This document shows positions 1 to 59,899 of a stretch of DNA of 59,899 nucleotides, piece after piece. The stretch is from Patescibacteria group bacterium. GTDB lineage: Bacteria; Patescibacteriota; Patescibacteriia; Magasanikbacterales; UBA922. The stretch covers positions 1-59,899 of the forward strand of contig JBAZZL010000004.1 of assembly GCA_041658785.1 (NCBI GenBank). The letters are read 5' to 3'. The first letter of the stretch is position 1; the number at the start of each line of letters is the position of its first letter. The notes under the pieces are model-generated. The model worked only from the letters and a program-made list of their open reading frames with translations, was not told where the DNA came from and did not search any database. Both the position numbers and the translations under genes were made by a program.

Positions 1-314
1 CGAAATTGATTTCCGACGTTTCCGAACTGACTGTCGGCAAATCTGGCGATGATCTTTTGTTTGATAGCAATCGGGGCGGGAAGCTGACGGCGCGTTCTTT
101 GCAAAAGATGTTTCACCGCACCCTCGGAGCGGCGGGAATTGACAAGCCCGCGACTTTTCACTCGCTTCGCCATTCGTTTGCCACGCACCTTTTGGAAAAC
201 GGCACGGACGTGCGCTACGTGCAGGAACTGCTGGGGCACGCGAACATCAGAACCACGCAGATTTATACGCAAGTGACGAATCCGGCGCTTAAGAATATCA
301 GAAGTCCGTTTTGA
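1..314 (+). CDS. tyrosine recombinase (XerC/XerD/phage-integrase family), C-terminal fragment; 5' end outside window
   Basis: ORF 6..314 reads ...[40 protein letters not shown], the conserved box II (H-x-x-R ... Y) region of tyrosine recombinases. The frame stays open to the window edge. Confidence 0.85.
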
Positions 315-369
315 TTGTTTACAAAATATAAGGTCTAATTTGCAACATGTATGCTGCCTGATGCGCCTA

Positions 370-1458
370 TCACGTTACCGTCGTTATTTCAGACGCCGCT
401 TCCGCATATTGTATCATTCTCGCGATATAACCAAGCAAATTTGCCATCTGCGTTACATATCCCCACTCATTGTCGTACCACGCCAAGACAGAAACCATCT
501 TCCCATCAATAACTTTTGTAGAAAGTGAATCAACTATAGAGCCGTATGGCGACCGGACATAATCAACCGAAACTAAAGGCAAATCTGACACCGTCATACT
601 CTTTGGATATTTTTCTCTCGCCGCAGTTCTAAACGCTTCATTCACTTCGTCCACTGTAACAGAACGCTCCAGCTCCGCGGTCAAATTGATTACTGAAACA
701 ATCTCAACCGGAACACGAAGCGCGAAACCATCCAATTTTCCTATCAGCTCCGGCATAAGATCGCCTATTGCTTTGGCCGCTCCTGTTTTTGACGGCACGA
801 TGGAAAGACCGGCTGCGCGAGAACGGCGAAAATCACCCTTTTGGTGCGGATGGTCAACCAGATGCTGATCATTGGTATAGGCATGCGCTGTCATCAAATT
901 GCCGTGCACAATCCCAAACTCATCATGTAATGTTTTTACTACTGGAGCCAGACAAGCAGTCGTACAAGAAACACAAGAAAAAATCCGGTGTTTCTTGGGA
1001 TCAAAATCTCTATGATTAATGCCGTAAAGCAAAGAAGCGTCAACATTCTTTCCCGGAGCGCTGATAGCGACATATTTTGCTCCGGCATCAATATGTTTTT
1101 GTGAAGATTCTCTATCTCGAAAAACTCCGGTGGACTCAATTACCACATCAACATCATATTTATCCCAAGGAGCTTTTTCTAATTCATCTTCATGATGCAA
1201 TGGAACACGCTTGCCGTCAATAACAAGAGCATCATTTCCATCATGCGTCACGCCGTAATCCCACGGACCATAGATTGAATCATACTTCAGCAGATGCGCG
1301 TAAATATCACAACTAGACCGACTATTGATGGCCACAATCTCAAAACGAGGATTGTCCCATACAATGCGGGTAAATATTCTGCCAATGCGCCCAAAACCAT
1401 TTATTCCCACTCTTAACGGCTGCTGTTTTGCTTTTGCTTCTGGTGAATGTGGATCCAT
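370..1458 (-). CDS. gap: glyceraldehyde-3-phosphate dehydrogenase
   Basis: 362 aa. N-terminal Rossmann motif INGFGRIGR and catalytic-Cys motif SCVSCTTACLAP, with typical length. Confidence 0.93.
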   Translation of the reverse strand: MDPHSPEAKAKQQPLRVGINGFGRIGRIFTRIVWDNPRFEIVAINSRSSCDIYAHLLKYDSIYGPWDYGVTHDGNDALVIDGKRVPLHHEDELEKAPWDKYDVDVVIESTGVFRDRESSQKHIDAGAKYVAISAPGKNVDASLLYGINHRDFDPKKHRIFSCVSCTTACLAPVVKTLHDEFGIVHGNLMTAHAYTNDQHLVDHPHQKGDFRRSRAAGLSIVPSKTGAAKAIGDLMPELIGKLDGFALRVPVEIVSVINLTAELERSVTVDEVNEAFRTAAREKYPKSMTVSDLPLVSVDYVRSPYGSIVDSLSTKVIDGKMVSVLAWYDNEWGYVTQMANLLGYIARMIQYAEAASEITTVT

Positions 1459-1477
1459 ATTTTTTTGGTTCTAAAAA

Positions 1478-2497
1478 TTATTCCATGTCTTTACTATATG
1501 CGCCAGATCTAGCCGCGCTTGTCAATTTCGCGCGTTTAAGAAAAACCGCCTGCGCTGTTGCGTTATTTGTTTCCTCTCCGCCCCATGCTTTCAAGGCTGA
1601 TTGCTGCAATGCGCGTCCATATGAAAATGAAAGTTGCCAAAAGCCATTGTCTTTCATTTGGTTTATCGCGTTCAGATTCTCGCAAGCCTGCGCTTCGCTT
1701 TGGCCGCCAGAAAGAAAGACAATGCCGGGTACTTCTGCCGGTACAGATTCTTTGAGGCATTCAACGGTCAGCTGGGCTATTTTTTTTGCATCTGCCTGTA
1801 CCGGACAATCCATTCCCGAAATAATCATATTTGACTTAAGCAAAATGCCATCAAGCGCCACTCTTTGCATTTTTAATTCTGCAAATACTTTGTGCAGAGT
1901 CTTTTTGGTAACTTCGTAACAAACTTCAACAGTGTGGACGCCATCCATCAACACTTCAGGTTCAACAATAGGCACGAGCCCCGCTTCTTGGGCCAGCGCG
2001 GCATAGCGCGCCAAGGCATGCGCGTTGACATTGATGCAGTAATCCGTTGGCAGGCCGGAATTTTCATCAATCTTTATCACGGCGCGCCATTTGGCAAACC
2101 TAGCTCCCAATTCAGAATACTCTTTGAACCGTTCACGCAATCCATCCAAGCCTTCTGTTATTTTCTCATCTGTAGAAAAAACCAACGGTTTGGCGCCAGC
2201 ATCAACTTTGATGCCCGGAAAAACTTCTTCCTTTCTCATAACTTCTACAAATGCCCGGCTATCATTTGTTTTTTGGCGAATAGTTTCATCATAGAGGATA
2301 ATACCGCTAATATATTCTCCAATGCCCGCGCTTGTAAAAAGCATCTGGCGATAGCGTCTGCGGTTTTCTTCTGTATTTTCTGCGCCGGCAGAAGCCAAAC
2401 GTTTGCCCGCAGTACCAGTGCTTTCGTCTGCCGCGAGAATTCCTCTCCCTGGCGAAACGAGCTGTCTGGCAATTTCGTTTAGTGATTGTTTGTCCAT
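1478..2497 (-). CDS. fba: fructose-bisphosphate aldolase, class I
   Basis: 339 aa. GILAADESTGTAGKRL near the N-terminus is the class I FBA signature, and the length fits. Confidence 0.88.
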   Translation of the reverse strand: MDKQSLNEIARQLVSPGRGILAADESTGTAGKRLASAGAENTEENRRRYRQMLFTSAGIGEYISGIILYDETIRQKTNDSRAFVEVMRKEEVFPGIKVDAGAKPLVFSTDEKITEGLDGLRERFKEYSELGARFAKWRAVIKIDENSGLPTDYCINVNAHALARYAALAQEAGLVPIVEPEVLMDGVHTVEVCYEVTKKTLHKVFAELKMQRVALDGILLKSNMIISGMDCPVQADAKKIAQLTVECLKESVPAEVPGIVFLSGGQSEAQACENLNAINQMKDNGFWQLSFSYGRALQQSALKAWGGEETNNATAQAVFLKRAKLTSAARSGAYSKDME

Positions 2498-2548
2498 ATT
2501 TTATTAAATTATTTATCAGATTGAATGCGGGCTATTTCTACATTTCAA

Positions 2549-2640
2549 TTTATTTCGTATTTCGTATTTCTTATTTCGTATTTCTTATTTCGTATTTCTT
2601 ATTTCGTATTTCTTATTTCGTATTTCTTATTTCGTATTTC
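2549..2640. repeat. tandem array of a 14-nt unit tatttcgtatttct (~6 copies)
   Basis: Read directly: tatttcgtatttcgtatttct then tatttcgtatttct repeated head to tail up to 2640. It fills the fba-pfk spacer. Confidence 0.95.
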
Positions 2641-2641
2641 A

Positions 2642-3856
2642 TTATTTATTTAAAATTTTGCCAACCACTGGCGCATCCAACATCTCCACCGGCTCTATTT
2701 CGCCAATCAGCGGTCTGGCATAATTTTTAAACTCATCAGCCACCATATTATTGCCTTTGATAAAATTGTCCGGCATCGTCTTTGTCTTGCCGGCCACTTC
2801 TTTTAGATCTACCAATTCATAATCTACCGCATAGTCGCCGGCGCGCCGAATCACGACAGAGCCATCTACATCTTCCCAAACAGCATACTGAACCGCGCGC
2901 TCCCCAACCTCACGCGCTTCATTCTTGTCAACTTCGCTCACACAGCCCAAAAATGATCTCTGCAAATATCCCAATGTATCTGCTCTGACTCTCTTAATTT
3001 TGGTTTTTGTTCTTATCAAATCAGCCAGAAGATCGCCCAGTGCGCCGTTGCCTGAAAGCTGGACATTGCCATGCGGATCATGTTCTTTTTCTTTTTGCAA
3101 ACCGGTGGCGATTGGCTCCCCGAAATCATCGTGAATTCCTTCAGACGCGGCCACGATACAACGGCCGTATTTATTATAAACTTCTTCCACATCGTTAACA
3201 AACTGGCCAGTGGAAAATATTCTCTCTGGCACATAGACCAGATGCGGACCGTCGTCAGACAGTCTTTTTGCCATTATTGAGGCTGCTGTCAAAAATCCCG
3301 CTTGCCTTCCCATCACCACTCCAATATATACTCCTGGCAAAGCCCGGTTATCCATATTTACCCCGGCAAAAGCTTTGGCAATAAATCTGCCGGCCGAACC
3401 ATAACCAGGGCAATGATCTGTTACTGCCAAATCATTATCAATTGTTTTTGGAATATGGATTGTTCTCAATTGATAATTTTGTTTTTCTGCCTGTTCATTT
3501 ACAATCCGGCAAGTATCGGCAGAATCATTGCCGCCAATGTAGAAAAAATAACCAATGCCATGATGCTTCATTGTTTCAAACATTTTCCGGCAATATTCTT
3601 CATCAGGCTTATCGCGGGTAGTACCCAAAGCAGACCCGGGTGTTGCGGCAACTTGTTCCAAATTGCTAGTAGAAGCTTCTGTCAAATCCAAAAAATCTTC
3701 TTTGATGATTCCTGATACGCCGTGCCTGGCGCCATAAATGCGTTCTATTTCAGGAAACTTTCTGGACTCCAAAATTATGCCAACTAAACTTTGGTTTATT
3801 ACTGCGGTCGGACCTCCCCCCTGCGCCACCAGCGCTTTGGCAATTAGTTTTGACAT
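2642..3856 (-). CDS. pfk: 6-phosphofructokinase family protein (long form, possibly PPi-dependent)
   Basis: 404 aa. N-terminal GGGPTAVINQSLVGII and IGGNDSADT match PFK nucleotide/sugar-phosphate motifs. ATP versus PPi specificity cannot be decided by eye. Confidence 0.8.
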   Translation of the reverse strand: MSKLIAKALVAQGGGPTAVINQSLVGIILESRKFPEIERIYGARHGVSGIIKEDFLDLTEASTSNLEQVAATPGSALGTTRDKPDEEYCRKMFETMKHHGIGYFFYIGGNDSADTCRIVNEQAEKQNYQLRTIHIPKTIDNDLAVTDHCPGYGSAGRFIAKAFAGVNMDNRALPGVYIGVVMGRQAGFLTAASIMAKRLSDDGPHLVYVPERIFSTGQFVNDVEEVYNKYGRCIVAASEGIHDDFGEPIATGLQKEKEHDPHGNVQLSGNGALGDLLADLIRTKTKIKRVRADTLGYLQRSFLGCVSEVDKNEAREVGERAVQYAVWEDVDGSVVIRRAGDYAVDYELVDLKEVAGKTKTMPDNFIKGNNMVADEFKNYARPLIGEIEPVEMLDAPVVGKILNK

Positions 3857-3923
3857 AATGATGTTTAATCAATACTATAGCAAACAAAAAACATCCCTGC
3901 AAGTAATATATTTTTGTAAATTT

Positions 3924-4019
3924 ACCCCGCCAGAGAACATCCAGCGGCTTGCCGCGGTGTCTGGCAACTCAATAACGAGTGCGGGGTCCAAATGCCCCGC
4001 GAGAGTTCTCTGGCGGGGT
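3924..4019. other. long-range inverted repeat (15-bp stem accccgccagagaac / gttctctggcggggt) enclosing an inner hairpin
   Basis: Arms at 3924-3938 and 4005-4019, inner hairpin gcgggg..ccccgc at 3981-4000. It starts immediately after the stop codon of the 4020..4280 gene. No U-tract follows. Confidence 0.7.
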
Positions 4020-4280
4020 TTACTCTTCCAGACGGCCTACTGCCTGTTCCCAAAGCTCATCTTGCGTTTGCCCAAAATCTATTTCATCGGCATGATCGTT
4101 GTACCACTGTTCAAAGGCAACGCGCAACTCGTCCGGATCGGTCGCGCTCTCAAATGAATCTTCAAGCAAGGCATATTTTTCTTGATGGGATATTGCCATT
4201 TCCTCTTCCATTTCTTCAAACAACTGCTGGACATGTTCAAGCACGGTTTTTTTTATTTGATCAAAATATTCGTCCTCCAT
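4020..4280 (-). CDS. hypothetical small highly acidic protein (86 aa)
   Basis: Clean ORF with its own promoter-like element upstream and a hairpin downstream. No recognisable family. Confidence 0.55.
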   Translation of the reverse strand: MEDEYFDQIKKTVLEHVQQLFEEMEEEMAISHQEKYALLEDSFESATDPDELRVAFEQWYNDHADEIDFGQTQDELWEQAVGRLEE

Positions 4281-4420
4281 AGTAAATCAATGGTATGAAC
4301 CACAGAACAAGCTCTGGACTCTTGTTCCGTAGCAAGCTGTGGGGAATAAAAACACCTTCTTGTCCGGCGCAGCCCACAGGCGGAGACGGATTAAATTTTA
4401 GTTAGTATTTTTTCTCAAAA

Positions 4421-4448
4421 ACTATATCATATTAAAAAAAGTTTGCAA
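4421..4448 (-). promoter_or_regulatory. sigma70-like promoter (TTGCAA, 16-nt spacer, TGaTATAGT)
   Basis: Minus strand reads cTTGCAAactttttttaatatgaTATAGT: -35 at 4443-4448, -10 at 4421-4426, with a TG extended -10. Confidence 0.5.
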
Positions 4449-4491
4449 GAGGCTGTTGCTTTCATACAAAAGGATACTCAGAATATAATAT

Positions 4492-4522
4492 AAAAAAAGT
4501 CAAGACCCATTTGGTCTTGACT
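4492..4522 (-). terminator. rho-independent terminator after 5S rRNA
   Basis: Minus strand reads agtcaagaccaaatgggtcttgact followed by ttttttt. Confidence 0.85.
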
Positions 4523-4547
4523 GTTAATAACTAAAAAGACGCAGAAA

Positions 4548-4653
4548 CTGGGCGCTTACCTACTCTTCCCTTGCGAGTACCATCGGCGCTGATGGGCTTA
4601 ACTGCTGTGTTCGAGATGGGAACAGGTGTACCCCCATCGCAAGAAGCACCCAG
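4548..4653 (-). rRNA. rrf: 5S rRNA
   Basis: The reverse complement reads CUGGGUGC...CCCAUCUCGAACACAGCAGUUAAGCCCAUCAGCGCCGAUGGUACU...GCGCCCAG. It has a helix I closing stem and conserved loop sequences. Ends are +/- a few nt. Confidence 0.9.
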
Positions 4654-4853
4654 ATTCTGAGTCTTTTTGAATTTGAAAATGTTAATTGTTAACTTTCAAA
4701 AGTTAACTGCTATTGTAAAGCACAACTCTGTGTTTCCGCAGTAATGCTTGATCTATTAGTACACCTTGGCTCAATCCTTTGCAGGACTTACACCTAGTGC
4801 CTATCAACGTCCTAGTCTCGGACGGATCTCAAATGAATGGTAATCTTGGGAAC

Positions 4854-4891
<38 letters not shown>

Positions 4892-5009
4892 AAACGTCGC
4901 TACCCGGCGATGTTCTTGGCAGAACAGCCGGCACACAAGAGGTTTGTCCATCTCGGTCCTCTCGTACTAGAGATGAATTCCCTCACCATTCGACGCCCAC
5001 AGCAGATAG

Positions 5010-5051
<42 letters not shown>

Positions 5052-5052
5052 T

Positions 5053-5091
<39 letters not shown>

Positions 5092-5092
5092 C

Positions 5093-5133
<41 letters not shown>

Positions 5134-5677
5134 GCGCCGTCGCTGTGGACGCTTGGGCGCGATCAGCCTGTTATCCCCAGAGTAGCTTTTATCTGTTGAG
5201 CTTCCGCGGTCCTATGTCCCACGGTCGGATCACTAACTTCTACTTTCGTAACTGCGCGGGCTATTACCCTTGCAGTAAAGCTGGCTTTTGCGTTTGCGCG
5301 TCCACTCCGATTTCCATCCGGAGCAAGCCAACCTTTGTAAACGCCTCCGTTACAATTTAGGAGGCAACCGCCCCAGTTAAACTACCCATCAGATACTGTC
5401 TCTATAGCCTCTATAAAGGCCACGGATTAGATATGTCACAGCACAAGGGTGGTATCTCACTGTTCCCCGACTTGCGCCGGGGTCCCACCTATGCTGAACA
5501 TGTGAAGCAACATATCAATATCAAATTGTAGTAAAGCTTCATGGGGTCTTTTCGTCTAGCTGCGGGAATGTCGCATCTTCACGACAATTGCATTTTCGCC
5601 GAGTACATGGTTAAGACAGTCTCCATATCGTTATGCCATTCGTGCGGGTCGGAACTCACCCGACAAGGAATTTCGCT

Positions 5678-6499
5678 TGAATAGTTGTTAATAATATTTA
5701 TTATTAACGTTCTAGACTGTTAACTAGAACCTGCATATCGCTATGCAGACCGAACCATTTCTTCATCCCGACAATGTCGGGAGGTTGGCGTATGGTCTCT
5801 GAGGATTTTTATCAAACTCTCTCTTGGTTTTTTTCTATTCATTGTTGACGCAATTTTAGCTATTTTCACCATTCCTTTGTTCGTTAAATGTTCCTGTCTT
5901 TGCATGCATATAACACACTCAACAAACTTTTCAAAATCTTCTTGCTTTGTAGTTTTTAATTTATACTTTTTAAAAAAAGGAATTATTATGTCAATTAAAT
6001 CTTCCCTTTTTCTAACTACAAATCTATAAAGATTTTCCTTATGATTATCATATCTGCGGTTGGGGTATATATAGCCGACACCAAAGTGTTTCTTCAAAAC
6101 TTCTAAAGAAGCTCTGCTTTTTTCACCTTGAGTAACTGCGAATTCATGAAAAGGTTGGTAGCCTGTTTTGTACCCTCTGCGTATTCTTGTTTTCTCTTTT
6201 CTGTCGGATTGTTTTATAAATCCAACAGAGAAGCATCCCTCGCCATCTACAAAACCTATTACCCAACCAAGTTCGATAAATCTTTCCTGCTGATTTTCTG
6301 CGCTAGTCATATTGTTACTAGTTTAATTAAACAAGGAATAATTATACCTTGTGATATTTTAACATAGTAATGCTAGATACACCAGATTTTTCAGCATATA
6401 GCCAACTATTTTAGGACATCTTATTCATTGCTGAATAAGTAGGCAACGATCTATCAATAACCGTCCCAGTCCTTGTTGAGTGGAGAATTCCACTCAACA
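5678..6499 (-). mobile_element. intervening sequence (intron-like) in 23S rRNA carrying a homing-endonuclease ORF
   Basis: The conserved exon string ...cggcggtaactataaccgtcctaaggt (rc of 6500-6527) is separated from its universal continuation agcgaaattccttgtcggg (rc of 5659-5677) by 822 nt. Confidence 0.85.
5741..6310 (-). CDS. LAGLIDADG homing endonuclease
   Basis: 189 aa. LGWVIGFVDGEGCFSV is a canonical LAGLIDADG motif. The ORF lies wholly inside the 23S intervening sequence. Confidence 0.9.
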   Translation of the reverse strand: MTSAENQQERFIELGWVIGFVDGEGCFSVGFIKQSDRKEKTRIRRGYKTGYQPFHEFAVTQGEKSRASLEVLKKHFGVGYIYPNRRYDNHKENLYRFVVRKREDLIDIIIPFFKKYKLKTTKQEDFEKFVECVICMQRQEHLTNKGMVKIAKIASTMNRKKPRESLIKILRDHTPTSRHCRDEEMVRSA

Positions 6500-7388
6500 A
6501 CCTTAGGACGGTTATAGTTACCGCCGGCGTTCATCAGCGCTTCAGTCGCAAGCTTCTCCCGACTAAGTCGGGATAACCCACTTCTTTAACGTTCTGACAC
6601 TGGCCAGGCATCACCCCCTATACTTCCTCTTGCGAGTTAGCAGAGAGCTGTGTTTTTGGTAAACAGTCGCATGGAGTCTTTAGCTGCGTCCCCCGTCTAC
6701 GCTTTCCGCTTCGCTTCAAGCTGCGCCGGACAAGCTGTACTTAATAAATACGAGCTTGCTCGGCGTAGTTCTTCACGAAATGAAGAGTGTAGACGAGGGA
6801 AGGCCTTATCCCGAAGTTACGGCCGCTTTTTTGCCGAGTTCCTAAACCATGTTTCTCTCGTGCGCCTTGGTCTTCTCGACCTACTCACCTGTGTTGGTTT
6901 GTGGTACGGTTAGATATAGCCTAACGACATTGTACTTTTCTTGGCACCTCTCCTGCATGACTTGACCGCCTCCGAAGATTTGATCTCATCCCCGAACGGG
7001 GAACGTATAGCCATACAACGCTCATACATTTAAAATGCGAATACAATGCCAAACTATACCAAGTGCAGGAATATTAACCTGCTCTTCCATCGGCTACCCT
7101 TGTTGAACAAGGTTTACCTTAGGACCGACTAACCCAGGGACGATTCACGTTGCCCTGGAAACCTTGAGTTTTCGGCGTGACGGACTTTCACCGTCATTTT
7201 TGCTACTTGTGCCTGCATTCTCTCTTCCCAATGCTCCACCGGCCCTTACGGGTCCGACTTCACTGCGTTGGGAATGCTCCTCTACCGTTCCGCATTACTG
7301 CGGAACCCGCAACTTCGGTATATCACTTGAGCCCCGGTACATTTTCAGCGCGAAGACTCTTGACCAGTGAGCTATTACGCTATCTTTA

Positions 7389-7426
<38 letters not shown>

Positions 7427-7814
7427 AGAATCAACACCACTTTTAACACTTAGTGATAATTTAGGGACCTTAGTTTGCGATCTGGGCTGTTTCCCTTTTG
7501 ACTATGAAGCTTAGCCCTCACAGTCTGACTTGCATACTATTAATCTCTGGTATTCGGAGTTTGATTGAAAGGGGTATCCCGAAGGACCCCGCTCTCATCC
7601 AGTGCTCTACCCCCAGAGGAAACATATACAGCTAGCCCTAAAGCTATTTCGAGGAGAACCAGCTATTACCGAGTTCGATTAGAATTTCTCCGCTATCCAC
7701 AACTCATCCCCGCGTGTTACACGGCGCGTGGGTTCGGTCCTCCCCCAACTTTTACGTTGGGTTCAACCTGGCCATGGATTGCTCACCCGGTTTCGGGTCT
7801 ATTCCGACAGACTA

Positions 7815-7903
7815 GTCTACGCTACGCTACGCCTAGTAAACGTTTTTATTATTATACTTACCAAAACTATAATAATAGTTTACGCGGCGAAGCGTAGCGA
7901 AGA
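7815..7903 (-). other. 23S expansion hairpin
   Basis: gtctacgctacgctacgcc ... ggcgaagcgtagcgaagac pair around an AT-rich tip (ttattattata / tataataata). Confidence 0.7.
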
Positions 7904-8007
7904 CGCGCCCTGTTAAGACTTGATTTCTCTATGGCTTCTCCCCAGAGGGGATTAACCAAGCCAGTCGGAATAACTCGCAGGCTCATTCTTCAATAGGAAC
8001 ACCATAA

Positions 8008-8120
8008 CCGATGCTGCGCATCGGAAATTCCAAAATACAAATCCCAAAATACAAACAATATTTATAAAAGTGTTTGTTTCTTGTTTCTCGTAATTTGAAA
8101 CTTCCGGTGCGAAGCACCGG
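8008..8120 (-). other. 23S expansion segment with AT-word repeats
   Basis: Small hairpins ccgatgctgcgcatcgg and ccggtgcgaagcaccgg flank ccaaaatacaaatcccaaaatacaaac / gtttgtttcttgtttc. Confidence 0.65.
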
Positions 8121-8551
8121 CGTTGGCTCTATGTAAGCATACGGTTTCAGATACTATTTCATCCCCCTTCCGGGGTGCTTTTCACCTTTCCCTCATGGTA
8201 CTCGTTCACTATCGATCACTGTTTATATTTAGTCTTAGGCCATAGTCGGCCCAGGTTCAGACGGGATTTCACGTGGCCCGTCCTACTCAGGAATATCTGC
8301 AATAATATATAAAATATTTCGCCTACGGGACTATCACCCGCTATGGTGCTCCGTTCCAGGAGTCTTTGACTATACTATATATATTACTTCCAGCTCAACA
8401 GGTAGCTGACGCAAATATCCTACAACACCTATACTGCAACGGCCTGTCCTTTAAGAATGATGTCAAAATAAGTCCGAAGACTGATCTATTCATCACCCAA
8501 CACAGCATAGGTTTGGACTGATCCGCTTTCGCTCGCCACTACTAACGGAAT

Positions 8552-8624
8552 CGAAACCACGAATCTCTATCACGAATCAACACGAATATAAAATTCGTGC
8601 AAATTCGTGTAAAGAATTCGTGGT
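8552..8624 (-). other. 23S expansion hairpin built from cacgaat / attcgtg words
   Basis: It is inserted between the conserved strings cgctcgccactact..ggaatc and gttagtttctttcttttcctc. It contains ccacgaat, cacgaat x2, then attcgtg x3. Confidence 0.75.
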
Positions 8625-8721
8625 GTTAGTTTCTTTCTTTTCCTCTGGCTACTGAGATGTTTCACTTCACCAGGTCTTCTCCATACACCTATGTATTCAG
8701 TGTATGGTACCAGTGTTTCAC

Positions 8722-8802
8722 GCTAGAAACCAATTTCAAAATTCAGAATTCAATCCGCCAGTTGGCGGAAGGATTTTGGATTTAAGATTTTGGATTTCCA
8801 GT
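8722..8802 (-). other. 23S expansion inside the 5'-domain hairpin closed by ccagtgtttcac / gtgaaacactgg
   Basis: ~80 extra nt with aatttcaaaattcagaattcaat, a ccgccagttggcgg hairpin and ggattttggatttaagattttggattt. Confidence 0.7.
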
Positions 8803-9154
8803 GTGAAACACTGGTGGGTTCCCCCATTCGGAAATTCCCGGGTCAAAGGTTGCTTGGGACCTCACCGAGACTTATCGCACCCTGCAACGTCCTTCATAGT
8901 TAAACAGTGTCAAGGCATCCACCGTACGCCCTTAATTTGCTTACTGCGAAAACACACAATTGTGCTTTCTTGCCACGCCTCCCGATTCAATCGGGATTAA
9001 CGTGGAAATGCTTTTAACATTCTCGTTGAATTGTAATGAACCTGCTCATTTTTCTTATACTACCCAATCTTACACACGAATTAACACCAAAATATATTCG
9101 TGTTAATTCGTGAAAAAAATTCGTGGTTATAATTCGTGTCAAAGATTCGCGGTT

Positions 9155-9180
9155 AAAAAAAGACCGCTTATCAAGCGGTC
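9155..9180 (-). terminator. rho-independent terminator-like hairpin between tRNA-Leu and 23S
   Basis: Minus strand reads gaccgcttgataagcggtc followed by ttttttt. Confidence 0.75.
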
Positions 9181-9391
9181 AGTACAACAAAAAGTTGCTG
9201 TCCTCAATCGCTTGGATATTCTGAGTATGTAAAGTAAGTTAACATGATTGACATTATCTTACTAAATTATTTTCCGATAAAATCGGAATAACCCAGAGGT
9301 CCAAACGTATTGTCCCGCCATTGCCGGAGGCGGCAGCGGAAGTTAGGACATGGCCCGCCGAATCGGCGGAGTCTGCTTCAATTTTGAATGC
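9155..9391 (-). ncRNA. candidate ~235-nt ORF-less transcript (unknown sRNA, or the first part of the 23S leader)
   Basis: It is bounded by a consensus promoter (9398-9426) and a terminator hairpin (9155-9180). It contains the hairpins ccgccgattcggcgg and guccuaacuuccgcugccg-ccuc-cggcaauggcgggac. No ORF longer than ~19 codons. Confidence 0.35.
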
Positions 9392-9397
9392 GTGGAG

Positions 9398-9426
9398 ATT
9401 ATACCTGACTCAAAAAAACTTGTCAA
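9398..9426 (-). promoter_or_regulatory. consensus sigma70 promoter TTGACA-17-TATAAT
   Basis: Minus strand reads cTTGACAagtttttttgagtcaggTATAATctcc: -35 at 9421-9426, -10 at 9398-9403, spacer exactly 17 nt. Confidence 0.8.
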
Positions 9427-9546
9427 GTTCCAAATGTGTATATGTGGGCAGGATGTGGATAAACGCGCTGGAAGCCTGAAATTTGAACCAACAATCTTGG
9501 GTTTATCTCATGAATCGTGCTGTGTGCATTATGCATCGCGACAGCG

Positions 9547-9631
9547 TGGTGCCGCGGGAGAGACTCGAACTCTCACACCCGAAGGCACGTGCTCCTAAGG
9601 CACGCGTGTATACCAATTTCACCACCGCGGC
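9547..9631 (-). tRNA. tRNA-Leu (anticodon TAG), CCA encoded
   Basis: The rc folds as gccgcgg-tg-gtg..cac-g-cgtgc-cTTAGga-gcacg, a 13-nt variable arm tgccttcgggtgt, gagag-ttcgagt-ctctc, ccgcggc-a-cca. Confidence 0.92.
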
Positions 9632-9807
9632 GTTGCCAAAATAATATCAAAAATAACATATTTATATCATAGACAAAAATGGTAGTTTTGTCAATCAAAT
9701 TCAATTGCCCATTTCTTAATCTTTTTTTCAGAATAAATTTTATTGCATAATTCTTCTGGTGTGGAGAAATCATTCACTCCACCTTCTTTCCCGGTCTTCT
9801 ATACATT

Positions 9808-10143
9808 CTAGGATTTAATGTTAAATGGACGCTTATTAACCTCTTGAAGAATTCGAAGCGTCGCATGCACCGAAAGATTGTCGCTCGGTAAAAGAATTAA
9901 GCGATCACTCAATTGATTCAACAAAGGACTTAAAAACTCATCTGCCCATGATGGCGATAATGTTAATACTCCAGAAAAATCTATTTCTAGCTTTTCATCC
10001 TTGGAAAACTTACGCAAGGTTGGTTGAAATGCCTTAAATGCTTCACTGCCAAATTCCCGAGATATTAATGTCCCCCCAAATTTTTCTAGTTGCAATTTCA
10101 TATTTTTTTTAAAATTTATCAAAACTCTATCTTTGCTAAACAC
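9808..10143 (-). CDS. STAS-like (DUF4325-type) small protein
   Basis: 111 aa. The pattern REFGSEAFKAF...LEIDFSGV..LSPSWADEFLSPL resembles STAS-like DUF4325 proteins, a family recalled from memory. An alternative start at 10101 (MKLQLEKF) would remove the 25-nt overlap with the upstream gene. Confidence 0.55.
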   Translation of the reverse strand: MFSKDRVLINFKKNMKLQLEKFGGTLISREFGSEAFKAFQPTLRKFSKDEKLEIDFSGVLTLSPSWADEFLSPLLNQLSDRLILLPSDNLSVHATLRILQEVNKRPFNIKS

Positions 10144-10838
10144 CCTCGCACAATACGCTGACCACGCGTAACATTAAATACTTTATCAGCGCCTTGCATG
10201 CGCACTTCAGCATCGCCGCTGGTAAAAAACAAACTGATCGGCTGCTCTATAACCACCTCGCGAACAAGCTTAAGCCCGTTACCGCGCTTTTCCGGTGCGC
10301 GTCCAGAAATGAATTCGGTAAACGCGACTTCCACCGCCGCGACATGACTCGAAAGTTCCGGCCGAACATGGCGTAAGGTTTCTAAAATACCCAATCCACG
10401 ATCCGCAAGGACAATAATGCCTTTAGCGAGGTCGTAGCCAAAAAAAATTCCCGCTGTATCCGGCCACTTTCCTAAGTTGTGAGCAAACGAATTATCACCG
10501 ATTTCTCCAGCAATTAAGACGATCAAAGAATACAATTTTTCAAACCCGGGCTTTTGCATGAGAGCATTCTGCATTTTTGTCAGCCTGGCATTGAAAATCG
10601 AACTTGTCGGACAATAAAACGTCCCCGGAAACTCAACGCCGTCTTGGATCCACTCGGAGGCAAACTTCATCAGATCGCTGGCAAAGATTTCTAAATCTTT
10701 TTCACGATAATAGCGATGGGTGCCACCATCTTTTTTGATCGCAACTAATTTACCGCTTTCGTCCCAACGACGAAGCGTATTCAAAGAAACTCCAAGATAT
10801 TCAGCCGCCTGGCTGATTGTAAACAATTTTTCTTCCAT
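10119..10838 (-). CDS. MerR-type HTH fused to a GHKL (RsbW/SpoIIAB-like) ATPase domain
   Basis: The N-terminus FTISQAAEYLGVSLNTLRRWDESGKL is a MerR/excisionase HTH. The C-terminal half has an N-box-like GEIGDNSFAHN, a G1-like DRGLG and a G2-like GNGLKLV. Confidence 0.65.
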   Translation of the reverse strand: MEEKLFTISQAAEYLGVSLNTLRRWDESGKLVAIKKDGGTHRYYREKDLEIFASDLMKFASEWIQDGVEFPGTFYCPTSSIFNARLTKMQNALMQKPGFEKLYSLIVLIAGEIGDNSFAHNLGKWPDTAGIFFGYDLAKGIIVLADRGLGILETLRHVRPELSSHVAAVEVAFTEFISGRAPEKRGNGLKLVREVVIEQPISLFFTSGDAEVRMQGADKVFNVTRGQRIVRGCLAKIEF

Positions 10839-11003
10839 ACAAGAATGATATCATACTATCTAAATCTACACAAGTATCGCCCAAATCTACCCAAAAATAT
10901 AGTAATCTACTCATTAAATGCTTATAAATAAACACTTTAAAGCTCATGATCGTAAAAATTCTGGAAAATAGAAATTTTCACGATTTTGGACCAAACTTAT
11001 GCA

Positions 11004-11621
11004 TCAAGACACGCCATCTGATACTCCCAAAACCCGCTCTGCGGTTTCAACAATCGCCTGAGTTTGCGCGTCAATCTCCACATTTACCCTATCTCCAATT
11101 TTTTTAACTCCAAAAGTAGTGTTATTTAAAGTCTCTGGGATAAAACAAACAGAAAACTCTCCCCTTTGATTTGCGTCAACAACTGTTAAACTGCAGCCAT
11201 CAATGGCAATAAAACCTTTTGGTAAAATATATTTCATCCACTCTTCAGGAACTTGAAAAATAATCTTATAATCTTTTAGCCTTTCAATCTCTAAAATCTC
11301 CGCTATCCCCCTAACATGCCCGGAAAGAATGTGTCCGCCGACTTCGTCGCCAAATTTTAGTGAACGTTCAATATTAACTTCATCACCTTCTTTCAAACTC
11401 CCCAGTGTTGTTTTGTCCAATGTTTCATTCATTACTTCAAAATAAGCAGTACTGCCGTCTATTTTTGCGACCGTAAGACAAACGCCCCCGACTGAAACAC
11501 TGGCGCCTTTTTTCAAACCAACCAAAAGCTCAACAGAAAATTCAAATGACAAAACCCGAAGATTGTCTTTTTCCTCTATTCTTTTTATTTTTTGCGCTGA
11601 CTGCACAATTCCAGAATACAT
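11004..11621 (-). CDS. ribE: riboflavin synthase alpha chain
   Basis: MYSGIVQ start and two lumazine-binding repeats (GASVSVGGVCLTV.., GFIAIDGCSLTVV..). Start moved to the internal ATG at 11621. Confidence 0.85.
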   Translation of the reverse strand: MYSGIVQSAQKIKRIEEKDNLRVLSFEFSVELLVGLKKGASVSVGGVCLTVAKIDGSTAYFEVMNETLDKTTLGSLKEGDEVNIERSLKFGDEVGGHILSGHVRGIAEILEIERLKDYKIIFQVPEEWMKYILPKGFIAIDGCSLTVVDANQRGEFSVCFIPETLNNTTFGVKKIGDRVNVEIDAQTQAIVETAERVLGVSDGVS

Positions 11622-11642
11622 AACGAAGACGAACAATGTTTT

Positions 11643-11690
11643 TAGGACTTACGCCTTTGTCATTCCGGAATGACAAAGGCGTAAGTCCTA
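11643..11690. terminator. perfect 48-nt palindrome downstream of pnp
   Basis: taggacttacgcctttgtcattcc|ggaatgacaaaggcgtaagtccta, 24+24 nt with no mismatches, 20 nt after the pnp stop. There is no clear U-tract, so terminator function is inferred. Confidence 0.6.
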
Positions 11691-11710
11691 CTACTATTAT
11701 AATCCTATAG

Positions 11711-13933
11711 TCATGGTCTCCTCTTCAAAAAACCGCCGCCCTGCCGATCACTGCCCCCTTGATGATGCCCTCTCGGCGGACGAGGGGATTGTTCCACAAA
11801 TCCATCAGGACGAGGAAGCAACGCTCTCATTGAAAGATTAACTCTGCCCAAATTATCAATCTCCTTTACCTTTACCTTTACTTTATCTCCAAGATTGAGC
11901 ACATCCCCAGGCCTATTAATTCTCTGCCAAGCAATTTCACTCACATGCACCAGGCCATCTTTATTTGGCAATATCTGAACAAAAACTCCAAAATCTTCCA
12001 ACCGAACCACTGTTCCTTCATAAATTTCTCCTGGTTCAACTTCTTTTGTCAAATCCTGAACCATTTTGACCGCCCGCCGCATGCCATCGGCATCGGTTGA
12101 AGTAATCATCACCCGTCCGTCTTGTTCAATATCAATCTGCACGCCAGTCTCATCAATAATCTTGTTGATAATTTTCCCGCCCGGACCAATGACATCGCGG
12201 ATTTTGTCTGGATCAATCATAATCGTCTCAATCCGCGGAGCATAAGGAGAAAGTTCAGCTCGCGGTTCAGAAATTACTTTGGCCATGCTATCCAAAATCT
12301 GCGACAGGCCTTCACGCGCCTGTTTTACCGCAGTCTCCACAATATCCCAAGTCAAACCTTTGGTCTTGGTATCCATCTGCACTGCGGTTATGCCATCGCG
12401 AGTTCCGGCAATCTTAAAATCCATTCCCCCCGGGCCATCTTCCACATCCTGCAGGTCAGTCAAAACTTTCCACTTATTTTCATTTGATGCCAAACCCATC
12501 GCGATGCCGGCAACCGGTTTTTTGATAGGCACGCCGGCAGCCATAAGCGACAGCGCTGAGCCGCAAGCAGAGGCCATGGAGCTGGATCCATTTGAACCCA
12601 AAATTTCTGAAACTACGCGAATAGCGTAAGGAAAATCTTCTTGTGATGGTAAAACTGGTTCAAGCGCGCGTTCAGCCAGAGCGCCGTGTCCAATGGCCCG
12701 GCGCGATGGTCCGCGCATAAAACCAGCCTCGCCATAAGTAAAGGGCGCGTCAAAATAATGATGCATATAACGTTTGGTTCCTTCTTCTTCCATCGTATCC
12801 AGGGTTTGTACATCTCCCGGCGCTCCCAAAGTTACAACCGACAACACTTGGGTGTCGCCCCGCATAAACATGCCGGATCCATGCACTCGCGGAATACAAT
12901 CTATTTCCACATTCAACTCCCGAATATCAGTCAAAGCCCGGCCGTCCAGGCGCTGGTCTTTTTCTAAAATCCGTTTAGCGGCTGCTTCAGCCGCATATTC
13001 TTTCACATTATTAAGCCCGGCCTGATGCGCCTCCTCTGCGAAACCTTGCGCTGTCAAATATTCGGCGGCTGCCTTTTTAATTTTTTTTACCATTTCATCA
13101 CGCTCTTTACGTCCGACTTTTACGGAATCAAACATCATCTCACCCGCTTTTTCAAGCACAAATTGGCGGGTGGTTTGCCGTATTTTTTCTTCCACATTGT
13201 CATCAATCCCTTTCAAATCATCCGCCACCGGCGTCATATTCTTTTGCGCTCCAATTTCCTTTTGAATTTTAGACACCAAATCCAGCGCTGGCTTTAGCTG
13301 GCTACACCCCCACTTCATCGCGTCAATCAACTCCGCTTCCGGTATTTCTTTTGCCCCAGCCTCCACCATTACTAGCCGATCCGGCGTGCCGGCAACTACC
13401 AAATCCAAAATGCCTTCTTCTGCCTCGGACAGTGTGGCGTTGAGAATTAAATTACCATCCTTTTTGCCTATCCGCGCGCAAGCGATCGGCCCGTCCCAGA
13501 CAATTGGCGAAATGGCAAGCGCCACGCTCGCGCCCACAAATGCTGGAATAGCGGCATCATTTTGTCCGTCAACAGACAAGGCCGTCACCACCACATGAAC
13601 ATCATTACGCGCTTGATCATTAAAGAGAGGCCTAATGGCCCGGTCTACCATACGGCCGACTAAAACCGATTCATCGCTGGGTCTGCCTTCTCGCTTGATA
13701 AAACGAGAACCTTTGATCTTCCCGGCGGCATACAATTTTTCCTGAAAATCAACTGCCAAAGGAAAATAATCTATTTCTTCCCGCGCTTCATCGCTTTGGA
13801 CAACAGTGGCGAGAATCATCGTATCGCCATACCTGACAGTGCAAGAACCGTTTGCCTGCAATGCAAATTTGCCGACTTCAACAGTCAGCGTGCGTCCGCC
13901 CCATTCGGCAGACCAACTTTTCACATTTAACAT
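11711..13933 (-). CDS. pnp: polyribonucleotide nucleotidyltransferase (PNPase)
   Basis: Two RNase PH domains, then KH (DVIGPGGKIINKI) and S1 (GTVVRLEDFGVFVQI) domains. Start set at MLNVKSW (13933), because the longer ORF runs into leader sequence. Confidence 0.93.
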   Translation of the reverse strand: MLNVKSWSAEWGGRTLTVEVGKFALQANGSCTVRYGDTMILATVVQSDEAREEIDYFPLAVDFQEKLYAAGKIKGSRFIKREGRPSDESVLVGRMVDRAIRPLFNDQARNDVHVVVTALSVDGQNDAAIPAFVGASVALAISPIVWDGPIACARIGKKDGNLILNATLSEAEEGILDLVVAGTPDRLVMVEAGAKEIPEAELIDAMKWGCSQLKPALDLVSKIQKEIGAQKNMTPVADDLKGIDDNVEEKIRQTTRQFVLEKAGEMMFDSVKVGRKERDEMVKKIKKAAAEYLTAQGFAEEAHQAGLNNVKEYAAEAAAKRILEKDQRLDGRALTDIRELNVEIDCIPRVHGSGMFMRGDTQVLSVVTLGAPGDVQTLDTMEEEGTKRYMHHYFDAPFTYGEAGFMRGPSRRAIGHGALAERALEPVLPSQEDFPYAIRVVSEILGSNGSSSMASACGSALSLMAAGVPIKKPVAGIAMGLASNENKWKVLTDLQDVEDGPGGMDFKIAGTRDGITAVQMDTKTKGLTWDIVETAVKQAREGLSQILDSMAKVISEPRAELSPYAPRIETIMIDPDKIRDVIGPGGKIINKIIDETGVQIDIEQDGRVMITSTDADGMRRAVKMVQDLTKEVEPGEIYEGTVVRLEDFGVFVQILPNKDGLVHVSEIAWQRINRPGDVLNLGDKVKVKVKEIDNLGRVNLSMRALLPRPDGFVEQSPRPPRGHHQGGSDRQGGGFLKRRP

Positions 13934-14105
13934 ATATATGTTTTGTTTGTGAGAAGATGATCCAGATGAGATAGATCTGCATAGCGCCTTGAATCCTGCG
14001 CGATTCATCAGCATGAGACCTAGATTCTTCCAGACCAACTCTCGTGAATAAATGACTAACTTTTTAAATTACGAGGACCTACGCATTTGCGGAATAGCGG
14101 ATTGA

Positions 14106-14125
14106 GTCCCGATTCGCATCGGGAC
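14106..14125. repeat. REP-like hairpin gtcccgattcgcatcgggac (copy 1)
   Basis: The 22-nt string agtcccgattcgcatcgggacg is identical at 14105-14126 and 38132-38153. Confidence 0.9.
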
Positions 14126-14248
14126 GAAATCCGCACTGTCCGAGCGCGAAATTCGTCCGCCGAACCGCGGACTCATTTCGCTACTCCACATAAAATAATC
14201 AAACGCGTAAGTCATGATTACTTTAAATTTACTTCCATCATTATTCCC

Positions 14249-14313
14249 TATTTCTAATTTCCAATTTCCAATTTCTAATTTCCAATTTCTAATTTCTAAT
14301 TTCCAATTTCCAA
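14249..14313. repeat. tandem 8-nt word array (atttccaa / atttctaa)
   Basis: tatttctaatttccaatttccaatttctaatttccaatttctaatttctaatttccaatttccaat, read directly in the NYN-pnp spacer. Confidence 0.95.
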
Positions 14314-14316
14314 TCA

Positions 14317-14856
14317 TTATCTCTGTTGCAATCGCCGTCTATCAACAATCAAAAACTTTTCTTTCTCTGAACTCAAATCAATATAGTTATCAGCTTCTTC
14401 TATCAATCTAGCTGAAGTGGTTCCGCCAAACGCAACAACTTCAACTTGCTTGCCGCTGCTTTTTTGCAAATATTCAACCAATGGCAGATAGTCTCCATCG
14501 CCAGAAACCAATACAATCGCATCTAAACTTGGAGCCAGCCTAATCGCGTCAACAGTCAGGCCGACATCCCAATCAGCTTTCTTGAAGCCGGTATTAAATA
14601 CTTGGAGATTCTTCTCGCGCGTCTCAATCCCCAAATTATAAAGCGCTTCAAAAAAAGGCTGCTCTTCTTTCGATTCGGTGCGAACAACATAAGCAATAGC
14701 GCGAATCAATTTTCTTCCGGCCACTGCTTCTTTTACAATATTGCCAAAATCAACTTTTTTGCCATGGAGATTCTTGGCGCTATAATACAAATTCTGCACA
14801 TCTATAAACACCCCTACGCGCTGTTCGGGGTGTTTGAGCGGATTTGATTTATTCAT
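14317..14856 (-). CDS. NYN-domain (LabA/DUF88-like) protein, predicted RNase fold
   Basis: VGVFIDVQNLYYSAK...ADWDVGLTVDAI...AIVLVSGDGDYLPLV match the NYN/LabA acidic motifs. The ATG at 14856 overlaps the rpsO stop (aATGAATAA). Confidence 0.8.
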   Translation of the reverse strand: MNKSNPLKHPEQRVGVFIDVQNLYYSAKNLHGKKVDFGNIVKEAVAGRKLIRAIAYVVRTESKEEQPFFEALYNLGIETREKNLQVFNTGFKKADWDVGLTVDAIRLAPSLDAIVLVSGDGDYLPLVEYLQKSSGKQVEVVAFGGTTSARLIEEADNYIDLSSEKEKFLIVDRRRLQQR

Positions 14857-15217
14857 TGTCTTTGTCTTTGTCTTTTGGGCTGATATTGTCATCATCGTTT
14901 TCATTATTATTATCTTCCAAATCAACAGCTGTTGGTCTTTTCAACAGCTTCGCTTGTTTTAATTTAAGTTTTTGTATAAGTTCCTCATAAGATTTCGCGT
15001 TTTCTTTTTTTAGATAACGCAACAATCTGCGGCGTTCTCCCACTTTGCGGAGTAATCCGCGGCGGGAAGAGTGATCTTTGTGATGAATCTTGAGATGCCC
15101 GCTCAACTCTTCAATCTCTGAAGTCAAAATGGCGATCTGCACCTCGCTTGAACCAGTATCATCACTGTGAGTCTGATACTTTTTTATGATATTCTGCTTT
15201 TTTTTCTTTGAAAGCAT
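14849..15217 (-). CDS. rpsO: 30S ribosomal protein S15 with a ~35-aa acidic C-terminal tail
   Basis: MLSKKKKQNIIKKYQTHSDDTGSSEVQIAILTSEIEELSGHLKIHHKDHSSRRGLLRKVGERRRLLRYL is typical S15. The start choice (15217 versus 15226) is uncertain. Confidence 0.88.
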   Translation of the reverse strand: MLSKKKKQNIIKKYQTHSDDTGSSEVQIAILTSEIEELSGHLKIHHKDHSSRRGLLRKVGERRRLLRYLKKENAKSYEELIQKLKLKQAKLLKRPTAVDLEDNNNENDDDNISPKDKDKDNE

Positions 15218-15389
15218 ACATTGCATATTACCGGCCGATAGCAAGTCTGTTGATAAACCGACTATGGTCAGACCAGCCAAAGGCTGGATTTATTAATCAG
15301 GAAGAGTATATCAGATGATAAAAATAATGTCAAGAATACCGAATCATTATTTCCTTTTTTGCTTCTCCTCGCATATAGTTAAGTCTAAG

Positions 15390-16691
15390 TTAATAAATAA
15401 ACATCGCGTCTCCAAAACTATAAAATCTATAATTTTGAGAAACGGCCTCTTGGTAACATTGTAGCACAAACCGCCTATTGCCGGCAAGCGCGCTTACTAA
15501 CATCAAAAGGGTTGATTTTGGGAGGTGAAAATTGGTGATTAACGCATCAACAATTTGAAAATTGAAACCCGGGCGGATAAAAATATCTATTTCTCCAGTA
15601 TAACTCTGTAATTTGTAATTTGTAACTGGTAATTTTCCTAATTTCAAATTTCTAATTTCAAATTTCCTATCTTCATTTATTTCAACTTTATCTCTACTTA
15701 TTATTTCATTGTTACATTGTTCCATTGTTAGATTGTTAGACAATCGGCCAACCCCTTTCCTCTTTCCTCTTTCCTCTTTCCCCAAAGCCGCGATTCCTTC
15801 CAATGTCCTCACCGTCGTCGTTCCCACCGCCACCACTCGTCTCCCCTCGCTCTTTGCCCGATTGATCTTCTCCGCGTTTTCTTCGGTCAATTCAACCCAC
15901 TCGCTATGCATCACATGATCCTCTAATCTTTCGGACTTAACCGGCAAAAATGTTCCCAAACCGACATGCAAAGTTACTTCGGCAAACTCAACTCCTTTTT
16001 TCTTTAACTTCTCAATCAACTCTGGAGTAAAATGGAATCCGGCGGTCGGCGCCGCGACTGATCCTTCTCTATCATCACGCGCGTAAACCGTTTGGTAACT
16101 CTCAAGTTTAAGATTTTTATCTCCTTTAATATATGGGGGCACAGGGACAACGCCATACTTGTTCGCTTTTTTTCTGACCGTTTCTTCATCATCCGGAAAT
16201 TGCACCAAAATACTTCCGTCCGGTTCTTTTATTACCACCTCGCAATAAAACACCTCGTCCAACTCCCTCCCCTTTTTAAGGGGAGGGCGGGGGTAGGGTT
16301 GTTCGCCATCTCCAAATACCACCCTCATCCCGGGCTTGACGTGCTTGCCAGGCCTTGCCAATACTTTCCATACGCCCGGATTTCCCATCGGCCGCACGAG
16401 CAATACTTCTACCGGTTTATCCTCGCCGCGCAAAACTCGTCCATCATTCGAAACCAACGACCCAAACAAACGCGCTTTGAAAACCTTTGAATTATTCCAC
16501 ACCAACAAATCGCCCTTATCCAAATAATCAACAATATTATAAAAATGACAGTGTTCAATCGCCTCTTTCCTCTTTCCCCTTTCCGCCTTTCCTCTATCAA
16601 CAATCATCAGCCGCGAATGGTCGCGCAGACGCGTTGGTTTTTGGGCAATAAGCTCTGCTGGAAGGTGGTAATTAAAATCAGCGGTTTTCAT
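15390..16691 (-). CDS. queA: S-adenosylmethionine:tRNA ribosyltransferase-isomerase, with repeat-derived in-frame insertions
   Basis: MKTADFNYHLPAELIAQKP at the start and GDAMFIY at the end. 433 aa, against ~340-350 aa recalled for typical QueA. Confidence 0.9.
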   Translation of the reverse strand: MKTADFNYHLPAELIAQKPTRLRDHSRLMIVDRGKAERGKRKEAIEHCHFYNIVDYLDKGDLLVWNNSKVFKARLFGSLVSNDGRVLRGEDKPVEVLLVRPMGNPGVWKVLARPGKHVKPGMRVVFGDGEQPYPRPPLKKGRELDEVFYCEVVIKEPDGSILVQFPDDEETVRKKANKYGVVPVPPYIKGDKNLKLESYQTVYARDDREGSVAAPTAGFHFTPELIEKLKKKGVEFAEVTLHVGLGTFLPVKSERLEDHVMHSEWVELTEENAEKINRAKSEGRRVVAVGTTTVRTLEGIAALGKEERGKRKGVGRLSNNLTMEQCNNEIISRDKVEINEDRKFEIRNLKLGKLPVTNYKLQSYTGEIDIFIRPGFNFQIVDALITNFHLPKSTLLMLVSALAGNRRFVLQCYQEAVSQNYRFYSFGDAMFIY

Positions 16692-19600
16692 ATCCCCTCC
16701 GTGCTGGAAGCCGTGCTTGACGCGGTCTCAAACGTCAGAAGATTCCTCGGCCACCAAGTAGAATGCGCGATGCGGATAAAATGCTCTGGCGTCAGATTTT
16801 GCGCCGTAACCATTGGCGCTCCCACAGCTTCAATCCCGATATCCATTTCTTCAAACCGGGTATTGTCAATGGCGAGTGATCCGCGATCAAGGGCAATGCC
16901 TTTCACGGTCCGGCTGACGGTTTTGGGAACGCTCCACCGAATCAGCGAGTTTTTGATCGCCATATCCGATTGATGCAGCTGGATCATGGCATTAGAACGG
17001 TAAGCGTCTTCAAACGTAACCTGATCAAGAAAAACCGTAGCTTGATCGGCCCAGAGCATCGCGCTGTCGTTTAGAGGCAGATCCCCGCGATTGCCGTTTT
17101 TCAGCCTGGTGTAAGCAAGGTCAACAGTTCCGCCCGGACGGACCACCAACGACCCCCACCAAGCATAGCCTGATCCATTTACGATAGTAACTGGGGCGTT
17201 GGCCGCGCCGCGGCTTTTGAACGTCCCTCTAACTTCGATGTTCATATGCCCGGCTATTCGCAAAACGACTCCGGGGTCAAGAGTAAGAGTTGAACCGGAC
17301 GGAACAGTAATTCCGCTGAAGCGATATGGATAAGGGCCGGCAAGAGTGGTGGATGAAGCAAAGGTCGTGTTAATTAATGAGAGCTGATCCGCGGCATTGC
17401 CCTCCAACAACAGCCCTGTAAATGAGGGCGCGACCTCGTGCGAATAAAGCGGACCGTCAGGGTTCATCAAATTTTTGAACTGGACATTATTTAAGTCAGC
17501 GGAAAGAAAACCGGCTCGGCCGGCGCTATCCAGCCCAACCCCGAGCCAGCCGCCGAGAATTTGCACGCGGGAAAGAGCCAATGCGGATCGATTCCCGTCC
17601 GAAATATCGGCCCAGATAACCGCATTGTACTCTTTATCCCGGGTGTGTTGGTAATTGTTTTCAAACACCGTGTCTTCAATCACGGCCGTGCTGCCGACAA
17701 TTCTAATTACTTGAGCAATCTCGCGCATGCCGTAAACCCAGCCTGTGCCTTTTTCAAAAAAATATCCTCCATAGCGGAAGCGAGTATTTTTGATCTCGGC
17801 TCGACCTCCGTTTTTAATCTCAATGCGCGACCAGTCGCCCGCGGCCGGCGTGGATGACGGCGAATAAACCGACATGCCGGAGAGCGGGAGTCCAAAACCA
17901 AAAGCGCGCGCCGAGGTAAAAACAACCGGTTCCTCGGCCGTGCCATTGATCTTGAGCAGACCTAGCACTTTAAGCGCGGACGAGCGATCAATGCCGATAA
18001 TCGTAACGCCGGGATCAATCTCCAGCGTCATCCCGTTGGGAATTTCAGTAATGTAGTCAAGAATATACGGGCTCTGCTCTTTGGTCAGCCGCAGGGTGTT
18101 GGCAGAAGAAAACCAATCGCTATAATAAAAGGAAAGAACGCGCAACAGCGTAAAGCCGCGGTTCGCGCGCCCGGGACTGCCGTAAAGTTCGCCGCAATTG
18201 TTGGTGCGGCCAAAAGGAGTGAGACGATCCGCTGTTTCCCAATTTGATCGGAAAGAACCGGGAAGCGACGGATCTTTTCTGGCCATAGGTTGGCGCCGAG
18301 CGCCATCTCCGCCAGCATCGGTCCGGCCAGCCGACCAGCCAGAGATAAATGAAACTTCGTCAACCGTCTCTCCTTGAGAATTGACTAAAGCAAAGCGAGC
18401 GCCGGCATCAGGGATGTCCAATGACTCAGTGGTAAGATTGATTGGCAAACCAGTTAGCGCGTCCTTTCGGGCAAAACGACGGACTAAAAGATAATAACCG
18501 TCTGGTTCAATCACGCCAGAAAGCGAAATTGACGCGTTGCCGACAAAAAGACGCCAGCCTGAAAGATCAACCAGCGCGGCTGTATTGTTTTTGAGTTCAA
18601 TCCATTCATGCTTGGCGCATTCTCCGCCGCCGGTCCCCATCCAGGCGGCCTCATTGATGACAACATTTTTTCGCCAGTCGGAAATGATCTCATGACGATT
18701 GCCGGAGCTGTCGCTCCACACCGAAACATTGCCGGCCGCGTCAATCGCCCGGGCGCGAAACCGGTAACGTTTGAGGCGCAAGGCCGCGAACGAATGGCGG
18801 GTGGAGGTGGCGCGAGATAGAAGAGGAAAAAATGTTTCAACAGACGAAGCCAACAATCGCGTTCCGCGTTTTTCCGCACCATGCCACGCGCCAAGGCCGG
18901 CCAATGAACCCTCGCCATCCTCCATTGCCATTTCCAGATCATATCCCAAAATGCCGCTGCCGCTGTCTGTACTCTCCCAGGCGACGTCAATCGTAGGAGT
19001 GGCCGAAGTAAAATCGGTTTGCGTAAGCGCGAGGCTTGGCGCGGCGGGCGGAATAGTGTCAAGAAAAATTTCCAAACTTGTCGTCGCGGTTGATCGCCCC
19101 GCCGCGCTTTGTCCGCTGACTTCAAAACGATTGGCCCCTTCAATCAACGATACCGCTGTCTCCCAAACAGTAGACGAGGAAAAAACAGCCGCCGCCTCTG
19201 CTCCGTTCACCCAGATTGCGGTTACTGTCTCATTCTTTGTTCCGGCGATAGTCGTGATCGGCGTGTTAACGTAAATCAATGAAGAAGACGGACTGGTCAG
19301 CGCAATGACTGGCGGTTCGGCGTTAATTGTTGGCTGTTCATTAATCATTGATCTTTGGTCACTCTCCGTTGTCCCTGATGATGAACCACCGCCCGACCCA
19401 GAGCCCCCGGCCGGCCCGCTGAACAAAATGAAAATCGGTTCAACCGCGCGATTGACCATATCTTTAATCTCTCCGCCCAGCTGGCGCGCTTCTTCGCCCA
19501 CACGGCGGACCATTTCTCGAGCCTGATCCGTGAGCGATGGCGGCGCAACGGCCTGCGGCGGCGCAGTGGTTGCTGGGGTCAACGAAGAGGATAACACATC

Positions 19601-20935
19601 CGTAACCACAATCGTCAAAACAAAAAACGCGCTCCCGACTTGAACAAATTGTCTGTCCGCTTGCCGGACGATCTGCAACCTGAAAGTATAGCTCCCGGGC
19701 GTCGGCGGCAAGGCGATCCGCGCCGAAAACGTTCCCGCGCCACCCGGCGCGACGCTAGTTTGATCAAGTTTCGCCGGACGCAGAGCAGTCAGCCAGCTCG
19801 CATGCCGATAAACCTGATTCGCCGCTTCTCCGCCCACGACATTGACCGAAATTTCCTCCGGCGTCCATGGTGTCGTACCGGTATTTTTCGCGCGCAAAAC
19901 AATCGACATTTCCACGGCCCCGCGCGCGACGGTTACGGTTTCTCCCGAATTCAAAATCTGCGCGTCATACCTCGTGGACGGTGGAGTTAATTCTTCTCTT
20001 GGCTGTTCTATGGGCTGTTCCGCTTGCCCCAAGTTCATCTCGGACACCTGCCCGCTGCCCACCACGGTCTCGGCCTCTGTCCCCGCTTCCTGCGAACCAA
20101 AAAAACGGCCCCAGATTGAAGCAACGAACCCATAAAAACGGGAGAACAGAGATTGAGACCTGGATTCAGATTGAGAAACAACGGATGTCTCCGGTTCGCC
20201 AACCACCAGATCTTTATTAAGTTCAATAAATTTGGAAGGAGCGTAACGATGGGGCGCGGAACCGTCGGTGCCGGAGTAGCCAGTACCAGCGCCGGCGGTG
20301 TTTTGCAGGTCAGCGTCATATCCTTCTTGTTTTTTGATTTCAAGGTGGAGGTGATCACCCCACAAACAGCGCATATCACCAACATTTCCTATAACTTGTG
20401 ATTTCTCCACATTATCACCTTCCTTTATCTTAATACTACCCAAATGACCATATTGAGAATAAACAATTTTAACTTTATTATTTTCGTCATCATTTCCTAT
20501 GTTAAAATATACATTTTTATCATCAGGTATTTTGTGTTCAACAATTACCACCTTTCCCCAACCATGAGTAGACTTTACTTTCTCATTATATTCTTCCTTA
20601 GTAATTTCTCCATTTTTATATGCATCTTGATCCCTGCCTGTACACAACGGCCAATCATACACTTTTACCACTCGACCATTGGCTATGGCATATATATTTT
20701 CTCCTCTATCTAAACTGTAATCTTCTCCCATATGGCCTTTATACCACCGTTTTGCAGTATTACTATACCAACTATTACCCAATCCATTTGTCATGCTGCT
20801 CTTACTTTGTGTAACACCACTATCCCCATAAACAAAACCGCTTATTGTTACCGCGATTACCGAGATGGCAAAAAAAATAACTGACGTAATTATCATCAAA
20901 TACAAAAAAGAAAATAATCGACCTCCATAATTCAT
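16688..20935 (-). CDS. giant membrane-anchored surface protein: M23 peptidase + lamin-tail domain + right-handed beta-helix repeats
   Basis: 1415 aa. It has an N-terminal TM helix and M23 motifs (HMGEDY, GHLGS, HLHLEI). An LTD-like segment reads VVINEAAWMGT..HEWIELKN..DLSGWRL. The C-terminal part is repetitive and beta-helix-like. Its stop overlaps the queA start. Confidence 0.8.
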   Translation of the reverse strand: MNYGGRLFSFLYLMIITSVIFFAISVIAVTISGFVYGDSGVTQSKSSMTNGLGNSWYSNTAKRWYKGHMGEDYSLDRGENIYAIANGRVVKVYDWPLCTGRDQDAYKNGEITKEEYNEKVKSTHGWGKVVIVEHKIPDDKNVYFNIGNDDENNKVKIVYSQYGHLGSIKIKEGDNVEKSQVIGNVGDMRCLWGDHLHLEIKKQEGYDADLQNTAGAGTGYSGTDGSAPHRYAPSKFIELNKDLVVGEPETSVVSQSESRSQSLFSRFYGFVASIWGRFFGSQEAGTEAETVVGSGQVSEMNLGQAEQPIEQPREELTPPSTRYDAQILNSGETVTVARGAVEMSIVLRAKNTGTTPWTPEEISVNVVGGEAANQVYRHASWLTALRPAKLDQTSVAPGGAGTFSARIALPPTPGSYTFRLQIVRQADRQFVQVGSAFFVLTIVVTDVLSSSLTPATTAPPQAVAPPSLTDQAREMVRRVGEEARQLGGEIKDMVNRAVEPIFILFSGPAGGSGSGGGSSSGTTESDQRSMINEQPTINAEPPVIALTSPSSSLIYVNTPITTIAGTKNETVTAIWVNGAEAAAVFSSSTVWETAVSLIEGANRFEVSGQSAAGRSTATTSLEIFLDTIPPAAPSLALTQTDFTSATPTIDVAWESTDSGSGILGYDLEMAMEDGEGSLAGLGAWHGAEKRGTRLLASSVETFFPLLSRATSTRHSFAALRLKRYRFRARAIDAAGNVSVWSDSSGNRHEIISDWRKNVVINEAAWMGTGGGECAKHEWIELKNNTAALVDLSGWRLFVGNASISLSGVIEPDGYYLLVRRFARKDALTGLPINLTTESLDIPDAGARFALVNSQGETVDEVSFISGWSAGRTDAGGDGARRQPMARKDPSLPGSFRSNWETADRLTPFGRTNNCGELYGSPGRANRGFTLLRVLSFYYSDWFSSANTLRLTKEQSPYILDYITEIPNGMTLEIDPGVTIIGIDRSSALKVLGLLKINGTAEEPVVFTSARAFGFGLPLSGMSVYSPSSTPAAGDWSRIEIKNGGRAEIKNTRFRYGGYFFEKGTGWVYGMREIAQVIRIVGSTAVIEDTVFENNYQHTRDKEYNAVIWADISDGNRSALALSRVQILGGWLGVGLDSAGRAGFLSADLNNVQFKNLMNPDGPLYSHEVAPSFTGLLLEGNAADQLSLINTTFASSTTLAGPYPYRFSGITVPSGSTLTLDPGVVLRIAGHMNIEVRGTFKSRGAANAPVTIVNGSGYAWWGSLVVRPGGTVDLAYTRLKNGNRGDLPLNDSAMLWADQATVFLDQVTFEDAYRSNAMIQLHQSDMAIKNSLIRWSVPKTVSRTVKGIALDRGSLAIDNTRFEEMDIGIEAVGAPMVTAQNLTPEHFIRIAHSTWWPRNLLTFETASSTASSTEGI

Positions 20936-20936
20936 A

Positions 20937-21527
20937 CTATTTCAATCTAATGCCCGATTTTACCCGTTCGAGTAACTCCAAAGAATAGCTAGTTAAATGA
21001 AATACACGAGAATCACCATTAAATAGCAGATAATAACTGTATTGACCTGGTACTGGACCATCTTGTAACTGAGTTAATGCATATTTATAATCCGTTTCTG
21101 ATGCTTTTTTAATTAACCTTTCTTCAGTAGGCGAAACCTCATTTCCACGATCCAATAATCTATCAATGTACTCAAAATAATCTTCATCATTATTTTTTTC
21201 AAAAATCAATAAAGTAACACCTCCACTTCCTTCGATATTTATACCAAAACCATCCAACCCATAGTCACCCCTATCAATCCTAAATTCTGATCTTAAATCA
21301 CCTAAATTAATTTCAATATTATTAAATAAATCCTCTATAATAGTATCTCCGTGCTCCTCCACCACCTCCACCCCCTCCGGCAACTGATTATGATTTGCTG
21401 AAAACTGATCCGTTGCGGGCGCGACGACACCCGGGTTTTTGGAAACGCGATAAAAATACCCCCCGACCACGGCGGCGACAACGAGGAAGATAATCCAGGC
21501 GATGAACGAAACGCGATTTTTGGACAT
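20937..21527 (-). CDS. hypothetical membrane-anchored protein
   Basis: 196 aa with an N-terminal TM helix (FIAWIIFLVVAAVVGGYFY). It abuts the giant gene (stop 20937, next start 20935). Confidence 0.6.
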   Translation of the reverse strand: MSKNRVSFIAWIIFLVVAAVVGGYFYRVSKNPGVVAPATDQFSANHNQLPEGVEVVEEHGDTIIEDLFNNIEINLGDLRSEFRIDRGDYGLDGFGINIEGSGGVTLLIFEKNNDEDYFEYIDRLLDRGNEVSPTEERLIKKASETDYKYALTQLQDGPVPGQYSYYLLFNGDSRVFHLTSYSLELLERVKSGIRLK

Positions 21528-21833
21528 AAAATAAGGTTAGAGTGAATAATGAAGTACATTATACCAAAAAATCGCCAGCATGGCGATTTCAATGATGAAA
21601 TAAACTATTTAATTTCAACACAACTCTTGAACATACTTTATTACTGCCGGCGGCAAGACATCTAAATTTTCTAAAATCTCTTTTTTCAAACTCTTGATAT
21701 CCTCCCCATTAAGTTCTCTTAACTTTTCAAATTCAGTTACATCATGTTTGTCTGAGCCAGCCAAATGAGTTGCGCAGAAATCGGTGTGAATAAAAAAATT
21801 CCTTTTTAGGAATTCTTCTATTTAGATCTGGAA

Positions 21834-22439
21834 TCAATACATCGCGCCACCGGTAAATAACCCTGTCAAATATTTGATAATCGGTGAAATCCACTGAAAA
21901 CCCACAAATATGAAGAGTAATAAAATTACCCATCCATACTGTTGGAGTTGCGCTTTTACCTGCGACATAGAATCCGGCAGCAGCGCAAACAAGAGTTTGG
22001 ATCCATCAAGCGGGGGAATCGGCGCCAAATTAAAAATTGCGAGCATTACATTTGCGTATACTATAATAAAAAGAAAAATACTTAGATTTGAAACAGGTAA
22101 AAACCGCAGGACAAGCCCAAAGATGAATGCCAACACCAAATTTGACGCTGGCCCGGCTATTGCCACCCACACCGGACCCCATTTTTGATCTTTTAGATTA
22201 TAGGGATTGTATGGCACCGGTTTTGCATAGGCAAACAACATGCCGGTGGGGATCATAATAAGCGGCAAAATAATTGATCCGAATAAATCAACGTGCGCGA
22301 TCGGGTTCAAGGTCAATCTGCCTGCATAGCGCGCGGTCGGATCGCCCAGCTGATCGGCCATCCACCCATGAGAATATTCATGTATAATAGCGGAAAAAAT
22401 GATCACAATGACGAAAAAAATCGTAAAAGAAATATCCAT
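21834..22439 (-). CDS. site-2 protease family (M50) zinc metalloprotease
   Basis: HEYSHG (HExxH) in the first TM region, a polytopic profile, and NLAPIPPLDGSK. Confidence 0.8.
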   Translation of the reverse strand: MDISFTIFFVIVIIFSAIIHEYSHGWMADQLGDPTARYAGRLTLNPIAHVDLFGSIILPLIMIPTGMLFAYAKPVPYNPYNLKDQKWGPVWVAIAGPASNLVLAFIFGLVLRFLPVSNLSIFLFIIVYANVMLAIFNLAPIPPLDGSKLLFALLPDSMSQVKAQLQQYGWVILLLFIFVGFQWISPIIKYLTGLFTGGAMY

Positions 22440-22604
22440 AGAAAGAAAAAGACAGTTTAATGGTTTATTAGTAACACGCCCTTGACAGCTGTAAAAAATA
22501 ACAGTATAATCCTCCCGTCAAAGAATGAACTGTAGTATAGTAGAAAACAGTTAAATTTTCAAGGGGGCGCCCATTAATAATCCAATAATCCATTAAATGA
22601 GTAT

Positions 22605-22778
22605 ATGTCTAGAAGATGCGAAGTATGCGGCCGAGGCCCGACAAAAGGAGCCAGCCGCAGCCATTCAAAAATTAAAACACTCAAACGCCAATATATTAAT
22701 CTGCAAAAGGTTGGCAAAAAAAAGGTTTGTACCAAATGCATTCGTACGACAACCAAGCAAACAAAAGCAACGACATAA
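22605..22778 (+). CDS. rpmB: 50S ribosomal protein L28 (57 aa, below the ORF-track cutoff)
   Basis: Hand translation gives MSRRCEVCGRGPTKGASRSHSKIKTLKRQYINLQKVGKKKVCTKCIRTTTKQTKATT. It is followed by a terminator hairpin. Confidence 0.85.
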   Translation: MSRRCEVCGRGPTKGASRSHSKIKTLKRQYINLQKVGKKKVCTKCIRTTTKQTKATT

Positions 22779-22800
22779 AATTTGATCCGGTAAAACATCA

Positions 22801-22827
22801 AAGACGCCTTCAGCGGGTGTCTTTTTT
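22801..22827 (+). terminator. rho-independent terminator after rpmB
   Basis: aagacgcc-ttcagc-gggtgtctt followed by tttt. Confidence 0.7.
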
Positions 22828-22890
22828 GTAGAACCAGTACATTTTGGAAACAAAAATATGCCTGATTAATTCTCCAAATATCTAACTTTG

Positions 22891-22964
22891 TCGGGGTGAC
22901 CCGACTCGAACGGGCGACCTCATGCACCCCATGCATGCGTTCTAGCCAACTGAACTACACCCCG
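22891..22964 (-). tRNA. tRNA-Pro (anticodon GGG), CCA not encoded
   Basis: The rc folds as cggggtg-ta-gttc-agttggcta-gaac-g-catgc-atGGGgt-gcatg-aggtc-gcccg-ttcgagt-cgggt-caccccg-a. Confidence 0.9.
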
Positions 22965-23315
22965 ATCTGATTGTCTATTCTGTATCCATTCTTTTGACTT
23001 CTCAAAATACATCCGTAAAACATATGCACCCCATGGTCGCCTCAAGCGACCGCTAACCAACGGCGCTATAGCCCGATAGAAAATAGAGTATAACAAGCAT
23101 TAAAATAAAAAACAACCCCGCAAAAACGGGATTATTTTGACCCCAACGAACGGCAGTACAGAACAATATCCCTATTTAATAAGTGGATAACCGCAGTTAC
23201 GGTCCACGGACCGGAACGATATAAGTAGTCCAAAAGATACTGTTGTAGAATATGATCGTACTGCCTAATGTCAGGATCAATGGTATTATAGAATAACAAA
23301 AAACCAATGTCAAAT

Positions 23316-23648
23316 CTAATTTCTCTTTTGTGGCGGAACGTCTCTAGGGTTTATTGGCCCCCATTTTATTTTCTTCTGTCCGGGTAATGGCGGTAAATTT
23401 TCGGAAGGTGGCGGGGGCATCTTGGGTACCGATTCCGGGACAGAGTCAGGCATCCTAATCTCTAGTTGCGGCAAATCATAAATAGTTATCGGCCAATCTT
23501 CGGGTCCGCTGTTTCCGTGTTCGCTTTTTTCATCTATCGGCTCTCCGTTTCTATAATTTCTGTCGCCTCCTCGACCACCATTTCCGTCTATCATTCTCCA
23601 TTCAACTTCTCCCATACTTTTAATATTTAAAATCACTAAAAAAGTCAA
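23316..23648 (-). CDS. hypothetical Gly/Pro-rich protein
   Basis: 110-aa ORF with a terminator-like hairpin (cccg-tttttg-cggg + T-run) downstream at ~23110-23135. No family recognised. Confidence 0.45.
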   Translation of the reverse strand: MTFLVILNIKSMGEVEWRMIDGNGGRGGDRNYRNGEPIDEKSEHGNSGPEDWPITIYDLPQLEIRMPDSVPESVPKMPPPPSENLPPLPGQKKIKWGPINPRDVPPQKRN

Positions 23649-23668
23649 ATAAATTTATCCACACCAGT

Positions 23669-24244
23669 TTAACTCAATCTCTCGTAAGAATATATCTCCG
23701 CCTTTTTGCCAAACCAATGCTTGATCTCATGCTCCGCTTCTTGGGGCGTTTCCGAGGCGTGGACAATGTTCATTACCGCCCGCTTCTCCGAATTGGCCAC
23801 TGCCGGAGAATCATTGGAGTAATCTCCGCGAATCGTACCCATATCTGCCTGATAAGGCATAGTCGCCCCGGCAATCTTTCTTACCATATCCACCGCGTGC
23901 ACGCCTTCTACCGCCATTTTAACCAAAGGCGCCGAAGTCATGTAATCCACGAGCCACTGGCGCACCATTTTACCGAGTTCCAAATCATTATCCGTTCCCA
24001 GCTGTTTGACGGCGTCAATGCCATATTTTTCATAAGTCGCCAGAGTCTTTTGCCCCAACCGGCGAATCCATATTTCATCTTTCGGATAATGGTTGTCAAT
24101 TTGTTCAAACGTGGGCTGAAACATCTGAAGCGCGACAATTTTAAGTTCGCGCTGTTCAAACCGGCGAATCACCTCGCCGATTAAACCTTTTTTAACGCCG
24201 TCAGGCTTGATCATTACATAGGTTTTCTCTTTTTTGAAATCCAT
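23669..24244 (-). CDS. ndk: nucleoside-diphosphate kinase (long form)
   Basis: TYVMIKPDGVKKGLIGEVIRRFE and the catalytic His context NIVHASE. 191 aa, with an internal extra segment relative to my recollection of ~140-150 aa. Confidence 0.8.
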   Translation of the reverse strand: MDFKKEKTYVMIKPDGVKKGLIGEVIRRFEQRELKIVALQMFQPTFEQIDNHYPKDEIWIRRLGQKTLATYEKYGIDAVKQLGTDNDLELGKMVRQWLVDYMTSAPLVKMAVEGVHAVDMVRKIAGATMPYQADMGTIRGDYSNDSPAVANSEKRAVMNIVHASETPQEAEHEIKHWFGKKAEIYSYERLS

Positions 24245-24310
24245 ATTTGCGTAGTTTAAAAAATAATGTTAGGCGTATTATAGCGCTGCGCGGCAAGAAA
24301 GTCAAACACG

Positions 24311-24358
24311 ATTATTGTTACATTGTTAAATTGTTACATTGCTACATGGCTACATTGT
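24311..24358. repeat. word array attgttacattg-type (left flank of four-helix-bundle gene)
   Basis: attattgttacattgttaaattgttacattgctacatggctacattg. Confidence 0.9.
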
Positions 24359-24362
24359 TTGT

Positions 24363-24743
24363 CTAAAACTTTAATTTTGCGTTAGTAAAAGCAATGAGGC
24401 CATTAACTTCTTTGGGGAGTTTGTTTAATTCTCCCATAATATGGTCGTACTGTTTTTGACTAATCAACCCGCGTACCTTTGCTTTCAATGTCCAATCACA
24501 GCATTCTTTAACTGAACCGTAAGTATAACGATAAAATTTTATCTTATCTTTTTTACTGTATCTGCCAAAACCTTCGGCAATGTTCGCAGAATTGGAATCA
24601 ACCGCTCTTACCCACTGTTTGCCGATCGTATCTTTGGCAAAAAAATCCCACTTTATTACAATATCCCAAACATAATTAGACAAATGAAAAGCCATCTTAT
24701 ACGCGCCAATATCATTGAGTTGAAGATATTTTTGCTCTGACAT
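24363..24743 (-). CDS. four-helix-bundle protein (23S rRNA intervening-sequence protein family)
   Basis: FKMAFHLSNYVWDIV...RAVDSNSANIAEGFGRYSKKDKIKFYRYTYGSVKEC matches the family pattern recalled from memory. Confidence 0.75.
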   Translation of the reverse strand: MSEQKYLQLNDIGAYKMAFHLSNYVWDIVIKWDFFAKDTIGKQWVRAVDSNSANIAEGFGRYSKKDKIKFYRYTYGSVKECCDWTLKAKVRGLISQKQYDHIMGELNKLPKEVNGLIAFTNAKLKF

Positions 24744-24747
24744 AAAA

Positions 24748-24787
24748 AACAATTTAACAATTTAGCAATGTAACAATTTAGCAATAA
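24748..24787. repeat. inverted copy of the same word array (right flank)
   Basis: aacaatttaacaatttagcaatgtaacaatttagcaat. caatgtaacaat is the reverse complement of attgttacattg. Confidence 0.9.
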
Positions 24788-26863
24788 TCAAAGCTCTTCA
24801 ATCCCCTTCAAAAAACTTCTTCTTGGCTTGTCGCCATCCAACGGTTCATACCTAACTCCTTCGTCATTATTATCCAAATCAAACACATTACTCTCTCCGC
24901 CAAACCCGCTCTCGCTCACCAAATCTCTGTTAATTTCTTCTAAAAACATGCTCGGCCCCTGCGAGAAACTGGAATAACCGCCGGACAAGGGATAGGTGAG
25001 ATAGAGATATTTTTTCGCCCGCGTCAGGGCCACGTAAAACAACCTCCGCTCTTCTTCTATTCCGTCTAATTCTTTTATCGCCCGCTCGTTGGGAAACTGA
25101 CCGGCGGATAAATTTAAAATAAAAACCGCTTCCCATTCCAGCCCTTTGGCCTGATGAACCGTGGAGAGAATTATTTTTTCATTGTCCGACAGAGGCGAGG
25201 CGTGCCTCGCCTCTACGGACTCGCGGCCATAATTCTCCTGCATCGTGGCTTCGGCGAGAAACGCGGACAGATCCGACTGGCGCTCGGCAAAAAATGCTAA
25301 CTGTTCCAAATCCTGCAACCGCTCGCGATAATCCTGATATTCGTATTCCAGATATTCGGCGTATTTTGATTCCAACACCGCGCGAATCAATTCCGCCGGC
25401 GCGCCATTGGTTTTGAACATGGTTTCGTAAATCTGCAAAAAATCATTCCACCCGACCTGGGCGCGGGGCGGCAAATCAATCGCCACCCCCTCTCCTTTTA
25501 GGAGAGGGGTCAGGGGGTGAGGTGTCGGACTACCACCAACCGAACGAACCGCGTCTATAATCCTCTCCGCCGTCGCCGCCCCAATCCCCTGTTGCATATT
25601 CAACACCCGCCCCCACGCGATCGCGTCGTTTTTGTTGTTAAAAATCCGCAAATACGCCAAAACATCTTTGATGTGCGCCCGTTCAAAAAATCTGATCCCG
25701 CCGCGATAGTCATACGCGATGCCCCGCTTGGTCAATTCCATTTCCAAGGCCTGCGAATGAAAAGCGGCGCGGAACAAAACTGACATTTCTTTCAGATGCA
25801 CACCTTCGTCGCGCAATTCCAAAATTCTTTCGGCAATAAACTCGGCCTCTTCATTTTGATCCGCGAACGAACGCACTTCCGGTTTGGTAAATCTCTCTTT
25901 CATGCTTTTCAGATTTTTATCGTACTGCTTTACATTGTTGGAAATAACATCATTGGCCAAATTTAAAATATCCGGCGTTGATCGGTAATTTGTTTCTAAT
26001 CGAAAAATTTTAGCTCCCGGATATTCTTTTTCAAACGCTAAAATATTCTGAATATCGGCCGCGCGAAACGAATAAATGCTCTGGGCATCGTCGCCAACCA
26101 CCAAAATATTTTTATGTTTAGAAGCCAGCAAGCGAATAATTGACGCCTGCACCCGATTAGTATCCTGATATTCGTCAACCAGAATATATTGAAACTGATC
26201 CGCCGCTTTAGTTCGGACTTTTTCCGACTTGGCCAAAAGCAAATGCAGATTAACGAGCAGGTCGTCAAAATCCATCACATTGCCCGCGCGCTTGCGCTCG
26301 TCATAGTCCTTGGCAATCCGGCCAATGGTTTCGCCAATGTCTAACCAATTCGGATATTTCAATTCCAATACCGCCTCAATCGTCTCCTCGGCATTGCGCG
26401 CGTAACTGACAATGGACTGAATCACGCCAGCCGAAGGAAATCGCCGCTGTTTCCGGTCAATTCCTTCTTGTTTCAAACACAATTTAATCAAATCCAGACT
26501 GTCAGCGCTGTCCAAAACGGAAAAATTATTTTTGTATTGCAAAAACGGCGCGTATTTTTTTAATATCCGGTACGCGATGTGATGAAACGTGCCGGACCAG
26601 GGCAGTAGAGGCGCAAAATCTTGCGCCTCTACTGCCCTGGCCAATCGCCCCACCCGTTCAATCATCTCTCGCGCCGCTTTATTGGTGAACGTTACCAGCA
26701 AGATATTTTTTGGATCAACGCCTTTTTCAATCAAATATGCCACGCGGTAAGTGATGGCGCGCGTCTTGCCCGACCCGGCGCCGGCCAAAACTAAACACGG
26801 GCCGGCGGCGTTTTGGACGACGTTCAATTGTTCGGGGTTGAGTTCTTTGTGATAGTCAATCAT
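24788..26863 (-). CDS. UvrD/PcrA/Rep-family ATP-dependent DNA helicase
   Basis: Walker A AGAGSGKT, TFTNKAAREM, DEYQDTN, VGDDAQSIYSFR and TVHQAKGLEW motifs. 691 aa. Confidence 0.92.
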   Translation of the reverse strand: MIDYHKELNPEQLNVVQNAAGPCLVLAGAGSGKTRAITYRVAYLIEKGVDPKNILLVTFTNKAAREMIERVGRLARAVEAQDFAPLLPWSGTFHHIAYRILKKYAPFLQYKNNFSVLDSADSLDLIKLCLKQEGIDRKQRRFPSAGVIQSIVSYARNAEETIEAVLELKYPNWLDIGETIGRIAKDYDERKRAGNVMDFDDLLVNLHLLLAKSEKVRTKAADQFQYILVDEYQDTNRVQASIIRLLASKHKNILVVGDDAQSIYSFRAADIQNILAFEKEYPGAKIFRLETNYRSTPDILNLANDVISNNVKQYDKNLKSMKERFTKPEVRSFADQNEEAEFIAERILELRDEGVHLKEMSVLFRAAFHSQALEMELTKRGIAYDYRGGIRFFERAHIKDVLAYLRIFNNKNDAIAWGRVLNMQQGIGAATAERIIDAVRSVGGSPTPHPLTPLLKGEGVAIDLPPRAQVGWNDFLQIYETMFKTNGAPAELIRAVLESKYAEYLEYEYQDYRERLQDLEQLAFFAERQSDLSAFLAEATMQENYGRESVEARHASPLSDNEKIILSTVHQAKGLEWEAVFILNLSAGQFPNERAIKELDGIEEERRLFYVALTRAKKYLYLTYPLSGGYSSFSQGPSMFLEEINRDLVSESGFGGESNVFDLDNNDEGVRYEPLDGDKPRRSFLKGIEEL

Positions 26864-27059
26864 ATTCTCACAATGTCATTCCGAGCGTAATGACAGCCAC
26901 GAACAGTGTAACAAAAAAATACCTTTTGTAAAAGCATAAGCCGCACTCGTCATGAATGCGGCTTAAGAATTGCGGGGCCCTGGCCAGGGCTTGCGCGATC
27001 GTTCCATGGAAAATTTTCCCTCCCTGGGAATCCCGCCTCTTGCGGGAAAAAGAACGAAA

Positions 27060-27218
27060 TCAGTCCCACCACTCCCACCAGTACCTCTGCTTGGGCAAGC
27101 CGAAATGGTTGCAGAGCGGCCGCTCTGCCGCCGGGGATTCCTTCCGTTTCCCCGGGCTGTTCTTCTTGTCTGCTTCCGAGCTACCCTGATGCGACCTCTT
27201 GTCTTTCGCTTTTTTCAT
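27060..27218 (-). CDS. candidate 52-aa basic peptide with Trp-rich C-terminus
   Basis: gagagg-acgat-ATG Shine-Dalgarno-like context. Reads MKKAKDKRSHQGSSEADKKNSPGKRKESPAAERPLCNHFGLPKQRYWWEWWD. A hairpin taagccgca..tgcggctta lies downstream at 26938-26975. No homology support. Confidence 0.3.
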   Translation of the reverse strand: MKKAKDKRSHQGSSEADKKNSPGKRKESPAAERPLCNHFGLPKQRYWWEWWD

Positions 27219-27646
27219 ATCGTCCTCTCTGGGTGAAAACCTGGGTGAAGACCTTGATAAACAGAAAGAGCTTTCCAACCAAGGAAAACTCTTATGAAGA
27301 TCTTTCTATTGTGATGACAAACACGCTGAATGAAATCATCACTTTTTAAGTGAAAGATCTTCATAGGAATTTTCCTATGGTCAGCGCGTTTGTTCAGCGT
27401 GTTTATCCCGTTAAACGGGACTTGTTATAAAAAGAAAAACCACCGCAAATGTGGGCGGTGGCTTGATTTTTTTCTGGATTACCTTGCGTCTATCCAACAG
27501 CAAAATCAACCACCGAATGGCGGAGGATAATAAGCGCCAAGATAATTGACTTTCTAAAACGAAAATACATAATCTGTCTGTTTTTATCATTATCACCTTC
27601 CGAACAAAATATGTCAAGGGGACTGTGGATAAACAACCACCCACTA

Positions 27647-28462
27647 TTATTCCAGAACCAAAACCACTCTCCTGCCGTTCTTCACGTCCCCGCTGTTCCA
27701 ATCATGAATCGCGTTCATCAAAACATCGTACTTGTACCTGAAATCCGCGCCAAACTGCGTACCCGGATCGTTGGTAATGAATTCATCTTCATCATAACCC
27801 TTGATAATCAAAGCGTGATAAACCGGCCCGCCATTTCTAAAATGCGGATTGGGCAAAACCTTGCCATCGGCCACCGCCAAAACCGGCTGTCCGTTTGCCA
27901 GGTAATTTTTAATCTGCTCCACCGTGGGGTCAGCAATTATTTCAGATTTCAGATTTAAAATTTCGGATTTTTCCAAAATATAACTGTCAACTAGTTTTTT
28001 AACGTTTTCCATAGAAATACTTGGACCCAAACCCTGCTCTTTTTCCCAAGCAACCATTTTCAGCAATTCATCCTTTGCCGACAATGGACTTAAACCGTAA
28101 CTTTTGTAATAAGCGTCTAACATTAAAACCGCGGCCTCCTCGCACGCATCCTGCCACGGCTCTTCCCAATTTTTTTCCGGCGCTTGGGAGGTAAATGGCA
28201 CGGCTAAGTTCATTTGTGCCGGCAAGGTCTCGTCGGCAATTTCACCTAACCCTTTGACACCAACCCTTTCCCTATTTTGATTATCCTGCTTTATTTCCAA
28301 AATAGACAACTGCGGTATCTGTGTATTATAAATCTGCGGTTCATTCCTTGACCAAACGAAAACTGTCCCAGATACAAAAAAAACAAATAATCCTAAACAA
28401 ATTAAATTAAATTTTTTATAATCCATATTCTCAAATTTGAAATCAACGCTCTCTCTCTGCAT
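27647..28462 (-). CDS. membrane-anchored C39-like cysteine peptidase family protein
   Basis: N-terminal TM helix. VPFTSQAPEKNWEEPWQDACEEAAVLM and HALIIKGYDEDEFITNDPG resemble the Peptidase_C39-like (Cys...His) arrangement. Assigned from memory. Confidence 0.55.
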   Translation of the reverse strand: MQRESVDFKFENMDYKKFNLICLGLFVFFVSGTVFVWSRNEPQIYNTQIPQLSILEIKQDNQNRERVGVKGLGEIADETLPAQMNLAVPFTSQAPEKNWEEPWQDACEEAAVLMLDAYYKSYGLSPLSAKDELLKMVAWEKEQGLGPSISMENVKKLVDSYILEKSEILNLKSEIIADPTVEQIKNYLANGQPVLAVADGKVLPNPHFRNGGPVYHALIIKGYDEDEFITNDPGTQFGADFRYKYDVLMNAIHDWNSGDVKNGRRVVLVLE

Positions 28463-28530
28463 TCCATTTTACCTTGACTTGAAATTTTAAGCAAAACACG
28501 CTACACTGGCGGCAAATAACAAATAACAAA

Positions 28531-29778
28531 ATGTTTTTTGATATAACCCACAAATCATCCGACTGTCTCGCTCGTACTGGCATCATCCACACCGCGCACG
28601 GCGATATTGAGACGCCGGTTTTTATGCCGGTCGGCACGCAAGCGACAGTGAAAGCGCTGGATTCGGATGACCTCAAAAATCTTGACGCGCCAGTCATTCT
28701 CGCGAATACTTATCATTTGCACTTGCGGCCGGGCGAAAATTTAATTGCCGAACTTGGCGGACTGCATAAATTTATGAATTGGGACCGGCCGATTCTTACT
28801 GACTCCGGCGGTTTTCAAGTATTTTCACTCCAACACAAAAACATAACAACACCACAACACAACAACAATCAAAAATCTGAAATCATAAATCTGTCCCGCC
28901 GCAGCGGGACCCCGCTCGCTGCGGGGAAATCTGAAAGTGAAAGTGAACACAGCAATCTTGTAAAAATAGACAACGACGGCGTCACCTTTCACTCCCACAT
29001 CGACGGCTCCACTCACCGCTTCACCCCCGAATCCGCCATAGAAATTCAACACCAACTTGGCGCGGACATTATCATGGCCTTTGACGAATGTACGCCGGAT
29101 AATGTTTCAGAAGCAAAAGCCCGCGAGGCAATGGAACGGACGCATCAGTGGGCAGATCGTTCACTCACTTATCACCAACAAAATCTTAAATCTTCAATCT
29201 TCAATCTTCAATCACTCTTCGGCATCATCCAAGGCGCCAACTATCAAAAGCTTCGTGAAGAGTCTGCCCGCTTCATCTCCTCGCTAAACTTTGACGGCAT
29301 CGCCATCGGCGGCGAATCAGTCGGGTTTAATATGGAGGCGACTAAACAAATTCTGGACTGGGTGAACCCGATTATTCCGGAAGATAAACCCCATTACACC
29401 ATGGGCGTGGGACATTCGCCGTTGGATTTATTTGCCGTCGTGGAGCGCGGCGTGGATATGTTTGACTGCGTCTCGCCAACGAGGATGGCAAGAAACGGCG
29501 CGCTCTTTGTCCATCCAACGGTATCAAAAAAACACCGGATTGACATTACCAAATCAGAATTTAAAAAAGACGAACAGCCGATTGATCCGTCCTGCTCTTG
29601 TTCAACTTGTAAAAAATATTCCCGCGCCTATCTGAACCATCTTTTTAGCGCCAAAGAACTACTCGCTTACCGCTTGGCAACGATTCATAATGTGCATTTC
29701 TTTTTGGATTTGATGCGAGAGATTAGAAAAGCGATTAAAGAAGATAGTTTTTTGGAATTGAAGAGAAGCTGGGAATGA
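28531..29778 (+). CDS. tgt: queuine tRNA-ribosyltransferase with two repeat-derived in-frame insertions
   Basis: ARTGIIHTAHGDIETPVFMPVGT, TDSGGFQVFS, and the zinc site CSCSTCKKYSRAYLNHL. 415 aa. Confidence 0.92.
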   Translation: MFFDITHKSSDCLARTGIIHTAHGDIETPVFMPVGTQATVKALDSDDLKNLDAPVILANTYHLHLRPGENLIAELGGLHKFMNWDRPILTDSGGFQVFSLQHKNITTPQHNNNQKSEIINLSRRSGTPLAAGKSESESEHSNLVKIDNDGVTFHSHIDGSTHRFTPESAIEIQHQLGADIIMAFDECTPDNVSEAKAREAMERTHQWADRSLTYHQQNLKSSIFNLQSLFGIIQGANYQKLREESARFISSLNFDGIAIGGESVGFNMEATKQILDWVNPIIPEDKPHYTMGVGHSPLDLFAVVERGVDMFDCVSPTRMARNGALFVHPTVSKKHRIDITKSEFKKDEQPIDPSCSCSTCKKYSRAYLNHLFSAKELLAYRLATIHNVHFFLDLMREIRKAIKEDSFLELKRSWE

Positions 29779-29823
29779 TGGCTGGCGGTAGTCCGACAAG
29801 TAATCCTTCTGTTTATTAGCGCT

Positions 29824-29990
29824 GGCGGTAGCCCGACAACTCTATCTCTGTCTCTTTCCCTTATGAAGGGAAAGAGAACCCGTTAAGTAAGTTTAACTCT
29901 AATCCAATCGTAAGCCCCTTTCCCTTCGTACTTGTCCCGTCGGATACGGGAAGGGAAAGGGGTTGGGGATAGGGTTGTCGGACTACCACC
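29824..29990 (-). mobile_element. MITE-like foldback element, family 1, copy A (inverted relative to B and C)
   Basis: Termini are ggcggtagcccgacaac ... gttgtcggactaccacc. Internal hairpins are ctctttcccttatgaagggaaagag and cccctttcccttc..gaagggaaagggg. A solo terminus ggcggtagtccgacaag sits at 29784-29800. Confidence 0.8.
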
Positions 29991-30356
29991 GTCCCGGTAG
30001 ACAGAAGATAGATTATCTGGCCGCCACTCCTTATTATCCACAACCCAACCTTGTAATCTCTCCCTCTCTTTGCTAACATTCACTCCACTGGAGGTCCCAC
30101 ATGATAACAGCTTATCGGTGGGAGAGGTGGGGAGCAATCGGATGGATGTTGATTCCTCCGGATCCTTCTGATCATGAAGGGTCGCTGGTTTCAAACCGCC
30201 GACAATCCCCACCGCGGAACCGCCTCCGCTCTCATCATGATGACGTAGCCGGCCTCACTCCCGCCGCAAGGGAGAAGAGAGGCACCGGGGCCTGGACCCG
30301 GTAGGCAACACTCCGAGAGCGGAGACAGGGTAGGTGGGTGCCCTTTTTCATCCACC

Positions 30357-30450
30357 AGAGCGCGACCACACTGACCATAACATCACGTGGTCGCGCTCTC
30401 TCCTCAAATTCAATTCCACTCTTCGCGAAGAGTGGAATTTTGTTTTCTTT
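30357..30450 (+). terminator. tandem hairpins, the second followed by a T-run (plus-strand terminator)
   Basis: agagcgcgaccac..gtggtcgcgctct (30357-30399), then aattccactcttcgcgaagagtggaatt (30412-30439) + ttttgttttcttt. Confidence 0.7.
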
Positions 30451-30517
30451 CGCTTGAATAAAATCCAGTACTTTGCTAACATAATATTCCGTCACAACCC
30501 ACTAAAGGACAAGGGAA

Positions 30518-30736
30518 ATGAGAACGCCTCAAATTGTAGATCAGACCCTTGCGGTCGTGCAGTTCTTCCGGAACATAGCTCAAAGCCCTGAGATGGCGGC
30601 CTGGGCTAGGACATGGCTCCGGGCCAATGACCACCGCCTGCCCTGCCGGTTGGCGAGAAGCGCCGTCCGACGGCTCGACGGTCTGCTCCTCGGCAAGGAG
30701 ATTCGAGCGGCCTTCAACCCCGCCCGTTGGTGGTAG
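30518..30736 (+). CDS. possible 72-aa hypothetical protein in a GC-rich island
   Basis: The ORF lies between two terminator-like hairpins. There is no family match, and GC-rich DNA gives spurious ORFs on both strands here. Confidence 0.2.
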   Translation: MRTPQIVDQTLAVVQFFRNIAQSPEMAAWARTWLRANDHRLPCRLARSAVRRLDGLLLGKEIRAAFNPARWW

Positions 30737-30800
30737 CGATGGCCGTCGGGTAGCCACGACACCAGCAGTAACCAGGAGGGATTGAAATTCACGGACGAAA

Positions 30801-30875
30801 AACAAAACCGACTGGCCACTGCGCAAGTTTCTGTGGTAAACAGAAATTTACGTAGGAGTTCCAGTCGGTTTTGTT
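30801..30875. terminator. long hairpin downstream of ruvC
   Basis: aacaaaaccgactgg (30801-30815) pairs with ccagtcggttttgtt (30861-30875). T-rich sequence follows on both strands. Confidence 0.6.
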
Positions 30876-30919
30876 GTTTTCAAATTTCTTCCGTAGGTGG
30901 ACACTATCTGCCTCTGTCT

Positions 30920-31426
30920 TTAACGCACGCCGCGCATTCTCAAACTCGCTCCGCCGGTTAGCGCCGCGGCCAAAGCGTCGGCCGCGTCGTCTTGGAGCGA
31001 AGCGCATTTTAGATGCAAAATCACTTTCACCATTTTTTGCATCTGTCCTTTCTCGGCTCGGCCATAGCCGGTCATGGCCTGCTTGACCTGCAGAGGAGTG
31101 AATTCGTCAATCGGCATGCCCGCTTGAGACAGCGTCAGCAAAATCACGCCCCGCGCCTGCCCCACTTTCATGGCGGTCTTTACATTTTTGAAAAAAAACA
31201 AATCCTCCACCGCGGCGCGATCCGGATGATATTTTTTTATTATTTTGTTCAGCTCCCGGTGCAATTCCGCGAGCCGATCAGTAAACGGCTCCCCCGCGCC
31301 GGTTTCAATACAGCCATGGGCGACATGAATCCAGTCGCCATTCTGTTTTTCAATCACGCCCCAACCGATACGACCGAAGCCCGGGTCAATGCCAATGATA
31401 CGTACTTTCTGTGAATTTGCGCTCAT
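30920..31426 (-). CDS. ruvC: crossover junction endodeoxyribonuclease RuvC
   Basis: IIGIDPGFGRIGWGVIE, and EDLFFFKNVKTAMKVGQARGV. 168 aa. Confidence 0.9.
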   Translation of the reverse strand: MSANSQKVRIIGIDPGFGRIGWGVIEKQNGDWIHVAHGCIETGAGEPFTDRLAELHRELNKIIKKYHPDRAAVEDLFFFKNVKTAMKVGQARGVILLTLSQAGMPIDEFTPLQVKQAMTGYGRAEKGQMQKMVKVILHLKCASLQDDAADALAAALTGGASLRMRGVR

Positions 31427-31446
31427 AATTTATCGCCCACTGCATA

Positions 31447-31604
31447 AATTCACCTAATTAACCTAATTGTCTAATTCACCCATTCGGCTTCGCTCAGGGC
31501 AAGCTCTAATAAAATATCAAATGTCTAATAACAAAATCTCTCTTGGGGTTTAGTTATTAGAAATTTTTTAGGTGAATTAGGTGAATTAGAAATTAGGTGA
31601 ATTT
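31447..31604. repeat. foldback: cacctaatt-word arm, 88-nt core, inverted aattaggtg-word arm
   Basis: aattcacctaattaacctaattgtctaattcaccc (31447-31481) pairs with aggtgaattaggtgaattagaaattaggtgaattt (31570-31604). Confidence 0.9.
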
Positions 31605-31611
31605 GAAGCCA

Positions 31612-32346
31612 TCAGGCTTCATTGGTATACACCTCTTTCACATCCTCCAGCTCTTCCAACGCGCCAAACAACTCCGCCATTTTTTTGGAAATATTTTCAT
31701 CAACCTTAATCTCCTCCTTCGCCACCCACTCCGATCCGGCGCTCGCCGGTTCAATACCAAAAGAACGCCCCGCTTCCAAAACCTTCTGAAACTTTTCCAT
31801 CGAACAGCGAATTTCCATCCCGAACTCGCTATCAACAATATCATCAGCGCCGGCGTCAATCAGTGCCAATTCAAAATCGGACTTTTCACTTTGGACTTTG
31901 GACTTTTGACTTTCATCAAGACGGACTACGCCCAACTGCCCAAACTGCCACCGCACGCTCCCCGGTCCGCCAAGCGAACCGCCGTATTTGGAAAACACGT
32001 TCTTCAATTCTCCGACCGTGCGGTTGGTGTTATCAGTAATCGTTTCAATCAAAATCGCGACACCGCCCGGCCCGTATCCTTCGTAAATCACTTCCTGAAT
32101 CGCGGCTTCGTCTTTCAATTCGCCGGTGCCGCGCTTGATCGCGTGGTCAATCTTGTCTTTCGGCACATTGCCGGCCCGGGCTTTCTCAATCGCGAGCCGC
32201 AGAGAAAAATTCGTATCTACTTCTCCCCCGCCCTGCTGGGCCGCGACTGTAACCGCCCGGCAAAGTTTGGTAAACAAATCCCCCCGCATCGCGTCCCGCT
32301 TGCCTTTTTTCTGTTGAATATTGTGCCACTTGGAGTGACCGGACAT
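31612..32346 (-). CDS. yebC: YebC/PmpR-family transcriptional regulator
   Basis: MSGHSKWHNIQQKKGKRDAMRG start. 244 aa. Confidence 0.92.
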   Translation of the reverse strand: MSGHSKWHNIQQKKGKRDAMRGDLFTKLCRAVTVAAQQGGGEVDTNFSLRLAIEKARAGNVPKDKIDHAIKRGTGELKDEAAIQEVIYEGYGPGGVAILIETITDNTNRTVGELKNVFSKYGGSLGGPGSVRWQFGQLGVVRLDESQKSKVQSEKSDFELALIDAGADDIVDSEFGMEIRCSMEKFQKVLEAGRSFGIEPASAGSEWVAKEEIKVDENISKKMAELFGALEELEDVKEVYTNEA

Positions 32347-32610
32347 AAAAAATGAAGATTAAAAGATTAAAAGATTACGAATTGCCATCCAATGGCAATC
32401 TTTTAATCTTCAATTCTTATTACTCGACTGTCTCATTGTTACATTGTTACATTGTCGTGTTGGCGTGCTTTCGTGTTGTCGTGACCACAGTATACCGTCC
32501 AAGCCATTTTTTTTCAAGCAAAAAGCGCCATTCCCATGGCGCCTTTTGTCTCCTGCGGATCCTCCTGTTTTTGAGACAGTTGGATCCGCATTGTATGTCT
32601 CCTTCAGCTC

Positions 32611-33126
32611 CTAATGGAGCGTTGCCAGCGCCGCGGCGATGGACCGGGCGTACCACTCCTGCCAGTAGGGCAGGAACTCCCAGCCGAAATCTCGATCGCG
32701 GCTGAAATGATGCCTCTCCTCGGCCGTGGCGTCATCATCTCCACCGATCCCGAAGTCTACTACCCCGTCAAAACTCTGGTCGCTCCAGGTCTCCACCAGA
32801 TCTTCTCCGTATGTTCCTTCCGGGCGAACCCACACGGACAAATGTCCGGGGATGGGCACAGTAACGCCTTCTATGGTTACCTCCCGTTCGGGACTGTGGT
32901 ACATAGTGTACATCTGTCCCTCGTAGCGGAAAACCACCCACACCGCGAACATGACCCCCCGGGATAGAAACCCACGGGTCTCCTTGGATTGGAGCAGATC
33001 GATGACCTGCTGGATCGCGGCAGGATCGACCGGTGGATCCTCGATGAATACTGCTCCCTGGGCAAGAACCGTTGAAGATGCCAGCGCGAAGCCGGCGACG
33101 AAAAGAAAAGAAAGAACGGCGCGCAT
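32611..33126 (-). CDS. hypothetical secreted protein (GC-rich gene)
   Basis: Start set at MRAVLSFLFVAGFALASSTVLAQG (signal-peptide-like), preceded by aggaga 8 nt upstream. No family recognised. Confidence 0.55.
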   Translation of the reverse strand: MRAVLSFLFVAGFALASSTVLAQGAVFIEDPPVDPAAIQQVIDLLQSKETRGFLSRGVMFAVWVVFRYEGQMYTMYHSPEREVTIEGVTVPIPGHLSVWVRPEGTYGEDLVETWSDQSFDGVVDFGIGGDDDATAEERHHFSRDRDFGWEFLPYWQEWYARSIAAALATLH

Positions 33127-33255
33127 CGTGTGTTTCTCCTGTTTATGCGCGATTCGTGCCCGGCCACCACGGCCAAGCACGGTCATTTCTAAATGACAGG
33201 AGAGTATAGTAAAAACCTTCTCCTCTGTCAAGAGGGTCTAATATCCACACCCCCC

Positions 33256-33284
33256 TTGCTAAAATTTTAGAATTCTGGTATTAT
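33256..33284 (+). promoter_or_regulatory. sigma70-like promoter TTGCTA-17-TATTAT upstream of the pyr operon
   Basis: cTTGCTAaaattttagaattctggTATTATc, spacer 17 nt. Confidence 0.65.
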
Positions 33285-33294
33285 CTATAAAAGT

Positions 33295-33339
33295 ATGACA
33301 AAAATTACTGAACACAATCTAAAGCCGAACAAAAAATGA
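33295..33339 (+). CDS. candidate 14-codon leader ORF (MTKITEHNLKPNKK)
   Basis: Its ATG is ~10 nt after the -10 box, and its stop is 6 nt before a terminator hairpin. There is no clear Shine-Dalgarno sequence. Confidence 0.25.
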   Translation: MTKITEHNLKPNKK

Positions 33340-33345
33340 GACAAA

Positions 33346-33371
33346 CCATCCCGCGCGGATGGTATTTTTTT
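33346..33371 (+). terminator. terminator/attenuator hairpin in the carA leader
   Basis: ccatcc-cgcgc-ggatgg followed by tattttttt. Confidence 0.7.
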
Positions 33372-33389
33372 AATCCGTCGTTAAATCTA

Positions 33390-33529
33390 CCCCGCTTTAG
33401 CGGGGGTCGCGGGGCTTTAGCCCCAATTCCAATAAATATACGAGCTAAAGCTCGCGAAACCTCGGCTAAAGCCGAGTAGATTAAGCAGATATTAACCTCG
33501 GCTAAAGCCGAGTAGATTAAGCAGATATT
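33390..33529. repeat. array of five GC-stem hairpins with TTTA/TAAA loops, including a 34-nt direct repeat x2
   Basis: ccccgctttagcgggg, ggggctttagcccc, cgagctaaagctcg, and cctcggctaaagccgagtagattaagcagatatt twice (33460-33493 and 33496-33529). Confidence 0.9.
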
Positions 33530-33540
33530 TATTCAATGGT

Positions 33541-34710
33541 ATGAAATCCACTCCCTCAAAACTAATCCTAAAAAACAAAACCCAATTCCCCGGCTACTCC
33601 CCGTCGTGGCAGACCGACTGGTATTCCGGCGAAGTCGTTTTCACTACCGGCATGACCGGTTATGTGGAGACGCTCACCGATCCGTCTTACGCCGGGCAGA
33701 TCATCGTCTTCACTTATCCGCTGATCGGCAACTATGGCGTCCCTGCCGTAAAGACGCCCCGTTGGGGCGTCTCTGGCGCCCGTTGGGGCGTCTCTCGTCA
33801 TGGCATCTCCGGCTGGGAGTCAAACAAAATCCACGCCGCCGGCGTCGTCGTCTCCGAAGCGTGCGAGAATTGGAGCCACGCGGACGGAAAATTGTCATTG
33901 CTGGAATGGTTAAAAGAGCAGAAAGTGCCAATTATTACCGGCGTAGACACACGGGCGTTGACGAAGATGTTGAGAGAATATGGAGTGATGCTTGGAGCGA
34001 TTAACACGAGGCACGAGGCACGTAACACGAGACACGAAACACGAAACACGAAACTGGAAACAATTGTCCGATTACCAATTACTAATTATAAATTCATTGA
34101 TCCAAATAAAAAAAACCTTGTAGCAAAAGTATCCTGCAAAAAAAAGAAAACCTACGGCAAGGGCAAAAAAATCATTTTCGCCGTTGACTGCGGCATGAAG
34201 GAAAGTATTATGCGGGAATTAAAAAAGTTTGACCTGACGATTCACCGCGTGCCGTATAATTATGATTATACCAAGGAGAAGTTTGACGGCGTCGTATTGT
34301 CCAACGGTCCCGGAGATCCGATGATGGCGAACGAAACGATTGAGATTTTGAAACGGGCGATGAAATTCAAAAAACCGATCTTTGGCATCTGTCTCGGTTC
34401 ACAACTGATGGGTCTCGCGGCCGGAGCAAAAACCTACAAACTGCCATACGGACATCGCGGGCAGAACCAGCCGGTAATTGAAACCGCGACCAAACGCTGT
34501 TATATCACCAGTCAAAATCACGGTTATGCTGTTAACGAAAAATCATTGCCGCGCGATTGGCGGGTAAATTTTCGCAATCTGAACGACGGCTCGGTGGAAG
34601 GCGTGGCGCATAAACGCCTGCCGTTTTTTTCGGTACAGTTTCATCCGGAAGCGGCGCCGGGGCCTACTGATACGGCTCGGTTGTTTAGACAATTTTATGA
34701 ATTGTTGTAA
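33541..34710 (+). CDS. carA: carbamoyl-phosphate synthase small (glutaminase) subunit, with two repeat-derived insertions
   Basis: [22 protein letters not shown], catalytic GICLGSQLM, and VQFHPEA. Confidence 0.92.
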
Positions 34711-34724
34711 AAAAATAAAGTTTT

Positions 34725-34888
34725 GCAGCCCGACAACCCTATCCCCAACCCCTTTCCCTTCCCGTATCCGACGGGACAAGTACGAAGGGAAAGGGGCTAA
34801 CGATTGAATTTAAGTTAACCTTACTTTATTTGGTTCTCCTTCCCTTCATAAGGGAAGGAGACAGAGGTAGGGTTGTCGGGCTACCGCC
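34725..34888 (+). mobile_element. MITE-like foldback element, family 1, copy B (carA-carB junction)
   Basis: gcagcccgacaaccctatcccc ... ggtagggttgtcgggctaccgcc. Internal hairpins are cccctttcccttc..gaagggaaagggg and ctccttcccttcataagggaaggag. Confidence 0.85.
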
Positions 34889-34899
34889 AACCAGAGCTT

Positions 34900-37800
34900 A
34901 TGTCACAACGCAACACACAACCCCGCACTGTCTTAATCTTAGGTTCAGGTGGACTAAGAATCGGCCAAGCCGGCGAGTTTGACTATTCCGGCTCTCAAGC
35001 CATAAAAGCTTTGAAAGAAGAAGGAATAAAAACCGTCCTGATCAATCCCAACATCGCCACAGTCCAGACCGATCCGACAATGGCCAACACGGTTTATCTC
35101 CAGCCGTTGAATTTTGACATTGTCAGCAAAATTATTGCCCAGGAAAAACCGGATGGCCTGCTTTTGAGCTTTGGCGGGCAGACGGCGCTTAATTTAGGAT
35201 TGGAATTGGCAGAAAAGGGAGTATTGAAAAAATATCAAGTGGCGGTAGTGGGAACGCCGGTGCAGGCGATTAGAATTACTGAAGACAGGGATTTGTTCAA
35301 AAAAGAGCTGAACAAAATTGAAGTCAAAACGCCGAAGAGTGAAGCAGTAAAGACTGTCGCCGATGCTCTCCGCGCGGCGAAAAAAATCGGTTATCCCGTG
35401 ATGATGCGTTCAGGATTTTCTTTGGGCGGATTGGGCAGCGGAGTGGTGCGCGAGGAAAAAGAACTAAAGAAAAAAGCCGGCGAGGCCCTAAGCACTGTAC
35501 CGCAAATTTTGATTGAAGAATATTTAGGCGGGTGGAAAGAAGTGGAATATGAAGTGGTGAGGGACGGCGCTGACAACTGCATTACGGTTTGCAACATGGA
35601 AAATTTTGACCCGATGGGCATTCATACTGGCGAGAGCATTGTGGTGGCGCCTTCGCAGACCTTAAATAATCATGAGTATCATTTATTGCGCGAAGTAAGC
35701 ATCAAAATCGCCCGGCAAATTGGCATTATCGGCGAGTGCAATGTGCAGTTTGCGCTAAATCCAGAGAACAGTGATTATCGGGTAATAGAAATGAATGCCC
35801 GACTTTCCCGTTCCAGCGCCTTGGCTTCCAAAGCTACTGGCTATCCGCTCGCCTTTGTCGCGGCCAAGCTGGCTCTGGGCAAGCGTCTGGATGAACTGAA
35901 AAATGCGGTGACCCAAAAAACCTCGGCCTTTTTTGAACCAGCTCTGGATTACCTAGCGCTAAAAATTCCGCGCTGGGACACGCATAAATTAAAAACCGCC
36001 GAACGCTTTATCGGCACGGAAATGAAAAGCGTCGGCGAGGTGATGGCGATCGGCCGCTCGTTTCCCGAGGTTTTGCAAAAAGCGGTGCGGATGCTGAACC
36101 ACGGCATGACCGGAGTGCATGATTATCCGTATAAAATAAATAATATCAAAGACGAAATCGCCCGGCCGACCGACCGGCGGCTGTACGCGTTGTATAAGTT
36201 TTTTTCTGCCGGCGGTTCGGTGAACGAGGCGCATAAACTGTCCGCGATTGACCCGTGGTTTTTGCATCATATTAAAAGAATCGCAGAGGTGGAGAAATTG
36301 GAAATTAGAAACTGGAAATTAGAAACTGGAAACAAGTTACAAGTTACAAGTTACAAGTTACAAAAAGCCAAACAATTCGGCTTCTCCGACCGCGCTATCG
36401 CGACTATCGTTGGCACCGACGAAGAGGCCATTAGAACCCAACGGCTTAAAGCGGGAATCAAGCCGGTCGTAAAACAAATTGACACTCTCGCCGGCGAATT
36501 TCCGGCGCAAACGAATTATCTTTATCTGACTTATCATGGAACGAAGAATGACTTAAAACCGAGCGCGAAAAAGCCGATCGTGGTTCTCGGCTCCGGACCA
36601 TATTCAATCGGTTCGTCCGTGGAATTTGATTGGTCGGCGGTAAATACCGCGAGAACATTAAGAAAACACCATGAACAAACTATCATTATCAATTCCAATC
36701 CCGAAACCGTTTCCACGGATTATGATGAATCCAATCGGCTGTATTTTGAAGAACTGACTTTGGAACGGGTGCGAGACATCGCTGATTTTGAAAAAACCAA
36801 AGGCATCATTGTCTCGGTCGGCGGACAGATTGCCAACTCGCTCGCCATGCCGCTTTATAAATCGGGCTACAAAATTTTAGGAACATCGCCCGAAGATATC
36901 GACCGGGCCGAAGATCGGGCAAAATTTTCTTCTTTGCTTAATGAATTAAAAATTGACCAGCCGGAATGGGAAGAGGCTTCCACGATTGACAAAGCAAAAA
37001 AATTCGCGGATCGGGTGGGGTATCCGATATTAGTTCGTCCCTCGTATGTTCTCTCCGGCGCGGCCATGAACGTGGTTTATGATGAAGAAACATTAAAAAA
37101 ATATCTGACCGACGCGGCCACGGTTTCGCCGGATCATCCGGTCGTGATTTCGCGATTTTTGACCGGCGCCAAGGAGCTCGAAATTGACGGCGTGGCCGAG
37201 AAAGGAGAAATCAAAATCGAAGTCATGAGCGAACATGTAGAAAATGCCGGCGTGCATTCGGGCGACGCGACCATTGTTGTTCCGCCGCAACGGTTATACC
37301 TAGAAACCATTCGTCGCGCCAAAAGATTGGCAAGAAAAATCGTCCGCGCGCTGAATATCACCGGCCCGTTCAACATCCAATTTTTGGCCAAAGAAAATTG
37401 GTTGAAAATCATTGAATGCAATCTGCGCGCCTCTCGTTCTTTTCCGTTTGTTTCCAAAGTTACCGGATATAATCTGATAGAAATCGCCACAAAAATTTTA
37501 CTCGGCCAGCATCGCCCCGCCCAATACCACACCATGGAACTTGACTACGTCGGCGTCAAAACGCCTCAATTCTCTTATAGCCGCCTCAAAGGCGCGGATC
37601 CGGTGGCGCAAGTGGAAATGGCCTCCACCGGCGAAGTGGCCTGCATCGGCGATGATTATCTGGAAGCGTTCATGCTCTCGTGGCTCGCGACCGAACAGAC
37701 AGTCAAAGGCAAAAATATCCTGCTCTCCATTGGCAGAGAAAATAAAAACAAATTATTTGAATGGATTCAAAAGCTGGACGAAAAGGGTTGGAATATCTAT

Positions 37801-38118
37801 GCCACGGAAAACACCCACCGCTATCTCACCGAGCGCGGGGTCGGGTGTGAGTTTGTCCACAAAATCAGCGACCTATCTTCGCCGCATGTCGGCGACCTGA
37901 TTGAAGAGCGAAAAGTTGATTTGATCATCAATATCCCCCGCGGGCAGGGAAACGACTCCGACACCGACGGCTACAAAATCCGCCGCCTCGCGATTGACTA
38001 CCACATTCCTCTCATCACCAACCTCCAAATCGCGCGGTTATTTTTGCAGTGTTTGGTGGAACTAGACGTGAGTAAGCTGGAAGTGAAGGCGAGGGGGGAG
38101 TATAATGGTACGCGATAG
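34900..38118 (+). CDS. carB: carbamoyl-phosphate synthase large subunit
   Basis: Start set at MSQRNTQPRTVLILGSGGLRIGQAGEFDYSG, because the longer ORF begins inside the MITE. It has two ATP-grasp halves and an MGS-like C-terminus. Confidence 0.93.
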   Translation: MSQRNTQPRTVLILGSGGLRIGQAGEFDYSGSQAIKALKEEGIKTVLINPNIATVQTDPTMANTVYLQPLNFDIVSKIIAQEKPDGLLLSFGGQTALNLGLELAEKGVLKKYQVAVVGTPVQAIRITEDRDLFKKELNKIEVKTPKSEAVKTVADALRAAKKIGYPVMMRSGFSLGGLGSGVVREEKELKKKAGEALSTVPQILIEEYLGGWKEVEYEVVRDGADNCITVCNMENFDPMGIHTGESIVVAPSQTLNNHEYHLLREVSIKIARQIGIIGECNVQFALNPENSDYRVIEMNARLSRSSALASKATGYPLAFVAAKLALGKRLDELKNAVTQKTSAFFEPALDYLALKIPRWDTHKLKTAERFIGTEMKSVGEVMAIGRSFPEVLQKAVRMLNHGMTGVHDYPYKINNIKDEIARPTDRRLYALYKFFSAGGSVNEAHKLSAIDPWFLHHIKRIAEVEKLEIRNWKLETGNKLQVTSYKLQKAKQFGFSDRAIATIVGTDEEAIRTQRLKAGIKPVVKQIDTLAGEFPAQTNYLYLTYHGTKNDLKPSAKKPIVVLGSGPYSIGSSVEFDWSAVNTARTLRKHHEQTIIINSNPETVSTDYDESNRLYFEELTLERVRDIADFEKTKGIIVSVGGQIANSLAMPLYKSGYKILGTSPEDIDRAEDRAKFSSLLNELKIDQPEWEEASTIDKAKKFADRVGYPILVRPSYVLSGAAMNVVYDEETLKKYLTDAATVSPDHPVVISRFLTGAKELEIDGVAEKGEIKIEVMSEHVENAGVHSGDATIVVPPQRLYLETIRRAKRLARKIVRALNITGPFNIQFLAKENWLKIIECNLRASRSFPFVSKVTGYNLIEIATKILLGQHRPAQYHTMELDYVGVKTPQFSYSRLKGADPVAQVEMASTGEVACIGDDYLEAFMLSWLATEQTVKGKNILLSIGRENKNKLFEWIQKLDEKGWNIYATENTHRYLTERGVGCEFVHKISDLSSPHVGDLIEERKVDLIINIPRGQGNDSDTDGYKIRRLAIDYHIPLITNLQIARLFLQCLVELDVSKLEVKARGEYNGTR

Positions 38119-38132
38119 TCATTCCGAGCGTA

Positions 38133-38152
38133 GTCCCGATTCGCATCGGGAC
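38133..38152. repeat. REP-like hairpin gtcccgattcgcatcgggac (copy 2)
   Basis: Identical to the copy at 14106-14125. It is embedded in gtcattccgagcg...ccgaggaatccc just after the carB stop. Confidence 0.9.
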
Positions 38153-38263
38153 GGAACCGAGGAATCCCTTAACGAGTGAACGCGCAAAAGAGAGGTAAAT
38201 TGAGATAAGATGGAGATAATGTTGAGATAAGTAGAGTTAGGTGAAAGGGTAAAAAATTTATTT

Positions 38264-38812
38264 ATGTTAGAACAATCTCATAACCATAGAGAAATCACAC
38301 CGAATTTTCTTAGCAAAGTGTCTGAGCTTGCCGAGCAAAGAATACACGAACTTTTTGAAATTGCCAAAGGCCTCGGCGTTGAAATTTTTTCTTTAAAAGA
38401 GAGTAAACAAAAAATTTTGGAACAAGTTAGAGATGGTCTGCCTCAGCGCTATGAACTTGTTGTGCAGAAACTTCAAGAGGAAGGATTAAGTCTAGAAGAT
38501 TTGTCCAAGGAAGTATTGCTCGACCGTATGCTCGGAATTGACATTCTTTTTAGATACAAAGGAAAAAATTATGCTATTGATGTTACTACTGGTAAACATA
38601 CTGTGGTAAAGAATAAACAGAAAAAATTTCAAAAAATGGAAAAAGTGTACAGACAGCTCGGTATCGACCATGCTCTGGTTATCCGACTCAAGGAAGCGGT
38701 TACGGAAGATATTGTTTTAGATCTATTCTCCAGACTAGAAAACATGGATGAAACTCAAAACACCTTCTCTATAGTTATGCGATATCCTGAAACAAAGCGA
38801 AAAAGAAAGTGA
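38264..38812 (+). CDS. hypothetical protein inserted between carB and pyrB
   Basis: 182-aa ORF. No family recognised. GIDILFRYKGKNYAIDVTTGK could be a nuclease-like D...D-x-K motif, which is speculative. Confidence 0.5.
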   Translation: MLEQSHNHREITPNFLSKVSELAEQRIHELFEIAKGLGVEIFSLKESKQKILEQVRDGLPQRYELVVQKLQEEGLSLEDLSKEVLLDRMLGIDILFRYKGKNYAIDVTTGKHTVVKNKQKKFQKMEKVYRQLGIDHALVIRLKEAVTEDIVLDLFSRLENMDETQNTFSIVMRYPETKRKRK

Positions 38813-38852
38813 CAAAAAACGAAGATAAAATTTTTACTCCATCACATAACTA

Positions 38853-39146
38853 ATGGGAAATAGCATTATGAAAAATAATAATAAACAAATCGCCATTTAT
38901 CAGTCGCCAAACGGAGCGGTAGAGGTTCGTGTTGATGTGAATAAAGAAACGATTTTTTTGACCCAGCAACAAGTGAGCGAGCTTTTTAATGTGCAAAAAG
39001 CGGCTATTTCCAAACACGCCAAAAAAATTTTTGACACCGGTGAATTAGACAAAAAATCAACCGTTTCCATTTTGGAAACAGTTCAAACCGAAGGAATTGG
39101 ACAGATCAAATTATCTTTTCAAAAAGACCGGCGAGCGAAAAGTTAA
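38853..39146 (+). pseudogene. truncated RhuM-family (virulence-protein-like) gene remnant
   Basis: IAIYQSPNGAVEVRVDVNKETIFLTQQQVSELFNVQKAAISKHAKKIFDTGEL matches the conserved RhuM N-terminus as I recall it. The ORF stops after ~97 aa, whereas I recall full-length members as much longer. Confidence 0.5.
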
Positions 39147-39266
39147 CGACAACGCCCTGACTGCGCTTGCCTTGCTAATCGCCGAAAGCGATCCGAAGGA
39201 TAAGGAAGTAATGATCAGGATTATAAAAAATTTAATTATCTAAAAAACCTAAACCTATCAACATTT

Positions 39267-40190
39267 ATGCCCAAACCATCTTTCAAAAATCGCAGTATCA
39301 TCTCTATCCAAGAATTAACCAAGGAAGAAATTCTTTATGTGCTCAAAAAAGCCGCGGAACTCAAGAAAAAACCGCAACCAAAATTGCTGGAAAAATACGT
39401 CCTCGGCAGTTGTTTTTTTGAACCATCCACCCGCACGCGGCTGTCGTTTGAAACCGCGATGCAACGGTTGGGCGGCAGAGTGGTTGGATTTGCCGACGCT
39501 GGAGTTACTTCTGCCAAAAAGGGAGAGACAATTTATGACTCAATTAAAATAATCGGCCAGTATGTGGATGTGATTGCCATGCGCCATCCGATTGAAGGAT
39601 CAGCGAGGAGGGCGTCGGAGGCGACTGACAAGCCTATTTTAAACGGCGGCGACGGCGCTAATCAGCACCCCACCCAGACTTTGCTTGATTTGTTCACTAT
39701 CCAAGAAACGCAAAAAAAATTAAACAGCCTGTCAATCGCTTTGGTTGGGGATCTTAAGTACGGGCGCACGACGCATTCGCTGGCGCAGGCCCTGGCTCAT
39801 TTTAACGCTCGTTTGTATTTTGTCGCCCCAGAGTCGTTGCAAATGCCGGGCTATATCTCTGATGAACTGAAAGATAAAGGCGTTAAATTTACCTGCCACG
39901 ATAAAATTGAGTCTGTCATAAATAAAATTGATATATTATATATGACGAGAATCCAAAGCGAGAGATTTACCGATCAGATGGAATATGAAAGGGTAAAAAA
40001 TGCTTTTGTCCTGGATGTTAAAATGCTGGATAAAGTAAAATCCAATCTTAAAATAATGCATCCTCTGCCAAGAATAAATGAGATCGCTCTGGAGGTGGAT
40101 AAAACTAAACACGCTTATTATTTTCAGGAAGCGGAAAACGGGCTTTATGTCCGTCAAGCGCTGCTTGCTTTAGTTTTGGGCAAGCGCTAA
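39267..40190 (+). CDS. pyrB: aspartate carbamoyltransferase catalytic subunit
   Basis: [18 protein letters not shown] and HPLPR motifs. It is followed by pyrI. Confidence 0.92.
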
Positions 40191-40218
40191 TTTTATTATT
40201 AGTAATAAATTTAATCTT

Positions 40219-40707
40219 ATGTCTAAAGTAATAATTCCCAAAGATCTGCCAACGGTAAAAGTTTTTGCCATTAAAGAAGGCACGGTGGTAGATCACATTA
40301 AAGCAGGCAACGCGCTGAAGATTATCCGCATTCTCAATTTGGCTGACAATCAAAAAGTAGTGACTGTCGGCTTGAATTTGTCCAGCAAAACTCTTGGCCT
40401 AAAAGATATTATTAAGGTTGAAAAGCGCGAATTAACGGCTGACGAAATTAGCCGGGTAGCGATTCTCGCGCCGCAGGCGACAATCAATATAGTTAGAAAT
40501 TATAAAATTGACAAAAAATTTCAAGCGGAAATGCCAAAAGTAATAGAATATGTCGTCGTCTGCCCCAATCCCAAATGTCTCACCAATAATGAGAGCGTGC
40601 CGACCAAATTTAACGTAGCTTTTAAGGCGGATGGCATCCGTTTGAAATGCCATTATTGCGAAAAGATATTTAGAGAACACGAAATAGTCAGTTATAAAAA
40701 TAATTAA
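40219..40707 (+). CDS. pyrI: aspartate carbamoyltransferase regulatory subunit
   Basis: Zn-domain cysteines CPNPKC...CHYCEK, and a conserved VVDHI N-domain. Confidence 0.9.
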   Translation: MSKVIIPKDLPTVKVFAIKEGTVVDHIKAGNALKIIRILNLADNQKVVTVGLNLSSKTLGLKDIIKVEKRELTADEISRVAILAPQATINIVRNYKIDKKFQAEMPKVIEYVVVCPNPKCLTNNESVPTKFNVAFKADGIRLKCHYCEKIFREHEIVSYKNN

Positions 40708-40708
40708 A

Positions 40709-41980
40709 ATGCGGATAAAATTTTGGGACAATAAAATACTCAATCTGGATTTGCCGGCGGAATTGTTCGGAAGCAATTTAATTGCCCTGCCGGCGCTGGT
40801 TGATCCGCATGTCCATTTTCGCATGCCTGGAGGAGAAAACAAAGAAGATTGGCAGACAGCGGCGCAGGCGGCGATTGCCGGCGGTGTTACCACGGTTTTT
40901 GACATGCCGAATAATACCCCCGCGATCGTTGACGAGAAGGCTTTGTTGGACAAAAAGAAATTGATTGACAGCCAATTGGCGGAGGCCGAGATACCTTTGC
41001 GTTATCATTTGTATTTTGGCGCTACGCCGGACAATTTGGACGAAATTGAGAAAGTAAAAAATCAGATTATCGGCATAAAATTATTCATGGGGTCCAGCAC
41101 TGGCGATCTGTTGGTTGATAAAAAAGAGGATCAGGAGAGAGTGTTTAAAAAAGCGGCGGAATTGAATTTACTCGTTGCGGTGCACGCGGAAGATGAAGAG
41201 TGTATACGGGAGAGTGTTGAAAGATCAAAAGGCTTGTCCCGAGTAGAACCGAGGGATCAGAAGATCAAAAGATCAGACGGTAAAATCGCACCCGCTAAAC
41301 TTCATTCTAAAATAAGATCAAGAGAGGCGGCGGTGAAAGCCGTTACTCAAGCGCTTGGATTGGCGAGAAAATATGCAACAAAATTGTATATTTTGCATGT
41401 CAGCGCCAAAGAGGAGCTTAATTTAATCCGGCAGGCAAAAAATGATGGCATTAACGTTTACGCCGAGGCCACGCCCCACCATCTCATTTTGAACGAAAAC
41501 GATTACGCGCGCCTCGGAACCAAAGCGCAGATGAATCCGCCGCTCCGGACCAAAGCCGATAATGACGCTTTGTGGCAGGCGATAAAAGATGGTACAATTG
41601 ACACCGTCGGCACGGACCACGCGCCGCATACTTTGGCGGAGAAAAATCTGCCTTACGGCCAGGCGCCGTCCGGCGTGCCGGGGATTGAAAATTATTTGGC
41701 AATACTCCTAAATGCGCATCATGAAGGAAAAATTACTTTGGAAAAAATTGTTGAGCTGACTCACGATAATCCGCAGAAAATTTTTGGACTTGAGGCAAAT
41801 GATGATTTGGTAATCGTTGATCTTGACAAAACTAGAGTAGTGAGAGATGGAGAGCAGAAAACGAAATGCAAGTGGTCGCCGTATGCGGGGATGATGCTAC
41901 GGGGGTGGGCGGTGGCGGTGGTTTTGCGGGGCAGGGTGTATGGCGGTAGCCCGACAACCCTATCCCTCCACCTCCGCTGA
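40709..41980 (+). CDS. pyrC: dihydroorotase; the last ~13 codons and the stop are supplied by MITE copy C
   Basis: DPHVHFRMPG, VHAEDE and GTDHAPH metal-binding motifs. The C-terminal ...GGSPTTLSLHLR is read from the element terminus ggcggtagcccgacaaccctatcc. Confidence 0.9.
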   Translation: MRIKFWDNKILNLDLPAELFGSNLIALPALVDPHVHFRMPGGENKEDWQTAAQAAIAGGVTTVFDMPNNTPAIVDEKALLDKKKLIDSQLAEAEIPLRYHLYFGATPDNLDEIEKVKNQIIGIKLFMGSSTGDLLVDKKEDQERVFKKAAELNLLVAVHAEDEECIRESVERSKGLSRVEPRDQKIKRSDGKIAPAKLHSKIRSREAAVKAVTQALGLARKYATKLYILHVSAKEELNLIRQAKNDGINVYAEATPHHLILNENDYARLGTKAQMNPPLRTKADNDALWQAIKDGTIDTVGTDHAPHTLAEKNLPYGQAPSGVPGIENYLAILLNAHHEGKITLEKIVELTHDNPQKIFGLEANDDLVIVDLDKTRVVRDGEQKTKCKWSPYAGMMLRGWAVAVVLRGRVYGGSPTTLSLHLR

Positions 41981-42135
41981 CGCTGCGGCGGACAAGCAAC
42001 CCCTTTTTCTTCCCATACCCGATGGAGTAAGTAAAAAAGGAAAGGGGCATACGATTGAATTTAAGTTAAACTTTCTTAAAGGGTTCTCCTCCCCCCGTAA
42101 GGGGAGGAGACAGAGGTAGGGTTGTCCGGACTACC
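41942..42135 (+). mobile_element. MITE-like foldback element, family 1, copy C (pyrC / OTC-like junction)
   Basis: ggcggtagcccgacaaccctatcc ... ggtagggttgtccggactacc. It shares the acgattgaatttaagttaa core with copy B. Confidence 0.85.
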
Positions 42136-42163
42136 TCTACCTTTTTCTTTTACTTCAACTATT

Positions 42164-43111
42164 ATGCGCCACCTAATCTCGCTCAAAGAACAATCCAAAG
42201 AAGACCTTCTCGCCATACTGGATTTGGCCAAAAAAATAAAAGCCAAAAGAAAGGCCGGCGAGCTGACGAACTATTTGCCAAACAAAACTTTGATAATGTT
42301 ATTTCAAAAAACATCTACCCGCACGCGATTGTCGTTTGAGGCGGGCATGACCGAATTGGGAGGACACGCGATTTTTTTGGACGCGAAGACGACGCAATTT
42401 TCGCTGACGGATTTTAAAGACGAAATTCAGGCGGTGATGCGCTACGGGCAGGCGCTGATGTTTCGCGCGAAAAAAGCGGCGGATGTGGAATTGGCGGCGG
42501 CGTTAAATAAAATACCAGTCATTGACGCGTGCAGTGAAAAATATCATCCGGCCCAGGCCTTGAGTGATTTGCTAACCATGTCGGAGCATTCGGGCGGGAT
42601 TGAAAAAATAAAAAAGATCGCCTGGCTGGGAATTGAAAATAATGTTTCCAATACTTTGATGCTCGCTTGCGCTAAGCTGGGAATCAAAGTAGCGATTGCC
42701 GCGGCCGAGGTTGACAGGGACAGCGTTGACGCGGATCTGAACCGGCAGGCGGAGGCGACCGGAAATGTTACGCGGACGCAAAATCTGGCCGAGGCGCTGT
42801 CCGGCGCCGATTATGTGCATACGGATACGTGGATGAATATGGAATTTTTTGATCAGGGAAAAGTGAGGCCGGAATTTCAACCGGAATATGAACGGCGCAA
42901 GAAAACGTTTATGCCGTTTCAGTTGAACGCGGCGATAATCAATCAACACTGCCCGCAAGCGAAAATAATGCACTGCATGCCCTGCCATGTCGGCTATGAA
43001 ATTTCCCGCGACGCGATTGATCACCCCAATTCAATTATTTTTGATCAGGCGGAGAATAGGATGCATGGGCAGAAGGGGATTATTATGTGGTTGTTGGAAA
43101 AAGGAGTGTGA
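42164..43111 (+). CDS. ornithine-carbamoyltransferase-family protein (atypical substrate motif)
   Basis: [18 protein letters not shown] and HCMPCH resemble OTCase. HTDTWMNME stands where I recall OTCases having D-x-W-x-S-M-G. Start set at MRHLISL, because the longer ORF begins inside the MITE. Confidence 0.75.
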   Translation: MRHLISLKEQSKEDLLAILDLAKKIKAKRKAGELTNYLPNKTLIMLFQKTSTRTRLSFEAGMTELGGHAIFLDAKTTQFSLTDFKDEIQAVMRYGQALMFRAKKAADVELAAALNKIPVIDACSEKYHPAQALSDLLTMSEHSGGIEKIKKIAWLGIENNVSNTLMLACAKLGIKVAIAAAEVDRDSVDADLNRQAEATGNVTRTQNLAEALSGADYVHTDTWMNMEFFDQGKVRPEFQPEYERRKKTFMPFQLNAAIINQHCPQAKIMHCMPCHVGYEISRDAIDHPNSIIFDQAENRMHGQKGIIMWLLEKGV

Positions 43112-43156
43112 TGCGAGTTAGCATTTTACGTTTTTAAACAAGGTAGATCCAAGTTT

Positions 43157-43268
43157 AATTCACCTAATTTCCAATTCACCTAATTCACCTAATAAAATGT
43201 CCAATTTCTAATTTTTTAATTTGACATTTTATTAGGTGAATTAGACAATTAGGTGAATTAGGTGAATT
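43157..43268. repeat. 112-nt foldback made of cacctaatt words (45-nt arms)
   Basis: aattcacctaatttccaattcacctaattcacctaataaaatgtc pairs with gacattttattaggtgaattagacaattaggtgaattaggtgaatt. Confidence 0.92.
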
Positions 43269-43279
43269 TTAAAAGACCT

Positions 43280-44191
43280 ATGCTCCAAACAAACTTTCTC
43301 AAAATCAAATTCCCCAATCCGCTCGTCCTCGCCTCCGGCATTCTTGGCGTTACCGCGGCCAGTATGGCGCGGGCGGTAAGAAACGGTTGCGGCGGAGTTA
43401 CGGTTAAATCGCTTTCCAAAGAACCGCGCGCCGGGCATCCCAATCCGACGATGTCGGGAAAGAAAGATTATTTTATCAACGCGGTGGGGCTGTCAAACCC
43501 GGGCGTGGCCAAGGGAGTGGAAGAACTGAAAAAATTTAAAACCATGACAAACGCGCCGCTCATTGGCAGTATTTTTGCCGGCACGACCGACGAGTTTAGC
43601 GAGGTGGCGGAAAAAATTTGCGAGGCGCCGATTGATCTGCTGGAAGTTAATATTTCCTGCCCCAATGTGGGCGAGGAATTTGGCTCGCCTTTTGCTTATT
43701 CTCCCGAAGCGGTGGCGGTAATTACCAAAAAAGTAAAAGCAAAATCAACTGTGCCGGTACTTATCAAACTGGCACCCGGAGTGTGGAACATTAGCGAAAT
43801 TGCCAAAGCCGCCGAATCAGCCGGCGCCGATGCCCTTACCGCCGGCAACACCATCGGCGGAATGGAAATCGTAGTCCGCGCCAGAAAAGCGCTTTTGCAC
43901 AACAAAGTTGGCGGCGTTTCCGGTCCGGCCTTGTTCCCGATCGCTCTCAAGTCCGTTTACGAAATTTATCAAGCCGTAAAAATCCCAATCATCGGCACCG
44001 GCGGAGTCACGACCGGCGAAGACGCGCTCGCGATGGTGATGGCCGGCGCGACGCTGGTCGGCGTCGGCTCGGCGGTCTATTATCGCGGCGAAAAGGCGTT
44101 CAAAAAAATTAGCGAGGAGATGGAGAGTATTATGAAGGAGGAGGGGATTAAGAATTTGGGGGAGGTGAGAGGGTGCGTAGTTGGCGACTGA
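43280..44191 (+). CDS. pyrD: dihydroorotate dehydrogenase, class 1B catalytic subunit
   Basis: FPNPLVLASG, NISCPN and GGVTTGEDA. It is partnered with pyrK. Start set at MLQTNFL, outside the foldback. Confidence 0.9.
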   Translation: MLQTNFLKIKFPNPLVLASGILGVTAASMARAVRNGCGGVTVKSLSKEPRAGHPNPTMSGKKDYFINAVGLSNPGVAKGVEELKKFKTMTNAPLIGSIFAGTTDEFSEVAEKICEAPIDLLEVNISCPNVGEEFGSPFAYSPEAVAVITKKVKAKSTVPVLIKLAPGVWNISEIAKAAESAGADALTAGNTIGGMEIVVRARKALLHNKVGGVSGPALFPIALKSVYEIYQAVKIPIIGTGGVTTGEDALAMVMAGATLVGVGSAVYYRGEKAFKKISEEMESIMKEEGIKNLGEVRGCVVGD

Positions 44192-44207
44192 AATAGTCAC
44201 GTTTGAG

Positions 44208-44395
44208 GAATTAAGTTGAACGCTGCTAAACCGAAAGGATGCCAGACCCACGCACCTCAACCCCCCGCCCCTTCTCCTTGAAGGAGAAGGGGAGACCGCC
44301 AGCGAGAGGTTTTAGTTCCCCTTCCCCTTTTAGGGGAAGGGGACAGGGGATGAGGTGCGCGGGCAGTACCATAGAAACGAACTATGGCTACCTCT
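44208..44395 (+). repeat. foldback element, family 2, copy D
   Basis: taagttgaacgctgctaaaccgaaaggatgccagacccacgcacctcaacccc, hairpins ccccttctccttgaaggagaagggg and ccccttccccttttaggggaagggg, then ggggatgaggtgcgcggg. Confidence 0.85.
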
Positions 44396-44416
44396 ATCAG
44401 GGAGTACAAACAGTTG

Positions 44417-44598
44417 ATTAACGCCCGGGCGCAAACGTTGCGTAAAAAACAAACACCGGCGGAAGCAAAACTTTGGCCATACCTGCGGGGCCGGAAATTC
44501 GTTTGACAGATATGGAGTACAGTGTCTTGAGATTCAAAAACAAAGAAGTAATGGAAAACATTGACGAAGTTTTGGAGAAAATAAAAAACCAAGGTTGA
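44417..44598 (+). pseudogene. DUF559-type endonuclease remnant (N- and C-terminal pieces in different frames, core deleted)
   Basis: Frame A reads INARAQTLRKKQTPAEAKLWPYLRGRKFV*. Frame B reads DMEYSVLRFKNKEVMENIDEVLEKIKNQG*. Both match the conserved ends of DUF559 proteins as I recall them. Confidence 0.65.
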
Positions 44599-44605
44599 TG
44601 CGTTT

Positions 44606-44795
44606 AAGTTGGACGTTGCTAAAACAAAAGGACGTCAGACCCACGCACCTCATCCCTAACCCTTCTCCTTGAAGGAGAAGGGAAGCGATTGACGAGTTTT
44701 TTCGTCTCCCCTTCTCCTCAAAGGAGAAGGGGCCGGGGGGATGAGGTGCGTTGGCGCCACCATACAAACGAATTACCAATGCCTCCCTCAGGCAG
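44606..44795 (+). repeat. foldback element, family 2, copy E (direct repeat of D)
   Basis: taagttggacgttgctaaaacaaaaggacgtcagacccacgcacctcatccc, hairpins cccttctccttgaaggagaaggg and ccccttctcctcaaaggagaagggg, then ggggatgaggtgcgttgg. Confidence 0.85.
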
Positions 44796-44827
44796 CACAA
44801 ACAGACAACACAAACAATCTCTTTATT

Positions 44828-45661
44828 ATGCCAACCGACACCCCCAAAATGTTAAAAATCACGAAAATAACAACCGAAACCCTCCGCGTCAAGACCTTTT
44901 ATTTTAATTACCCGCTAAACAGCCGGCCAGGGCAGTTTGTGATGGTTTGGATTCCGGGCGTTGATCAAAAACCGTTTTCAATCGGTTATGACGACGGCAA
45001 AAAGTTTGGTTTAACCGTCTGCGCCGTGGGGAATTTTTCTAAAAAGTTTTCAACGATGAAAGTCGGCGAAAAAGTCGGCGTTTCCGGTCCGTACGGCACG
45101 AGCTTTTCTCTTAAATCCAATACGCATTACATCACCGTTGCCGGCGGCTACGGCGCCGCGCCGTTGGGTTATCTGGCCGAAGAAGCGTCAAAGTTAAAAA
45201 ATGTTAAAATAGATTTTTTGCTCGGCGCGAAGAGTTGTGATAGTATATTGTTTGAGAAAAGATTAAGTAAGTTAAAAAATACTACGGTGCATTGCGCTAC
45301 GAACGATGGGAGTAAGGGATATCGAGGATTTGTTACTGATTTTTTAAAACAACACATCAACACTCCAACACATCAACACCTAAACCCATCAACACTTAAA
45401 CACGTATTGGTGTGCGCTTGCGGCCCGGAACTGATGGAAAAAAAAGTCTTAGACATCTGCAACGAGCATAAAATAAATTGCGAAGTAAGTATTGAACGAT
45501 ACATGAAATGCGGCCTCGGCGTCTGCGGCCAGTGCGCGGTGGATGACCTTGGTATTTGCATGTGTACGCATGGGCCGGTGGTGAGTCGCGAATTGGCGAA
45601 TAAGATTAAGGAGTTTGGGGTTTATCATCGGGATAAGAGTGGAGCTAAACATAATTTTTGA
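44828..45661 (+). CDS. pyrK: dihydroorotate dehydrogenase electron-transfer subunit
   Basis: FAD/NAD-binding fold and a C-terminal 2Fe-2S cysteine cluster MKCGLGVCGQCAV..CMC. Start set at the ATG at 44828, outside repeat E. Confidence 0.88.
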   Translation: MPTDTPKMLKITKITTETLRVKTFYFNYPLNSRPGQFVMVWIPGVDQKPFSIGYDDGKKFGLTVCAVGNFSKKFSTMKVGEKVGVSGPYGTSFSLKSNTHYITVAGGYGAAPLGYLAEEASKLKNVKIDFLLGAKSCDSILFEKRLSKLKNTTVHCATNDGSKGYRGFVTDFLKQHINTPTHQHLNPSTLKHVLVCACGPELMEKKVLDICNEHKINCEVSIERYMKCGLGVCGQCAVDDLGICMCTHGPVVSRELANKIKEFGVYHRDKSGAKHNF

Positions 45662-45750
45662 ACAAAATTAGACGAAATTAAACAAAATTAAACAAAATTG
45701 GACAGAATTAATTTTGTATAATTTTTTGTAATTTTGTTTAATTTATTTTC
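45661..45750. repeat. five phased 10-mers (aacaaaatta-type) followed by their inverted copies
   Basis: aacaaaatta gacgaaatta aacaaaatta aacaaaattg gacagaatta, then attttgtata attttttgta attttgttta. Confidence 0.9.
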
Positions 45751-45760
45751 GCATGTTTCT

Positions 45761-46381
45761 ATGAATCACGTAATTGACATCCTCAAACGCGTCAGCGCCA
45801 TCCTCGCCAACGACCACTTCGTCGGCACCTCGGGCAGGCATTTTGATACTTATATCAATAAAGACGCCCTTTATCCGCACACGAAGGAGACGTCCGAAGT
45901 CGGCAAAATGTTTGCGGAAAAATATCAGGACTTGGAGATTGATGTTGTCGCGGCGCCGGCTTTGGGGGGAATCATTTTGTCCCAATGGACGGCGTATTAC
46001 TTGTCGGAATTAAAAGGAAAAGAAATTCTTGGAATTTACGCGGAAAAAAAAGACGGGGTCTTGCAATTTACCCGGGGCTATGGCGAGCATTTGAAAAATA
46101 AAAATGTCCTGGTGATTGAGGATTTGACCACGACCGGCGGGTCGCTGAAAAAAGTGATTGATTGCGTCAAGCAGGCCGGCGGCAACGTTGTCGCCGCGTC
46201 AGTGATGGTGAATCGCGATCCCCAATTAGTCAATGCGGAGACGCTCGGCGCGCCTTTTTTCCCGCTCGCGGAGCTGGTCATTGAATCGTATGAGGCGACG
46301 GATTGTCCGCTGTGCAAAAATAATGTGCCGGTGAATACTAAAATTGGACATGGAAAAAAGTTTGTTGAATCTAAAAGATGA
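45761..46381 (+). CDS. pyrE: orotate phosphoribosyltransferase
   Basis: PRPP-binding motif VLVIEDLTTTGGS, and operon context. The start (45734 versus 45761) is uncertain. Confidence 0.85.
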   Translation: MNHVIDILKRVSAILANDHFVGTSGRHFDTYINKDALYPHTKETSEVGKMFAEKYQDLEIDVVAAPALGGIILSQWTAYYLSELKGKEILGIYAEKKDGVLQFTRGYGEHLKNKNVLVIEDLTTTGGSLKKVIDCVKQAGGNVVAASVMVNRDPQLVNAETLGAPFFPLAELVIESYEATDCPLCKNNVPVNTKIGHGKKFVESKR

Positions 46382-46586
46382 TGCGGATTTACAGATTTAT
46401 GCGAATCTACAAAATTACAGATTTACCGTTATCTTGGTAAATCCTGGCAATCATGGAAATCTGTGTCCTATCTAACGATCGCTAGATAGCCCACAGATTG
46501 CCATGATTGTCCATGATTGTCCATGATTATTGAGCGATTATATTTTGTAACTCTGCCATATTCGCATTCATCCGCAAATCCGCATC
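46380..46586. repeat. 207-nt nested palindrome between pyrE and pyrF
   Basis: Outer arms are gatgcggatttacagatttatgcgaat / attcgcattcatccgcaaatccgcatc. Middle arms are ggcaatcatggaaatctgtg / cacagattgccatgattgtcc. The centre is ctatctaacgatcgctagatag. Confidence 0.9.
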
Positions 46587-46606
46587 ATCCTTAAAAAATA
46601 AATACT

Positions 46607-47416
46607 ATGCAGCAAAATCTTTCCTACACCCAACGCGCCAATCTGTGCATCAACCCCACCGCCATCAGACTGCTAAAACTAATGGACGAAAAACAGACCA
46701 ATCTATGCGCGGCGGCGGATGTGAGATCAAAAAAAGAATTGATTGATTTGGCCGAAGCAATTGGTCAGGAGATTTGCGTTTTAAAAACACACATTGATAT
46801 TGTGGATGATTTTGACATGGATTTGATCATTCAGCTGGAACGGTTGTCGGAAAAATACGAATTTTTGCTTTTTGAAGACAGAAAATTCGCGGACATCGGC
46901 AATACTGTCAAACACCAGTATCAAGACGGCGTTTATCACATTGCGGACTGGGCGCATATTGTGAACGCCCATACCGTTCCCGGACCAGGAGTAGTGGAAG
47001 GTTTAAAAGAGGTTGGCCTGCAAAAAGGACGCGGGCTTCTGCTCTTGGCCGAGATGAGTTCAAAAGGAAATTTGGCCAAGGGGGAATATACCCAAGCATC
47101 ATTGGAAATGGCTCAGATAAATAAGAACTTTGTTATTGGTTTTATCACAATGAGAAAATTGCTGGATGATCCGCGTTTTATCAATTTTACCCCAGGGGTT
47201 CAGTTGGCAAAAGGCGAGGATGATTTGGGCCAGCAGTACAATACTCCGAAAAAAGTGATTGGCAGCCAAGAAAGTGACATTATCATCGTCGGCCGAGGCA
47301 TCTATCAAGCTAGTGATCCTTTGGCAGAAGCAAAAAAATATAGAGAGGCTGGATGGCAAGCATATCAAGAAAGGCTCGCGGGGCAAGCCCCGCGGTATTC
47401 AGGCACAGGCGAATAA
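46607..47416 (+). CDS. pyrF: orotidine-5'-phosphate decarboxylase
   Basis: [11 protein letters not shown] catalytic motif. 269 aa. Confidence 0.9.
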
Positions 47417-47429
47417 AACCGCCATGAAT

Positions 47430-47451
47430 AAAACCGCCATCAGGCGGTTTT
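47430..47451. terminator. bidirectional terminator hairpin after pyrF
   Basis: aaaaccgcc-atca-ggcggtttt. Confidence 0.8.
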
Positions 47452-47490
47452 GAAATCCATAAACCAGAACCACATCGGAAAATTCGCGAG

Positions 47491-48186
47491 TTAATGCGGC
47501 ATTTCATCTATAATTTTTTTGAAATCCTTAGAATCTGCAGAACTGATAACACCCTTGCGGCGGTCCTGTTCAACTTGAAGCTTCATCTTTTTTCGCACTT
47601 GCAAATTAATACCAGCGCCTCTCTTGGCTTTTTGCGCGTGAGGTTTTGTCAAAGTTTCAAAATATTCTCTGTCCTTCTTGCTAATATTCTTGTATGTAGC
47701 CGGCATGTCCTTAGTCATATTAAATAATTTTCTCTGCAATCCCAACCGGCCTTTTGTGCGAAAACCGCCGCCCAGCTTCATTTCTGGAATTTCATATTTT
47801 GACGGCTCCACCGCTTTGGCTGCTTCTTCGGCCGCTTTTCGATCTCTAATCATTTTGCGTATATATTGGTATCTCAAACGATCTCGCGCCTCATCCACAT
47901 ATTCGTTATCATTAATTGACCTTTTGTCCTGCCCATCATGGGCAATGGAAGTGGACGGAGCAGATTGCCATGGTGTTTCGCCAGCAGCTGCCGCAGTATC
48001 GCTCTTGCCGCCAGACTTGCTTTGTAATAATTGGCCTATGGAAACTTTTGCTTGTTCCCTATCTTTGCGTTGCTGAAGTTTGGTAATAGAAAGATCCTGC
48101 GCGTGCCGAATCGGCCCTTTGGGCAATGAAGGATTTTGCCGCTGTGTTGACAATACTGGCGGAAGATTTTGGGGCATACAATTCAA
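47491..48186 (-). CDS. hypothetical basic protein
   Basis: 231-aa ORF, Lys/Arg-rich. No family recognised. Confidence 0.5.
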   Translation of the reverse strand: MNCMPQNLPPVLSTQRQNPSLPKGPIRHAQDLSITKLQQRKDREQAKVSIGQLLQSKSGGKSDTAAAAGETPWQSAPSTSIAHDGQDKRSINDNEYVDEARDRLRYQYIRKMIRDRKAAEEAAKAVEPSKYEIPEMKLGGGFRTKGRLGLQRKLFNMTKDMPATYKNISKKDREYFETLTKPHAQKAKRGAGINLQVRKKMKLQVEQDRRKGVISSADSKDFKKIIDEMPH

Positions 48187-48196
48187 AATGATTTGT

Positions 48197-48295
48197 TATA
48201 CTCAATTGTTATTTAAATTCCAGATAATACCCCGTAGCTCAACGTTAAATTACAGCTAAAACTTAAGGAATTTAATTTTTGCAAAATCGGAATTA
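48197..48295. repeat. inverted repeat, left arm, flanking miaA
   Basis: tatactcaattgttatttaaattccagataataccccgtagctcaacgttaaattacagctaaaacttaaggaatttaatttttgcaaaatcggaatta. Confidence 0.95.
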
Positions 48296-48302
48296 CGGTG
48301 AA

Positions 48303-49259
48303 TTAATAAGACGAAGAGGTATTTATTAAAAATTCATCAACCAATTTCTCCGCATCCTCATACTCACTGCGCCATTTTATTTTTTTGTCGCGTCTAAACC
48401 AGCTTGCTTGACGCCGCGCGTAACGCCTGGTATCTCGCTTAAGCCGCTCAATGGTTTCATCCAATGTAATCTTTTTTTCAAAATAATCTTTAAATTGTCT
48501 ATAGCCTATTCCATTCATGCTTGGCAATACCCAGCCGTATTTTTGACGCACCAAATCCTCAACCTCCTTTAATAAACCAAGCTTCATCATTTCATCAATT
48601 CTCTTATTTATCCTATCATACAATACATCTCTGGGAACATCAATTCCAATTTGCAACGTATCAAACAAGGGATCGCCCTTGCTTCGTTGTTTGGAAAAAG
48701 GTTCTCCCGTAAAGATGCAGACCTCCAAAGCGCGGATTATTCTCCTTTTGTTATTATGATCTATTGTTTCTATAATTTCTGGATCCATCTGGAAAAGCAG
48801 CTGAATCAATTCATCATTGCTCTTCTCTGCCAGACTCTTGCGCAGTTTATTATTTGGAGTTACGCGGGGGATGTGCATATTTTCAACCACAGACGAAATA
48901 TACAAACCTGTTCCGCCGGTAATGAGCGGGAGTTTACCGCTTTTGTGTATAGACTTGATATGCTTTATCGCCTGATCACGAAATTCAGCAACGCTGAATA
49001 TTTTTCCAGGATTCAAAAAATCAACCAAATGGTGAGGAATGTCTTCAATATAGTAAACTTTTGATAAACCGCTTCTGCGCCACTCGCCAGGTTCTTTGGC
49101 TGTGCCAATATCCATTTTTTTATAAATCTGACGAGAGTCGGCAGAAATAATTTCACCTTTATATTTTTTTGCCAGCTGAAGACTCCAGTTGGTCTTACCG
49201 CAAGCGGTTGGACCAAGAATCACCACTAATTTAGGCAATTTTTGACTCTCTTGTCGCAT
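48303..49259 (-). CDS. miaA: tRNA dimethylallyltransferase
   Basis: P-loop GPTACGKT, and ADSRQIYKKMDIGTAK. Confidence 0.92.
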   Translation of the reverse strand: MRQESQKLPKLVVILGPTACGKTNWSLQLAKKYKGEIISADSRQIYKKMDIGTAKEPGEWRRSGLSKVYYIEDIPHHLVDFLNPGKIFSVAEFRDQAIKHIKSIHKSGKLPLITGGTGLYISSVVENMHIPRVTPNNKLRKSLAEKSNDELIQLLFQMDPEIIETIDHNNKRRIIRALEVCIFTGEPFSKQRSKGDPLFDTLQIGIDVPRDVLYDRINKRIDEMMKLGLLKEVEDLVRQKYGWVLPSMNGIGYRQFKDYFEKKITLDETIERLKRDTRRYARRQASWFRRDKKIKWRSEYEDAEKLVDEFLINTSSSY

Positions 49260-49294
49260 ATTGGCATCGCTTTATCTATACCCCTTCGCCTTAT

Positions 49295-49403
49295 TAATTC
49301 CGATTTTGCAAAAATTAAATTCTAATTATTTTGTTAAGTTTTAGCTGTAATTTAACGTTAAGCTGCGGGGTATTATACGGAATTTAAATAACAATTGAGT
49401 ATA
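49295..49403. repeat. inverted repeat, right arm, flanking miaA
   Basis: The rc reads tatactcaattgttatttaaattccgtataataccccgcagcttaacgttaaattacagctaaaacttaacaaaataattagaatttaatttttgcaaaatcggaatta. It is near-identical to the left arm apart from a few substitutions and one ~10-nt indel. Confidence 0.95.
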
Positions 49404-49481
49404 AATATAGAATACCACAAAAATCATATTGATAAAATATGGGCGGGCAAATCCAGCTTCTTTATGATAAAAGCAAAAAGA

Positions 49482-50810
49482 CTAAGCAACAACGCCACAC
49501 AAAATCCACTCGCTCGCTTTTTCAATTTTTACTTTCTGGATTGACCCCAGCATATTTTTTTCTCCATGAAAACTAACAAGCTTCATTTCGCCAGAATTGC
49601 CAAAACACCGTCCGTCTTCAAATCTATCTACCAAAACCGAAACAATTCTACCGATATAATTTTGATTTTTTCTCAATGTTGTTTTCTCCATCAAATCTTG
49701 CAATATCTGCCAACGTCTTTTCTTTTCTGCTTTCAGCACGCTATCTTCAAACATTTTGGCTGCCAGTGTGCCGGAGCGTTCGGAATATTGCGCCGGATAA
49801 GCAATATCAAAATCACACTCTTTGTATAAAGAAACTGTATCTTGAAATTGTTCCTCCGTTTCCCCGCAAAAACCTACAATAATGTCCGTCGCAATGGCAA
49901 TATTCGGCTTTTTTTTACGAATTTTTTTTATTAAATCCAAATAAAATTCCCGATCATGCCGGCGATTCATTTTTTGTAAAATCTCGGTATTGCCTGACTG
50001 TATCGGCAGATGCAGATAATTCATTTGTTTGGGAAGCGTTAGAGCATCAATTACTTCGCCGTCCATATAAATCGGATGCGGACCTGTCCAGTTAATCCTT
50101 TTGATGCCTTCAATTTGATTGATCTCCCAAAGCAGTTTGGCAAAATCATTTTGGCGATAAGGATTTTTGGCAGAAAAATATTCCGTGTCAGACGCGATAT
50201 AACGATTGACAATCTGGCCAAGCAAAGTAATTTCCAAACAGCCGCTGGCTGCCAAGCTGCGGACTTCGGCTAAAATTTGCTTTAAAGGACGATTGCCTTC
50301 TGTGCCGCGGCTGAATGGAACTACACAATAGGCGCAAAAGTGATTGCAACCGGTCTGGATAATAACAAAAGCTTGAAACTTGTTTTTATAAGCTGGACGC
50401 AAGGCCAGATAATCTTTTTTTAAATCTTCCATCGGCCGCAGGTCCGGATTCAAACCTGCCAGCCGTTGCGGCAACTGAATAATCTCATGAATTGGAAAAA
50501 ACAAATCCACTTCTTTCAATCTTTTTTGCAGTTTTCCATCTTTATCGCGGCCCGGCATACAACCTGTCACGCAAACAATCAGATCAGGCTTTTGTCTTTT
50601 TAATTTGGAAAAATTATAACTTAAGCCAAACACCCTGTCCTCAGCGGCCTGCCTTACGCTGCAGCTATTCATAATAATAACATCCGCCTCTTCAGGCTTT
50701 TCCGTTCTAATCAAACCCATTCCTTCCAATATAGTTGTCAGCCGCTCGGAATCGCTCTTGTTCATTTGACAGCCGAAAGTGATGAGATGGTAATAATGTT
50801 GTTTTTTCAT
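49482..50810 (-). CDS. miaB: tRNA-2-methylthio-N6-dimethylallyladenosine synthase (radical SAM methylthiotransferase)
   Basis: YHLITFGCQMNKSDSE, radical-SAM CNHFCAYCVVP, and a TRAM-like C-terminus. It sits next to miaA. Confidence 0.82.
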   Translation of the reverse strand: MKKQHYYHLITFGCQMNKSDSERLTTILEGMGLIRTEKPEEADVIIMNSCSVRQAAEDRVFGLSYNFSKLKRQKPDLIVCVTGCMPGRDKDGKLQKRLKEVDLFFPIHEIIQLPQRLAGLNPDLRPMEDLKKDYLALRPAYKNKFQAFVIIQTGCNHFCAYCVVPFSRGTEGNRPLKQILAEVRSLAASGCLEITLLGQIVNRYIASDTEYFSAKNPYRQNDFAKLLWEINQIEGIKRINWTGPHPIYMDGEVIDALTLPKQMNYLHLPIQSGNTEILQKMNRRHDREFYLDLIKKIRKKKPNIAIATDIIVGFCGETEEQFQDTVSLYKECDFDIAYPAQYSERSGTLAAKMFEDSVLKAEKKRRWQILQDLMEKTTLRKNQNYIGRIVSVLVDRFEDGRCFGNSGEMKLVSFHGEKNMLGSIQKVKIEKASEWILCGVVA

Positions 50811-50969
50811 TTTTTGATAATTTACTAAAAGGCGGTAATCTTACAATAAATTGATTCAAAATTCAATATTCAAATTAAATTATAACAAAATTTAGCTAAA
50901 AATACAACAAAATCTTCTTGACTAAAAAAGAAAACTATGATATACTTTCTTTGATATTTATATCCTGCT

Positions 50970-52553
50970 ATGAATTTAGAAACTGCACAAAATGGACCTG
51001 CCAAAGAAAAAATACCTTCGTTTTTTATTGGCGATCCAAAAAAAAATAGCAGAACTGCATTCAACCCCATTGCAGGAGATGCCGCCAGGCCAACAGAAAG
51101 TGAAAACGGAGCAGGAAAAAGCGCAACTAAACAATTTATGGAGGAAATGAGAAGACAAATTTTAATAACACCGGAACGAATGAAAAAAATTCAAGAAAGA
51201 GATTTGCGTGACAGACTAAAAATGAGAGGAAAATTGAGAACGGCTAAAATTCAAGGTGAACTTGCGCTAATTACAGAGCAAAAAAAACATGTATTAGAAA
51301 AATATAAGCATGAATTGGTAGTCTTGCAAGATCTGCTTGAGGAAAAAGCGTATAAATCTGAAGAAGAAAAAAAACAGTTAGAAGACAGAGTTGCTCGCAT
51401 CCAATCAATATTAAAAACCCCTGATCAAACATCGGAAATACCTACGACGAGTGTACCCCAAAAGCTTTCAGATAAACCACCTGCAGATCCAAAACAATTG
51501 TCAGTTTCAACCGGAATATTAAGAAGACCAAAAACAGGCTGGCGGAATCGAAATCTTGAAACTAGACAAAAAACGCCAAGATATACAGAGCCTTTATCAC
51601 CTGAAACGGAAGATGATTATCCGGTATATATTGAAATTGAAGAAGATAGACAGCCGATGCCGGCAGATAGCGCGACAAAAAAAACCACAGAGTTGCCGCC
51701 GGCAGAAGCCGAGTTGTTAATAGAAAAAACAAAACCTAGAAGCGCCGAACCCGCGGCTGCGCGCCAACAAATAGCGGCAAAAACAAAAACGACCGTAGAA
51801 ATGCCACCTCCAGAACTTGCTGCTTTGCTGAACATGACTGCGCCATTACCAGCTGAAAACACCACGCTTCTTGACGCGGATGAAATTGGTCTGGAAAGAC
51901 TTCCAGATGATCTTGTGGTAGAGCACACACTAAAACCCGGCCCAGACCCAATGTCTTTAAAACCGCACTTTTGGCAAAGAACGGCATTGGCTGAATGGCG
52001 CGAAAAATATCAGGATCTGCTCAACCCGCTTGCCCCGAAGCCAGCGCCGCTAACACAGTCTAGCCAACAGAAAACAAAACAAACGGAATTTTATCCGTCC
52101 CACAGCACGCCTCCGTCAGGTATGGATAAATTGCGTAAAATGGAAAGGCAGCCAGCTAACATGGCCAAACTCACGAGCCACGTAGACAATCCTTATGCCA
52201 AACCAACCCGCGCTGAATTACAGTCACAATTTACCATACTCCGAGACAGTTTGGACACCCTGCGCCAAAATCTGGAAAAAATCGCCCTGGGCGGATGGTG
52301 GCGCAAACAAAAAATCCAATTTAAAGGCGACCAAATTCAAGATGCCGCGGATATTATGGAAAAATTATCAGCCAAAAGAGACGCGTCCAATCTGCGAAAA
52401 ATCAGAGATTACCAAGCCGCGCTTTGGCAATTGAAAAAAATTGACCTTACATTGCGCCATCGGGAACAAACACTAACAGACAACGACGAATCGCCTCCAA
52501 CCGATTTACCTACTAAAGATGAAAAAGACGAATCTTATCAACAAGCAGCATAA
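50970..52553 (+). CDS. hypothetical coiled-coil / low-complexity protein
   Basis: 527-aa ORF, Lys/Glu/Pro-rich. No family recognised. Confidence 0.5.
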   Translation: MNLETAQNGPAKEKIPSFFIGDPKKNSRTAFNPIAGDAARPTESENGAGKSATKQFMEEMRRQILITPERMKKIQERDLRDRLKMRGKLRTAKIQGELALITEQKKHVLEKYKHELVVLQDLLEEKAYKSEEEKKQLEDRVARIQSILKTPDQTSEIPTTSVPQKLSDKPPADPKQLSVSTGILRRPKTGWRNRNLETRQKTPRYTEPLSPETEDDYPVYIEIEEDRQPMPADSATKKTTELPPAEAELLIEKTKPRSAEPAAARQQIAAKTKTTVEMPPPELAALLNMTAPLPAENTTLLDADEIGLERLPDDLVVEHTLKPGPDPMSLKPHFWQRTALAEWREKYQDLLNPLAPKPAPLTQSSQQKTKQTEFYPSHSTPPSGMDKLRKMERQPANMAKLTSHVDNPYAKPTRAELQSQFTILRDSLDTLRQNLEKIALGGWWRKQKIQFKGDQIQDAADIMEKLSAKRDASNLRKIRDYQAALWQLKKIDLTLRHREQTLTDNDESPPTDLPTKDEKDESYQQAA

Positions 52554-52557
52554 CAAA

Positions 52558-52580
52558 AACTCCCGGCATGCGCCGGGAGT
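52558..52580. terminator. bidirectional hairpin between convergent genes
   Basis: aactcccggc-atgc-gccgggagtt. Confidence 0.75.
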
Positions 52581-52622
52581 TCTCTTTATCGTCCACCACT
52601 CATCAGAACAAACTTTGCTCCA

Positions 52623-54383
52623 CTATTTCCTTTTTTCTATTTCCTCTTTCACTTTGCTCACAAACTCATCTTTACCCATCTTTATCTGTTTTTCTTCCCC
52701 CCGCACCCGAATCATCAAATCTTCGCCAGACAATTCTTTATCTCCCACTACCAAAATATAAGGAACTTTTTGCGCGATCGCTTTTCTTACTTTGTTGCCC
52801 ACTGTTTCGTCTGCTTTATCAACTTCCACTCTAATTCCGGCATCTTTAAATTCTTGAGCCAACTTTTTGGTTCCATCCAAATGCTTGTCTGTAGACACTG
52901 GGGCAAAACAAACCTGCACCGGCGACAGCCAGACCGGAAACGCGCCGGCAAAATGCTCTATTAAAAACCCGATAAACCGCTCGTGCGATCCCAAAGGCGC
53001 GCGATGGATTACGGCGCAGAGTTTTTTGGCGCCGTCCCGATCCGTGTATTCCAGATTAAACCGCGTCGGCATGTATAAATCCAGCTGATTGGTGGAGATG
53101 GCGAACTCGCGGCCGATGGAGGAGGTGATGACAAAATCAATTTTTGGACCATAAAACGCGGCGCCTCCCACGTCCTCAACGCTTTTAATCTCTGATTTCT
53201 CAATCGCCCCTCGCATCATTTTCTCGGCTTTATCCCACAGCGCTTTATCGCCGTGATACTTGTCTCTTTTCGCTTCGTCAGGCAGACCGATGACAATGTG
53301 ATAATCGTTCTTGGTCAATCCCAATTTGTTGTAATAATACTCGTGCAATTTGAGTACCTGCAAAAATTCTTCTTCCGCCTGTTCCAGGGCGCAGTAAATG
53401 TGCGCGTCGTTCTGATTGATCGCCCGCACGCGCATCAGCCCAAACAAAACGCCGGACTGTTCATAGCGGTACACCATGCCGTATTCGGCAAAACGCAAAG
53501 GCAAATCGCGGTACGACTTTGGACTGGACTTAAAAATCATGTGGTGATGCGGACAATTCATGCCTTTTAAATAATAATCCTCGCCGTCAATATCCATCGG
53601 GCGGTACATATCGTCTTTGTAATAAGGCAGATGTCCGGAGGTTTCATAAAGCGTGTGCCGCGCGATGTGCGGCGTGGAAACGCGCACATATCCCCATTGT
53701 TCTTCCGTTTCTTTCGCCCACTTTTCCAGTTCATCTTTGATAATCGTGCCCCGCGGTGTCCACAGAGGCAGACCGGGTCCTACATCCTCGGCAAAAATAA
53801 ATAAATCCAACTCTTGTCCCAATTTGCGATGATCGCGTTTTTTTGCCTCCTCTTCCCGCCAAAGATATTTTTCCAACTCTTCTTTGGTCGCGAAAGCGAC
53901 GCCATAAATCCGCGTCAGCATCTTGTTTTTTTCGCTCCCGCGCCAATAAGCTCCGGCAATTTGCGTTAATTTGAACGCCTCGGGATTTATTTCCAAAGTG
54001 TTTTTAACATGCGGTCCTTTGCATAAATTTTCAAACCAATCGGATCTGTAAAAGCTGACATTCTCTTCTCCAGCTTTTTTGAGATCACGTATTAGCTCGC
54101 TTTTATAAGGATCATCTTTATATTCAGACAAAGCATTATCAAAATCAACATTATGTTGGACAAAATCAATTTTTTGCTTTATCATCTCTTTCATTCTTTT
54201 TTCAAGTTTGGAAAAAATCTCTTCCGAAATACTCTCCGGCAGATCATAATCCTGATAAAAGCCGTTATCAATCACCGGCCCCACGCCCAAACCGGCCTTG
54301 GGATAAATTTCCAAGACGGCCATGGACATGAGGTGGGAGAGCGAATGGCGAATTTTTTCTAATCGTTGTTTATCTTGCGACAT
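52623..54383 (-). CDS. thrS: threonine--tRNA ligase
   Basis: Class II motifs (FRAEDSG-type region, HRAPLGSHERFIGFLIEH), an anticodon-binding C-terminus, and second-additional-domain HSLSHLM. Start set at the ATG at 54383, because the ORF-track start at 54398 is a TTG. Confidence 0.92.
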   Translation of the reverse strand: MSQDKQRLEKIRHSLSHLMSMAVLEIYPKAGLGVGPVIDNGFYQDYDLPESISEEIFSKLEKRMKEMIKQKIDFVQHNVDFDNALSEYKDDPYKSELIRDLKKAGEENVSFYRSDWFENLCKGPHVKNTLEINPEAFKLTQIAGAYWRGSEKNKMLTRIYGVAFATKEELEKYLWREEEAKKRDHRKLGQELDLFIFAEDVGPGLPLWTPRGTIIKDELEKWAKETEEQWGYVRVSTPHIARHTLYETSGHLPYYKDDMYRPMDIDGEDYYLKGMNCPHHHMIFKSSPKSYRDLPLRFAEYGMVYRYEQSGVLFGLMRVRAINQNDAHIYCALEQAEEEFLQVLKLHEYYYNKLGLTKNDYHIVIGLPDEAKRDKYHGDKALWDKAEKMMRGAIEKSEIKSVEDVGGAAFYGPKIDFVITSSIGREFAISTNQLDLYMPTRFNLEYTDRDGAKKLCAVIHRAPLGSHERFIGFLIEHFAGAFPVWLSPVQVCFAPVSTDKHLDGTKKLAQEFKDAGIRVEVDKADETVGNKVRKAIAQKVPYILVVGDKELSGEDLMIRVRGEEKQIKMGKDEFVSKVKEEIEKRK

Positions 54384-54775
54384 ATTAATTCGATTCAAGA
54401 ATCTAACGCAACAAATTATCAGTGATTTTTAAAAATAATCAAATTTCAGTCCGCCAGCCCAAAGGACTCCTTCGTGAGCTGGCGGACAAAATTTCAAACA
54501 CCGGTATTAACATTTTGAGAATTTTGGATTTTGATTATTGGAATTTATTTGGGATTTGATATTTGGAACTTGTAATTTTTTTATCAAGTGTTGCGTTAAA
54601 AACTTGAGTCCAAGTTTGTATAATTCTGTATAATTCTGTTTAATTTTTTGTAATTTACTGCAATTCCTAATTCACGACGCACGATTCACCCTTCGGCTAT
54701 GCCTAGGGCATGCTCCGCATGATTCACCGCCAATTGTCCAATTGAATCGTGTTGCGCGCATCGTGCATCGTGACT

Positions 54776-55921
54776 TCAACGCACGCTCTTCACCACCACA
54801 TTCACGTGATCTTTGACTTGCGGCACAGTCCTAATCCACGCCGGAGTGAAATCAATGTCAACCGAGTTAACATGATCCAGAGATAAGACATACCGGCGGA
54901 TGTCATCTCTGCTCTTCCCGAAAAAAATTGTCTTATCAAGCTGTTTGCTTCCTGGATTGAGACTGGCTATTCCATCATAAAACACTGACAAGACCGTCTT
55001 TCCTGTTCCCTGATCATAAGAATCCAATGTAATTGTCGGCTCGCTGCCAGAAGGCTGAATATTATCGCTATCCATCACCGCTTTTTTCATAAGCGCATCC
55101 GTAGCGAATTTCGCGATATCATCCTTATTGTAAAATATCCCAAGCACAGTCGCGTTCATTGACATAACAAATTCGGTAACTTCCTTGCCCAATTCAGCAT
55201 TCACTTTATAGCTTTGGCCAACGACAGAAAAAATTCCAATCAGATTATCATGCCCCTCTGATGATAATTTTTTCTCTCCTTCCAATCTAATTTGCTCAAG
55301 CATCTCTTTTTCAGCTTTATCAATATCTTCTTGACTCAAAACTCCAATTGTCTTCATTCCGCCTGACATTGAACCTGCGCTTGTCCCATAAACCTCTTTT
55401 TGCCGCGCCTCATTCAGCCCCGGAATAGTAAAGTTTGCGGGTCCGATATTCCCGCTTTTACCTGCTTGATCAGCGTATACTTCTACGTCAACTGTCCCTT
55501 GGGCAGGCGCAGTATCTCCCTTTTTTAGACGAAAAAGAATCCCGTCTGGCGACAAAAATCTAGTCGTAACGACGAGCGGCTGCGCTGTTTTGGAAATATT
55601 ATGCAGAGTAATAATTCCGGCGGCGATCCCAGGCGCCTCGCTATTGCCGTTGGGAGAGAAACTCTTTGTCAGGCTTACCGTACTCGTAACAACCGCGCCG
55701 GCAACTTGGTTGGCGGACGTAGTTTCGCCAATCTCAACTGTAAAATTTACATTCACTGGTGTTGCTTTGGTAGTAATTGTGATGGTAGCTCGCTTTGACG
55801 ACATGAAGACAATCATGCCCAAAAGCACAATAGTAATCAACAAAAAAGACAAAGCGACAATTTTGTAAAACCGCACTGGCTGATTTCTTGAGACGCTTGT
55901 TTCTTTTCTTCTTGGAGTCAT
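54776..55921 (-). CDS. hypothetical membrane-anchored protein upstream of thrS, downstream of pilB
   Basis: 381 aa with a single N-terminal TM helix (IVALSFLLITIVLLGMIVF). No family recognised. Confidence 0.55.
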   Translation of the reverse strand: MTPRRKETSVSRNQPVRFYKIVALSFLLITIVLLGMIVFMSSKRATITITTKATPVNVNFTVEIGETTSANQVAGAVVTSTVSLTKSFSPNGNSEAPGIAAGIITLHNISKTAQPLVVTTRFLSPDGILFRLKKGDTAPAQGTVDVEVYADQAGKSGNIGPANFTIPGLNEARQKEVYGTSAGSMSGGMKTIGVLSQEDIDKAEKEMLEQIRLEGEKKLSSEGHDNLIGIFSVVGQSYKVNAELGKEVTEFVMSMNATVLGIFYNKDDIAKFATDALMKKAVMDSDNIQPSGSEPTITLDSYDQGTGKTVLSVFYDGIASLNPGSKQLDKTIFFGKSRDDIRRYVLSLDHVNSVDIDFTPAWIRTVPQVKDHVNVVVKSVR

Positions 55922-55992
55922 AGATTGATATTATTTTACTATACTATACATCTGCACGCAAGATGCAATCTATGTGCAAAAAATTTCGGTCT

Positions 55993-57723
55993 CTAATCAA
56001 TGACACGGAATACTTCTTCAACTGTTGTCTTTCCATTTAGCGCTTTAATAATGCCATCCTGAACCATTGTAATCATGCCATCTTCAACCGCCATTCGCTC
56101 AATATCATATTCTGAAATCTGCCCAGAGAGTATTGCTTGTTCAAATTTTTCCGTAACTATAAAAATCTCAAAAATTCCAATTCTTCCCTTGTATCCCATT
56201 CCGTAGCACTTCTCACACCCTTTGCCGGCAAAAAACTCAAGCGTTTTTTTCTGAATATCCTTTTTTACTCTCTCTGGCATGCTGTCTGCCACCTCCTGTA
56301 CGCGTCCCAAAAAATCTTTGTCCAATTCAATTTTTTGTTTGCATGATTCGCAAATCCGACGGACAAGCCGTTGGCCAATTACACAATTCAATGCCGGCGC
56401 GAGCAAAAAAGGCTTGACATTCATTGATAAAAATCTCGGAATGGCGCCGGCGGCATCGTTGGTGTGAATAGTAGATAAAATTAAATGGCCGGTGAGCGAA
56501 GCCTGTATCGCAATGTCTGCGGTATCCAAATCTCTAATTTCTCCAACCATGGCTATATCCGGATCTTGGCGCAGCATCGATCGCAAACCTTTGGCAAATG
56601 TGTATCCGCTATTTTCATCAATCTGGCTTTGGTTTATACCCTCCACTTTATACTCAACCGGATCTTCAAGAGTAATAATTTTAACGCCGGGCTTATTGAG
56701 TATATACATAATAGCGTAGAGTGTCGTACTCTTGCCGCTTCCGGTGGGCCCGGTCGCTATAATCATGCCGTTGGGGCGTTCTATTTGCCGCTTCAACTTC
56801 TCAAAAGCTTCCGCCGACAACCCGAGGCTCTCCAAAGTAATCTGCTCATGAGATTCAACCAAAAGACGCATCACAATACTTTCACCATATACTGTCGGGA
56901 TGGTGGAAACACGGACATCAACATCGCCGCTGGATAATTTTATTGAAAATCTTCCATCCTGCGGCGCATCATTGATATTTATTTTTAAAGATGAAACCAG
57001 CTTTATTCGCGACACCATCTTATTGTATTCATCTTTTCGTATTGTCGCCGCATCGTATAAAATGCCATCAAGCCTTACCCGCACAATAATTTCTTGCTCC
57101 CCCGCTTCTATATGCACATCAGACGCATTCAAGCGCAATGCAGCAGCCAAAACTGCGGTAAGGCTGTCGGTTGTAGAAGCTCCAGCTAACAACTCTTGCA
57201 GAGAATTTAAGTCTTTAACATTCGCTTGAACTTTGTCCAAATCACTTTCTTTAATTTCAATATCTTTGCTGATCGGCTTTACTGTTGGCAAAGTCTTATA
57301 CATCTCTAGAATCCGATCAAGGCTTTTTTCTGAAATTACATATACTGTTGCTTTCGCGTGATTGCGCTCTTCCAGCTGATACACGATCTCGTCAATCTGT
57401 TTCTCCGTAGGATCCAGCGCGCCAATTCGTATCTCATCTGGTGTTGCCATAAAACAGACAGCGCCCAATTCTCTGACCTTCTCTTCTGATATTTGCCGCA
57501 TTGCCGCATGGCTGATTGGAAATTTTTCTAAATCAATGTGCGAATAACCAATAGAACGCGCAAACCGCTCTGTTTCAATTTCCTTTTCTTTCAGCGCAAT
57601 TTGGCTTATTTTTTTTTCAAGTTTTTTCTCAATTTCCTTTGATGCGACTTGCAAACTCGGCGCGCCGCCGCCTTGAGAGGCGGCTGAGCCATTAGCATCA
57701 CTAATTGAATACAAAACAGACAT
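55993..57723 (-). CDS. pilB: type II/IV secretion-family ATPase (PilB/GspE)
   Basis: Walker A GPTGSGKSTT, Asp box, Walker B, His box, and a tetracysteine CESCK..CEKC. Start set at MSVLYS (57723), so that it no longer overlaps the upstream gene. Confidence 0.9.
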   Translation of the reverse strand: MSVLYSISDANGSAASQGGGAPSLQVASKEIEKKLEKKISQIALKEKEIETERFARSIGYSHIDLEKFPISHAAMRQISEEKVRELGAVCFMATPDEIRIGALDPTEKQIDEIVYQLEERNHAKATVYVISEKSLDRILEMYKTLPTVKPISKDIEIKESDLDKVQANVKDLNSLQELLAGASTTDSLTAVLAAALRLNASDVHIEAGEQEIIVRVRLDGILYDAATIRKDEYNKMVSRIKLVSSLKININDAPQDGRFSIKLSSGDVDVRVSTIPTVYGESIVMRLLVESHEQITLESLGLSAEAFEKLKRQIERPNGMIIATGPTGSGKSTTLYAIMYILNKPGVKIITLEDPVEYKVEGINQSQIDENSGYTFAKGLRSMLRQDPDIAMVGEIRDLDTADIAIQASLTGHLILSTIHTNDAAGAIPRFLSMNVKPFLLAPALNCVIGQRLVRRICESCKQKIELDKDFLGRVQEVADSMPERVKKDIQKKTLEFFAGKGCEKCYGMGYKGRIGIFEIFIVTEKFEQAILSGQISEYDIERMAVEDGMITMVQDGIIKALNGKTTVEEVFRVID

Positions 57724-57739
57724 ATGATGAAACGGATAA

Positions 57740-58720
57740 TTAGGAATGAAATCCTGCCCAGCCCAAAACTCTGCTCCCGATACCATGCTTATGCATCTTC
57801 ATGAAAAGATACGTCCATGATGCCGTAGTAAACACGCTAAATACTGAACCTGCAAATACAATAAAAAGAAGAAACAAAGCAAGCCCCGCCATCATTGCGA
57901 TAAAATACAATGTACTGCTTACAATTTGTATCGCAATAACCCACAAAAACAGCGTGGGTAAAAAAAGCAGAAAAAATGAAGCCAGCACGACAACTCCAAG
58001 CACGATATTAAGAAAAAGAATGATTAATCCTACTTCAATAGAAACCAACCAATGATCTAAAAATAGCTTCCAAGCAGCCTCAATAGCATTGCCTAGGGAA
58101 TATTCCTCTACCACGACATACCCAGCCGCATAGATGGCCAAAAAAGACAAAATCATCCCAACAATAACAACGAGAATAAACAACAGGACAAATATAATAA
58201 AATCAGCGCCGCTCGCATTGATAATGACATTAACCGTAGCAAAGCCCATAAGAATAGCGAAAGCCAAAAGCGCAATCTTTTTCAAAAGATTCAGAAAAAA
58301 TAATCGCCAAAAATGTTTTGTTCCTGCCTGCCACGCGACATCAATATCTAGCAATTTTTTCTTTCTAACAAACTGCGCGGTTGAATGAACCAGCGCGCCC
58401 TGTGACGCGACAGAAACAAAAATAAATAACAAACCAAAACCAATGAATACAACCACCAGCCACAAAAACCACATCCAGCCATCTATCGGGAGGGTAAAAG
58501 AATCTTGCAAAAACGGAGAACCAACAAATTCCGGCAAAAGAATCCAATTTGGGAAAAAAGCGTAATTACTGCCGACTAGACCCACTTTCATCACAAGCTC
58601 AAGCATGCCCATCTGCCCCAAAAAAGCGGCAAATAACCCAAATATCCAAAGTGATTTGTGGCGCCAAGCCAATTGCCAACTCTCGCGAATCGCCTGACGA
58701 TAGAGCGGTACTTTTGTCAT
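57740..58720 (-). CDS. hypothetical polytopic membrane protein
   Basis: 326 aa with ~7 hydrophobic segments. It sits immediately upstream of pilB. Confidence 0.55.
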   Translation of the reverse strand: MTKVPLYRQAIRESWQLAWRHKSLWIFGLFAAFLGQMGMLELVMKVGLVGSNYAFFPNWILLPEFVGSPFLQDSFTLPIDGWMWFLWLVVVFIGFGLLFIFVSVASQGALVHSTAQFVRKKKLLDIDVAWQAGTKHFWRLFFLNLLKKIALLAFAILMGFATVNVIINASGADFIIFVLLFILVVIVGMILSFLAIYAAGYVVVEEYSLGNAIEAAWKLFLDHWLVSIEVGLIILFLNIVLGVVVLASFFLLFLPTLFLWVIAIQIVSSTLYFIAMMAGLALFLLFIVFAGSVFSVFTTASWTYLFMKMHKHGIGSRVLGWAGFHS

Positions 58721-58862
58721 ATGATTGTGTCATGGAGCATGTAACATGAAGCCGGTAACAAATAAATAACCGCGTTAACAAGCTAGATGTTAAATGTTTT
58801 ATGATATGTGTTACATGAATAATGTTTATATTATACCACACTTTCAAAAAATAAGCACCAAA

Positions 58863-58882
58863 AAGCCCGCCAGCGCGGGCTT
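58863..58882 (-). terminator. terminator after trpS
   Basis: Minus strand reads aagcccgc-gctg-gcgggctt followed by tttggtgcttatttttt. Confidence 0.7.
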
Positions 58883-58950
58883 CACGATACACGATACACG
58901 CAACACGACACAATTCGCCATGGGTCGTGCTGTGTGCATCATGCATCTTG

Positions 58951-59899
58951 TCAGCGTACTCCCACCAATTTCATTATTTCACTCATCGTCCTATCCGCAA
59001 TCGCTTGTGCTTTCTCTGCCCCTTTTTTCAAAACGTTGGCAATCTCCTCTTGATTGGCTAATAACTCTTTGCGTTTTTTTCTAAACTCGGTAAAATAACC
59101 GCTCACCGCTTTACTGACTGCCATTTTCAAATCGCTGTAACGGATTGAACCATCTTTTTCCGCCGCCGCAAAACGCTGATAAATATCTTCATCCCCAAAT
59201 TCATTCAACAGTACCAATAAATTCTCCGCCCCGGGCGCGCTCCCTCCGCCCGTGGTGGCGGTTACCGCCCTTTTCAATTTGTTTTCAACCGTCCCCGGCT
59301 CGTCCGCCAGTTCAATCACCTGTCCCTCGCCCAAACTTTTACTCATCTTTTTCTCCGGCGCGAGCAAACTCATTACCCGCGGTATTTTTGTCAGCAATGC
59401 TTTGGTTTCCGGAAAATAATCTCCGTAACGATTATTGAACCAGCGGGCGATGTCGCGCGTCAGTTCAACGTGCTGAACCTGGTCCTCGCCCACCGGCACG
59501 CGCGTGCCGTGGTAAAGCAAGATGTCGGCGGCTTGCAAAACCGGATAAGTAAAAAGACCGGCATTGATATTTTTTTTCTGTCTCACGGCCTTATCTTTGA
59601 ACTGCGTCATCCGCTCCAATTCGGCAATCGGCGTCACGCAATTAAAAATCCACCCCAGCTCGGTGTGCCCGGGAACATGCGACTGAACAAATAACGTTGT
59701 TTTCTCCGGATCAATTCCGGCGGCCAACAATTCCGCCGCGGTCTTGGTAATTTGTTCCCGCCGCGCCTCGGCCGTCATGTTTCCGGTCAGGGAATGGAGG
59801 TCAGCGATAAAAATATACATTTCATACTCGCCGGACGCCTGCAATTCCACCCAGTTTCGGACCGCGCCCAAATAGTTGCCGATATGCAGGGGGCCGGTG
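58951..59899 (-). CDS. trpS: tryptophan--tRNA ligase, N-terminus beyond the window end
   Basis: KMSKS loop (KMSKSLGEG). YPVLQAADILLY. The frame continues upstream as TGPLHIGNYLGAVRNW to base 59899. Confidence 0.9.
   Translation of the reverse strand, partial: TGPLHIGNYLGAVRNWVELQASGEYEMYIFIADLHSLTGNMTAEARREQITKTAAELLAAGIDPEKTTLFVQSHVPGHTELGWIFNCVTPIAELERMTQFKDKAVRQKKNINAGLFTYPVLQAADILLYHGTRVPVGEDQVQHVELTRDIARWFNNRYGDYFPETKALLTKIPRVMSLLAPEKKMSKSLGEGQVIELADEPGTVENKLKRAVTATTGGGSAPGAENLLVLLNEFGDEDIYQRFAAAEKDGSIRYSDLKMAVSKAVSGYFTEFRKKRKELLANQEEIANVLKKGAEKAQAIADRTMSEIMKLVGVR

Follow-up and report, generated by a model that had tools for sequence, protein, structure and literature searches.

Group I introns inserted after position 1931 of the 23S rRNA (L1931) that carry genes for single-motif LAGLIDADG endonucleases are known from several bacteria and organelles (PMC1995217), and IB4 introns occur at the same site (LSU/1931) in archaea (PMC6125680). 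In the related L1917 intron, the ORF extends from P6 via P7, P3 and P8, and its stop codon lies in P9 (PMC1995217). According to PMC11270868, LAGLIDADG_1 ORFs are found at 23S position 1931 in CPR, where cleavage of the site by a CPR enzyme at this position is shown for I-ShaI only. Exceptions to the rule that group I introns end in G (ωG) have also been published. One is the ND5-717 intron, whose last base is A and for which RNA-seq demonstrated exact exon ligation (PMC8146996). Another is a 23S intron of Coxiella that "lacks the canonical omegaG", in the words of the title of Raghavan 2007 (cited in PMC11270868).

Here we describe an insert in the 23S rRNA gene of a Patescibacteria (CPR) bacterium, probably one of the Magasanikbacteria. 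In our view it fairly probably represents a mobile group I intron that belongs to the known L1931 (I-CpaI-site, IB4-type) family, ends in A and is spliced with exon ligation.

Insertion site, ribozyme core and endonuclease gene

The window, i.e. the whole stretch of DNA that was analysed, comprises 59,899 nucleotides of contig JBAZZL010000004.1 from a metagenome-assembled draft genome of 63 contigs (GCA_041658785.1). An 822-nt insert at window positions 5678-6499 (minus strand) interrupts the 23S rRNA gene directly 3' of E. coli U1931. Exon 1 (6500..8947, minus strand) ends in ...AACCGUCCUAAGGU with U1931 at 6500, and exon 2 (4736..5677, minus strand) starts with AGCGAAAUUCCUUGUCGGG, the A1932 of this string being at 5677. 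The Rfam model LSU_rRNA_bacteria matched 4736-8947 with 2304 bits. The two exon strings are uninterrupted, and the intron is absent, in two genomes of the same family and one of the same order; they are likewise joined in several other genomes of the phylum and in E. coli. A single junction restores the conserved 23S sequence, and a shift to the left or right is impossible. The insertion thus lies between U1931 and A1932, which defines site L1931. In the 2905-nt E. coli copy used for numbering, this U is found at 1932, and the uridines of helix 69 are all displaced by +1 relative to the known Ψ1911/1915/1917. An earlier note, made from the sequence alone, had described 822 nt parting two normally joined 23S strings near E. 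coli 1931, an upstream exon ending in U, and a LAGLIDADG gene within the insert; comparison of the flanks with relatives and E. coli, and the Pfam match described below, agree with it on all three counts. The interrupted gene is the sole 23S copy in a 99.97%-complete genome, and it must therefore function and the intron must be dealt with somehow. The same 23S also bears many other expansions.

All core helices of a group I intron (P1-P10) can be placed in the 822 nt (5678..6499, minus strand). The conserved core is present, namely the P3/P7 pseudoknot, the P4-P6 domain, P8, P9, J6/7 and J8/7; J6/7-P7 and J8/7 line up with the Rfam consensus, and P3, P4, P5 and P8 covary in about 70 relatives. 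The 5' strand of P3, GUUGGC (6401..6406), forms a long-range pairing with GCCAAC (5784..5789), 612 nt downstream, and each of its pairs shows compensatory changes among 72 relatives. The P4-P6 domain (6278..6396) consists of the P4 strands UGCUG (6392-6396) and CAGCA (6288-6292), the P5 strands UCUG (6383-6386) and CAGA (6297-6300), a P5 extension (6301-6382) and the 5' strand of P6 (6278-6287). P4 and P5 are supported by covariation in relatives (UGCGG/CCGCA, UCCG/CGGA, CCCG/CGGA, UCCA/UGGA). The 3' strand of P6, AAAUCC (5803..5808), was placed by homology with Rfam alignments of relatives, and the P7 strands G[A]GACCA (5793..5799) and UGGUUC (5752-5757), together with J8/7 UGAAGAAA (5758-5765), by Rfam alignment. 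The P8 hairpin UCCCGACA-U-UGUCGGGA (5766..5782) lies within the Rfam match, and a hairpin of varied sequence is found here in all relatives. P9 (CUGCAUA-GCGA-UAUGCAG, 5731..5748) and P2 (CUUAUUCA-GCAA-UGAAUAAG, 6420..6439, identified from the sequence) are both capped by GNRA loops. The P9.1 (5709-5730) and P9.2 (5687-5708) hairpins have counterparts in the sister intron L031. All of these elements lie on the minus strand.

The match to the Rfam group I model (Intron_gpI, RF00028) is partial: 24.5 bits (E 2e-4), spanning P7-P3'-P8-P7'-P9. The covariance-model search that had been proposed earlier thus recovered the 3' half of a group I intron, with a score below the gathering threshold of 50 bits, because the 570-nt ORF splits the ribozyme, and with it the model. 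The threshold is passed by L063, a homologue from the same subfamily that lacks the ORF (52.7 bits, E 1e-12). For annotation, this means that Rfam misses such introns when an ORF splits them. A 70-bit group I match in another relative (L164) was discarded as support, since it belongs to a second, downstream intron and not to the one at L1931.

Of two readings offered in the earlier note, a divergent group I intron is upheld by the P3-P9 core and the P4-P6 domain, by a guide for P1 and P10 (see below) and by the score of L063. For the other, a different kind of insertion, nothing was found in favour, be it an archaeal-type intron or an intervening sequence processed by RNase III. Sequences of the latter type replace the loop of helix 9, 25 or 45 and have two ends that pair into one long stem; this reading was rejected because the insert lies in the linker that follows helix 69, its ends are not paired with each other, and a ribozyme core is present.

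The insert encodes a 189-aa single-motif LAGLIDADG homing endonuclease of the homodimeric type (5741..6310, minus strand). The ORF begins within the P5 extension, takes up the P6 loop, and continues through P7, P3' and P8 to a UAG stop inside P9. It matched Pfam LAGLIDADG_1 (PF00961) in a single stretch (E 6.9e-19, 69.1 bits, cut-off 23.1), and its one motif, GFVDGEG, is intact and retains the acidic residue. Relatives of the protein in the PDB include I-SmaMI, domains of I-OnuI and a 170-aa single-domain enzyme. The endonuclease presumably cuts intronless 23S genes at U1931|A1932, and repair of the cut 23S would then copy the intron in. Such mobility is supported by the intact ORF and by the lack of the intron in the two same-family genomes and the one same-order genome.

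Internal guide and 5' elements

An internal guide, UCGUU|GCCU (intron nt 51-59, window 6441..6449, minus strand), is located directly before P2. Its GCCU pairs with AGGU at the end of exon 1 to form a 4-bp P1 with a U1931·G56 wobble, and its UCGUU pairs with AGCGA at the start of exon 2 to form a 5-bp P10 that is contiguous with P1. This is the arrangement expected of group I introns, in which the terminal U of the 5' exon is wobbled to a guide G and the same guide pairs with the 3' exon. Since AGGU and AGCGA are aligned side by side, the junction is U1931|A1932, and the ligated exons would read ...CCGUCCUAAGGU|AGCGAAAUUCC... (also given as ...CCUAAGGU|AGCGAAAUU...). Relatives have a matching (C)GYU|GCCU guide directly 5' of P2.

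The first 26 nt of the intron (6474..6499, minus strand) fold into a perfect hairpin, with 11 bp in the stem and AUUC as its 4-nt loop, and a U1931-A27 pair closes it; the fold z-score of the 5' region is -6.4. This self-contained hairpin had been recognized in the earlier note, where it was taken to stand in place of an obvious P1. It does not take the place of P1 but lies within the loop that joins the 5' splice site to the guide. A hairpin of 9-18 bp opens the intron in each of the 19 subfamily members, with unrelated sequences, and on this comparison the 5' hairpin is a conserved trait that defines the subfamily.

Two further helices involve the 5' region. In the first (helix X), a second guide, GGACGGUUAU (intron nt 34-43, 6457..6466, minus strand), is complementary in 10 out of 10 positions to the 3' strand of helix 69 in exon 1, AUAACCGUCC (E. 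coli 1916-1925, 6506..6515, minus strand), and among the 19 subfamily members exon and intron covary (CC/GG, UC/GA, CG/UG). In the second (helix Y), AGGAC (nt 27-31, 6469..6473, minus strand) pairs with GUCCU (nt 83-87, 6413..6417, minus strand), with compensation (GAAC/GUUC) in three relatives. A point against the explanation given here is that helices X, Y and P1 cross, and no simple nested fold accommodates all three; thus, some may belong to alternative states. The helix X guide would anchor the 5' exon, which has only 4 bp in P1, and would hold helix 69 open until splicing. This suggests how an rRNA intron may hold a weakly paired 5' exon and delay the folding of a key ribosomal helix. 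In the literature searched, which excluded the papers on Thermotoga and Simkania, no description of the 5' hairpin or the helix-69 guide was found.

The terminal A and the fate of the intron

The 3' tail of the intron, AACUAUUCA (5678..5686, minus strand), ends in A at window 5678 in the place of ωG, and the last 30 nt of the intron are without any G. A 2-bp P9.0 can form between UC at 5679-5680 and GG at 5750-5751. A metagenome contig from a landfill run is identical to the window over 5648-6529. A terminal A is likewise found, after diverged tails, in L031, the sister intron with an 81% identical endonuclease, and in L102 and L118, which are the next relatives. The earlier observation that the insert ends in A and not in G is thereby confirmed in independent sequences, and no canonical ωG junction was found elsewhere, either by covariance-model match or in an alternative register. 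Were G1933 taken as ω, A1932 and G1933 would be lost unless the intron started with AG, and this intron starts with UG; with the last upstream G as ω, the rRNA would retain 30 extra nt. The AGCGA/UCGUU P10, contiguous with P1, argues against both placements. On the evidence of these sequences, the non-G end is real and inherited.

Given that group I introns without ωG have been published (PMC8146996), the terminal A is no bar to membership, but it does make this intron a variant. Moreover, ωA is compatible with splicing in vivo, because ND5-717 shows exact exon ligation. We infer from the sequence that the window intron is spliced, most likely by the usual two transesterifications with ligation of the exons. 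The terminal A would replace ωG; instead of binding tightly in the P7 pocket, it would be kept in place by P10 (5 bp), P9.0 (2 bp) and the exon anchor. In two metatranscriptomes no contig fell on the intron, and on the exons there were pieces of at most 104 nt with 3-7 differences, derived from other organisms. One loose RNA end at 5677 reads ...ATAACGGTCCTAAGGT, the uninterrupted junction of another organism; it is foreign, because the host genome has CCGTCC. Against splicing with ligation stands the lack of both ωG and a G-C pocket pair, two near-universal catalytic features. In the Tetrahymena ribozyme, a change of ωG to A blocks exon ligation, as Been and Perrotta reportedly found in 1991. 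Furthermore, the L1931 intron of Simkania has been reported as unspliced.

An unlikely alternative, though one that deserves weighing, is that only the first step takes place: guanosine attacks at U1931, no ligation follows, host RNases trim the intron, and the ribosome uses a 23S rRNA split at 1931/1932. The last base would then be under no selection for G. This might explain why only 37 of 87 distinct L1931 introns end in G (50 do not, and any of the four nucleotides can be found), compared with 18 of 19 L1917/L1923 introns of the same core type in the same scan, which suggests a site-specific cause. About 40 of 120 metagenome matches to the P7 pattern were rejected as not being introns. Unligated, fragmented 23S rRNAs are known in bacteria, according to the introduction of PMC4990558, but the sites at which fragmentation is known lie in the terminal loops of helices 9, 25 and 45 rather than in the linker concerned here. 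The contiguous P1 and P10 guide, moreover, is kept here and in most relatives with a non-G end, and a guide that aligns both exons is needed only for ligation. The last base is also conserved within clades while the adjoining tail bases vary: among the introns with an A-U pocket, U is the last base in all 14, and the four closest relatives of the window intron end in A. Finally, a P9.0 of at least 2 bp just before the last base is kept in 16/16 A-ended introns scored. All of these points count against a first step alone.

Quite improbable is the retention of the intron in mature 23S rRNA, as a large expansion beside helix 69. The precedent is the L1931 intron of Simkania negevensis, described as "An unspliced group I intron in 23S rRNA..." in the title of Everett et al. 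1999 (cited in PMC11270868; site in PMC1995217). The other expansions of this 23S are in keeping with such an addition. Against retention, the core, guide, P9.0 and P10 are conserved also in ORF-less relatives, where protein coding cannot account for it. Helix 69 forms a central inter-subunit bridge, and an 822-nt appendage there should therefore be costly. In addition, the introduction of PMC11270868, with reference to Brown 2015, states that rRNA insertions in CPR are removed from transcripts.

The guanosine pocket and relation to known introns

Guanosine recognition by ωG and a G-C pocket is textbook group I chemistry and, to our knowledge, has so far been changed only by engineering. In the window intron, the pocket pair, which is the second pair of P7 after a bulged A, is G5797·U5753 and not G-C, and the bulged A is present; the counterpart of the G at 5797 in Tetrahymena is G264, the base of the guanosine pocket. 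A G-C pair is found in the sister intron L031, and an alternative P7 register (AGACC/GGUCU) is possible that would give the window intron a G-C pair as well.

Among some 60 anchored alignment columns, the bases of the second P7 pair were the most informative on the last intron base (0.72 and 0.66 bit; next column 0.37), and the same analysis gave no clear link for the first intron bases or the tail positions. None of the 70 introns scored combines a pocket other than G-C with a terminal G. In this set an A-U pocket goes with U (12/12), C-G with A (3/3), U-A with C (1/1) and G·U with A (2/2, the window intron and the unrelated L049). Thus, the last base correlates best with the P7 pocket pair.

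This correlation might mean that the second P7 pair reads the last base and that L1931 pockets have been re-specified (A-U for U, U-A for C, C-G or G·U for A), a non-guanosine cofactor being possible; we regard this as doubtful. That the terminal A and the G·U of the window intron are linked in this way, the family having re-specified its pocket several times with altered recognition and possibly an altered cofactor, seems a rather slim prospect. Besides the information carried by the P7 pair and the exclusion of G from non-G-C pockets, it is in favour of re-specification that A-U, C-G and U-A are double, pair-preserving changes, unlike the outcome of decay. Triplex (Hoogsteen) chemistry is established for U with A-U and C with G-C, and the natural combinations of U with A-U and C with G-C fit such classical triples. 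On the other hand, most A-ended introns, L031 included, keep G-C, which indicates that G·U is not required for a terminal A, and the register AGACC/GGUCU would restore G-C here. The A-U/U set may be one RNA lineage, which would leave few independent events, and its conserved U can be read as exon U1931 if the intron is shifted one base to the left. Michel in 1989 and Been and Perrotta in 1991 reportedly showed with Tetrahymena G264A:C311U and ωA that the second P7 pair sets the nucleoside in both steps, that pocket and ω must match, and that the engineered A-U pocket favours adenosine or 2-aminopurine. This preference, which is not for U, also speaks against a re-specified pocket, and the engineered rule (A-U pocket with ωA) was rejected for the natural introns, where A-U goes with U. 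The G·U pocket of the window intron may be either adaptive or neutral. An assembly or sequencing error in a truly G-ended intron is hardly credible as the source of the terminal A, in spite of the draft nature of the metagenome-assembled genome in 63 contigs, because the contig identical over 5648-6529 comes from another run and, by its label, a different habitat, and the A-ended L031, L102 and L118 come from other assemblies.

The L1931 family is a natural sequence set with which one could test how strict the need for G is in the second splicing step, and also whether nature has re-specified ribozyme pockets. Compared with the known L1931 and L1917 introns (PMC1995217), the window intron is alike in its L1931 site, its single-motif endonuclease family and the ORF layout of L1917; it differs in the terminal A and the G·U pocket, and adds the 5' hairpin and the helix-69-binding guide. 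It shares host group, site and LAGLIDADG_1 with the 23IS7 insertions of CPR, including that of I-ShaI, which likewise have group-I-like flanks at sub-threshold Rfam E-values (Tsurumaki et al. 2024, PMC11270868). A search of the passages of that paper on site, intron type and splicing turned up no analysis of the bases at the splice sites, of the P7 pocket or of 5' elements. ND5-717 of sea anemone mitochondria (PMC8146996) has ωA as here, in another gene, site and subgroup, and Cbu.L1917 of Coxiella burnetii (going by the title of Raghavan 2007) is without ωG as here, at another site and in another subgroup. In these two introns the non-G end is a single oddity, whereas the window intron has a changed pocket too and a non-G end that is family-wide (50/87 sampled). 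The engineered Tetrahymena ribozyme is a laboratory construct that combines A-U with A, in contrast to the natural pairings of G·U or G-C with A and of A-U with U. Except for its terminal A and G·U pocket, the window intron is ordinary for its lineage.

Insertion site and ribozyme core

The 23S rRNA gene (4736-8947, minus strand) forms a 23S-5S unit with the 5S gene (4547-4653, minus strand). Its span of 4212 nt, against a model of 2925 positions, leaves about 1290 nt of extra sequence, the largest block being the 822 nt at 5678-6499 (minus strand), while short expansion segments explain part of the excess. Several of these segments measure about 60-110 nt (domain I, for instance, has segments of 91, 75 and 62 nt), and metatranscriptome contigs of other organisms skip the expansions at 6667-6803, 7999-8132, 8549-8639 and 8668-8815. 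The host genome is 1.2 Mb and 99.97% complete (genomes in the phylum are 0.6-1.5 Mb), and the intron-bearing copy is the single 23S gene of the assembly.

At 6500 exon 1 closes with ...AACCGUCCUAAGGU, and at 5677 exon 2 opens with AGCGAAAUUCCUUGUCGGG. These strings directly adjoin in two genomes from the same family, a third from the same order, further genomes of the phylum and E. coli, and no shift of the junction restores the conserved 23S sequence, which upholds the 822-nt insert and junction proposed in an earlier note. In the 2905-nt E. coli rrl copy the junction U is position 1932. Because the helix-69 uridines of this copy all lie one position beyond the known Ψ1911, Ψ1915 and Ψ1917, the site lies between U1931 and A1932 in conventional numbering, in line with the same note (about 1931).

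That note had left open whether the insert is a divergent group I intron or a different kind of insertion. The Rfam group I model found no match at threshold in the whole window; on the insert alone it aligned 5731-5867 (24.5 bits, E 2e-4), with textbook J6/7-P7, P3', P8, J8/7-P7' and a GNRA-capped P9. Comparison to some 70 relatives allowed all helices to be placed. The strands of P3 (GUUGGC 6401-6406 with GCCAAC 5784-5789, minus strand) are 612 nt apart, and relatives carry compensatory changes at all six pairs (e.g., UCUAGC/GCUAGA, UUCUGC/GCAGAA, CACAAC/GUUGUG). P4 (UGCUG/CAGCA) covaries to UGCGG/CCGCA, and P5 (UCUG/CAGA) to UCCG/CGGA, CCCG/CGGA and UCCA/UGGA. L063, an ORF-less 315-nt homologue of the same subfamily, scores 52.7 bits against the Rfam threshold of 50. 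The placed core, its covariation and this homologue decide for a group I intron over a different kind of insertion; archaeal introns at LSU/1931 are of class IB4 (PMC6125680). In the metagenome 23S gene L164, an ORF-less L1931 intron has an A-U pocket and ends in U, and a second group I intron with a normal G-C pocket lies further downstream (L164:637-908, minus strand; Rfam 70 bits). Two intron cores also occur in the loci L068, L100, L138 and L160.

The endonuclease gene

The intron carries an intact gene for a LAGLIDADG protein of 189 aa (5741-6310, minus strand), with a single Pfam LAGLIDADG_1 match (69 bits, cut-off 23). The protein is similar to solved LAGLIDADG enzymes (domains of I-SmaMI and I-OnuI, and a 170-aa single-domain enzyme; E down to 1e-29), and its GFVDGEG motif is common to 33 related intron ORFs. 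In CPR bacteria, position 1931 of the 23S gene has already been catalogued as a site of single-motif LAGLIDADG_1 genes, and I-ShaI, encoded at that position, cleaves its own insertion site in vitro (PMC11270868). The enzyme of the present intron would be responsible for homing, and among close relatives the intron is sporadically distributed. Its nearest relative was found in a Candidatus Magasanikbacteria assembly.

Most of the ORF is enclosed by P6. It starts in the P5 extension and runs through P5', P4', P6, P7, P3' and P8 to a UAG stop inside P9, the layout described for bacterial L1917 and L1931 introns (PMC1995217). At 6282-6300 (GCAGAAAAUCAGCAGGAAAGA) the P5', P4' and P6 strands also code for ENQQER, a conserved peptide of the endonuclease, so that this stretch is clearly under constraint at the protein and the ribozyme level at once. 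In the X1 groundwater run, a single base is missing from one low-depth contig at 5775, within the P8 loop; the deletion would put the ORF out of frame as well, and could reflect strain variation or a fault of the assembly. Related L1931 introns in assemblies labelled Gammaproteobacteria or Planctomycetota (L036, L039, L041, L044, L046-L048, L050) have endonucleases 43-51% identical and the exon 2 variant AGCGAAGUUCC; either the introns have spread horizontally outside CPR or these contigs are mis-binned.

The internal guide and helix 69

The earlier note had correctly seen a hairpin directly after the splice site, and for that reason missed P1, whose guide lies further in. The internal guide UCGUU-GCCU occupies intron nt 51-59, and a single base separates it from the P2 hairpin (CUUAUUCA-GCAA-UGAAUAAG) that follows. 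GCCU pairs with AGGU of exon 1, including a U1931·G wobble, to form P1, and UCGUU pairs with AGCGA of exon 2 to form P10. P1 and P10 directly adjoin on the guide, as group I introns arrange them for ligating the exons, and this fixes the junction at the place given in the earlier note. Cleavage at U1931 with no ligation of the exons, an alternative to splicing, is unlikely.

The 5' architecture is common to 19 distinct L1931 introns. Its first element, immediately downstream of U1931, is a 9-18 bp hairpin with a U1931-A closing pair and sequences unrelated between members. The second is the motif AAGGACU, whose GGAC forms a helix with a GUCC immediately upstream of P3 (three members have the compensated form GAAC/GUUC), and the third consists of RGGAC and a further 5-6 nt that are complementary to the 3' strand of helix 69 (exon positions 1916-1925). 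This helix-69 guide covaries with the exon (CC with GG, UC with GA, CG with UG), and here pairs at 10 of 10 positions. The helix-69 pairing, GGAC/GUCC and P1 cross each other, so that they form either a pseudoknot or successive states. The guide presumably anchors the 5' exon, otherwise held by the 4 bp of P1, and keeps helix 69 unfolded until ligation. One member of the subfamily, the 185-nt insert L021, retains the hairpin, the helix-69 and internal guides, P2, P3, P7, P8 and ωG; its whole P4-P6 domain is apparently absent.

The terminal A and the guanosine pocket

The last intron base (ω) is A, and no G occurs within the final 30 nt. The non-G end, read as such in the earlier note, is genuine: a landfill metagenome contig is identical over 5648-6529, and ...CA also terminates the sister intron L031, whose endonuclease is 81% identical, and the next relatives, L102 and L118, all with otherwise different tails. 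The terminal A is thus heritable. Among 87 distinct L1931 introns, pooled from similarity searches of 401 phylum genomes, protein searches of species genomes and a P7 pattern with free pocket base in metagenomes (a sample biased by the ACCA-type P7 that the pattern required), 37 end in G, 22 in A, 14 in C and 14 in U. Many have an unambiguous junction and strong P1 plus P10. As an internal control, 18 of the 19 L1917 and L1923 introns found by the same pattern have a terminal G. The endonuclease tree shows at least 14 changes of the last base, and a 2-bp P9.0 directly precedes that base in all 16 A-ending introns scored (here UC 5679-5680 with GG 5750-5751, minus strand).

The Rfam alignment and the Tetrahymena sequence identify the second P7 pair after the bulged A as the guanosine-binding pair (G264-C311 in Tetrahymena); the corresponding pair here is G5797·U5753. 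Across about 60 anchored columns the two pocket bases are the most informative on the last base (0.72 and 0.66 bit; next column 0.37). In the 70 introns with both P7 strands located, the last base is U with an A-U pocket (12/12), A with C-G (3/3) or G·U (2/2, this intron and the unrelated L049) and C with U-A (1/1); G-C pockets go with G (35), A (11-13), C (5) or U (1). None of the introns with a changed pocket has a terminal G, and three of the variant pairs differ from G-C by a double change that preserves pairing. These counts fit a pocket that reads the last intron base, but re-specification of the pocket is a distinctly improbable explanation of the terminal A: L031 has a G-C pocket and yet ωA, independent pocket changes are few, the junctions of the A-U set may be shifted by one base, and this intron allows an alternative P7 register (AGACC/GGUCU). 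An engineered A-U pocket, moreover, reportedly prefers adenosine.

Splicing is the most likely course, in which guanosine-initiated cleavage at U1931 would be followed by ligation with A in the ω position, aided by P10, P9.0 and the helix-69 anchor. Retention in the 23S rRNA, as reported for the Simkania intron, is scarcely probable. The Coxiella 23S intron is said to be a bacterial 23S precedent for splicing without ωG. ND5-717, which also has ωA, splices in vivo, with 21 reads on the ligated junction (PMC8146996); the present intron would resemble it. A LAGLIDADG group I intron at L1931 of a CPR 23S gene is a known kind. Three features go beyond the published accounts found: ωA together with a G·U pocket, the family-wide loss of ωG at L1931 alone, linked to the pocket pair, and the hairpin with its helix-69 guide.

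Follow-up and report, generated by a model that had tools for sequence, protein, structure and literature searches.

In-frame gene fusions of the Rickettsia palindromic element (RPE) type are documented (Ogata et al. 2000, via PMC10969869), and PMC10969869 describes RPEs as dispersed families that lie in frame in many unrelated housekeeping genes, leave those genes intact with their open reading frame kept, and presumably occupy positions that the protein fold can accommodate. The repeats found in queA, in a window comprising the whole analysed stretch of 59,899 nucleotides, are like RPEs in their dispersed, in-frame occurrence within unrelated genes that stay intact and open, and may likewise occupy accommodating positions; a likeness in sequence is not expected. 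The closest parallel is provided by the hairpin-MITE (miniature inverted-repeat transposable element) fragments of queA site 2, of uvrD and of the TGT of a relative (L090). RPEs are further characterized in PMC10969869 as palindromic, approximately 100-150 bp long and carrying a conserved peptide per family, whereas the main queA insert is composed of 27-32-nt arrays of 7- and 8-nt units. It lacks the palindromic feature; the one queA insert that resembles an RPE in this respect is the MITE fragment of site 2, a partial copy 54 nt long. The host phylum differs between the two systems.

The STRR heptamers of cyanobacteria and Xanthomonas resemble the queA arrays in their 7-nt units, genome-wide and mostly intergenic distribution, and preference for arrays of about four units (Rehm et al. 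2015, PMC4692102). STRR heptamers are G-rich, include some G-quadruplexes and are depleted from coding DNA (PMC4692102). The queA-type units, in contrast, are A/T- or purine-rich, occur in many sequences and lie repeatedly in frame inside essential genes. Elhai and colleagues (2008, cited in PMC3116915) are reported to have described small dispersed repeats of Nostoc, offering an STRR-like comparison. Borg repeats share with the queA arrays a pervasive, lineage-specific occurrence and an A-rich coding strand (Schoelmerich et al. 2023, PMC9879509), and in both systems about half of the repeats lie in unbroken ORFs, adding low-complexity, probably disordered segments. Their ORF units are all divisible by three and yield perfect amino-acid repeats (PMC9879509), whereas the queA-type arrays are short (about four units), use 7-8-nt units encoding non-repeating peptides, keep the frame only through their total length, and draw on unit families shared between loci and genomes.

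REP, REPIN and MITE elements are comparable to the intergenic copies observed here, being short, dispersed, palindromic, placed between co-directional genes and folded into stable hairpins (PMC3116915, PMC10969869). The copies described here differ in that their arms are themselves tandem arrays, with no transposase seen among the ORFs scanned in the 60-kb window and no target-site duplication found. Contingency loci likewise contain short tandem repeats within coding sequence. The queA-type arrays, however, occupy mid-gene loops of core metabolic and translation-related enzymes, their copy number is constant in three assemblies, and any change by one unit would knock the gene out instead of switching it.

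The queA gene occupies positions 15390-16691 on the minus strand as a listed ORF of 433 aa encoding tRNA preQ1(34) S-adenosylmethionine ribosyltransferase-isomerase, and the host chromosome is that of an uncultured Candidatus Magasanikbacteria bacterium (Patescibacteria/CPR, Candidate Phyla Radiation). A Pfam scan places PF02547 over QueA residues 4-432 (profile 2-322/322, E 7e-119), HMMER matches the protein to the solved QueA structures 1vky, 1wdi and 1yy3 (E 1e-89 to 3e-75), and the AF2 model retrieves QueA structures 1yy3 and 1vky as its best Foldseek matches (E ~6e-29). Alignment of 120 clade relatives shows retention of 70/70 invariant columns, with no stop and no frameshift. The gene is intact, full-length and conserved, in agreement with an earlier sequence-only reading that had described an intact ORF of 433 aa and quoted exactly this translation, and the enzyme is presumably functional. 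Three independent assemblies from different samples, which may be samplings of one population, show 99.94-99.97% identity across 12-21 kb without a single indel, carry an identical site-3 insert and are free of frameshifts and stops in queA. A phase-variable contingency locus was rejected as a candidate on the lack of indels across these 12-21 kb, including at least seven arrays, in the three assemblies.

The largest of the queA patches is the site-3 insert (15606-15782, minus strand), a mosaic of tandem arrays spanning residues G304-Q362 and adding a net 54 codons over the minimal loop. Alignment with 1vky, the QueA of T. maritima, pairs query residues 1-307 with chain residues 13-277 and residues 362-432 with 277-346, leaving about 54 QueA residues without counterpart and zero residues in the structure at the site-3 position (HMMER gap). 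The segment is thus an insertion relative to the solved structures, and none of the distant orthologues, namely solved structures and reference loci among the matches listed, carries it. The sequence-only reading had proposed a composite in-frame insertion of about 190 nt; its composite character, several repeat types, preserved frame and status as an insertion all stand, while its length is revised to a net 162 nt within a repeat-bearing stretch of 177 nt. The 60-aa insert alone returned no match in the protein database, with one candidate scored. Loop length is 64 aa here compared with a basal 10. GC content is 30% in the insert versus 46% across the remainder of queA, with 48% A on the sense strand; this composition, foreign to the rest of the gene, counts in favour of an origin from repeat DNA. 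The sense frame contains no stops, while each of the other five frames contains 1-10, and shuffling gives a probability of about 0.001 for an open frame.

Structure prediction with AF2 on the 120-sequence alignment, which replaced a poor first run on 26 sequences (pLDDT 61), yielded a confident core (pTM 0.82), with residues 314-355 falling below a pLDDT of 50. Low pLDDT alone is no proof of disorder here, since the insert is without homologues, and the low-complexity, K/E/N-rich loop is probably disordered. We infer that the insert is translated rather than excised, and that it is tolerated in vivo. Removal or silencing of the segment, as an intron, intein or translational bypass, would be conceivable in that intervening sequences are a familiar feature of CPR genomes and the 23S rRNA gene in the window measures 4212 nt, where the model has 2925 nt, and contains a LAGLIDADG ORF. 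Repeats are, in addition, a classic cause of misassembly. Against these readings stand a negative Rfam scan of 15300-16800 with the cutoff relaxed to E 1, an RNA fold z-score of 0.12 for the main insert, indicating no significant structure, and a size of 54 aa, far under that of inteins, with Pfam showing the QueA domain only. An open frame and a length divisible by three would be superfluous in an excised segment, the identity of the three assemblies argues against an artefact, and the retention of every invariant residue argues against a pseudogene. Excision, pseudogenization and misassembly are together extremely improbable, and intron, intein and riboswitch-like candidates were rejected on the PF02547-only, Rfam and folding results.

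The arrays within site 3 were called by TRF, and their units are written here as they read along the coding (minus) strand. The purine heptamer array GGAAAGA x3.9 (15755-15781), a 100% TRF match that the sequence-only reading had picked out as a purine word array, encodes KEERGKRK, and a pattern search for this heptamer matched only here and at 16562-16584. It is followed by the octamer array TAACAATG x4 (15707-15738), encoding NNLTMEQCNN, and by a spacer containing an imperfect period-11 repeat x2.2 (15676-15699, TRF score 34), a weak signal that may be due to chance. The heptamer array GAAATTW x3.9 (15640-15666) encodes KFEIRNLKL, and AAATTAC x4.1 (15607-15635) encodes LPVTNYKLQ. None of the periods (7, 8 and 11 nt) is divisible by three, and the peptides read from the arrays are therefore free of repeats. 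What had earlier been termed an EIRN/TNYKLQ module is present, and resolves simply into these last two adjacent heptamer arrays, with units that differ at a single base. They form a weak inverted pair. A hairpin was considered for this module and rejected, with arms only 71-76% complementary and a z-score of -1.7 (+0.5 for the carB copy); it is at most a decayed inverted pair.

These unit families extend well beyond queA. Family D3 groups the octamer array TAACAATG with the stretches 24306-24367 and 32419-32464, and the octamer word also occurs at 24314-24359, 24748-24785 and 32434-32455, the first and last of which bear out its previously noted recurrence. The same octamer family occupies the same QueA loop in relatives P0023 and P0033. 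The GAAATTW family is found at 14243-14314 and in carB (36293-36332), where a composite at 36293-36363 on the plus strand (EKLEIRNWKLETGNKLQVTSYKLQ) carries a GAAATTN array followed in frame by an AAGTTAC array. The latter (x4.6, 36332-36363) aligns with the AAATTAC array of queA, the order after the GAAATTN array being conserved. In-frame arrays or MITE fragments are also present in tgt, carA, a pyrK-like gene, yebC, a C39 peptidase gene and uvrD of the same window. They include carA arrays at 34002-34092 (plus), tgt arrays at 28831-28893 (plus, QHKNITTPQHNNNQKSEIINL) and 29182-29213, and an octamer array in the pyrK-like gene at 45351-45403 (plus, QHINTPTHQHLNPSTLKH). Families D1-D3 and D7-D10 have several copies each in the window.

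Arrays of period 7, 8 or 10 with at least three copies number 20 in the window and 0 in 30 dinucleotide-preserving shuffles. Their density is 3.3 per 10 kb. For the 77 queA loci without a Magasanikbacteria label among the matches listed the figure is 0.21 per 10 kb, with two loci of doubtful placement, L004 and L007, coming to about 3 per 10 kb. The reference-genome pattern scan covered 3 Magasanikbacteria loci of 80 among the matches listed, and further relatives were fetched singly. Across 156 kb of Magasanikbacteria sequence the unit families are counted 3+3 and 2+2 times, as against 0 times in 1.28 Mb from other bacteria, and unit families are common to genomes only about 60-75% identical in QueA. 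The unit families thereby appear clade-specific, which counts in favour of dispersed repeat DNA as the source. Use of the array words as a diagnostic of the clade was considered and rejected: a very large viral-contig collection contains them outside the clade too, so that the words by themselves are not diagnostic. In one phage contig, five arrays of this kind lie in spacers. Array hairpins occur in intergenic DNA, for instance at 43157-43269. Folding of intergenic array pairs gives z-scores of -11 to -5, and the coding copies show no such folding. The literature searched on heptamer and tandem repeats of Patescibacteria and Magasanikbacteria, and on MITEs of CPR, yielded no description of this phenomenon.

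Two smaller patches occur in the same gene. The site-1 insert (16562-16595, minus), identified by TRF and pattern search, is a degenerate GGAAAGR heptamer array encoding GKAERGKRKEA; it substantiates the second ERGKRK-coding gaaagagg array placed by the sequence-only reading at 16563-16594. Its net gain of seven codons equals three heptamers, giving a loop of 12 aa compared with a basal 5 in 99/120 relatives. The site-2 insert (16251-16304, minus) is an end fragment of a hairpin MITE (EQPYPRPPLKKGRELDEV) with a net gain of 18 codons, a loop of 21 aa compared with a basal 3 in 103/120 relatives, and an AF2 pLDDT of about 55. Its hairpin and G-box (16262-16305) align to MITE ends at 34815-34895, 42065-42140, 29815-29895 and 25475-25545, which upholds the half-MITE assigned earlier to 16265-16302. 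Alignment was used because a strict regular expression for MITE hairpins matched one copy only. Inverted ends (I1/I3) are present on the window's full MITE copies and absent from the queA inserts. The counterpart of site 2 is an in-frame MITE-end fragment in uvrD (25487-25537, minus, PTPHPLTPLLKGEG; families D7/D8).

The reading that we favour, with a probability of roughly 0.7, is that queA took up the genome's own dispersed repeat DNA at three permissive loops, as tolerated neutral or selfish DNA gained and lost en bloc. In the intergenic DNA of the lineage, arrays of this kind are arranged as inverted pairs folding into very stable REP/MITE-like hairpins. Array-bearing segments would occasionally enter or leave genes as a block; candidate routes are transposition, recombination or template switching between arrays, and slippage by several units at once. 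The events that survive would be those combining a tolerant surface loop, a length that is a multiple of three and the absence of stop codons. The insert would then be transcribed and translated into a disordered K/E/N-rich loop that the enzyme tolerates, amounting to neutral or selfish DNA carried within coding sequence, much as an RPE is. No target-site duplication or terminal signature was found for the queA inserts, and no transposase, including RAYT, was seen in the 60-kb window by Pfam on part of the ORFs, several without a match, or among the Pfam labels on strain loci.

Comparison of queA alleles indicates that the segment is lineage-specific. In 120 Magasanikbacteria QueA proteins the site-3 loop spans 10-64 residues, is repeat-derived and is patchily distributed on the tree, and the loops of relatives hold arrays of related units. 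The nearest relatives, P0002 and P0042, have only 15-16 residues against 64 here. Both this recurrent gain and loss of sequence at the site-3 loop and the genome- and clade-wide extent of the repeats had been missed by the sequence-only reading. Two alleles, P0022 and P0026, differ by 3 residues outside the gap and by a clean 33-nt array-bearing indel at the site-3 loop, a recent event, which counts in favour of en bloc exchange. Flank homology or duplication at this indel is at most 1 nt. With no transposase seen among the ORFs scanned, and no target-site duplication or terminal signature found, the inserts are at most a candidate mobile element.

The same loops bear on the view that the inserts grew in place, by slippage or tandem duplication from short loop seeds rather than by import of ready-made repeats. 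The short loop of P0002 already contains two AAGTTAC-like units, and its KLQSY codons resemble the end of the queA array. Site 1 corresponds to +21 nt, three heptamers adjoining a purine AGAGGAAAG seed, and these features fit growth in place over import. The 33-nt indel, moreover, terminates with three GATANNN units, directly next to a fourth that the short allele possesses. Slippage by a single 7- or 8-nt unit would, however, frameshift this essential gene, so that only three-unit steps are viable, and no copy-number variation occurs among the three assemblies. The unit families and the two-array composite are shared with carB, carA, intergenic DNA and other genomes, and the 33-nt indel includes 12 nt outside any array. 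Growth in place is on this evidence unlikely, though it merits consideration.

Selection of the insert for a new QueA property, such as a K/R-rich arm binding tRNA or a partner, is a further explanation that we regard as highly unlikely. The substrate of QueA is tRNA, over half of the 120 relatives have an expanded site-3 loop, basic peptides of the ERGKRK type occur twice in QueA, and the frame is strictly maintained. The loop contents of relatives are nevertheless unrelated and follow DNA repeat families rather than protein features, the insert is absent from close relatives, the same peptides occur in the unrelated enzymes carB, carA and uvrD, and the insert is of low complexity and low model confidence.

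More tentatively, and with some doubt, the repeats may constitute a new element class in Magasanikbacteria and perhaps their phages, consisting of arrays of about four units of 7-10 nt, paired into hairpins in spacers, which a sequence-family-specific process would install and remove en bloc, repeatedly at the same QueA and TGT loops. This possibility would be compatible with the clade-specific unit families shared between genomes, the five spacer arrays of the phage contig, the recurrence of identical module types at one loop in distant branches and their absence from an allele with 3 residue differences outside the gap. Such a class would represent a steady supply of disordered loops across the whole reduced proteome.

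Repeat DNA within core enzymes is unexpected here, given that CPR/Patescibacteria genomes are tiny and streamlined. If uptake of dispersed repeats is the correct reading, selfish or neutral repeats could regularly supply reduced genomes with new protein loops, and the picture known from Rickettsia would carry over to another phylum and to repeats of a different kind. Non-triplet tandem arrays could then ride in frame, their survival governed by a stop-free orientation and a total length divisible by three, and, as a practical caution for the annotation and phylogenomics of CPR genomes, a loop of variable length in a marker protein may be repeat DNA and not informative. How much insertion an enzyme can bear could be probed with the loops of QueA and TGT, for which alleles with and without inserts exist in nature. 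The TGT proteins of two related genomes carry different inserts in the same two loops, and in the TGT of relative L090 the same MITE-fragment peptide is present twice.

The queA open reading frame (15390-16691, minus strand, from the ORF list) encodes 433 residues. The product is a full-length match to Pfam PF02547 (queuosine synthesis; E 7e-119), and three QueA proteins of solved structure are matched too, at E 1e-89 to 3e-75. All 70 columns invariant among 120 clade relatives are retained, which bears out the sequence-only reading that the insertion lies in an intact gene. QueA residues 1-307 align with T. maritima chain positions 13-277 and residues 362-432 with positions 277-346; because both flanking alignments meet at position 277, about 54 residues have no counterpart there. 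Codon-by-codon reading places this extra stretch (site 3) at G304-Q362, DNA 15606-15782 on the minus strand. The same alignments show two smaller extra segments on the minus strand, GKAERGKRKEA at 16562-16595 (site 1) and EQPYPRPPLKKGRELDEV at 16251-16304 (site 2). An AlphaFold2 model built from a 120-sequence alignment is confident in its core (mean pLDDT 80.5, pTM 0.82), with QueA 1yy3 and 1vky as its best structural matches (E ~6e-29). The pLDDT drops below 50 over residues 314-355 and averages 55 across the site-2 block; such low values fit a loop excursion in the model, pLDDT being no proof of disorder.

Tandem Repeats Finder resolves several arrays (short-period tandem repeats) in the large insert, in agreement with the composite proposed earlier: on the coding strand, a perfect GGAAAGA x3.9, TAACAATG x4, a weak period-11 array, GAAATTW x3.9 and AAATTAC x4.1. 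After rotation, the last two units lie one base apart (GAAATTA versus CAAATTA), so the segment previously described as an EIRN/TNYKLQ module consists of two neighbouring variants of one heptamer; mutual complementarity of the two arrays is only 71-76%. The insert has a GC content of 30% and a sense-strand A content of 48%, against 46% GC in the remainder of queA. Its RNA shows no unusual fold (z 0.12), and the queA gene region has no Rfam match.

The window has 20 arrays of three or more units with a period of 7, 8 or 10, and 30 dinucleotide-preserving shuffles have 0. Such arrays are about 16 times as dense here as in 77 queA loci that carry no Magasanikbacteria label, although two of these loci, L004 and L007, whose affiliation is uncertain, come close to the window's density. 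A 90%-identity cluster holds two further QueA members from other assemblies, differing by 1-2 residues, all outside the insert, and their contigs match window 5390-26691 at 99.94-99.97% identity with zero indels. With this agreement between contigs from different samples, the insert is no misassembly; a frameshift or stop in better-quality reads had been named as the sign of a pseudogene, and the three assemblies show neither. Array copy number is invariant over the timescale separating the three assemblies. The 177-nt insert stretch has 0 stops in the sense frame and 1-10 in each of the other five, and only 0.1% of composition-matched shuffles remain open. The open frame suggests that the insert is translated rather than removed, removal being disfavoured because an excised element would have no need of an open frame or of a length that is a multiple of three.

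The nearest protein matches come from Candidatus Magasanikbacteria (Patescibacteria) and are likewise QueA, with 53-65% identity by BLASTP and 63-77% over aligned columns. Across 120 Magasanikbacteria proteins the residues lying between G299 and Y364 number 10-64, the window's stretch being the longest; site 1 has 5 residues in 99 of the 120 relatives versus 12 here, and site 2 has 3 residues in 103 of the 120 versus 21. Loop contents are unrelated as protein and recognisable as translated repeats, both of array type (ISNFQFPNNITIEQYNNE, QISDFRFQNNE, NNKIDRDRDRTEINGD) and of hairpin type (LPLSGGARGGL...TSPGRGG). Three relatives carry DNA arrays of related units in exactly the window's site-3 loop: CAATTTC x4.4 followed by AACAATAT x3.8; ATTTCAG followed by GACAATAG and AAAGATCA; and GGAAATT x4 followed by TTACCAG x3.6. 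In a neighbour-joining QueA tree excluding the variable loops, insert types are scattered, and at sites 2 and 3 the loops are short in the relatives nearest to the window; the comparison of queA alleles suggested earlier gives a patchy distribution of loop lengths. Period-8 ACAAT x3 has 3 occurrences in the window, 3 in other Magasanikbacteria (96 kb) and 0 in other bacteria (1.28 Mb), the counts for GAAATT at period 7 x3 being 2, 2 and 0; on these counts some unit families are clade-specific and shared among members of the clade. The earlier observation and its reading hold, and the queA insert is better seen as a striking instance, the longest of 120, of clade-wide in-frame repeat DNA in essential genes, extending beyond queA alone.

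Arrays with 7- or 8-nt units lie in frame in further window genes: tgt (28831-28893 and 29182-29213, plus strand; QHKNITTPQHNNNQKSEIINL and NLKSSIFNLQS), carA (34002-34092; a peptide of 31 residues), carB (36293-36363; EKLEIRNWKLETGNKLQVTSYKLQ), the pyrK-like gene (45351-45403; QHINTPTHQHLNPSTLKH), the C39 peptidase gene (27939-27970, minus strand; KSEILNLKSEI) and yebC (31879-31913; ESQKSKVQSEKS). The two-array composite of queA recurs in carB in identical order. The site-2 segment aligns with the ends of the window's hairpin MITE (miniature inverted-repeat transposable element) copies and has an in-frame sister fragment in uvrD (PTPHPLTPLLKGEG in uvrD versus PYPRPPLKKGRE in queA). TGT repeats the pattern: at the same two loops, inserts differ among three related genomes. 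By a rough gene map, non-coding DNA makes up roughly 15% of the window and holds about half of the strong arrays, a distribution consistent with purifying selection against most insertions into genes. The sense strand is the arrays' A-rich strand in every gene examined except at tgt 29182-29213, and intergenic arrays mostly follow the strand of adjacent genes.

A recent change separates two relatives' QueA proteins, P0022 and P0026, which differ at only 3 residues apart from an 11-residue gap at the site-3 loop. In their DNA (L253 1240-1340 versus L254 1312-1445), ~100 nt of otherwise identical sequence is interrupted by a clean 33-nt indel, ACCATTTTATGGATAAGAGATACGCGATAGGCG. The indel comprises 12 nt plus three GATANNN heptamers, with a fourth unit adjoining in the flank; no flanking duplication of more than 1 base and no target-site duplication accompanies it. 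Array-bearing segments are therefore gained or lost as whole blocks at this loop, in lengths that are multiples of three.

Intergenic arrays in the window are often inverted pairs folding into very stable hairpins (z -11.1 at 43150-43275, -5.1 at 45655-45750 and -5.1 at 9050-9140). Relatives share this arrangement, and two of them have a queA array whose unit is also that of a spacer hairpin in the same genome; in coding copies the fold is lost (z -1.7 and +0.5). The arrays would primarily constitute an intergenic REP/MITE-like repeat class, and those surviving within genes would be rare events combining a tolerant loop, a stop-free orientation and an overall length that is a multiple of three. 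Each 7- or 8-nt unit puts the sequence out of frame, so that slippage by one unit would be lethal where the gene is essential, which favours gain or loss en bloc (or in three-unit steps) and explains the stability of coding arrays. No transposition hallmarks are found at the array inserts here; possible routes of entry are template switching or recombination between arrays, or slippage by several units at a time from seeds in the loop. The nearest relative's loop, which already holds seed-like units, and the size of site 1, equal to +3 heptamers, speak for some growth in place, and a dedicated array-installing process is a possibility. Inverted pairs of arrays with 9- or 10-nt units at 43157-43269, 45665-45744, 9055-9132 and 31446-31607 lie between co-directional genes (z down to -11), and intergenic array hairpins may be terminators or RNA-processing sites.

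Rickettsia palindromic elements (RPEs) form in-frame fusions with many metabolic genes (PMC10969869), and the queA repeat inserts resemble them functionally; the main insert is not palindromic and is no element of 100-150 bp, which places it outside that family. The heptamers of Xanthomonas and Nostoc are G-rich and dispersed, with a preference for about four units (PMC4692102); the window arrays share unit size, dispersal and this preference but differ in composition and in occurring within coding sequence. Borg tandem repeats likewise create low-complexity protein segments, but their units inside ORFs are always divisible by three (PMC9879509), unlike those of queA. The literature searched contains no description of such inserts in Patescibacteria; one may exist elsewhere.

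The window is ordinary chromosome. Its Pfam-family genes include GAPDH, phosphofructokinase, PNPase-type domains, ribosomal protein S15, nucleoside diphosphate kinase, UvrD helicase, TGT, RuvC and YebC. Pyrimidine-pathway-type genes comprise carbamoyl-phosphate synthase small and large chains, two aspartate/ornithine carbamoyltransferases, PyrI, an amidohydrolase, dihydroorotate dehydrogenase, a pyrK-like protein, a phosphoribosyltransferase and OMP decarboxylase. There are also matches to an IPP transferase (miaA type), a radical-SAM UPF0004/TRAM protein (miaB type), class II and class I tRNA synthetases and a type II/IV secretion ATPase, alongside 5S rRNA, 23S rRNA and one tRNA. No transposase was found among the part of the window ORFs scanned, several of which have no Pfam match. 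Gene orientation flips at ~28.5 kb, between the C39 peptidase gene (minus strand) and tgt (plus strand).

At 4212 nt the 23S rRNA gene (4736-8947, minus strand) is longer than its 2925-nt model, and a LAGLIDADG ORF (5741-6310) lies inside it; short-period arrays at 8025-8055, 8591-8613 and 8735-8797 lie within its annotated span, and an inverted pair (8548-8590 and 9093-9135) brackets its 5' end. A four-helix-bundle PF05635 '23S rRNA intervening sequence protein' gene (24363-24752, minus strand), of the family that includes DGR Avd proteins, is flanked by inverted octamer arrays ATTGTTAC at 24314-24359 and 24748-24785. Gene and arrays may form a mobile cassette, because the nearest relative's syntenic uvrD-ndk spacer (L089 12224-13011) has neither. 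Several short inserts differ between uvrD of the window (24788-26863, minus strand) and L089 (10152-12224), where KGGSAFGG resembles site-1 peptides of other relatives' QueA (KGGALFGG, RGGSWLGG), hinting at further small repeat families. TGT proteins of L090 (2216-3613, minus strand) and L089 (7867-9096, minus strand) have differing repeat-derived inserts at the window TGT's loops, and the 465-residue L090 protein carries the MITE-encoded peptide QPLRPDMSRDTSPSEGEDIPSL.RRGG twice, in two different loops. The ~170-200-nt MITE family has inverted ends TGGCGGTAGCCCGACAAC... and internal GC-rich hairpins, with copies at 29823-29990, 34727-34889, 41941-42129, 44211-44413 and 44604-44804, in spacers downstream of tgt and inside the pyrimidine gene cluster, where two copies stand in tandem upstream of the pyrK-like gene. 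Directly upstream of carA, 33458-33529 is a perfect direct duplication of 36 nt, with a small hairpin in each copy (CTCGGCTAAAGCCGAG). A phage contig with tail tube and cement protein genes (L210, IMG/VR 3300043113_000086, 2314-8050) carries five GAAATTN x4 arrays in spacers between structural genes and a 78-nt unit x2.9 pairing inverted heptamer arrays.

Follow-up and report, generated by a model that had tools for sequence, protein, structure and literature searches.

Palindromic interspersed repeats built from inverted pairs of tagged units in a narrow group of Patescibacteria

Introduction

The genomes of CPR/Patescibacteria are small and gene-dense, and are usually described as repeat-poor. 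Among the known kinds of repeat are the IS200/IS605-derived palindrome-associated elements (PATE-type). GTAG-tagged REPs form head-to-head dimers with outer tags, including heterodimers, with conserved spacers between the units, and are positioned by the 3′ ends of ORFs, with intragenic, in-frame copies in uvrD-type and tRNA-modification genes (PMC3733652); the definition of the REPIN, or GTAG-tagged REP dimer, used here is that of PMC3733652 and PMC3337134. In Correia elements, the inverted repeats are sites of RNase III cleavage (PMC10969869).

Here we describe a repeat family from a 59,899-nt stretch of Patescibacteria DNA (the window), in which an initial annotation had recognized a MITE-like foldback element. 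The element belongs to an undescribed family of palindromic interspersed repeats of a narrow Patescibacteria/CPR group; our search of the literature on such repeats in CPR/Patescibacteria returned no relevant paper. Set against the described systems, its architecture is best read as an inverted pair of GTAG-tagged units (REPIN-like), which fits better than a strict MITE.

Results

Architecture of the full copies

Three full copies were located in the window, each within a few bases of where the initial annotation had placed it: c1 at 29823-29990 on the minus strand, inverted with respect to the other two (163 bits against a covariance model built from ten full copies in the window and other contigs), c2 at 34725-34889 on the plus strand, at the carA|carB junction (159 bits), and c3 at 41941-42139, also on the plus strand, between pyrC and an ATCase/OTCase-like gene (133 bits). 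All three lie within 12.3 kb; c1 and c2 are 91% identical, and c3 is ~80% identical. The anatomy first attributed to them, with inverted termini, paired hairpins and a core ACGATTGAATTTAAGTTA, is present in the copies. Specifically, c1, c2 and c3 have in common the termini TGGCGGTAGYCCGACAACCCTA and TAGGGTTGTCGGRCTACCGCCA, the core ACGATTGRATTTAAGTTA and two hairpins, each with a pyrimidine 5′ arm (CCCYTTYCC) and a purine 3′ arm (GGRAARGGG). In plus-strand coordinates, c1 comprises a terminus (29823-29846), hairpin 2 (29851-29877), an extended hairpin 1 (~29914-29962) and the opposite terminus (29966-29990). The corresponding parts of c2 are a left terminus that is missing its outer 5 nt (34725-34744), hairpin 1 (34749-34796), the core (34797-34834), hairpin 2 (34835-34861) and the right terminus (34866-34889). 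In c3, hairpin 2 lies at 42085-42110 and an additional hairpin of ~30 nt is inserted at 41966-41996.

The left and right halves of the element can be aligned to one another, and a full element consists of two related half-units (55-70 nt each) that are inverted and joined by a conserved spacer of ~38 nt. A half-unit has three parts: the GGTAG tag at its outer end, the terminus CCCGACAACCCTAYC of ~20 nt, and a hairpin of 11-12 bp in which the 5′ arm is pyrimidine and the 3′ arm purine; the units reach 55-70 nt because the tag stands 20-25 nt from the stem-loop. Inverted termini of 20-26 nt occur in 10/10 full copies from the window and other contigs, and most copies carry outer tags of the form GGTAG...CTACC, with the variants GTGG, GTGA, GTAA, GTAT and GCAG. 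The terminus pattern was counted 6 times in the window against 0.55 expected, and hairpins with a pyrimidine and a purine arm were found at nine window sites but never in shuffled sequence. Element size ranges from 146 to 199 nt, and the consensus has stops in all six frames and thus no coding capacity. A protein-database search for spurious ORFs over other copies, with the longest open frame of the element (as a padded query), gave no match. Rfam 15 likewise gave no match at gathering score in the window, and none at E<=1 for 29700-31000.

Relatives and remnants in the window

The original count of three holds for full family-1 copies, but the same 60-kb window also contains two family-2 copies and four partial ones, the latter comprising two half-units within ORFs and two decayed termini. 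The family-2 copies, A at 44241-44370 (61.5 bits, E 1e-16 to 1e-18) and B at 44634-44762 (44-48 bits), are both on the plus strand and as a pair match the model from the ten full copies with E ~1e-11 to 1e-18. They share the order terminus, hairpin, spacer, hairpin, terminus, with a spacer shorter than that of family 1; because the order of parts is the same and the model matches, families 1 and 2 are one superfamily, of which copy A is a diverged member. A broken DUF559 gene (44383-44598) lies between copies A and B, and a link between DUF559 and the element was considered and dropped, as no DUF559 counterpart lies beside any other copy.

The solo terminus noticed earlier beside c1 is present on the plus strand and is of the right-end type (TGGCGGTAGTCCGACAAGTAATCCTTCTGTTT); it begins 5 nt past the tgt stop, is clear at 29783-29800 and continues in decayed form to 29814. 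A second decayed terminus, inverted with respect to the first, lies on the minus strand at 29996-30030, where its alignment to the terminus consensus scored higher than any of the shuffles (0/2000 as high). Since the outer terminus at 29783-29814 has this decayed inverted partner, c1 is nested between the two ends of an older copy. An 870-nt ORF-free region beside c1 was also considered as a decayed transposase gene; this reading was rejected, as neither Pfam nor Rfam gave a signal and the region's ORFs have a non-coding appearance.

Both in-gene pieces are in frame and on the minus strand. One, a GGTAG terminus with its hairpin, lies in the uvrD/pcrA helicase gene at 25487-25537 and encodes VGGSPTPHPLTPLLKGEGVA, and the other, a truncated terminus with its hairpin, lies in queA at 16265-16306 and encodes ...EQPYPRPPLKKGRE... 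The queA insertion amounts to 18 codons (...GEQPYPRPPLKKGRELDEV...) that are missing from both the nearest homologue (65% identity) and the Thermotoga structure PDB 1vky. Half-units also occur inside three ORFs of other contigs (L073, L098/L111 and L107). Inside genes only half-units were seen (~54 nt, 18 codons), whereas all full units are intergenic.

Gene context

Gene order was established from Pfam scans together with L001, a second, independently made assembly of this contig. The tgt gene (28531-29778) is followed by c1, then by ruvC and yebC on the opposite strand; further along, carA (33541-34710), c2, carB, pyrB, pyrI, pyrC (from 40709) and c3 precede the ATCase/OTCase-like gene, pyrD and pyrK. 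The placement of the copies at gene junctions thus stands for c1, downstream of the tgt stop at 29778, and for c2, downstream of the carA stop at 34710; c3 likewise separates pyrC from the ATCase/OTCase-like gene but overlaps the end of the pyrC frame, which runs into the element and stops at 41978-41980. The C-terminus of PyrC now reads ...VYGGSPTTLSLHLR*, and alignment with two relatives indicates that the final two or three codons and the stop were lost and replaced by c3 sequence. The false 5′ extensions pointed out in the initial annotation are real: the ORFs that open at TTG 34873 and TTG 42122 start inside c2 and c3, respectively, and are read-through artefacts, with the true starts at ATG 34900 for carB and ATG 42164 for the ATCase/OTCase-like gene. 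The genes of the window have AT-rich leaders that carry no Shine-Dalgarno motifs.

Several other features of the window were recorded. Two ORFs of no known identity follow carB in the pyr operon, and the ATCase/OTCase-like gene is an extra gene after c3. A tyrosine-recombinase fragment lies at 3-314. The 23S rRNA gene carries an insertion of ~1.3 kb that holds a LAGLIDADG ORF, and such insertions are common in CPR.

Copies in other contigs

As the initial annotation had proposed, further copies were sought, and they were found in other genomes between unrelated genes. About eight further loci in other Patescibacteria contigs carry the element, in both orientations and with unrelated neighbours, and full copies come from independent assemblies (JGI Ga0265292/Ga0265296, NCBI MAG SO_2017_GW3_51 and ENA ERZ27247322). 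Across five independent assemblies the copies are 77-90% identical. Full copies lie at 20-161 of L041 (= L101, from SO_2017_GW3_51), 2901-3047 of L099, 14080-14226 of L102 (= L097), 3205-3360 of L103, 12936-13080 of L105, 5341-5535 of L108 and 5598-5745 of L109 (= L110), in a shorter 146-nt form. L105 carries in addition a composite copy (3230-3490) that contains a symmetric right-half/right-half dimer (3271-3487), and L108 has an insert at the internal insert site of c3, both inserts following CCCTATCC. The only DNA that L108 otherwise shares with the window is the 311-nt recombinase fragment.

Neighbours of the full copies include trpE|trpG, metF|metH, a giant ORF and a gap gene (the copy being upstream of gap), and an IS110 transposase, which in L041 lies 313 nt from the copy. 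All full copies are intergenic (10/10), and seven of the ten sit 10-35 nt upstream of a start codon. Three contigs (L097, L102 and L114) each end inside a copy. A collection scan with the bare terminus pattern returned 92 matches that were almost all due to chance, the real ones being the full copy in L041 and the in-ORF half-unit in L073; the metagenome-scan matches L100, L104, L106, L112 and L113 were discarded as chance, with L104 lying beside adapter sequence. The viral contigs, plasmids and phage records searched gave no match to the element.

Evidence for spread and mobility

Empty sites, which the initial annotation had also suggested looking for, were found at orthologous junctions in relatives for both trpE/trpG and carA/carB. 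In L099 the element separates trpE from trpG, whereas relatives with TrpE 80% and 71% identical lack the element, and their trpE and trpG overlap as ATGA. Similarly, in the closest pyr operons (L094 and L095) carA and carB are 111 and 5 nt apart, pyrD follows directly on pyrC, and the model finds no match. The best CarA matches are 67% identical and come from Doudnabacteria, Magasanikbacteria and other Patescibacteria, and at that distance the databases hold no close-relative orthologues of the window's own junctions. This distance and the 23S rRNA insertion mark the source as a divergent CPR bacterium. Further copies among unrelated genes, together with empty orthologous junctions, establish the element as a dispersed non-coding foldback repeat; to that extent the label "MITE-like" is loosely apt, but the strict MITE feature, a target-site duplication, was not seen in 10 copies. 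Specifically, no duplication of any length was found at the borders of these copies, the young pair c1/c2 included, and no clear target motif was apparent. Because the closest relatives of the window genome are only 55-70% identical at the protein level, with no exact filled/empty pair for c1-c3, a target-site duplication of 1-3 bp could have decayed from view.

L114 and L099 (TrpE 94% identical) have the element at the same site, with L114 carrying an extra 38-nt duplicated terminus that consists of a solo terminus and TGGCGC ahead of the full element. The layout "solo terminus + 6-8 nt + full element" occurs at c1, L105 and L114. The extension of hairpin 1 is common to c1, c2 and c3 and lacking in the copies of other genomes, as would be expected if the three were products of amplification inside one genome.

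With respect to a mobilizing enzyme, the statement that the window lacks a transposase agrees with our scan, in which 0/34 window proteins had a transposase domain, a Y1 transposase domain included. In ~170 kb of related contigs no HUH-type motif was found, bar one chance match in a non-coding frame, and neither the window nor the other loci retrieved contain an insertion sequence with these termini.

Folding, covariation and effects on expression

The long closed stem with two arms initially described corresponds to a predicted closed three-way junction in c1, c2 and c3 (-80 to -92 kcal/mol), with an outer stem of 22-26 bp. The folds are far better than those of shuffled sequences (z = -4.9 to -9.7) and about as good on either strand. 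Compensatory substitutions and a compensated indel are present in hairpin 2 (c1, c3, L103 and L105), whereas mismatches in the outer termini arise independently at the two ends and do not covary. In the covariation check proposed by the initial annotation, five pairs had changed on both sides, a number that 6/500 shuffles also reached, so the signal is weak even though hairpin 2 does show compensatory changes. Departures from pairing comprise G-U and A-C in about equal numbers (15 versus 11). Relative to transcription, five copies are forward and five reverse, and among copies <=35 nt from a start codon the ratio is 4:3; these ratios, together with the near-equal G-U and A-C counts, argue against a strand-specific RNA function.

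Neither a sigma-70 promoter (-35/-10 hexamers) nor an intrinsic terminator (G+C-rich hairpin with a T-run) was found inside c1, c2 or c3. Given their position within the pyr operon, c2 and c3 are necessarily part of its transcript, and a self-folding repeat is likely to be tolerated beside a start codon where leaders are AT-rich and free of Shine-Dalgarno motifs. It is reasonable to predict that RNase III cuts the pyr transcript at c2 and c3, since a stem of 22-26 bp would be long enough, as in Correia elements; putative cleavage of the long stem in operon mRNA is therefore plausible. If mRNA processing or stability is affected at all, this would be a side effect rather than the cause of the family's existence.

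Discussion

We interpret the element as a non-autonomous, non-coding interspersed repeat, that is, selfish mobile DNA of a narrow Patescibacteria/CPR group, and assign this reading a probability of about 80%. Copies have inserted at many unrelated places, and those that survive are where a compact genome tolerates them: at the ends of genes or no more than a few codons inside or outside them, ahead of the next start by 10-35 nt, or as in-frame half-units in surface-tolerant parts of proteins. The mobilizing enzyme presumably acted in trans and is encoded in another part of the genome. Tentatively, and at somewhat less than even odds, this enzyme is a single-strand HUH/Y1 tyrosine transposase (RAYT or TIRYT, IS200/IS605-like) rather than a DDE transposase, given the GTAG-type tags, the subterminal hairpins, the solo half-units, the lack of target-site duplication and the nesting of new copies beside old termini. 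In addition, the element may have some selected function, on DNA or RNA, insofar as hairpin 2 shows compensatory changes and conservation of the core exceeds that expected of a neutral spacer.

The alternative closest to the initial annotation is a classical MITE. This would derive from a DDE-type insertion sequence by internal deletion and be mobilized, in cut-and-paste fashion, by way of the 20-26-bp terminal inverted repeats; any target-site duplications would be too short or too eroded to recognize. Such an element would be expected to be small and non-coding and to have long terminal inverted repeats, as is the case here. It would also be in keeping with dispersed copies with filled and empty sites, a size and placement like those of Correia and ERIC (PMC10969869), and outer-terminus mismatches that are independent at each end, as expected of protein-binding sites. 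However, even the young c1/c2 pair lacks a target-site duplication, as do the other full copies, no insertion sequence with these termini was found in the window or in any retrieved locus, and solo half-units and the right/right dimer of L105 better suit a REP-like unit, so that we consider a classical MITE unlikely. A different possibility, and a very doubtful one, is that the element serves operon transcripts primarily as a functional RNA (a processing site, 3′-end stabilizer or translational insulator) and is kept by selection in a genome that does without Shine-Dalgarno sequences. The obligate co-transcription of c2 and c3, the very stable predicted folds, an outer stem of RNase III length, the compensatory substitutions and compensated indel of hairpin 2 and a core conserved across genomes are in keeping with such a role; a self-contained fold by the start codon could matter to genes that have no Shine-Dalgarno motif, and Correia elements offer a precedent for RNase III cutting at inverted repeats (PMC10969869). 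Yet the initial annotation's suggestion of a transcribed structured element, taken as a strand-specific RNA, finds little support in the balanced orientation (5:5 overall and 4:3 near start codons), the G-U and A-C counts, the weak covariation and the empty Rfam search. Moreover, the same operons of relatives have 5-nt or overlapping junctions and no element, and copies also occur in frame in proteins, upstream of a divergent gene and nested in old copies.

Two further explanations were weighed. A site-specific recombination site marking gene-cassette boundaries (integron attC-like, or a target of IS110 or a tyrosine recombinase) could account for elements at gene junctions, for the extra pyr-operon genes alongside (the ATCase/OTCase-like gene after c3 and the two ORFs after carB), and for the IS110 transposase near the L041 copy and the tyrosine-recombinase fragment in the window. 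IS110 family members target palindromic repeats, which would explain the neighbour in L041, and most copies split conserved housekeeping genes (carA|carB, trpE|trpG) rather than cassettes, with no adjacent integrase. An integron attC in particular was rejected on gene context, on inter-copy identity (80-91%, unlike attC sites) and on a core-site mismatch, as GTTGTCG does not fit GTTRRRY, and the recombination-site explanation as a whole is highly improbable. Lastly, three copies inside 12.3 kb might seem to indicate an assembly artefact, or a duplication that is purely local and belongs to no wider family. The initial annotation had reserved the latter for a lack of further copies, of empty-site alleles and of covariation. 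Further copies and empty sites both exist, the copies being 77-90% identical in five independent assemblies and in unrelated gene contexts, and the same contig was assembled independently (L001), which leaves this explanation with a negligible probability.

Our preferred reading of a mobile, non-coding repeat admits a bolder version, which we regard as doubtful: a first REPIN- or RPE-like system of the Candidate Phyla Radiation, with a novel mover acting at the foot of hairpins and/or co-option as an RNase III or insulator module. On the side of mobility, an enzyme or mechanism with no previous association with repeats of this type would insert new copies at the foot of a resident hairpin, which would yield the solo terminus, 6-8 nt and full element arrangement of the window, L105 and L114. 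On the side of function, a self-folding RNase III or insulator module would have let genomes in which translation starts without Shine-Dalgarno sequences separate the genes at translationally coupled junctions (trpE/trpG as ATGA, carA/carB with 5 nt).

More soberly, the element represents a familiar type of selfish DNA, found in an unusual host, and not a new kind of system. Its main interest lies in that host, in the depth to which a repeat has invaded a tight operon and housekeeping proteins, and in the consequences for annotation and assembly. Every pyr-operon junction that is tight in relatives holds some repeat in the window genome, and queA, uvrD and the end of pyrC all contain in-frame fragments of one repeat family. 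For annotation, the elements give rise to false starts of carB and the ATCase/OTCase-like gene and to altered C-termini; for assembly, they break contigs; and for evolution, they are a possible source of protein insertions and operon remodelling. If the mobilizing enzyme proves to be of RAYT type, the range of the known RAYT system would extend to a new superphylum.

Several known repeat systems resemble the element. With PATE-type elements it shares subterminal hairpins, the lack of target-site duplication and a probable single-strand mobilization, but these have asymmetric ends that lack long terminal inverted repeats, whereas the present element is symmetric. Correia (NEMIS) elements of Neisseria and ERIC of enterobacteria resemble it in size (~100-170 nt), in inverted termini of ~26 bp, in their presence in transcribed intergenic DNA near genes and in both orientations, in size variants that arise by insertions at fixed internal sites (here c3 and L108), and in a long stem that is a potential RNase III substrate. 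They differ in having TA target-site duplications, none of which was seen here; no outward promoter was found in c1, c2 or c3, and the sequence families and hosts are unrelated. The element also resembles the Rickettsia palindromic elements, with no taxonomic link, the host phylum being different: both are palindromic repeats (~100-150 nt in Rickettsia) of a small, compact genome, found between genes and also in frame inside conserved proteins, where they add short peptide loops, although the in-gene pieces described here are half-units only.

In its architecture the element is REPIN-like. Here the tag lies 20-25 nt from the stem, compared to 0-2 nt in REPs, with the interval taken up by the long terminal inverted repeat, and the unit measures 55-70 nt rather than 20-40 nt, although its 11-12-bp stem falls within the REP range of 6-13 bp. 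Patescibacteria are not among the phyla reported for REPINs, and no RAYT gene was found in the 34 window proteins or in ~170 kb of related contigs. Because the tag is not adjacent to the stem and no RAYT gene was found, we do not file the element as a REPIN, even though it works like one. The likeness nevertheless encompasses (i) GTAG-type tags at the outer ends, degenerate in the same way (GTGG, GTGA, GTAA), (ii) two related, inverted units with unlike stems, as in a heterodimer, (iii) a conserved spacer (~38 nt here, in a REPIN range of 20-100 nt), with the whole foldable as one large hairpin, and (iv) solo units, insertion that leaves no target-site duplication, copies at the 3′ ends of ORFs, and in-frame copies in uvrD-type and tRNA-modification genes, represented here by uvrD and queA.

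Repeats at the extra genes of the pyr operon

Compared with the closest pyr operons, which lack the foldback element (the palindromic interspersed repeat with inverted GTAG-tagged termini and two hairpins; contigs L094 and L095), the pyr operon of the window contains three additional genes, each of which is bordered by repeats. Two are ORFs without a Pfam match that lie 3′ of carB (38264-39146); the third is a second gene with an ATCase/OTCase fold, situated between pyrC and pyrD (42164-43111). Between pyrD and pyrK, a broken gene for a DUF559 protein (Vsr-like endonuclease; 44383-44598) is enclosed by a ~392-nt direct repeat (44211-44804), which comprises two diverged copies of the foldback element (family 2) together with common flanks of ~50-70 nt on each side.

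Besides the foldback element, two short palindromic repeat families of about 100 nt (46430-46529) and about 65 nt (38113-38180) were found, the former between pyrE and pyrF and the latter across the carB stop codon (38116-38118). Both are 86-94% identical to copies in the metagenome (JGI) contigs of related Patescibacteria that carry the foldback element. Inverted repeats of ~100 nt also stand on either side of a miaA-like gene (48303-49259), at 48196-48295 and 49295-49404, with identities of 94% over 71 nt and 100% over 28 nt. At 11638-11694 and 26592-26646 lie two long palindromes, each with a perfect stem of ~20-24 bp; one is intergenic, and the other lies in frame within uvrD, where it encodes CCAGGGCAGTAGAGGCGCAA...TTGCGCCTCTACTGCCCTGG and also possesses GTAG/CTAC.

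Tandem repeats and in-frame insertions

Tandem repeats with units of 7-10 nt crowd many intergenic regions of the window (2537-2662, 14242-14316, 15633-15745, 24306-24367, 31446-31603, 34022-34092, 36294-36364, 43157-43269, 45337-45402 and 45658-45757), and they also occur in frame within genes. Relative to a homologue with 67% identity, carA has two additional stretches of this type, of 13 and 16 residues, and tgt and queA have low-complexity insertions resembling those of carA.

Noncoding stretches and rRNA genes

Between ruvC and the foldback-element copy that follows tgt lies an ORF-free, G+C-rich stretch of 870 nt (30031-30900), the folding of which is much stronger than that of shuffled sequences on both strands (z about -8). 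At E<=1 the stretch matches nothing in Rfam, and a second copy is absent from the rest of the window and from the loci retrieved for comparison. Either a large structured RNA or an accumulation of decayed palindromes could account for it. Upstream of 23 start codons in the window, the 30-nt leaders are AT-rich, and a Shine-Dalgarno-like motif is missing from almost all of the genes.

The 23S rRNA gene (4736-8947, - strand) contains ~1.3 kb of inserted sequence, since its span of 4212 nt exceeds the 2925-nt model, and a LAGLIDADG homing-endonuclease ORF lies within this insertion (5741-6310). The 5S gene follows next (4547-4653); no 16S gene adjoins the pair within the window.

Related hairpins, assembly breaks and mobile-gene neighbours

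Hairpins of the CCCCTT/AAGGGG kind found in the foldback element occur without its termini in more distant CPR sequences. Examples are the gene of the QueA homologue P0245, where an NPPTPFSKGG insertion occupies another site than in the window, and an intergenic region of contig L116 (3860-3990) with two such hairpins. Three metagenome contigs end within or exactly at a copy of the element (L097 1-104, L102 14080-14241 and L114 1737-1833), which suggests that the element breaks short-read assemblies.

A tyrosine-recombinase gene is represented in the window by its 3′ end (3-351), which shares 95.8% DNA identity with the start (1-311) of L108, a JGI contig that additionally carries a copy of the foldback element; synteny between the two is lost directly beyond the recombinase gene. 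In contig L041, an IS110-family transposase gene (475-1458; DEDD_Tnp_IS110 and Transposase_20 domains) lies 313 nt away from a copy of the foldback element. Palindromic repeats are frequent targets of IS110 relatives.

Follow-up and report, generated by a model that had tools for sequence, protein, structure and literature searches.

A GC-rich island between tgt and ruvC

The DNA described here, which we call the window, is a stretch of 59,899 nucleotides corresponding to contig C4 of a bacterial genome assembly (G000; 1.196 Mb in 63 contigs, 43.9% GC, estimated completeness 99.97%). The host is an uncultured member of the Patescibacteria (CPR) from groundwater. Downstream of its tgt gene lies a MITE-like element, then some 0.9 kb of GC-rich DNA that we refer to as the island, and then ruvC, which points back toward it. 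On the plus strand of the island we distinguish two candidate units, U1 and U2. The features of the region, those of U1 and U2 being predictions, are as follows.

28531-29778, plus strand: tgt, the upstream neighbour of the island
29784-29990: MITE-like palindromic element adjoining the island on its upstream side
30051-30079, plus strand: U1 promoter, with TTGTAA (-35), a 17-nt spacer ending in TGC (extended -10) and TAACAT (-10)
About 30087-30450, plus strand: U1, from promoter to intrinsic terminator
30090-30304, plus strand: GGAGG (30090-30094), 6 nt, then an ORF of 67 codons from ATG (30101) to TAG (30302-30304)
30095-30213, plus strand: U1 domain A, made up of hairpin P1 (30095-30123), which holds the ATG, and a long irregular hairpin P2 (30126-30213)
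30214-30356, plus strand: U1 domain B, made up of a small hairpin (30214-30223), a branched helix (30224-30324) and a hairpin (30333-30356)
30357-30399, plus strand: U1 end hairpin, 13 bp and perfect
30412-30450, plus strand only: U1 intrinsic terminator, a 14-bp palindrome (30412-30439) and then a T-run, TTTTGTTTTCTTT
30454-30482, plus strand: U2 promoter, with TTGAAT, a 17-nt spacer ending in TGC and TAACAT, in the same register as that of U1
About 30490-30880, plus strand: U2, from the second promoter to the hairpin it has in common with ruvC
30505-30736, plus strand: U2 gene, with AAGGA (30505-30509), 8 nt, then ATG (30518) and 72 codons
30798-30878, both strands: bidirectional terminator hairpin (A-run, nested stems, T-run) serving U2 and the convergent ruvC
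30920-31426, minus strand: ruvC, the convergent downstream neighbour of the island

The first-pass annotation of this DNA had been struck by a jump in base composition, and our recount agrees: 41 of the 60 nucleotides at 30601-30660 are G or C. Measured in windows of 200 nt, GC stands at 0.60-0.65 over 30100-30399 and 30500-30799 and falls to 0.44-0.48 between these two blocks; just 0.64% of such windows genome-wide reach 0.63. Among the 340 gaps of the genome that span at least 200 nt without an ORF of at least 130 aa, this one contains the highest 200-nt GC of all (0.675). Structural constraint alone does not account for such values, since the known structured RNAs of the genome are much lower in GC (RNase P RNA, 0.495; tmRNA, 0.45; 23S rRNA, 0.453) than U1 and U2, at 0.60 each. 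As an aside, the 23S rRNA match (4736-8947, minus strand) spans 4212 nt against a model of 2925 positions, which suggests a 23S gene with about 1.3 kb of insertions or introns. The earlier description of the island as holding only short, overlapping ORFs on both strands also stands, the longest being 116 aa, and every stem, hairpin and T-run it had listed was located where it had been placed.

The island is real, single-copy and an orphan: none of the other genomes searched yielded it. BLASTN against the host's own genome found no second copy; with 30000-30900 as query and E<0.1, its sole match in the rest of the genome was a 17-nt promoter identity on contig C7, which we return to below. A search around the island for flanking or terminal repeats found none. 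Nor did we find a relative in about 700 Patescibacteria genomes or in phage, plasmid, viral and metagenome collections. BLASTN yielded only chance-level matches of 18-40 nt, whether run on phages, plasmids, the host genome, 60 relatives or 400 genomes of the phylum. Covariance models, each built from a single sequence, were prepared for U1 domains A and B; neither had a match in 100 genomes of the family, and that of domain A had none in 150 genomes of the class. A search of viral loci returned nothing. Exact-pattern scans did produce matches, to a 19-mer in genome contigs and a 17-mer in viral contigs, all of which we discarded as unrelated coding regions read in different frames. A pattern built from the loops only (21 specified bases, free stems) gave three matches in metagenome contigs, all of them lacking the hairpin.

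Protein searches ended in the same way. Pfam gave nothing below E 0.1 for seven island ORFs, those of U1 and U2 included, the 116-aa minus-strand ORF had no tblastn match in plasmids, and the look-alikes offered by a protein atlas were generic helical hairpins that we set aside. The first-pass annotation had named a clear protein homology, with frameshifts allowed, as one result that would overturn its reading; none emerged from the Pfam, word-index, HMMER, viral and plasmid searches. A decayed known gene we reject on the same grounds, there being no Pfam match below E 0.1 and no homologue by word-index search or HMMER. The island may be a foreign fragment, but no donor turned up in the collections searched.

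Two putative promoters in register

Each half of the island opens with what looks like a complete sigma-70 promoter with an extended -10 element (TTGnnn, 17-nt spacer, TGn, TAnnnT). Both have the form TTGnnn-17-TAACAT and contain the same 11-mer, TTTGCTAACAT; a 12-mer, CTTTGCTAACAT, recurs within them at 30068 and 30471, and in both a spacing of exactly 17 nt separates a TTGnAn hexamer from the TAACAT that follows it. Genome-wide there are 71 matches to the pattern TTGNNN-14-TGN-TANNAT, 51 of them in ORF-poor DNA and 20 in the rest. ORF-poor DNA makes up 18.6% of the genome and carries the pattern at 11-fold higher density, so that it behaves like a housekeeping promoter; its matches take in the promoter of the pyr operon. 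Beyond the promoter 12-mer, U1 and U2 have no sequence in common, and we do not regard them as duplicates of one another.

The 17-nt identity mentioned above belongs to the second promoter: 30468-30484 and C7:38446-38462 (minus strand) both read AGTACTTTGCTAACATA. The identity takes in spacer bases that are not normally constrained in promoters (BLAST E 0.054), and the site on C7, itself promoter-like, precedes a gene at the contig's end.

Our preferred reading, to which we give about an even chance, is that the island, orphan DNA in a variable slot, carries a pair of mini transcription units on its plus strand, each independent of the other and of sigma-70 type. The two promoters would drive separate transcripts, and from their positions we infer starts near 30087 and 30490. 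The first-pass annotation had itself proposed a plus-strand unit ending at a double hairpin and T-run and a second unit after it; this division survives, with a second unit that shows no structure and looks like a small protein gene. One figure that tells against two cassettes is the chance, estimated from base composition at roughly 10%, of meeting an open frame of about 70 codons in sequence of 60% GC.

The most serious competitor, which we consider unlikely, is that the island is inert filler, either GC-rich DNA that is foreign or decayed, or an accumulation of old hairpin elements, and that its promoter-like and ORF-like features do nothing. It would sit well with the want of any relative in our searches and of conservation even within the genus. 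In its favour, too, the structure of the U1 core is only moderately unusual, and other GC-rich, hairpin-laden, ORF-poor gaps of the genome fold as strongly as the island or more so, with z down to -8.2. What it explains poorly is the order of the parts: two full promoter matches in register, each followed by a ribosome-binding site with an ATG and then by a terminator. Just 51 promoter-pattern matches exist in all the ORF-poor DNA of the genome, and two of them fall here, 403 nt apart and on the same, plus, strand. The island also has no sequence in common with the genome's repeat families, and its edges carry no terminal repeats.

The comparable gaps lie at C31:1-358, C3:4300-4685, C1:4640-4909, C10:26070-26339 and C7:3720-3989, and some fold at z -4.8 to -8.2. 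The gaps in C31 and C3 both contain GGTAACCCGCACCTCATCCC, and motifs are shared among some of the gaps. These other GC-rich hairpin stretches look like selfish or junk DNA.

A structured RNA candidate and a probable small orphan gene

If U1 is transcribed as predicted, its RNA would be about 265-365 nt long, with several GC-rich helices, and would end at tandem hairpins and an intrinsic terminator. In the predicted fold, P2 of domain A is closed by GGTGGGGA (30126) and TCCCCACC (30206), and the branched helix of domain B by CTCCGCTCTC (30224) and GAGAGCGGAG (30315), with a hairpin CTCCC-GCCGCAA-GGGAG at 30258. A weak terminator-like site at 30327-30349 overlaps the last hairpin of domain B (30333-30356). 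The plus-strand double hairpin with T-run that had been called at 30357-30450 is there, as the 13-bp hairpin, the 14-bp palindrome and the T-run behind it. A GC-rich stem-loop followed by a T-run, the signature of an intrinsic terminator, is present both at 30412-30439 and at 30798-30878. That of U1 is one-sided, there being no T-run behind the stem on the minus strand, and it is this terminator together with the promoter, not the fold, that sets the strand of U1. Separately, 30428-30455, the 3' half of the terminator with its T-run, matches C6:8837-8864 over 28 nt at 89% identity, which may reflect a shared terminator type or chance.

How structured U1 is depends on what is folded. The whole of 30085-30450 scores z -8.8 on the plus strand and -7.6 on the minus strand against shuffles, most of which comes from the two perfect terminal hairpins. 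Without them, the core (30087-30356) scores -3.1 to -3.6 on either strand; tmRNA and RNase P RNA of the same genome score -3.2 and -5.3. This is a hairpin-rich genome, and 2 of 25 random 270-nt windows (about 8%) reach the value of the core. Domain A is the stronger part: on the plus strand 30093-30215 gives z -5.25 (60 shuffles) or -4.3 (200 shuffles), against -3.4 on the minus strand, its minimum free energy and centroid structures agree, and z -4 is reached in 2% of 200 random 123-nt windows of the genome. Domain B (30212-30330) scores only about -2.0. The first-pass annotation had called 30100-30350 highly self-complementary; the stems are indeed present, and with the terminal hairpins left out the core proves to have a moderate excess of structure.

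The U1 ORF underlies another account of the locus: that both units are small orphan protein genes, of 67 and 72 aa, and that the stems of U1 are just the structure of a GC-rich mRNA. U1 has the same layout as U2, with a textbook GGAGG, 6 nt and ATG beginning about 14 nt past the predicted start, an open frame of 67 codons and terminators behind it. Set against this, GC at codon positions 1, 2 and 3 of the ORF is flat (0.60, 0.61 and 0.58) and the ATG is buried in predicted hairpin P1. The peptide would be mostly low-complexity, rich in Arg and Pro; it has no Pfam match, is absent from a collection of 5.8 billion proteins and is not in the Atlas. Its Atlas recognition is 1350, against a level of 2300 that 91 of 100 proteins of known families reach, and 9 of 100 shuffled or reversed ones. 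We think two protein genes quite unlikely. The flat codon GC, the enclosed ATG, the absence from the protein collection and the low recognition lead us to favour a non-coding RNA as the probable reading of U1, a small mRNA being a real alternative, and to regard the 67-codon ORF as probably not a real protein. Most likely, U1 would act as an RNA, or be a young transcript without a settled role, and would not work through its ORF.

U2 is a different matter. It has the marks expected of a small gene, namely a ribosome-binding site, a start codon, an open frame and a codon-position bias, GC at positions 1, 2 and 3 being 0.63, 0.53 and 0.72. The order GC3 > GC1 > GC2 is that expected of a gene from GC-rich DNA. 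The body of U2 shows no excess of RNA structure (z -0.3), and it is therefore not a second structured RNA. Its ORF is present in a public protein collection as predicted protein P0001, and the predicted product is a basic protein of 72 residues, rich in Arg and Trp, for which the Atlas model is weak and helical (pLDDT 0.60). A word-index search and exhaustive HMMER over 1.84 billion cluster representatives found no homologue beyond U2 itself. One candidate, P0002, we rejected; it consists of tandem 82-residue repeats and owes its score to eight weak repeat matches added together. Judged by these features, U2 is probably a small orphan protein gene, in which case its transcript would be an ordinary small mRNA, translated into the 72-residue basic protein and ending at the hairpin in common with ruvC.

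An altogether more speculative idea, and a long shot, is that U1 founds a new class of structured RNAs, about 270 nt long and narrow in distribution, that it perhaps partners the basic protein of U2, and that the pair was acquired by one lineage of Patescibacteria.

We give very little credence to U1 being an SRP RNA, 6S RNA, tmRNA or RNase P RNA so divergent that the Rfam models miss it. What lends this some interest is that two roles stand unfilled: neither SRP RNA (RF00169, RF01854) nor 6S RNA (RF00013) has a match anywhere in the genome. The first-pass annotation had suggested a check for tmRNA, RNase P RNA, 6S RNA and other large non-coding classes, and the check drew a blank. Rfam 15 (4227 models) run on 29000-32000 at E up to 1 has no match in the island; at E up to 10, 30060-30460 returns only a generic terminator-like match, at 13 bits where the gathering score is 50. 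ARAGORN finds no tRNA or tmRNA in the island. Both tmRNA (C25:12075-12478, 137.5 bits) and RNase P RNA (C40:6217-6681, 113.6 bits) are encoded on other contigs of the genome. The predicted fold of U1 is multi-branched, unlike the rod with paired ends and a central bubble that defines 6S RNA. An SRP RNA would lack its partner, because neither the Ffh M domain (PF02978) nor the SRP54-type GTPase of Ffh and FtsY (PF00448) has a match in the host genome, and for U1 we reject an SRP role on this ground. A six-frame scan of ORFs of at least 150 aa found no DTAGR or TKxDG motif, and tblastn with the SRP54-type GTPase domain gave weak partial matches only (best E 0.004). Finally, one would expect the sister species and the family to conserve a housekeeping RNA, and U1 shows no such conservation.

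We find no SRP pathway in the host, and the result extends beyond this one genome. PF00448 scores over its cut-off in 0 of 31 genomes of the order and in 2 of 201 genomes of the phylum; SecY, as a control, was found in 29 of the 31. A limited look-up of the literature turned up no statement that the pathway is absent.

A variable slot downstream of tgt

The sister species G001 provides the one point of comparison. There, what comes after tgt is another orphan ORF, some 100 codons long (L065:2761-3206), and then a hairpin, about 390 nt downstream of tgt, that aligns with 30798-30878. This hairpin is the sole part of the region that is conserved between the two; 4 of its 25 pairs are changed on both sides with pairing kept. 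The ORF in the slot of G001 has 45.7% GC in a locus of 37% GC, no Pfam match and no homologue that we could find, and it is not an orthologue of the ORF of either U1 or U2, with which it has no similarity. Downstream of ruvC, the same species has an AT-rich spacer and another neighbour, and in other genera other genes follow tgt. Since the hairpin lies downstream of tgt in both species, the linkage of the two is ancestral to the genus. By sequence comparison, the DNA between tgt and the hairpin has either been replaced or changed so far that it is no longer recognisable, and rearrangement has affected what lies past the hairpin. As far as alignment can tell, then, tgt to terminator is a variable slot that holds unrelated orphan sequences in two sister species.

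The reads speak to the integrity of the contig. An identical contig of 1537 nt, covering 29954-31490 (the island and all of ruvC) with no differences, was recovered from two runs of two separate studies, one of groundwater, which may be the source, and the other of landfill. Its depth is 11.3 and 15.2, with flanks at 12.7/14.6 and 14.0/13.3, so the coverage check that had been proposed for a chimeric join shows no break, the island being as deep as its flanks in both runs. Unitigs of the public runs break just at the repeats on either side, 29861-29954 and 31490-31575, and the first of these junctions rests on short contigs that bridge the repeat. None of the runs listed as containing the stretch is recorded as RNA. 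Despite these breaks and a GC step of about 20 points, we find it scarcely credible that an assembly chimera joined the DNA of a GC-richer organism into the contig, given the two identical contigs at flanking depth, a terminator at the 3' end of the island that has its orthologue behind tgt in G001, and two promoters that fit the host's own pattern.

Set beside known systems, U1 resembles the lineage-specific small RNA genes of bacteria in its sigma-70-type promoter, its rho-independent terminator and its lack of codon periodicity, and also in having a GC-rich, multi-helix body in an AT-richer genome. Screens of intergenic regions by GC versus length use such GC-rich bodies to find structured RNAs. 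U1 differs from these genes in the canonical ribosome-binding site and ATG at its 5' end, in its only moderate structure score and in having no homologue from which covariation might be read. U2 resembles the ORFan small protein genes that occupy variable slots, with its promoter, Shine-Dalgarno sequence, 72-codon ORF and terminator, its lack of a homologue and a sister species carrying another orphan ORF in the slot. It differs from them in its GC content, which exceeds the genome mean by about 18 points and suggests that U2 is of unusual origin or was acquired recently. The island also recalls the REP, REPIN and MITE repeats abundant in this genome, having GC-rich hairpins at a gene junction beside just such an element. 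It differs in being single-copy, without terminal inverted repeats and with no sequence in common, and we do not count it as one of these families. Toxin-antitoxin systems were considered and rejected as well: type I, since U1 and U2 are on the same strand and do not overlap, and type III, since there are no tandem repeats; neither ORF has a Pfam match.

For the present, the analysis is useful mainly because it rules out a misassembly, a pseudogene and a housekeeping RNA that had been overlooked, leaving an orphan of a single genome. Should U1 and U2 prove to be transcribed, this ultra-small CPR genome would contain two genes that are either very young or of recent acquisition. CPR genomes are believed to face strong pressure against growth in size, and the slot between tgt and its terminator could serve the study of how such genomes gain genes.
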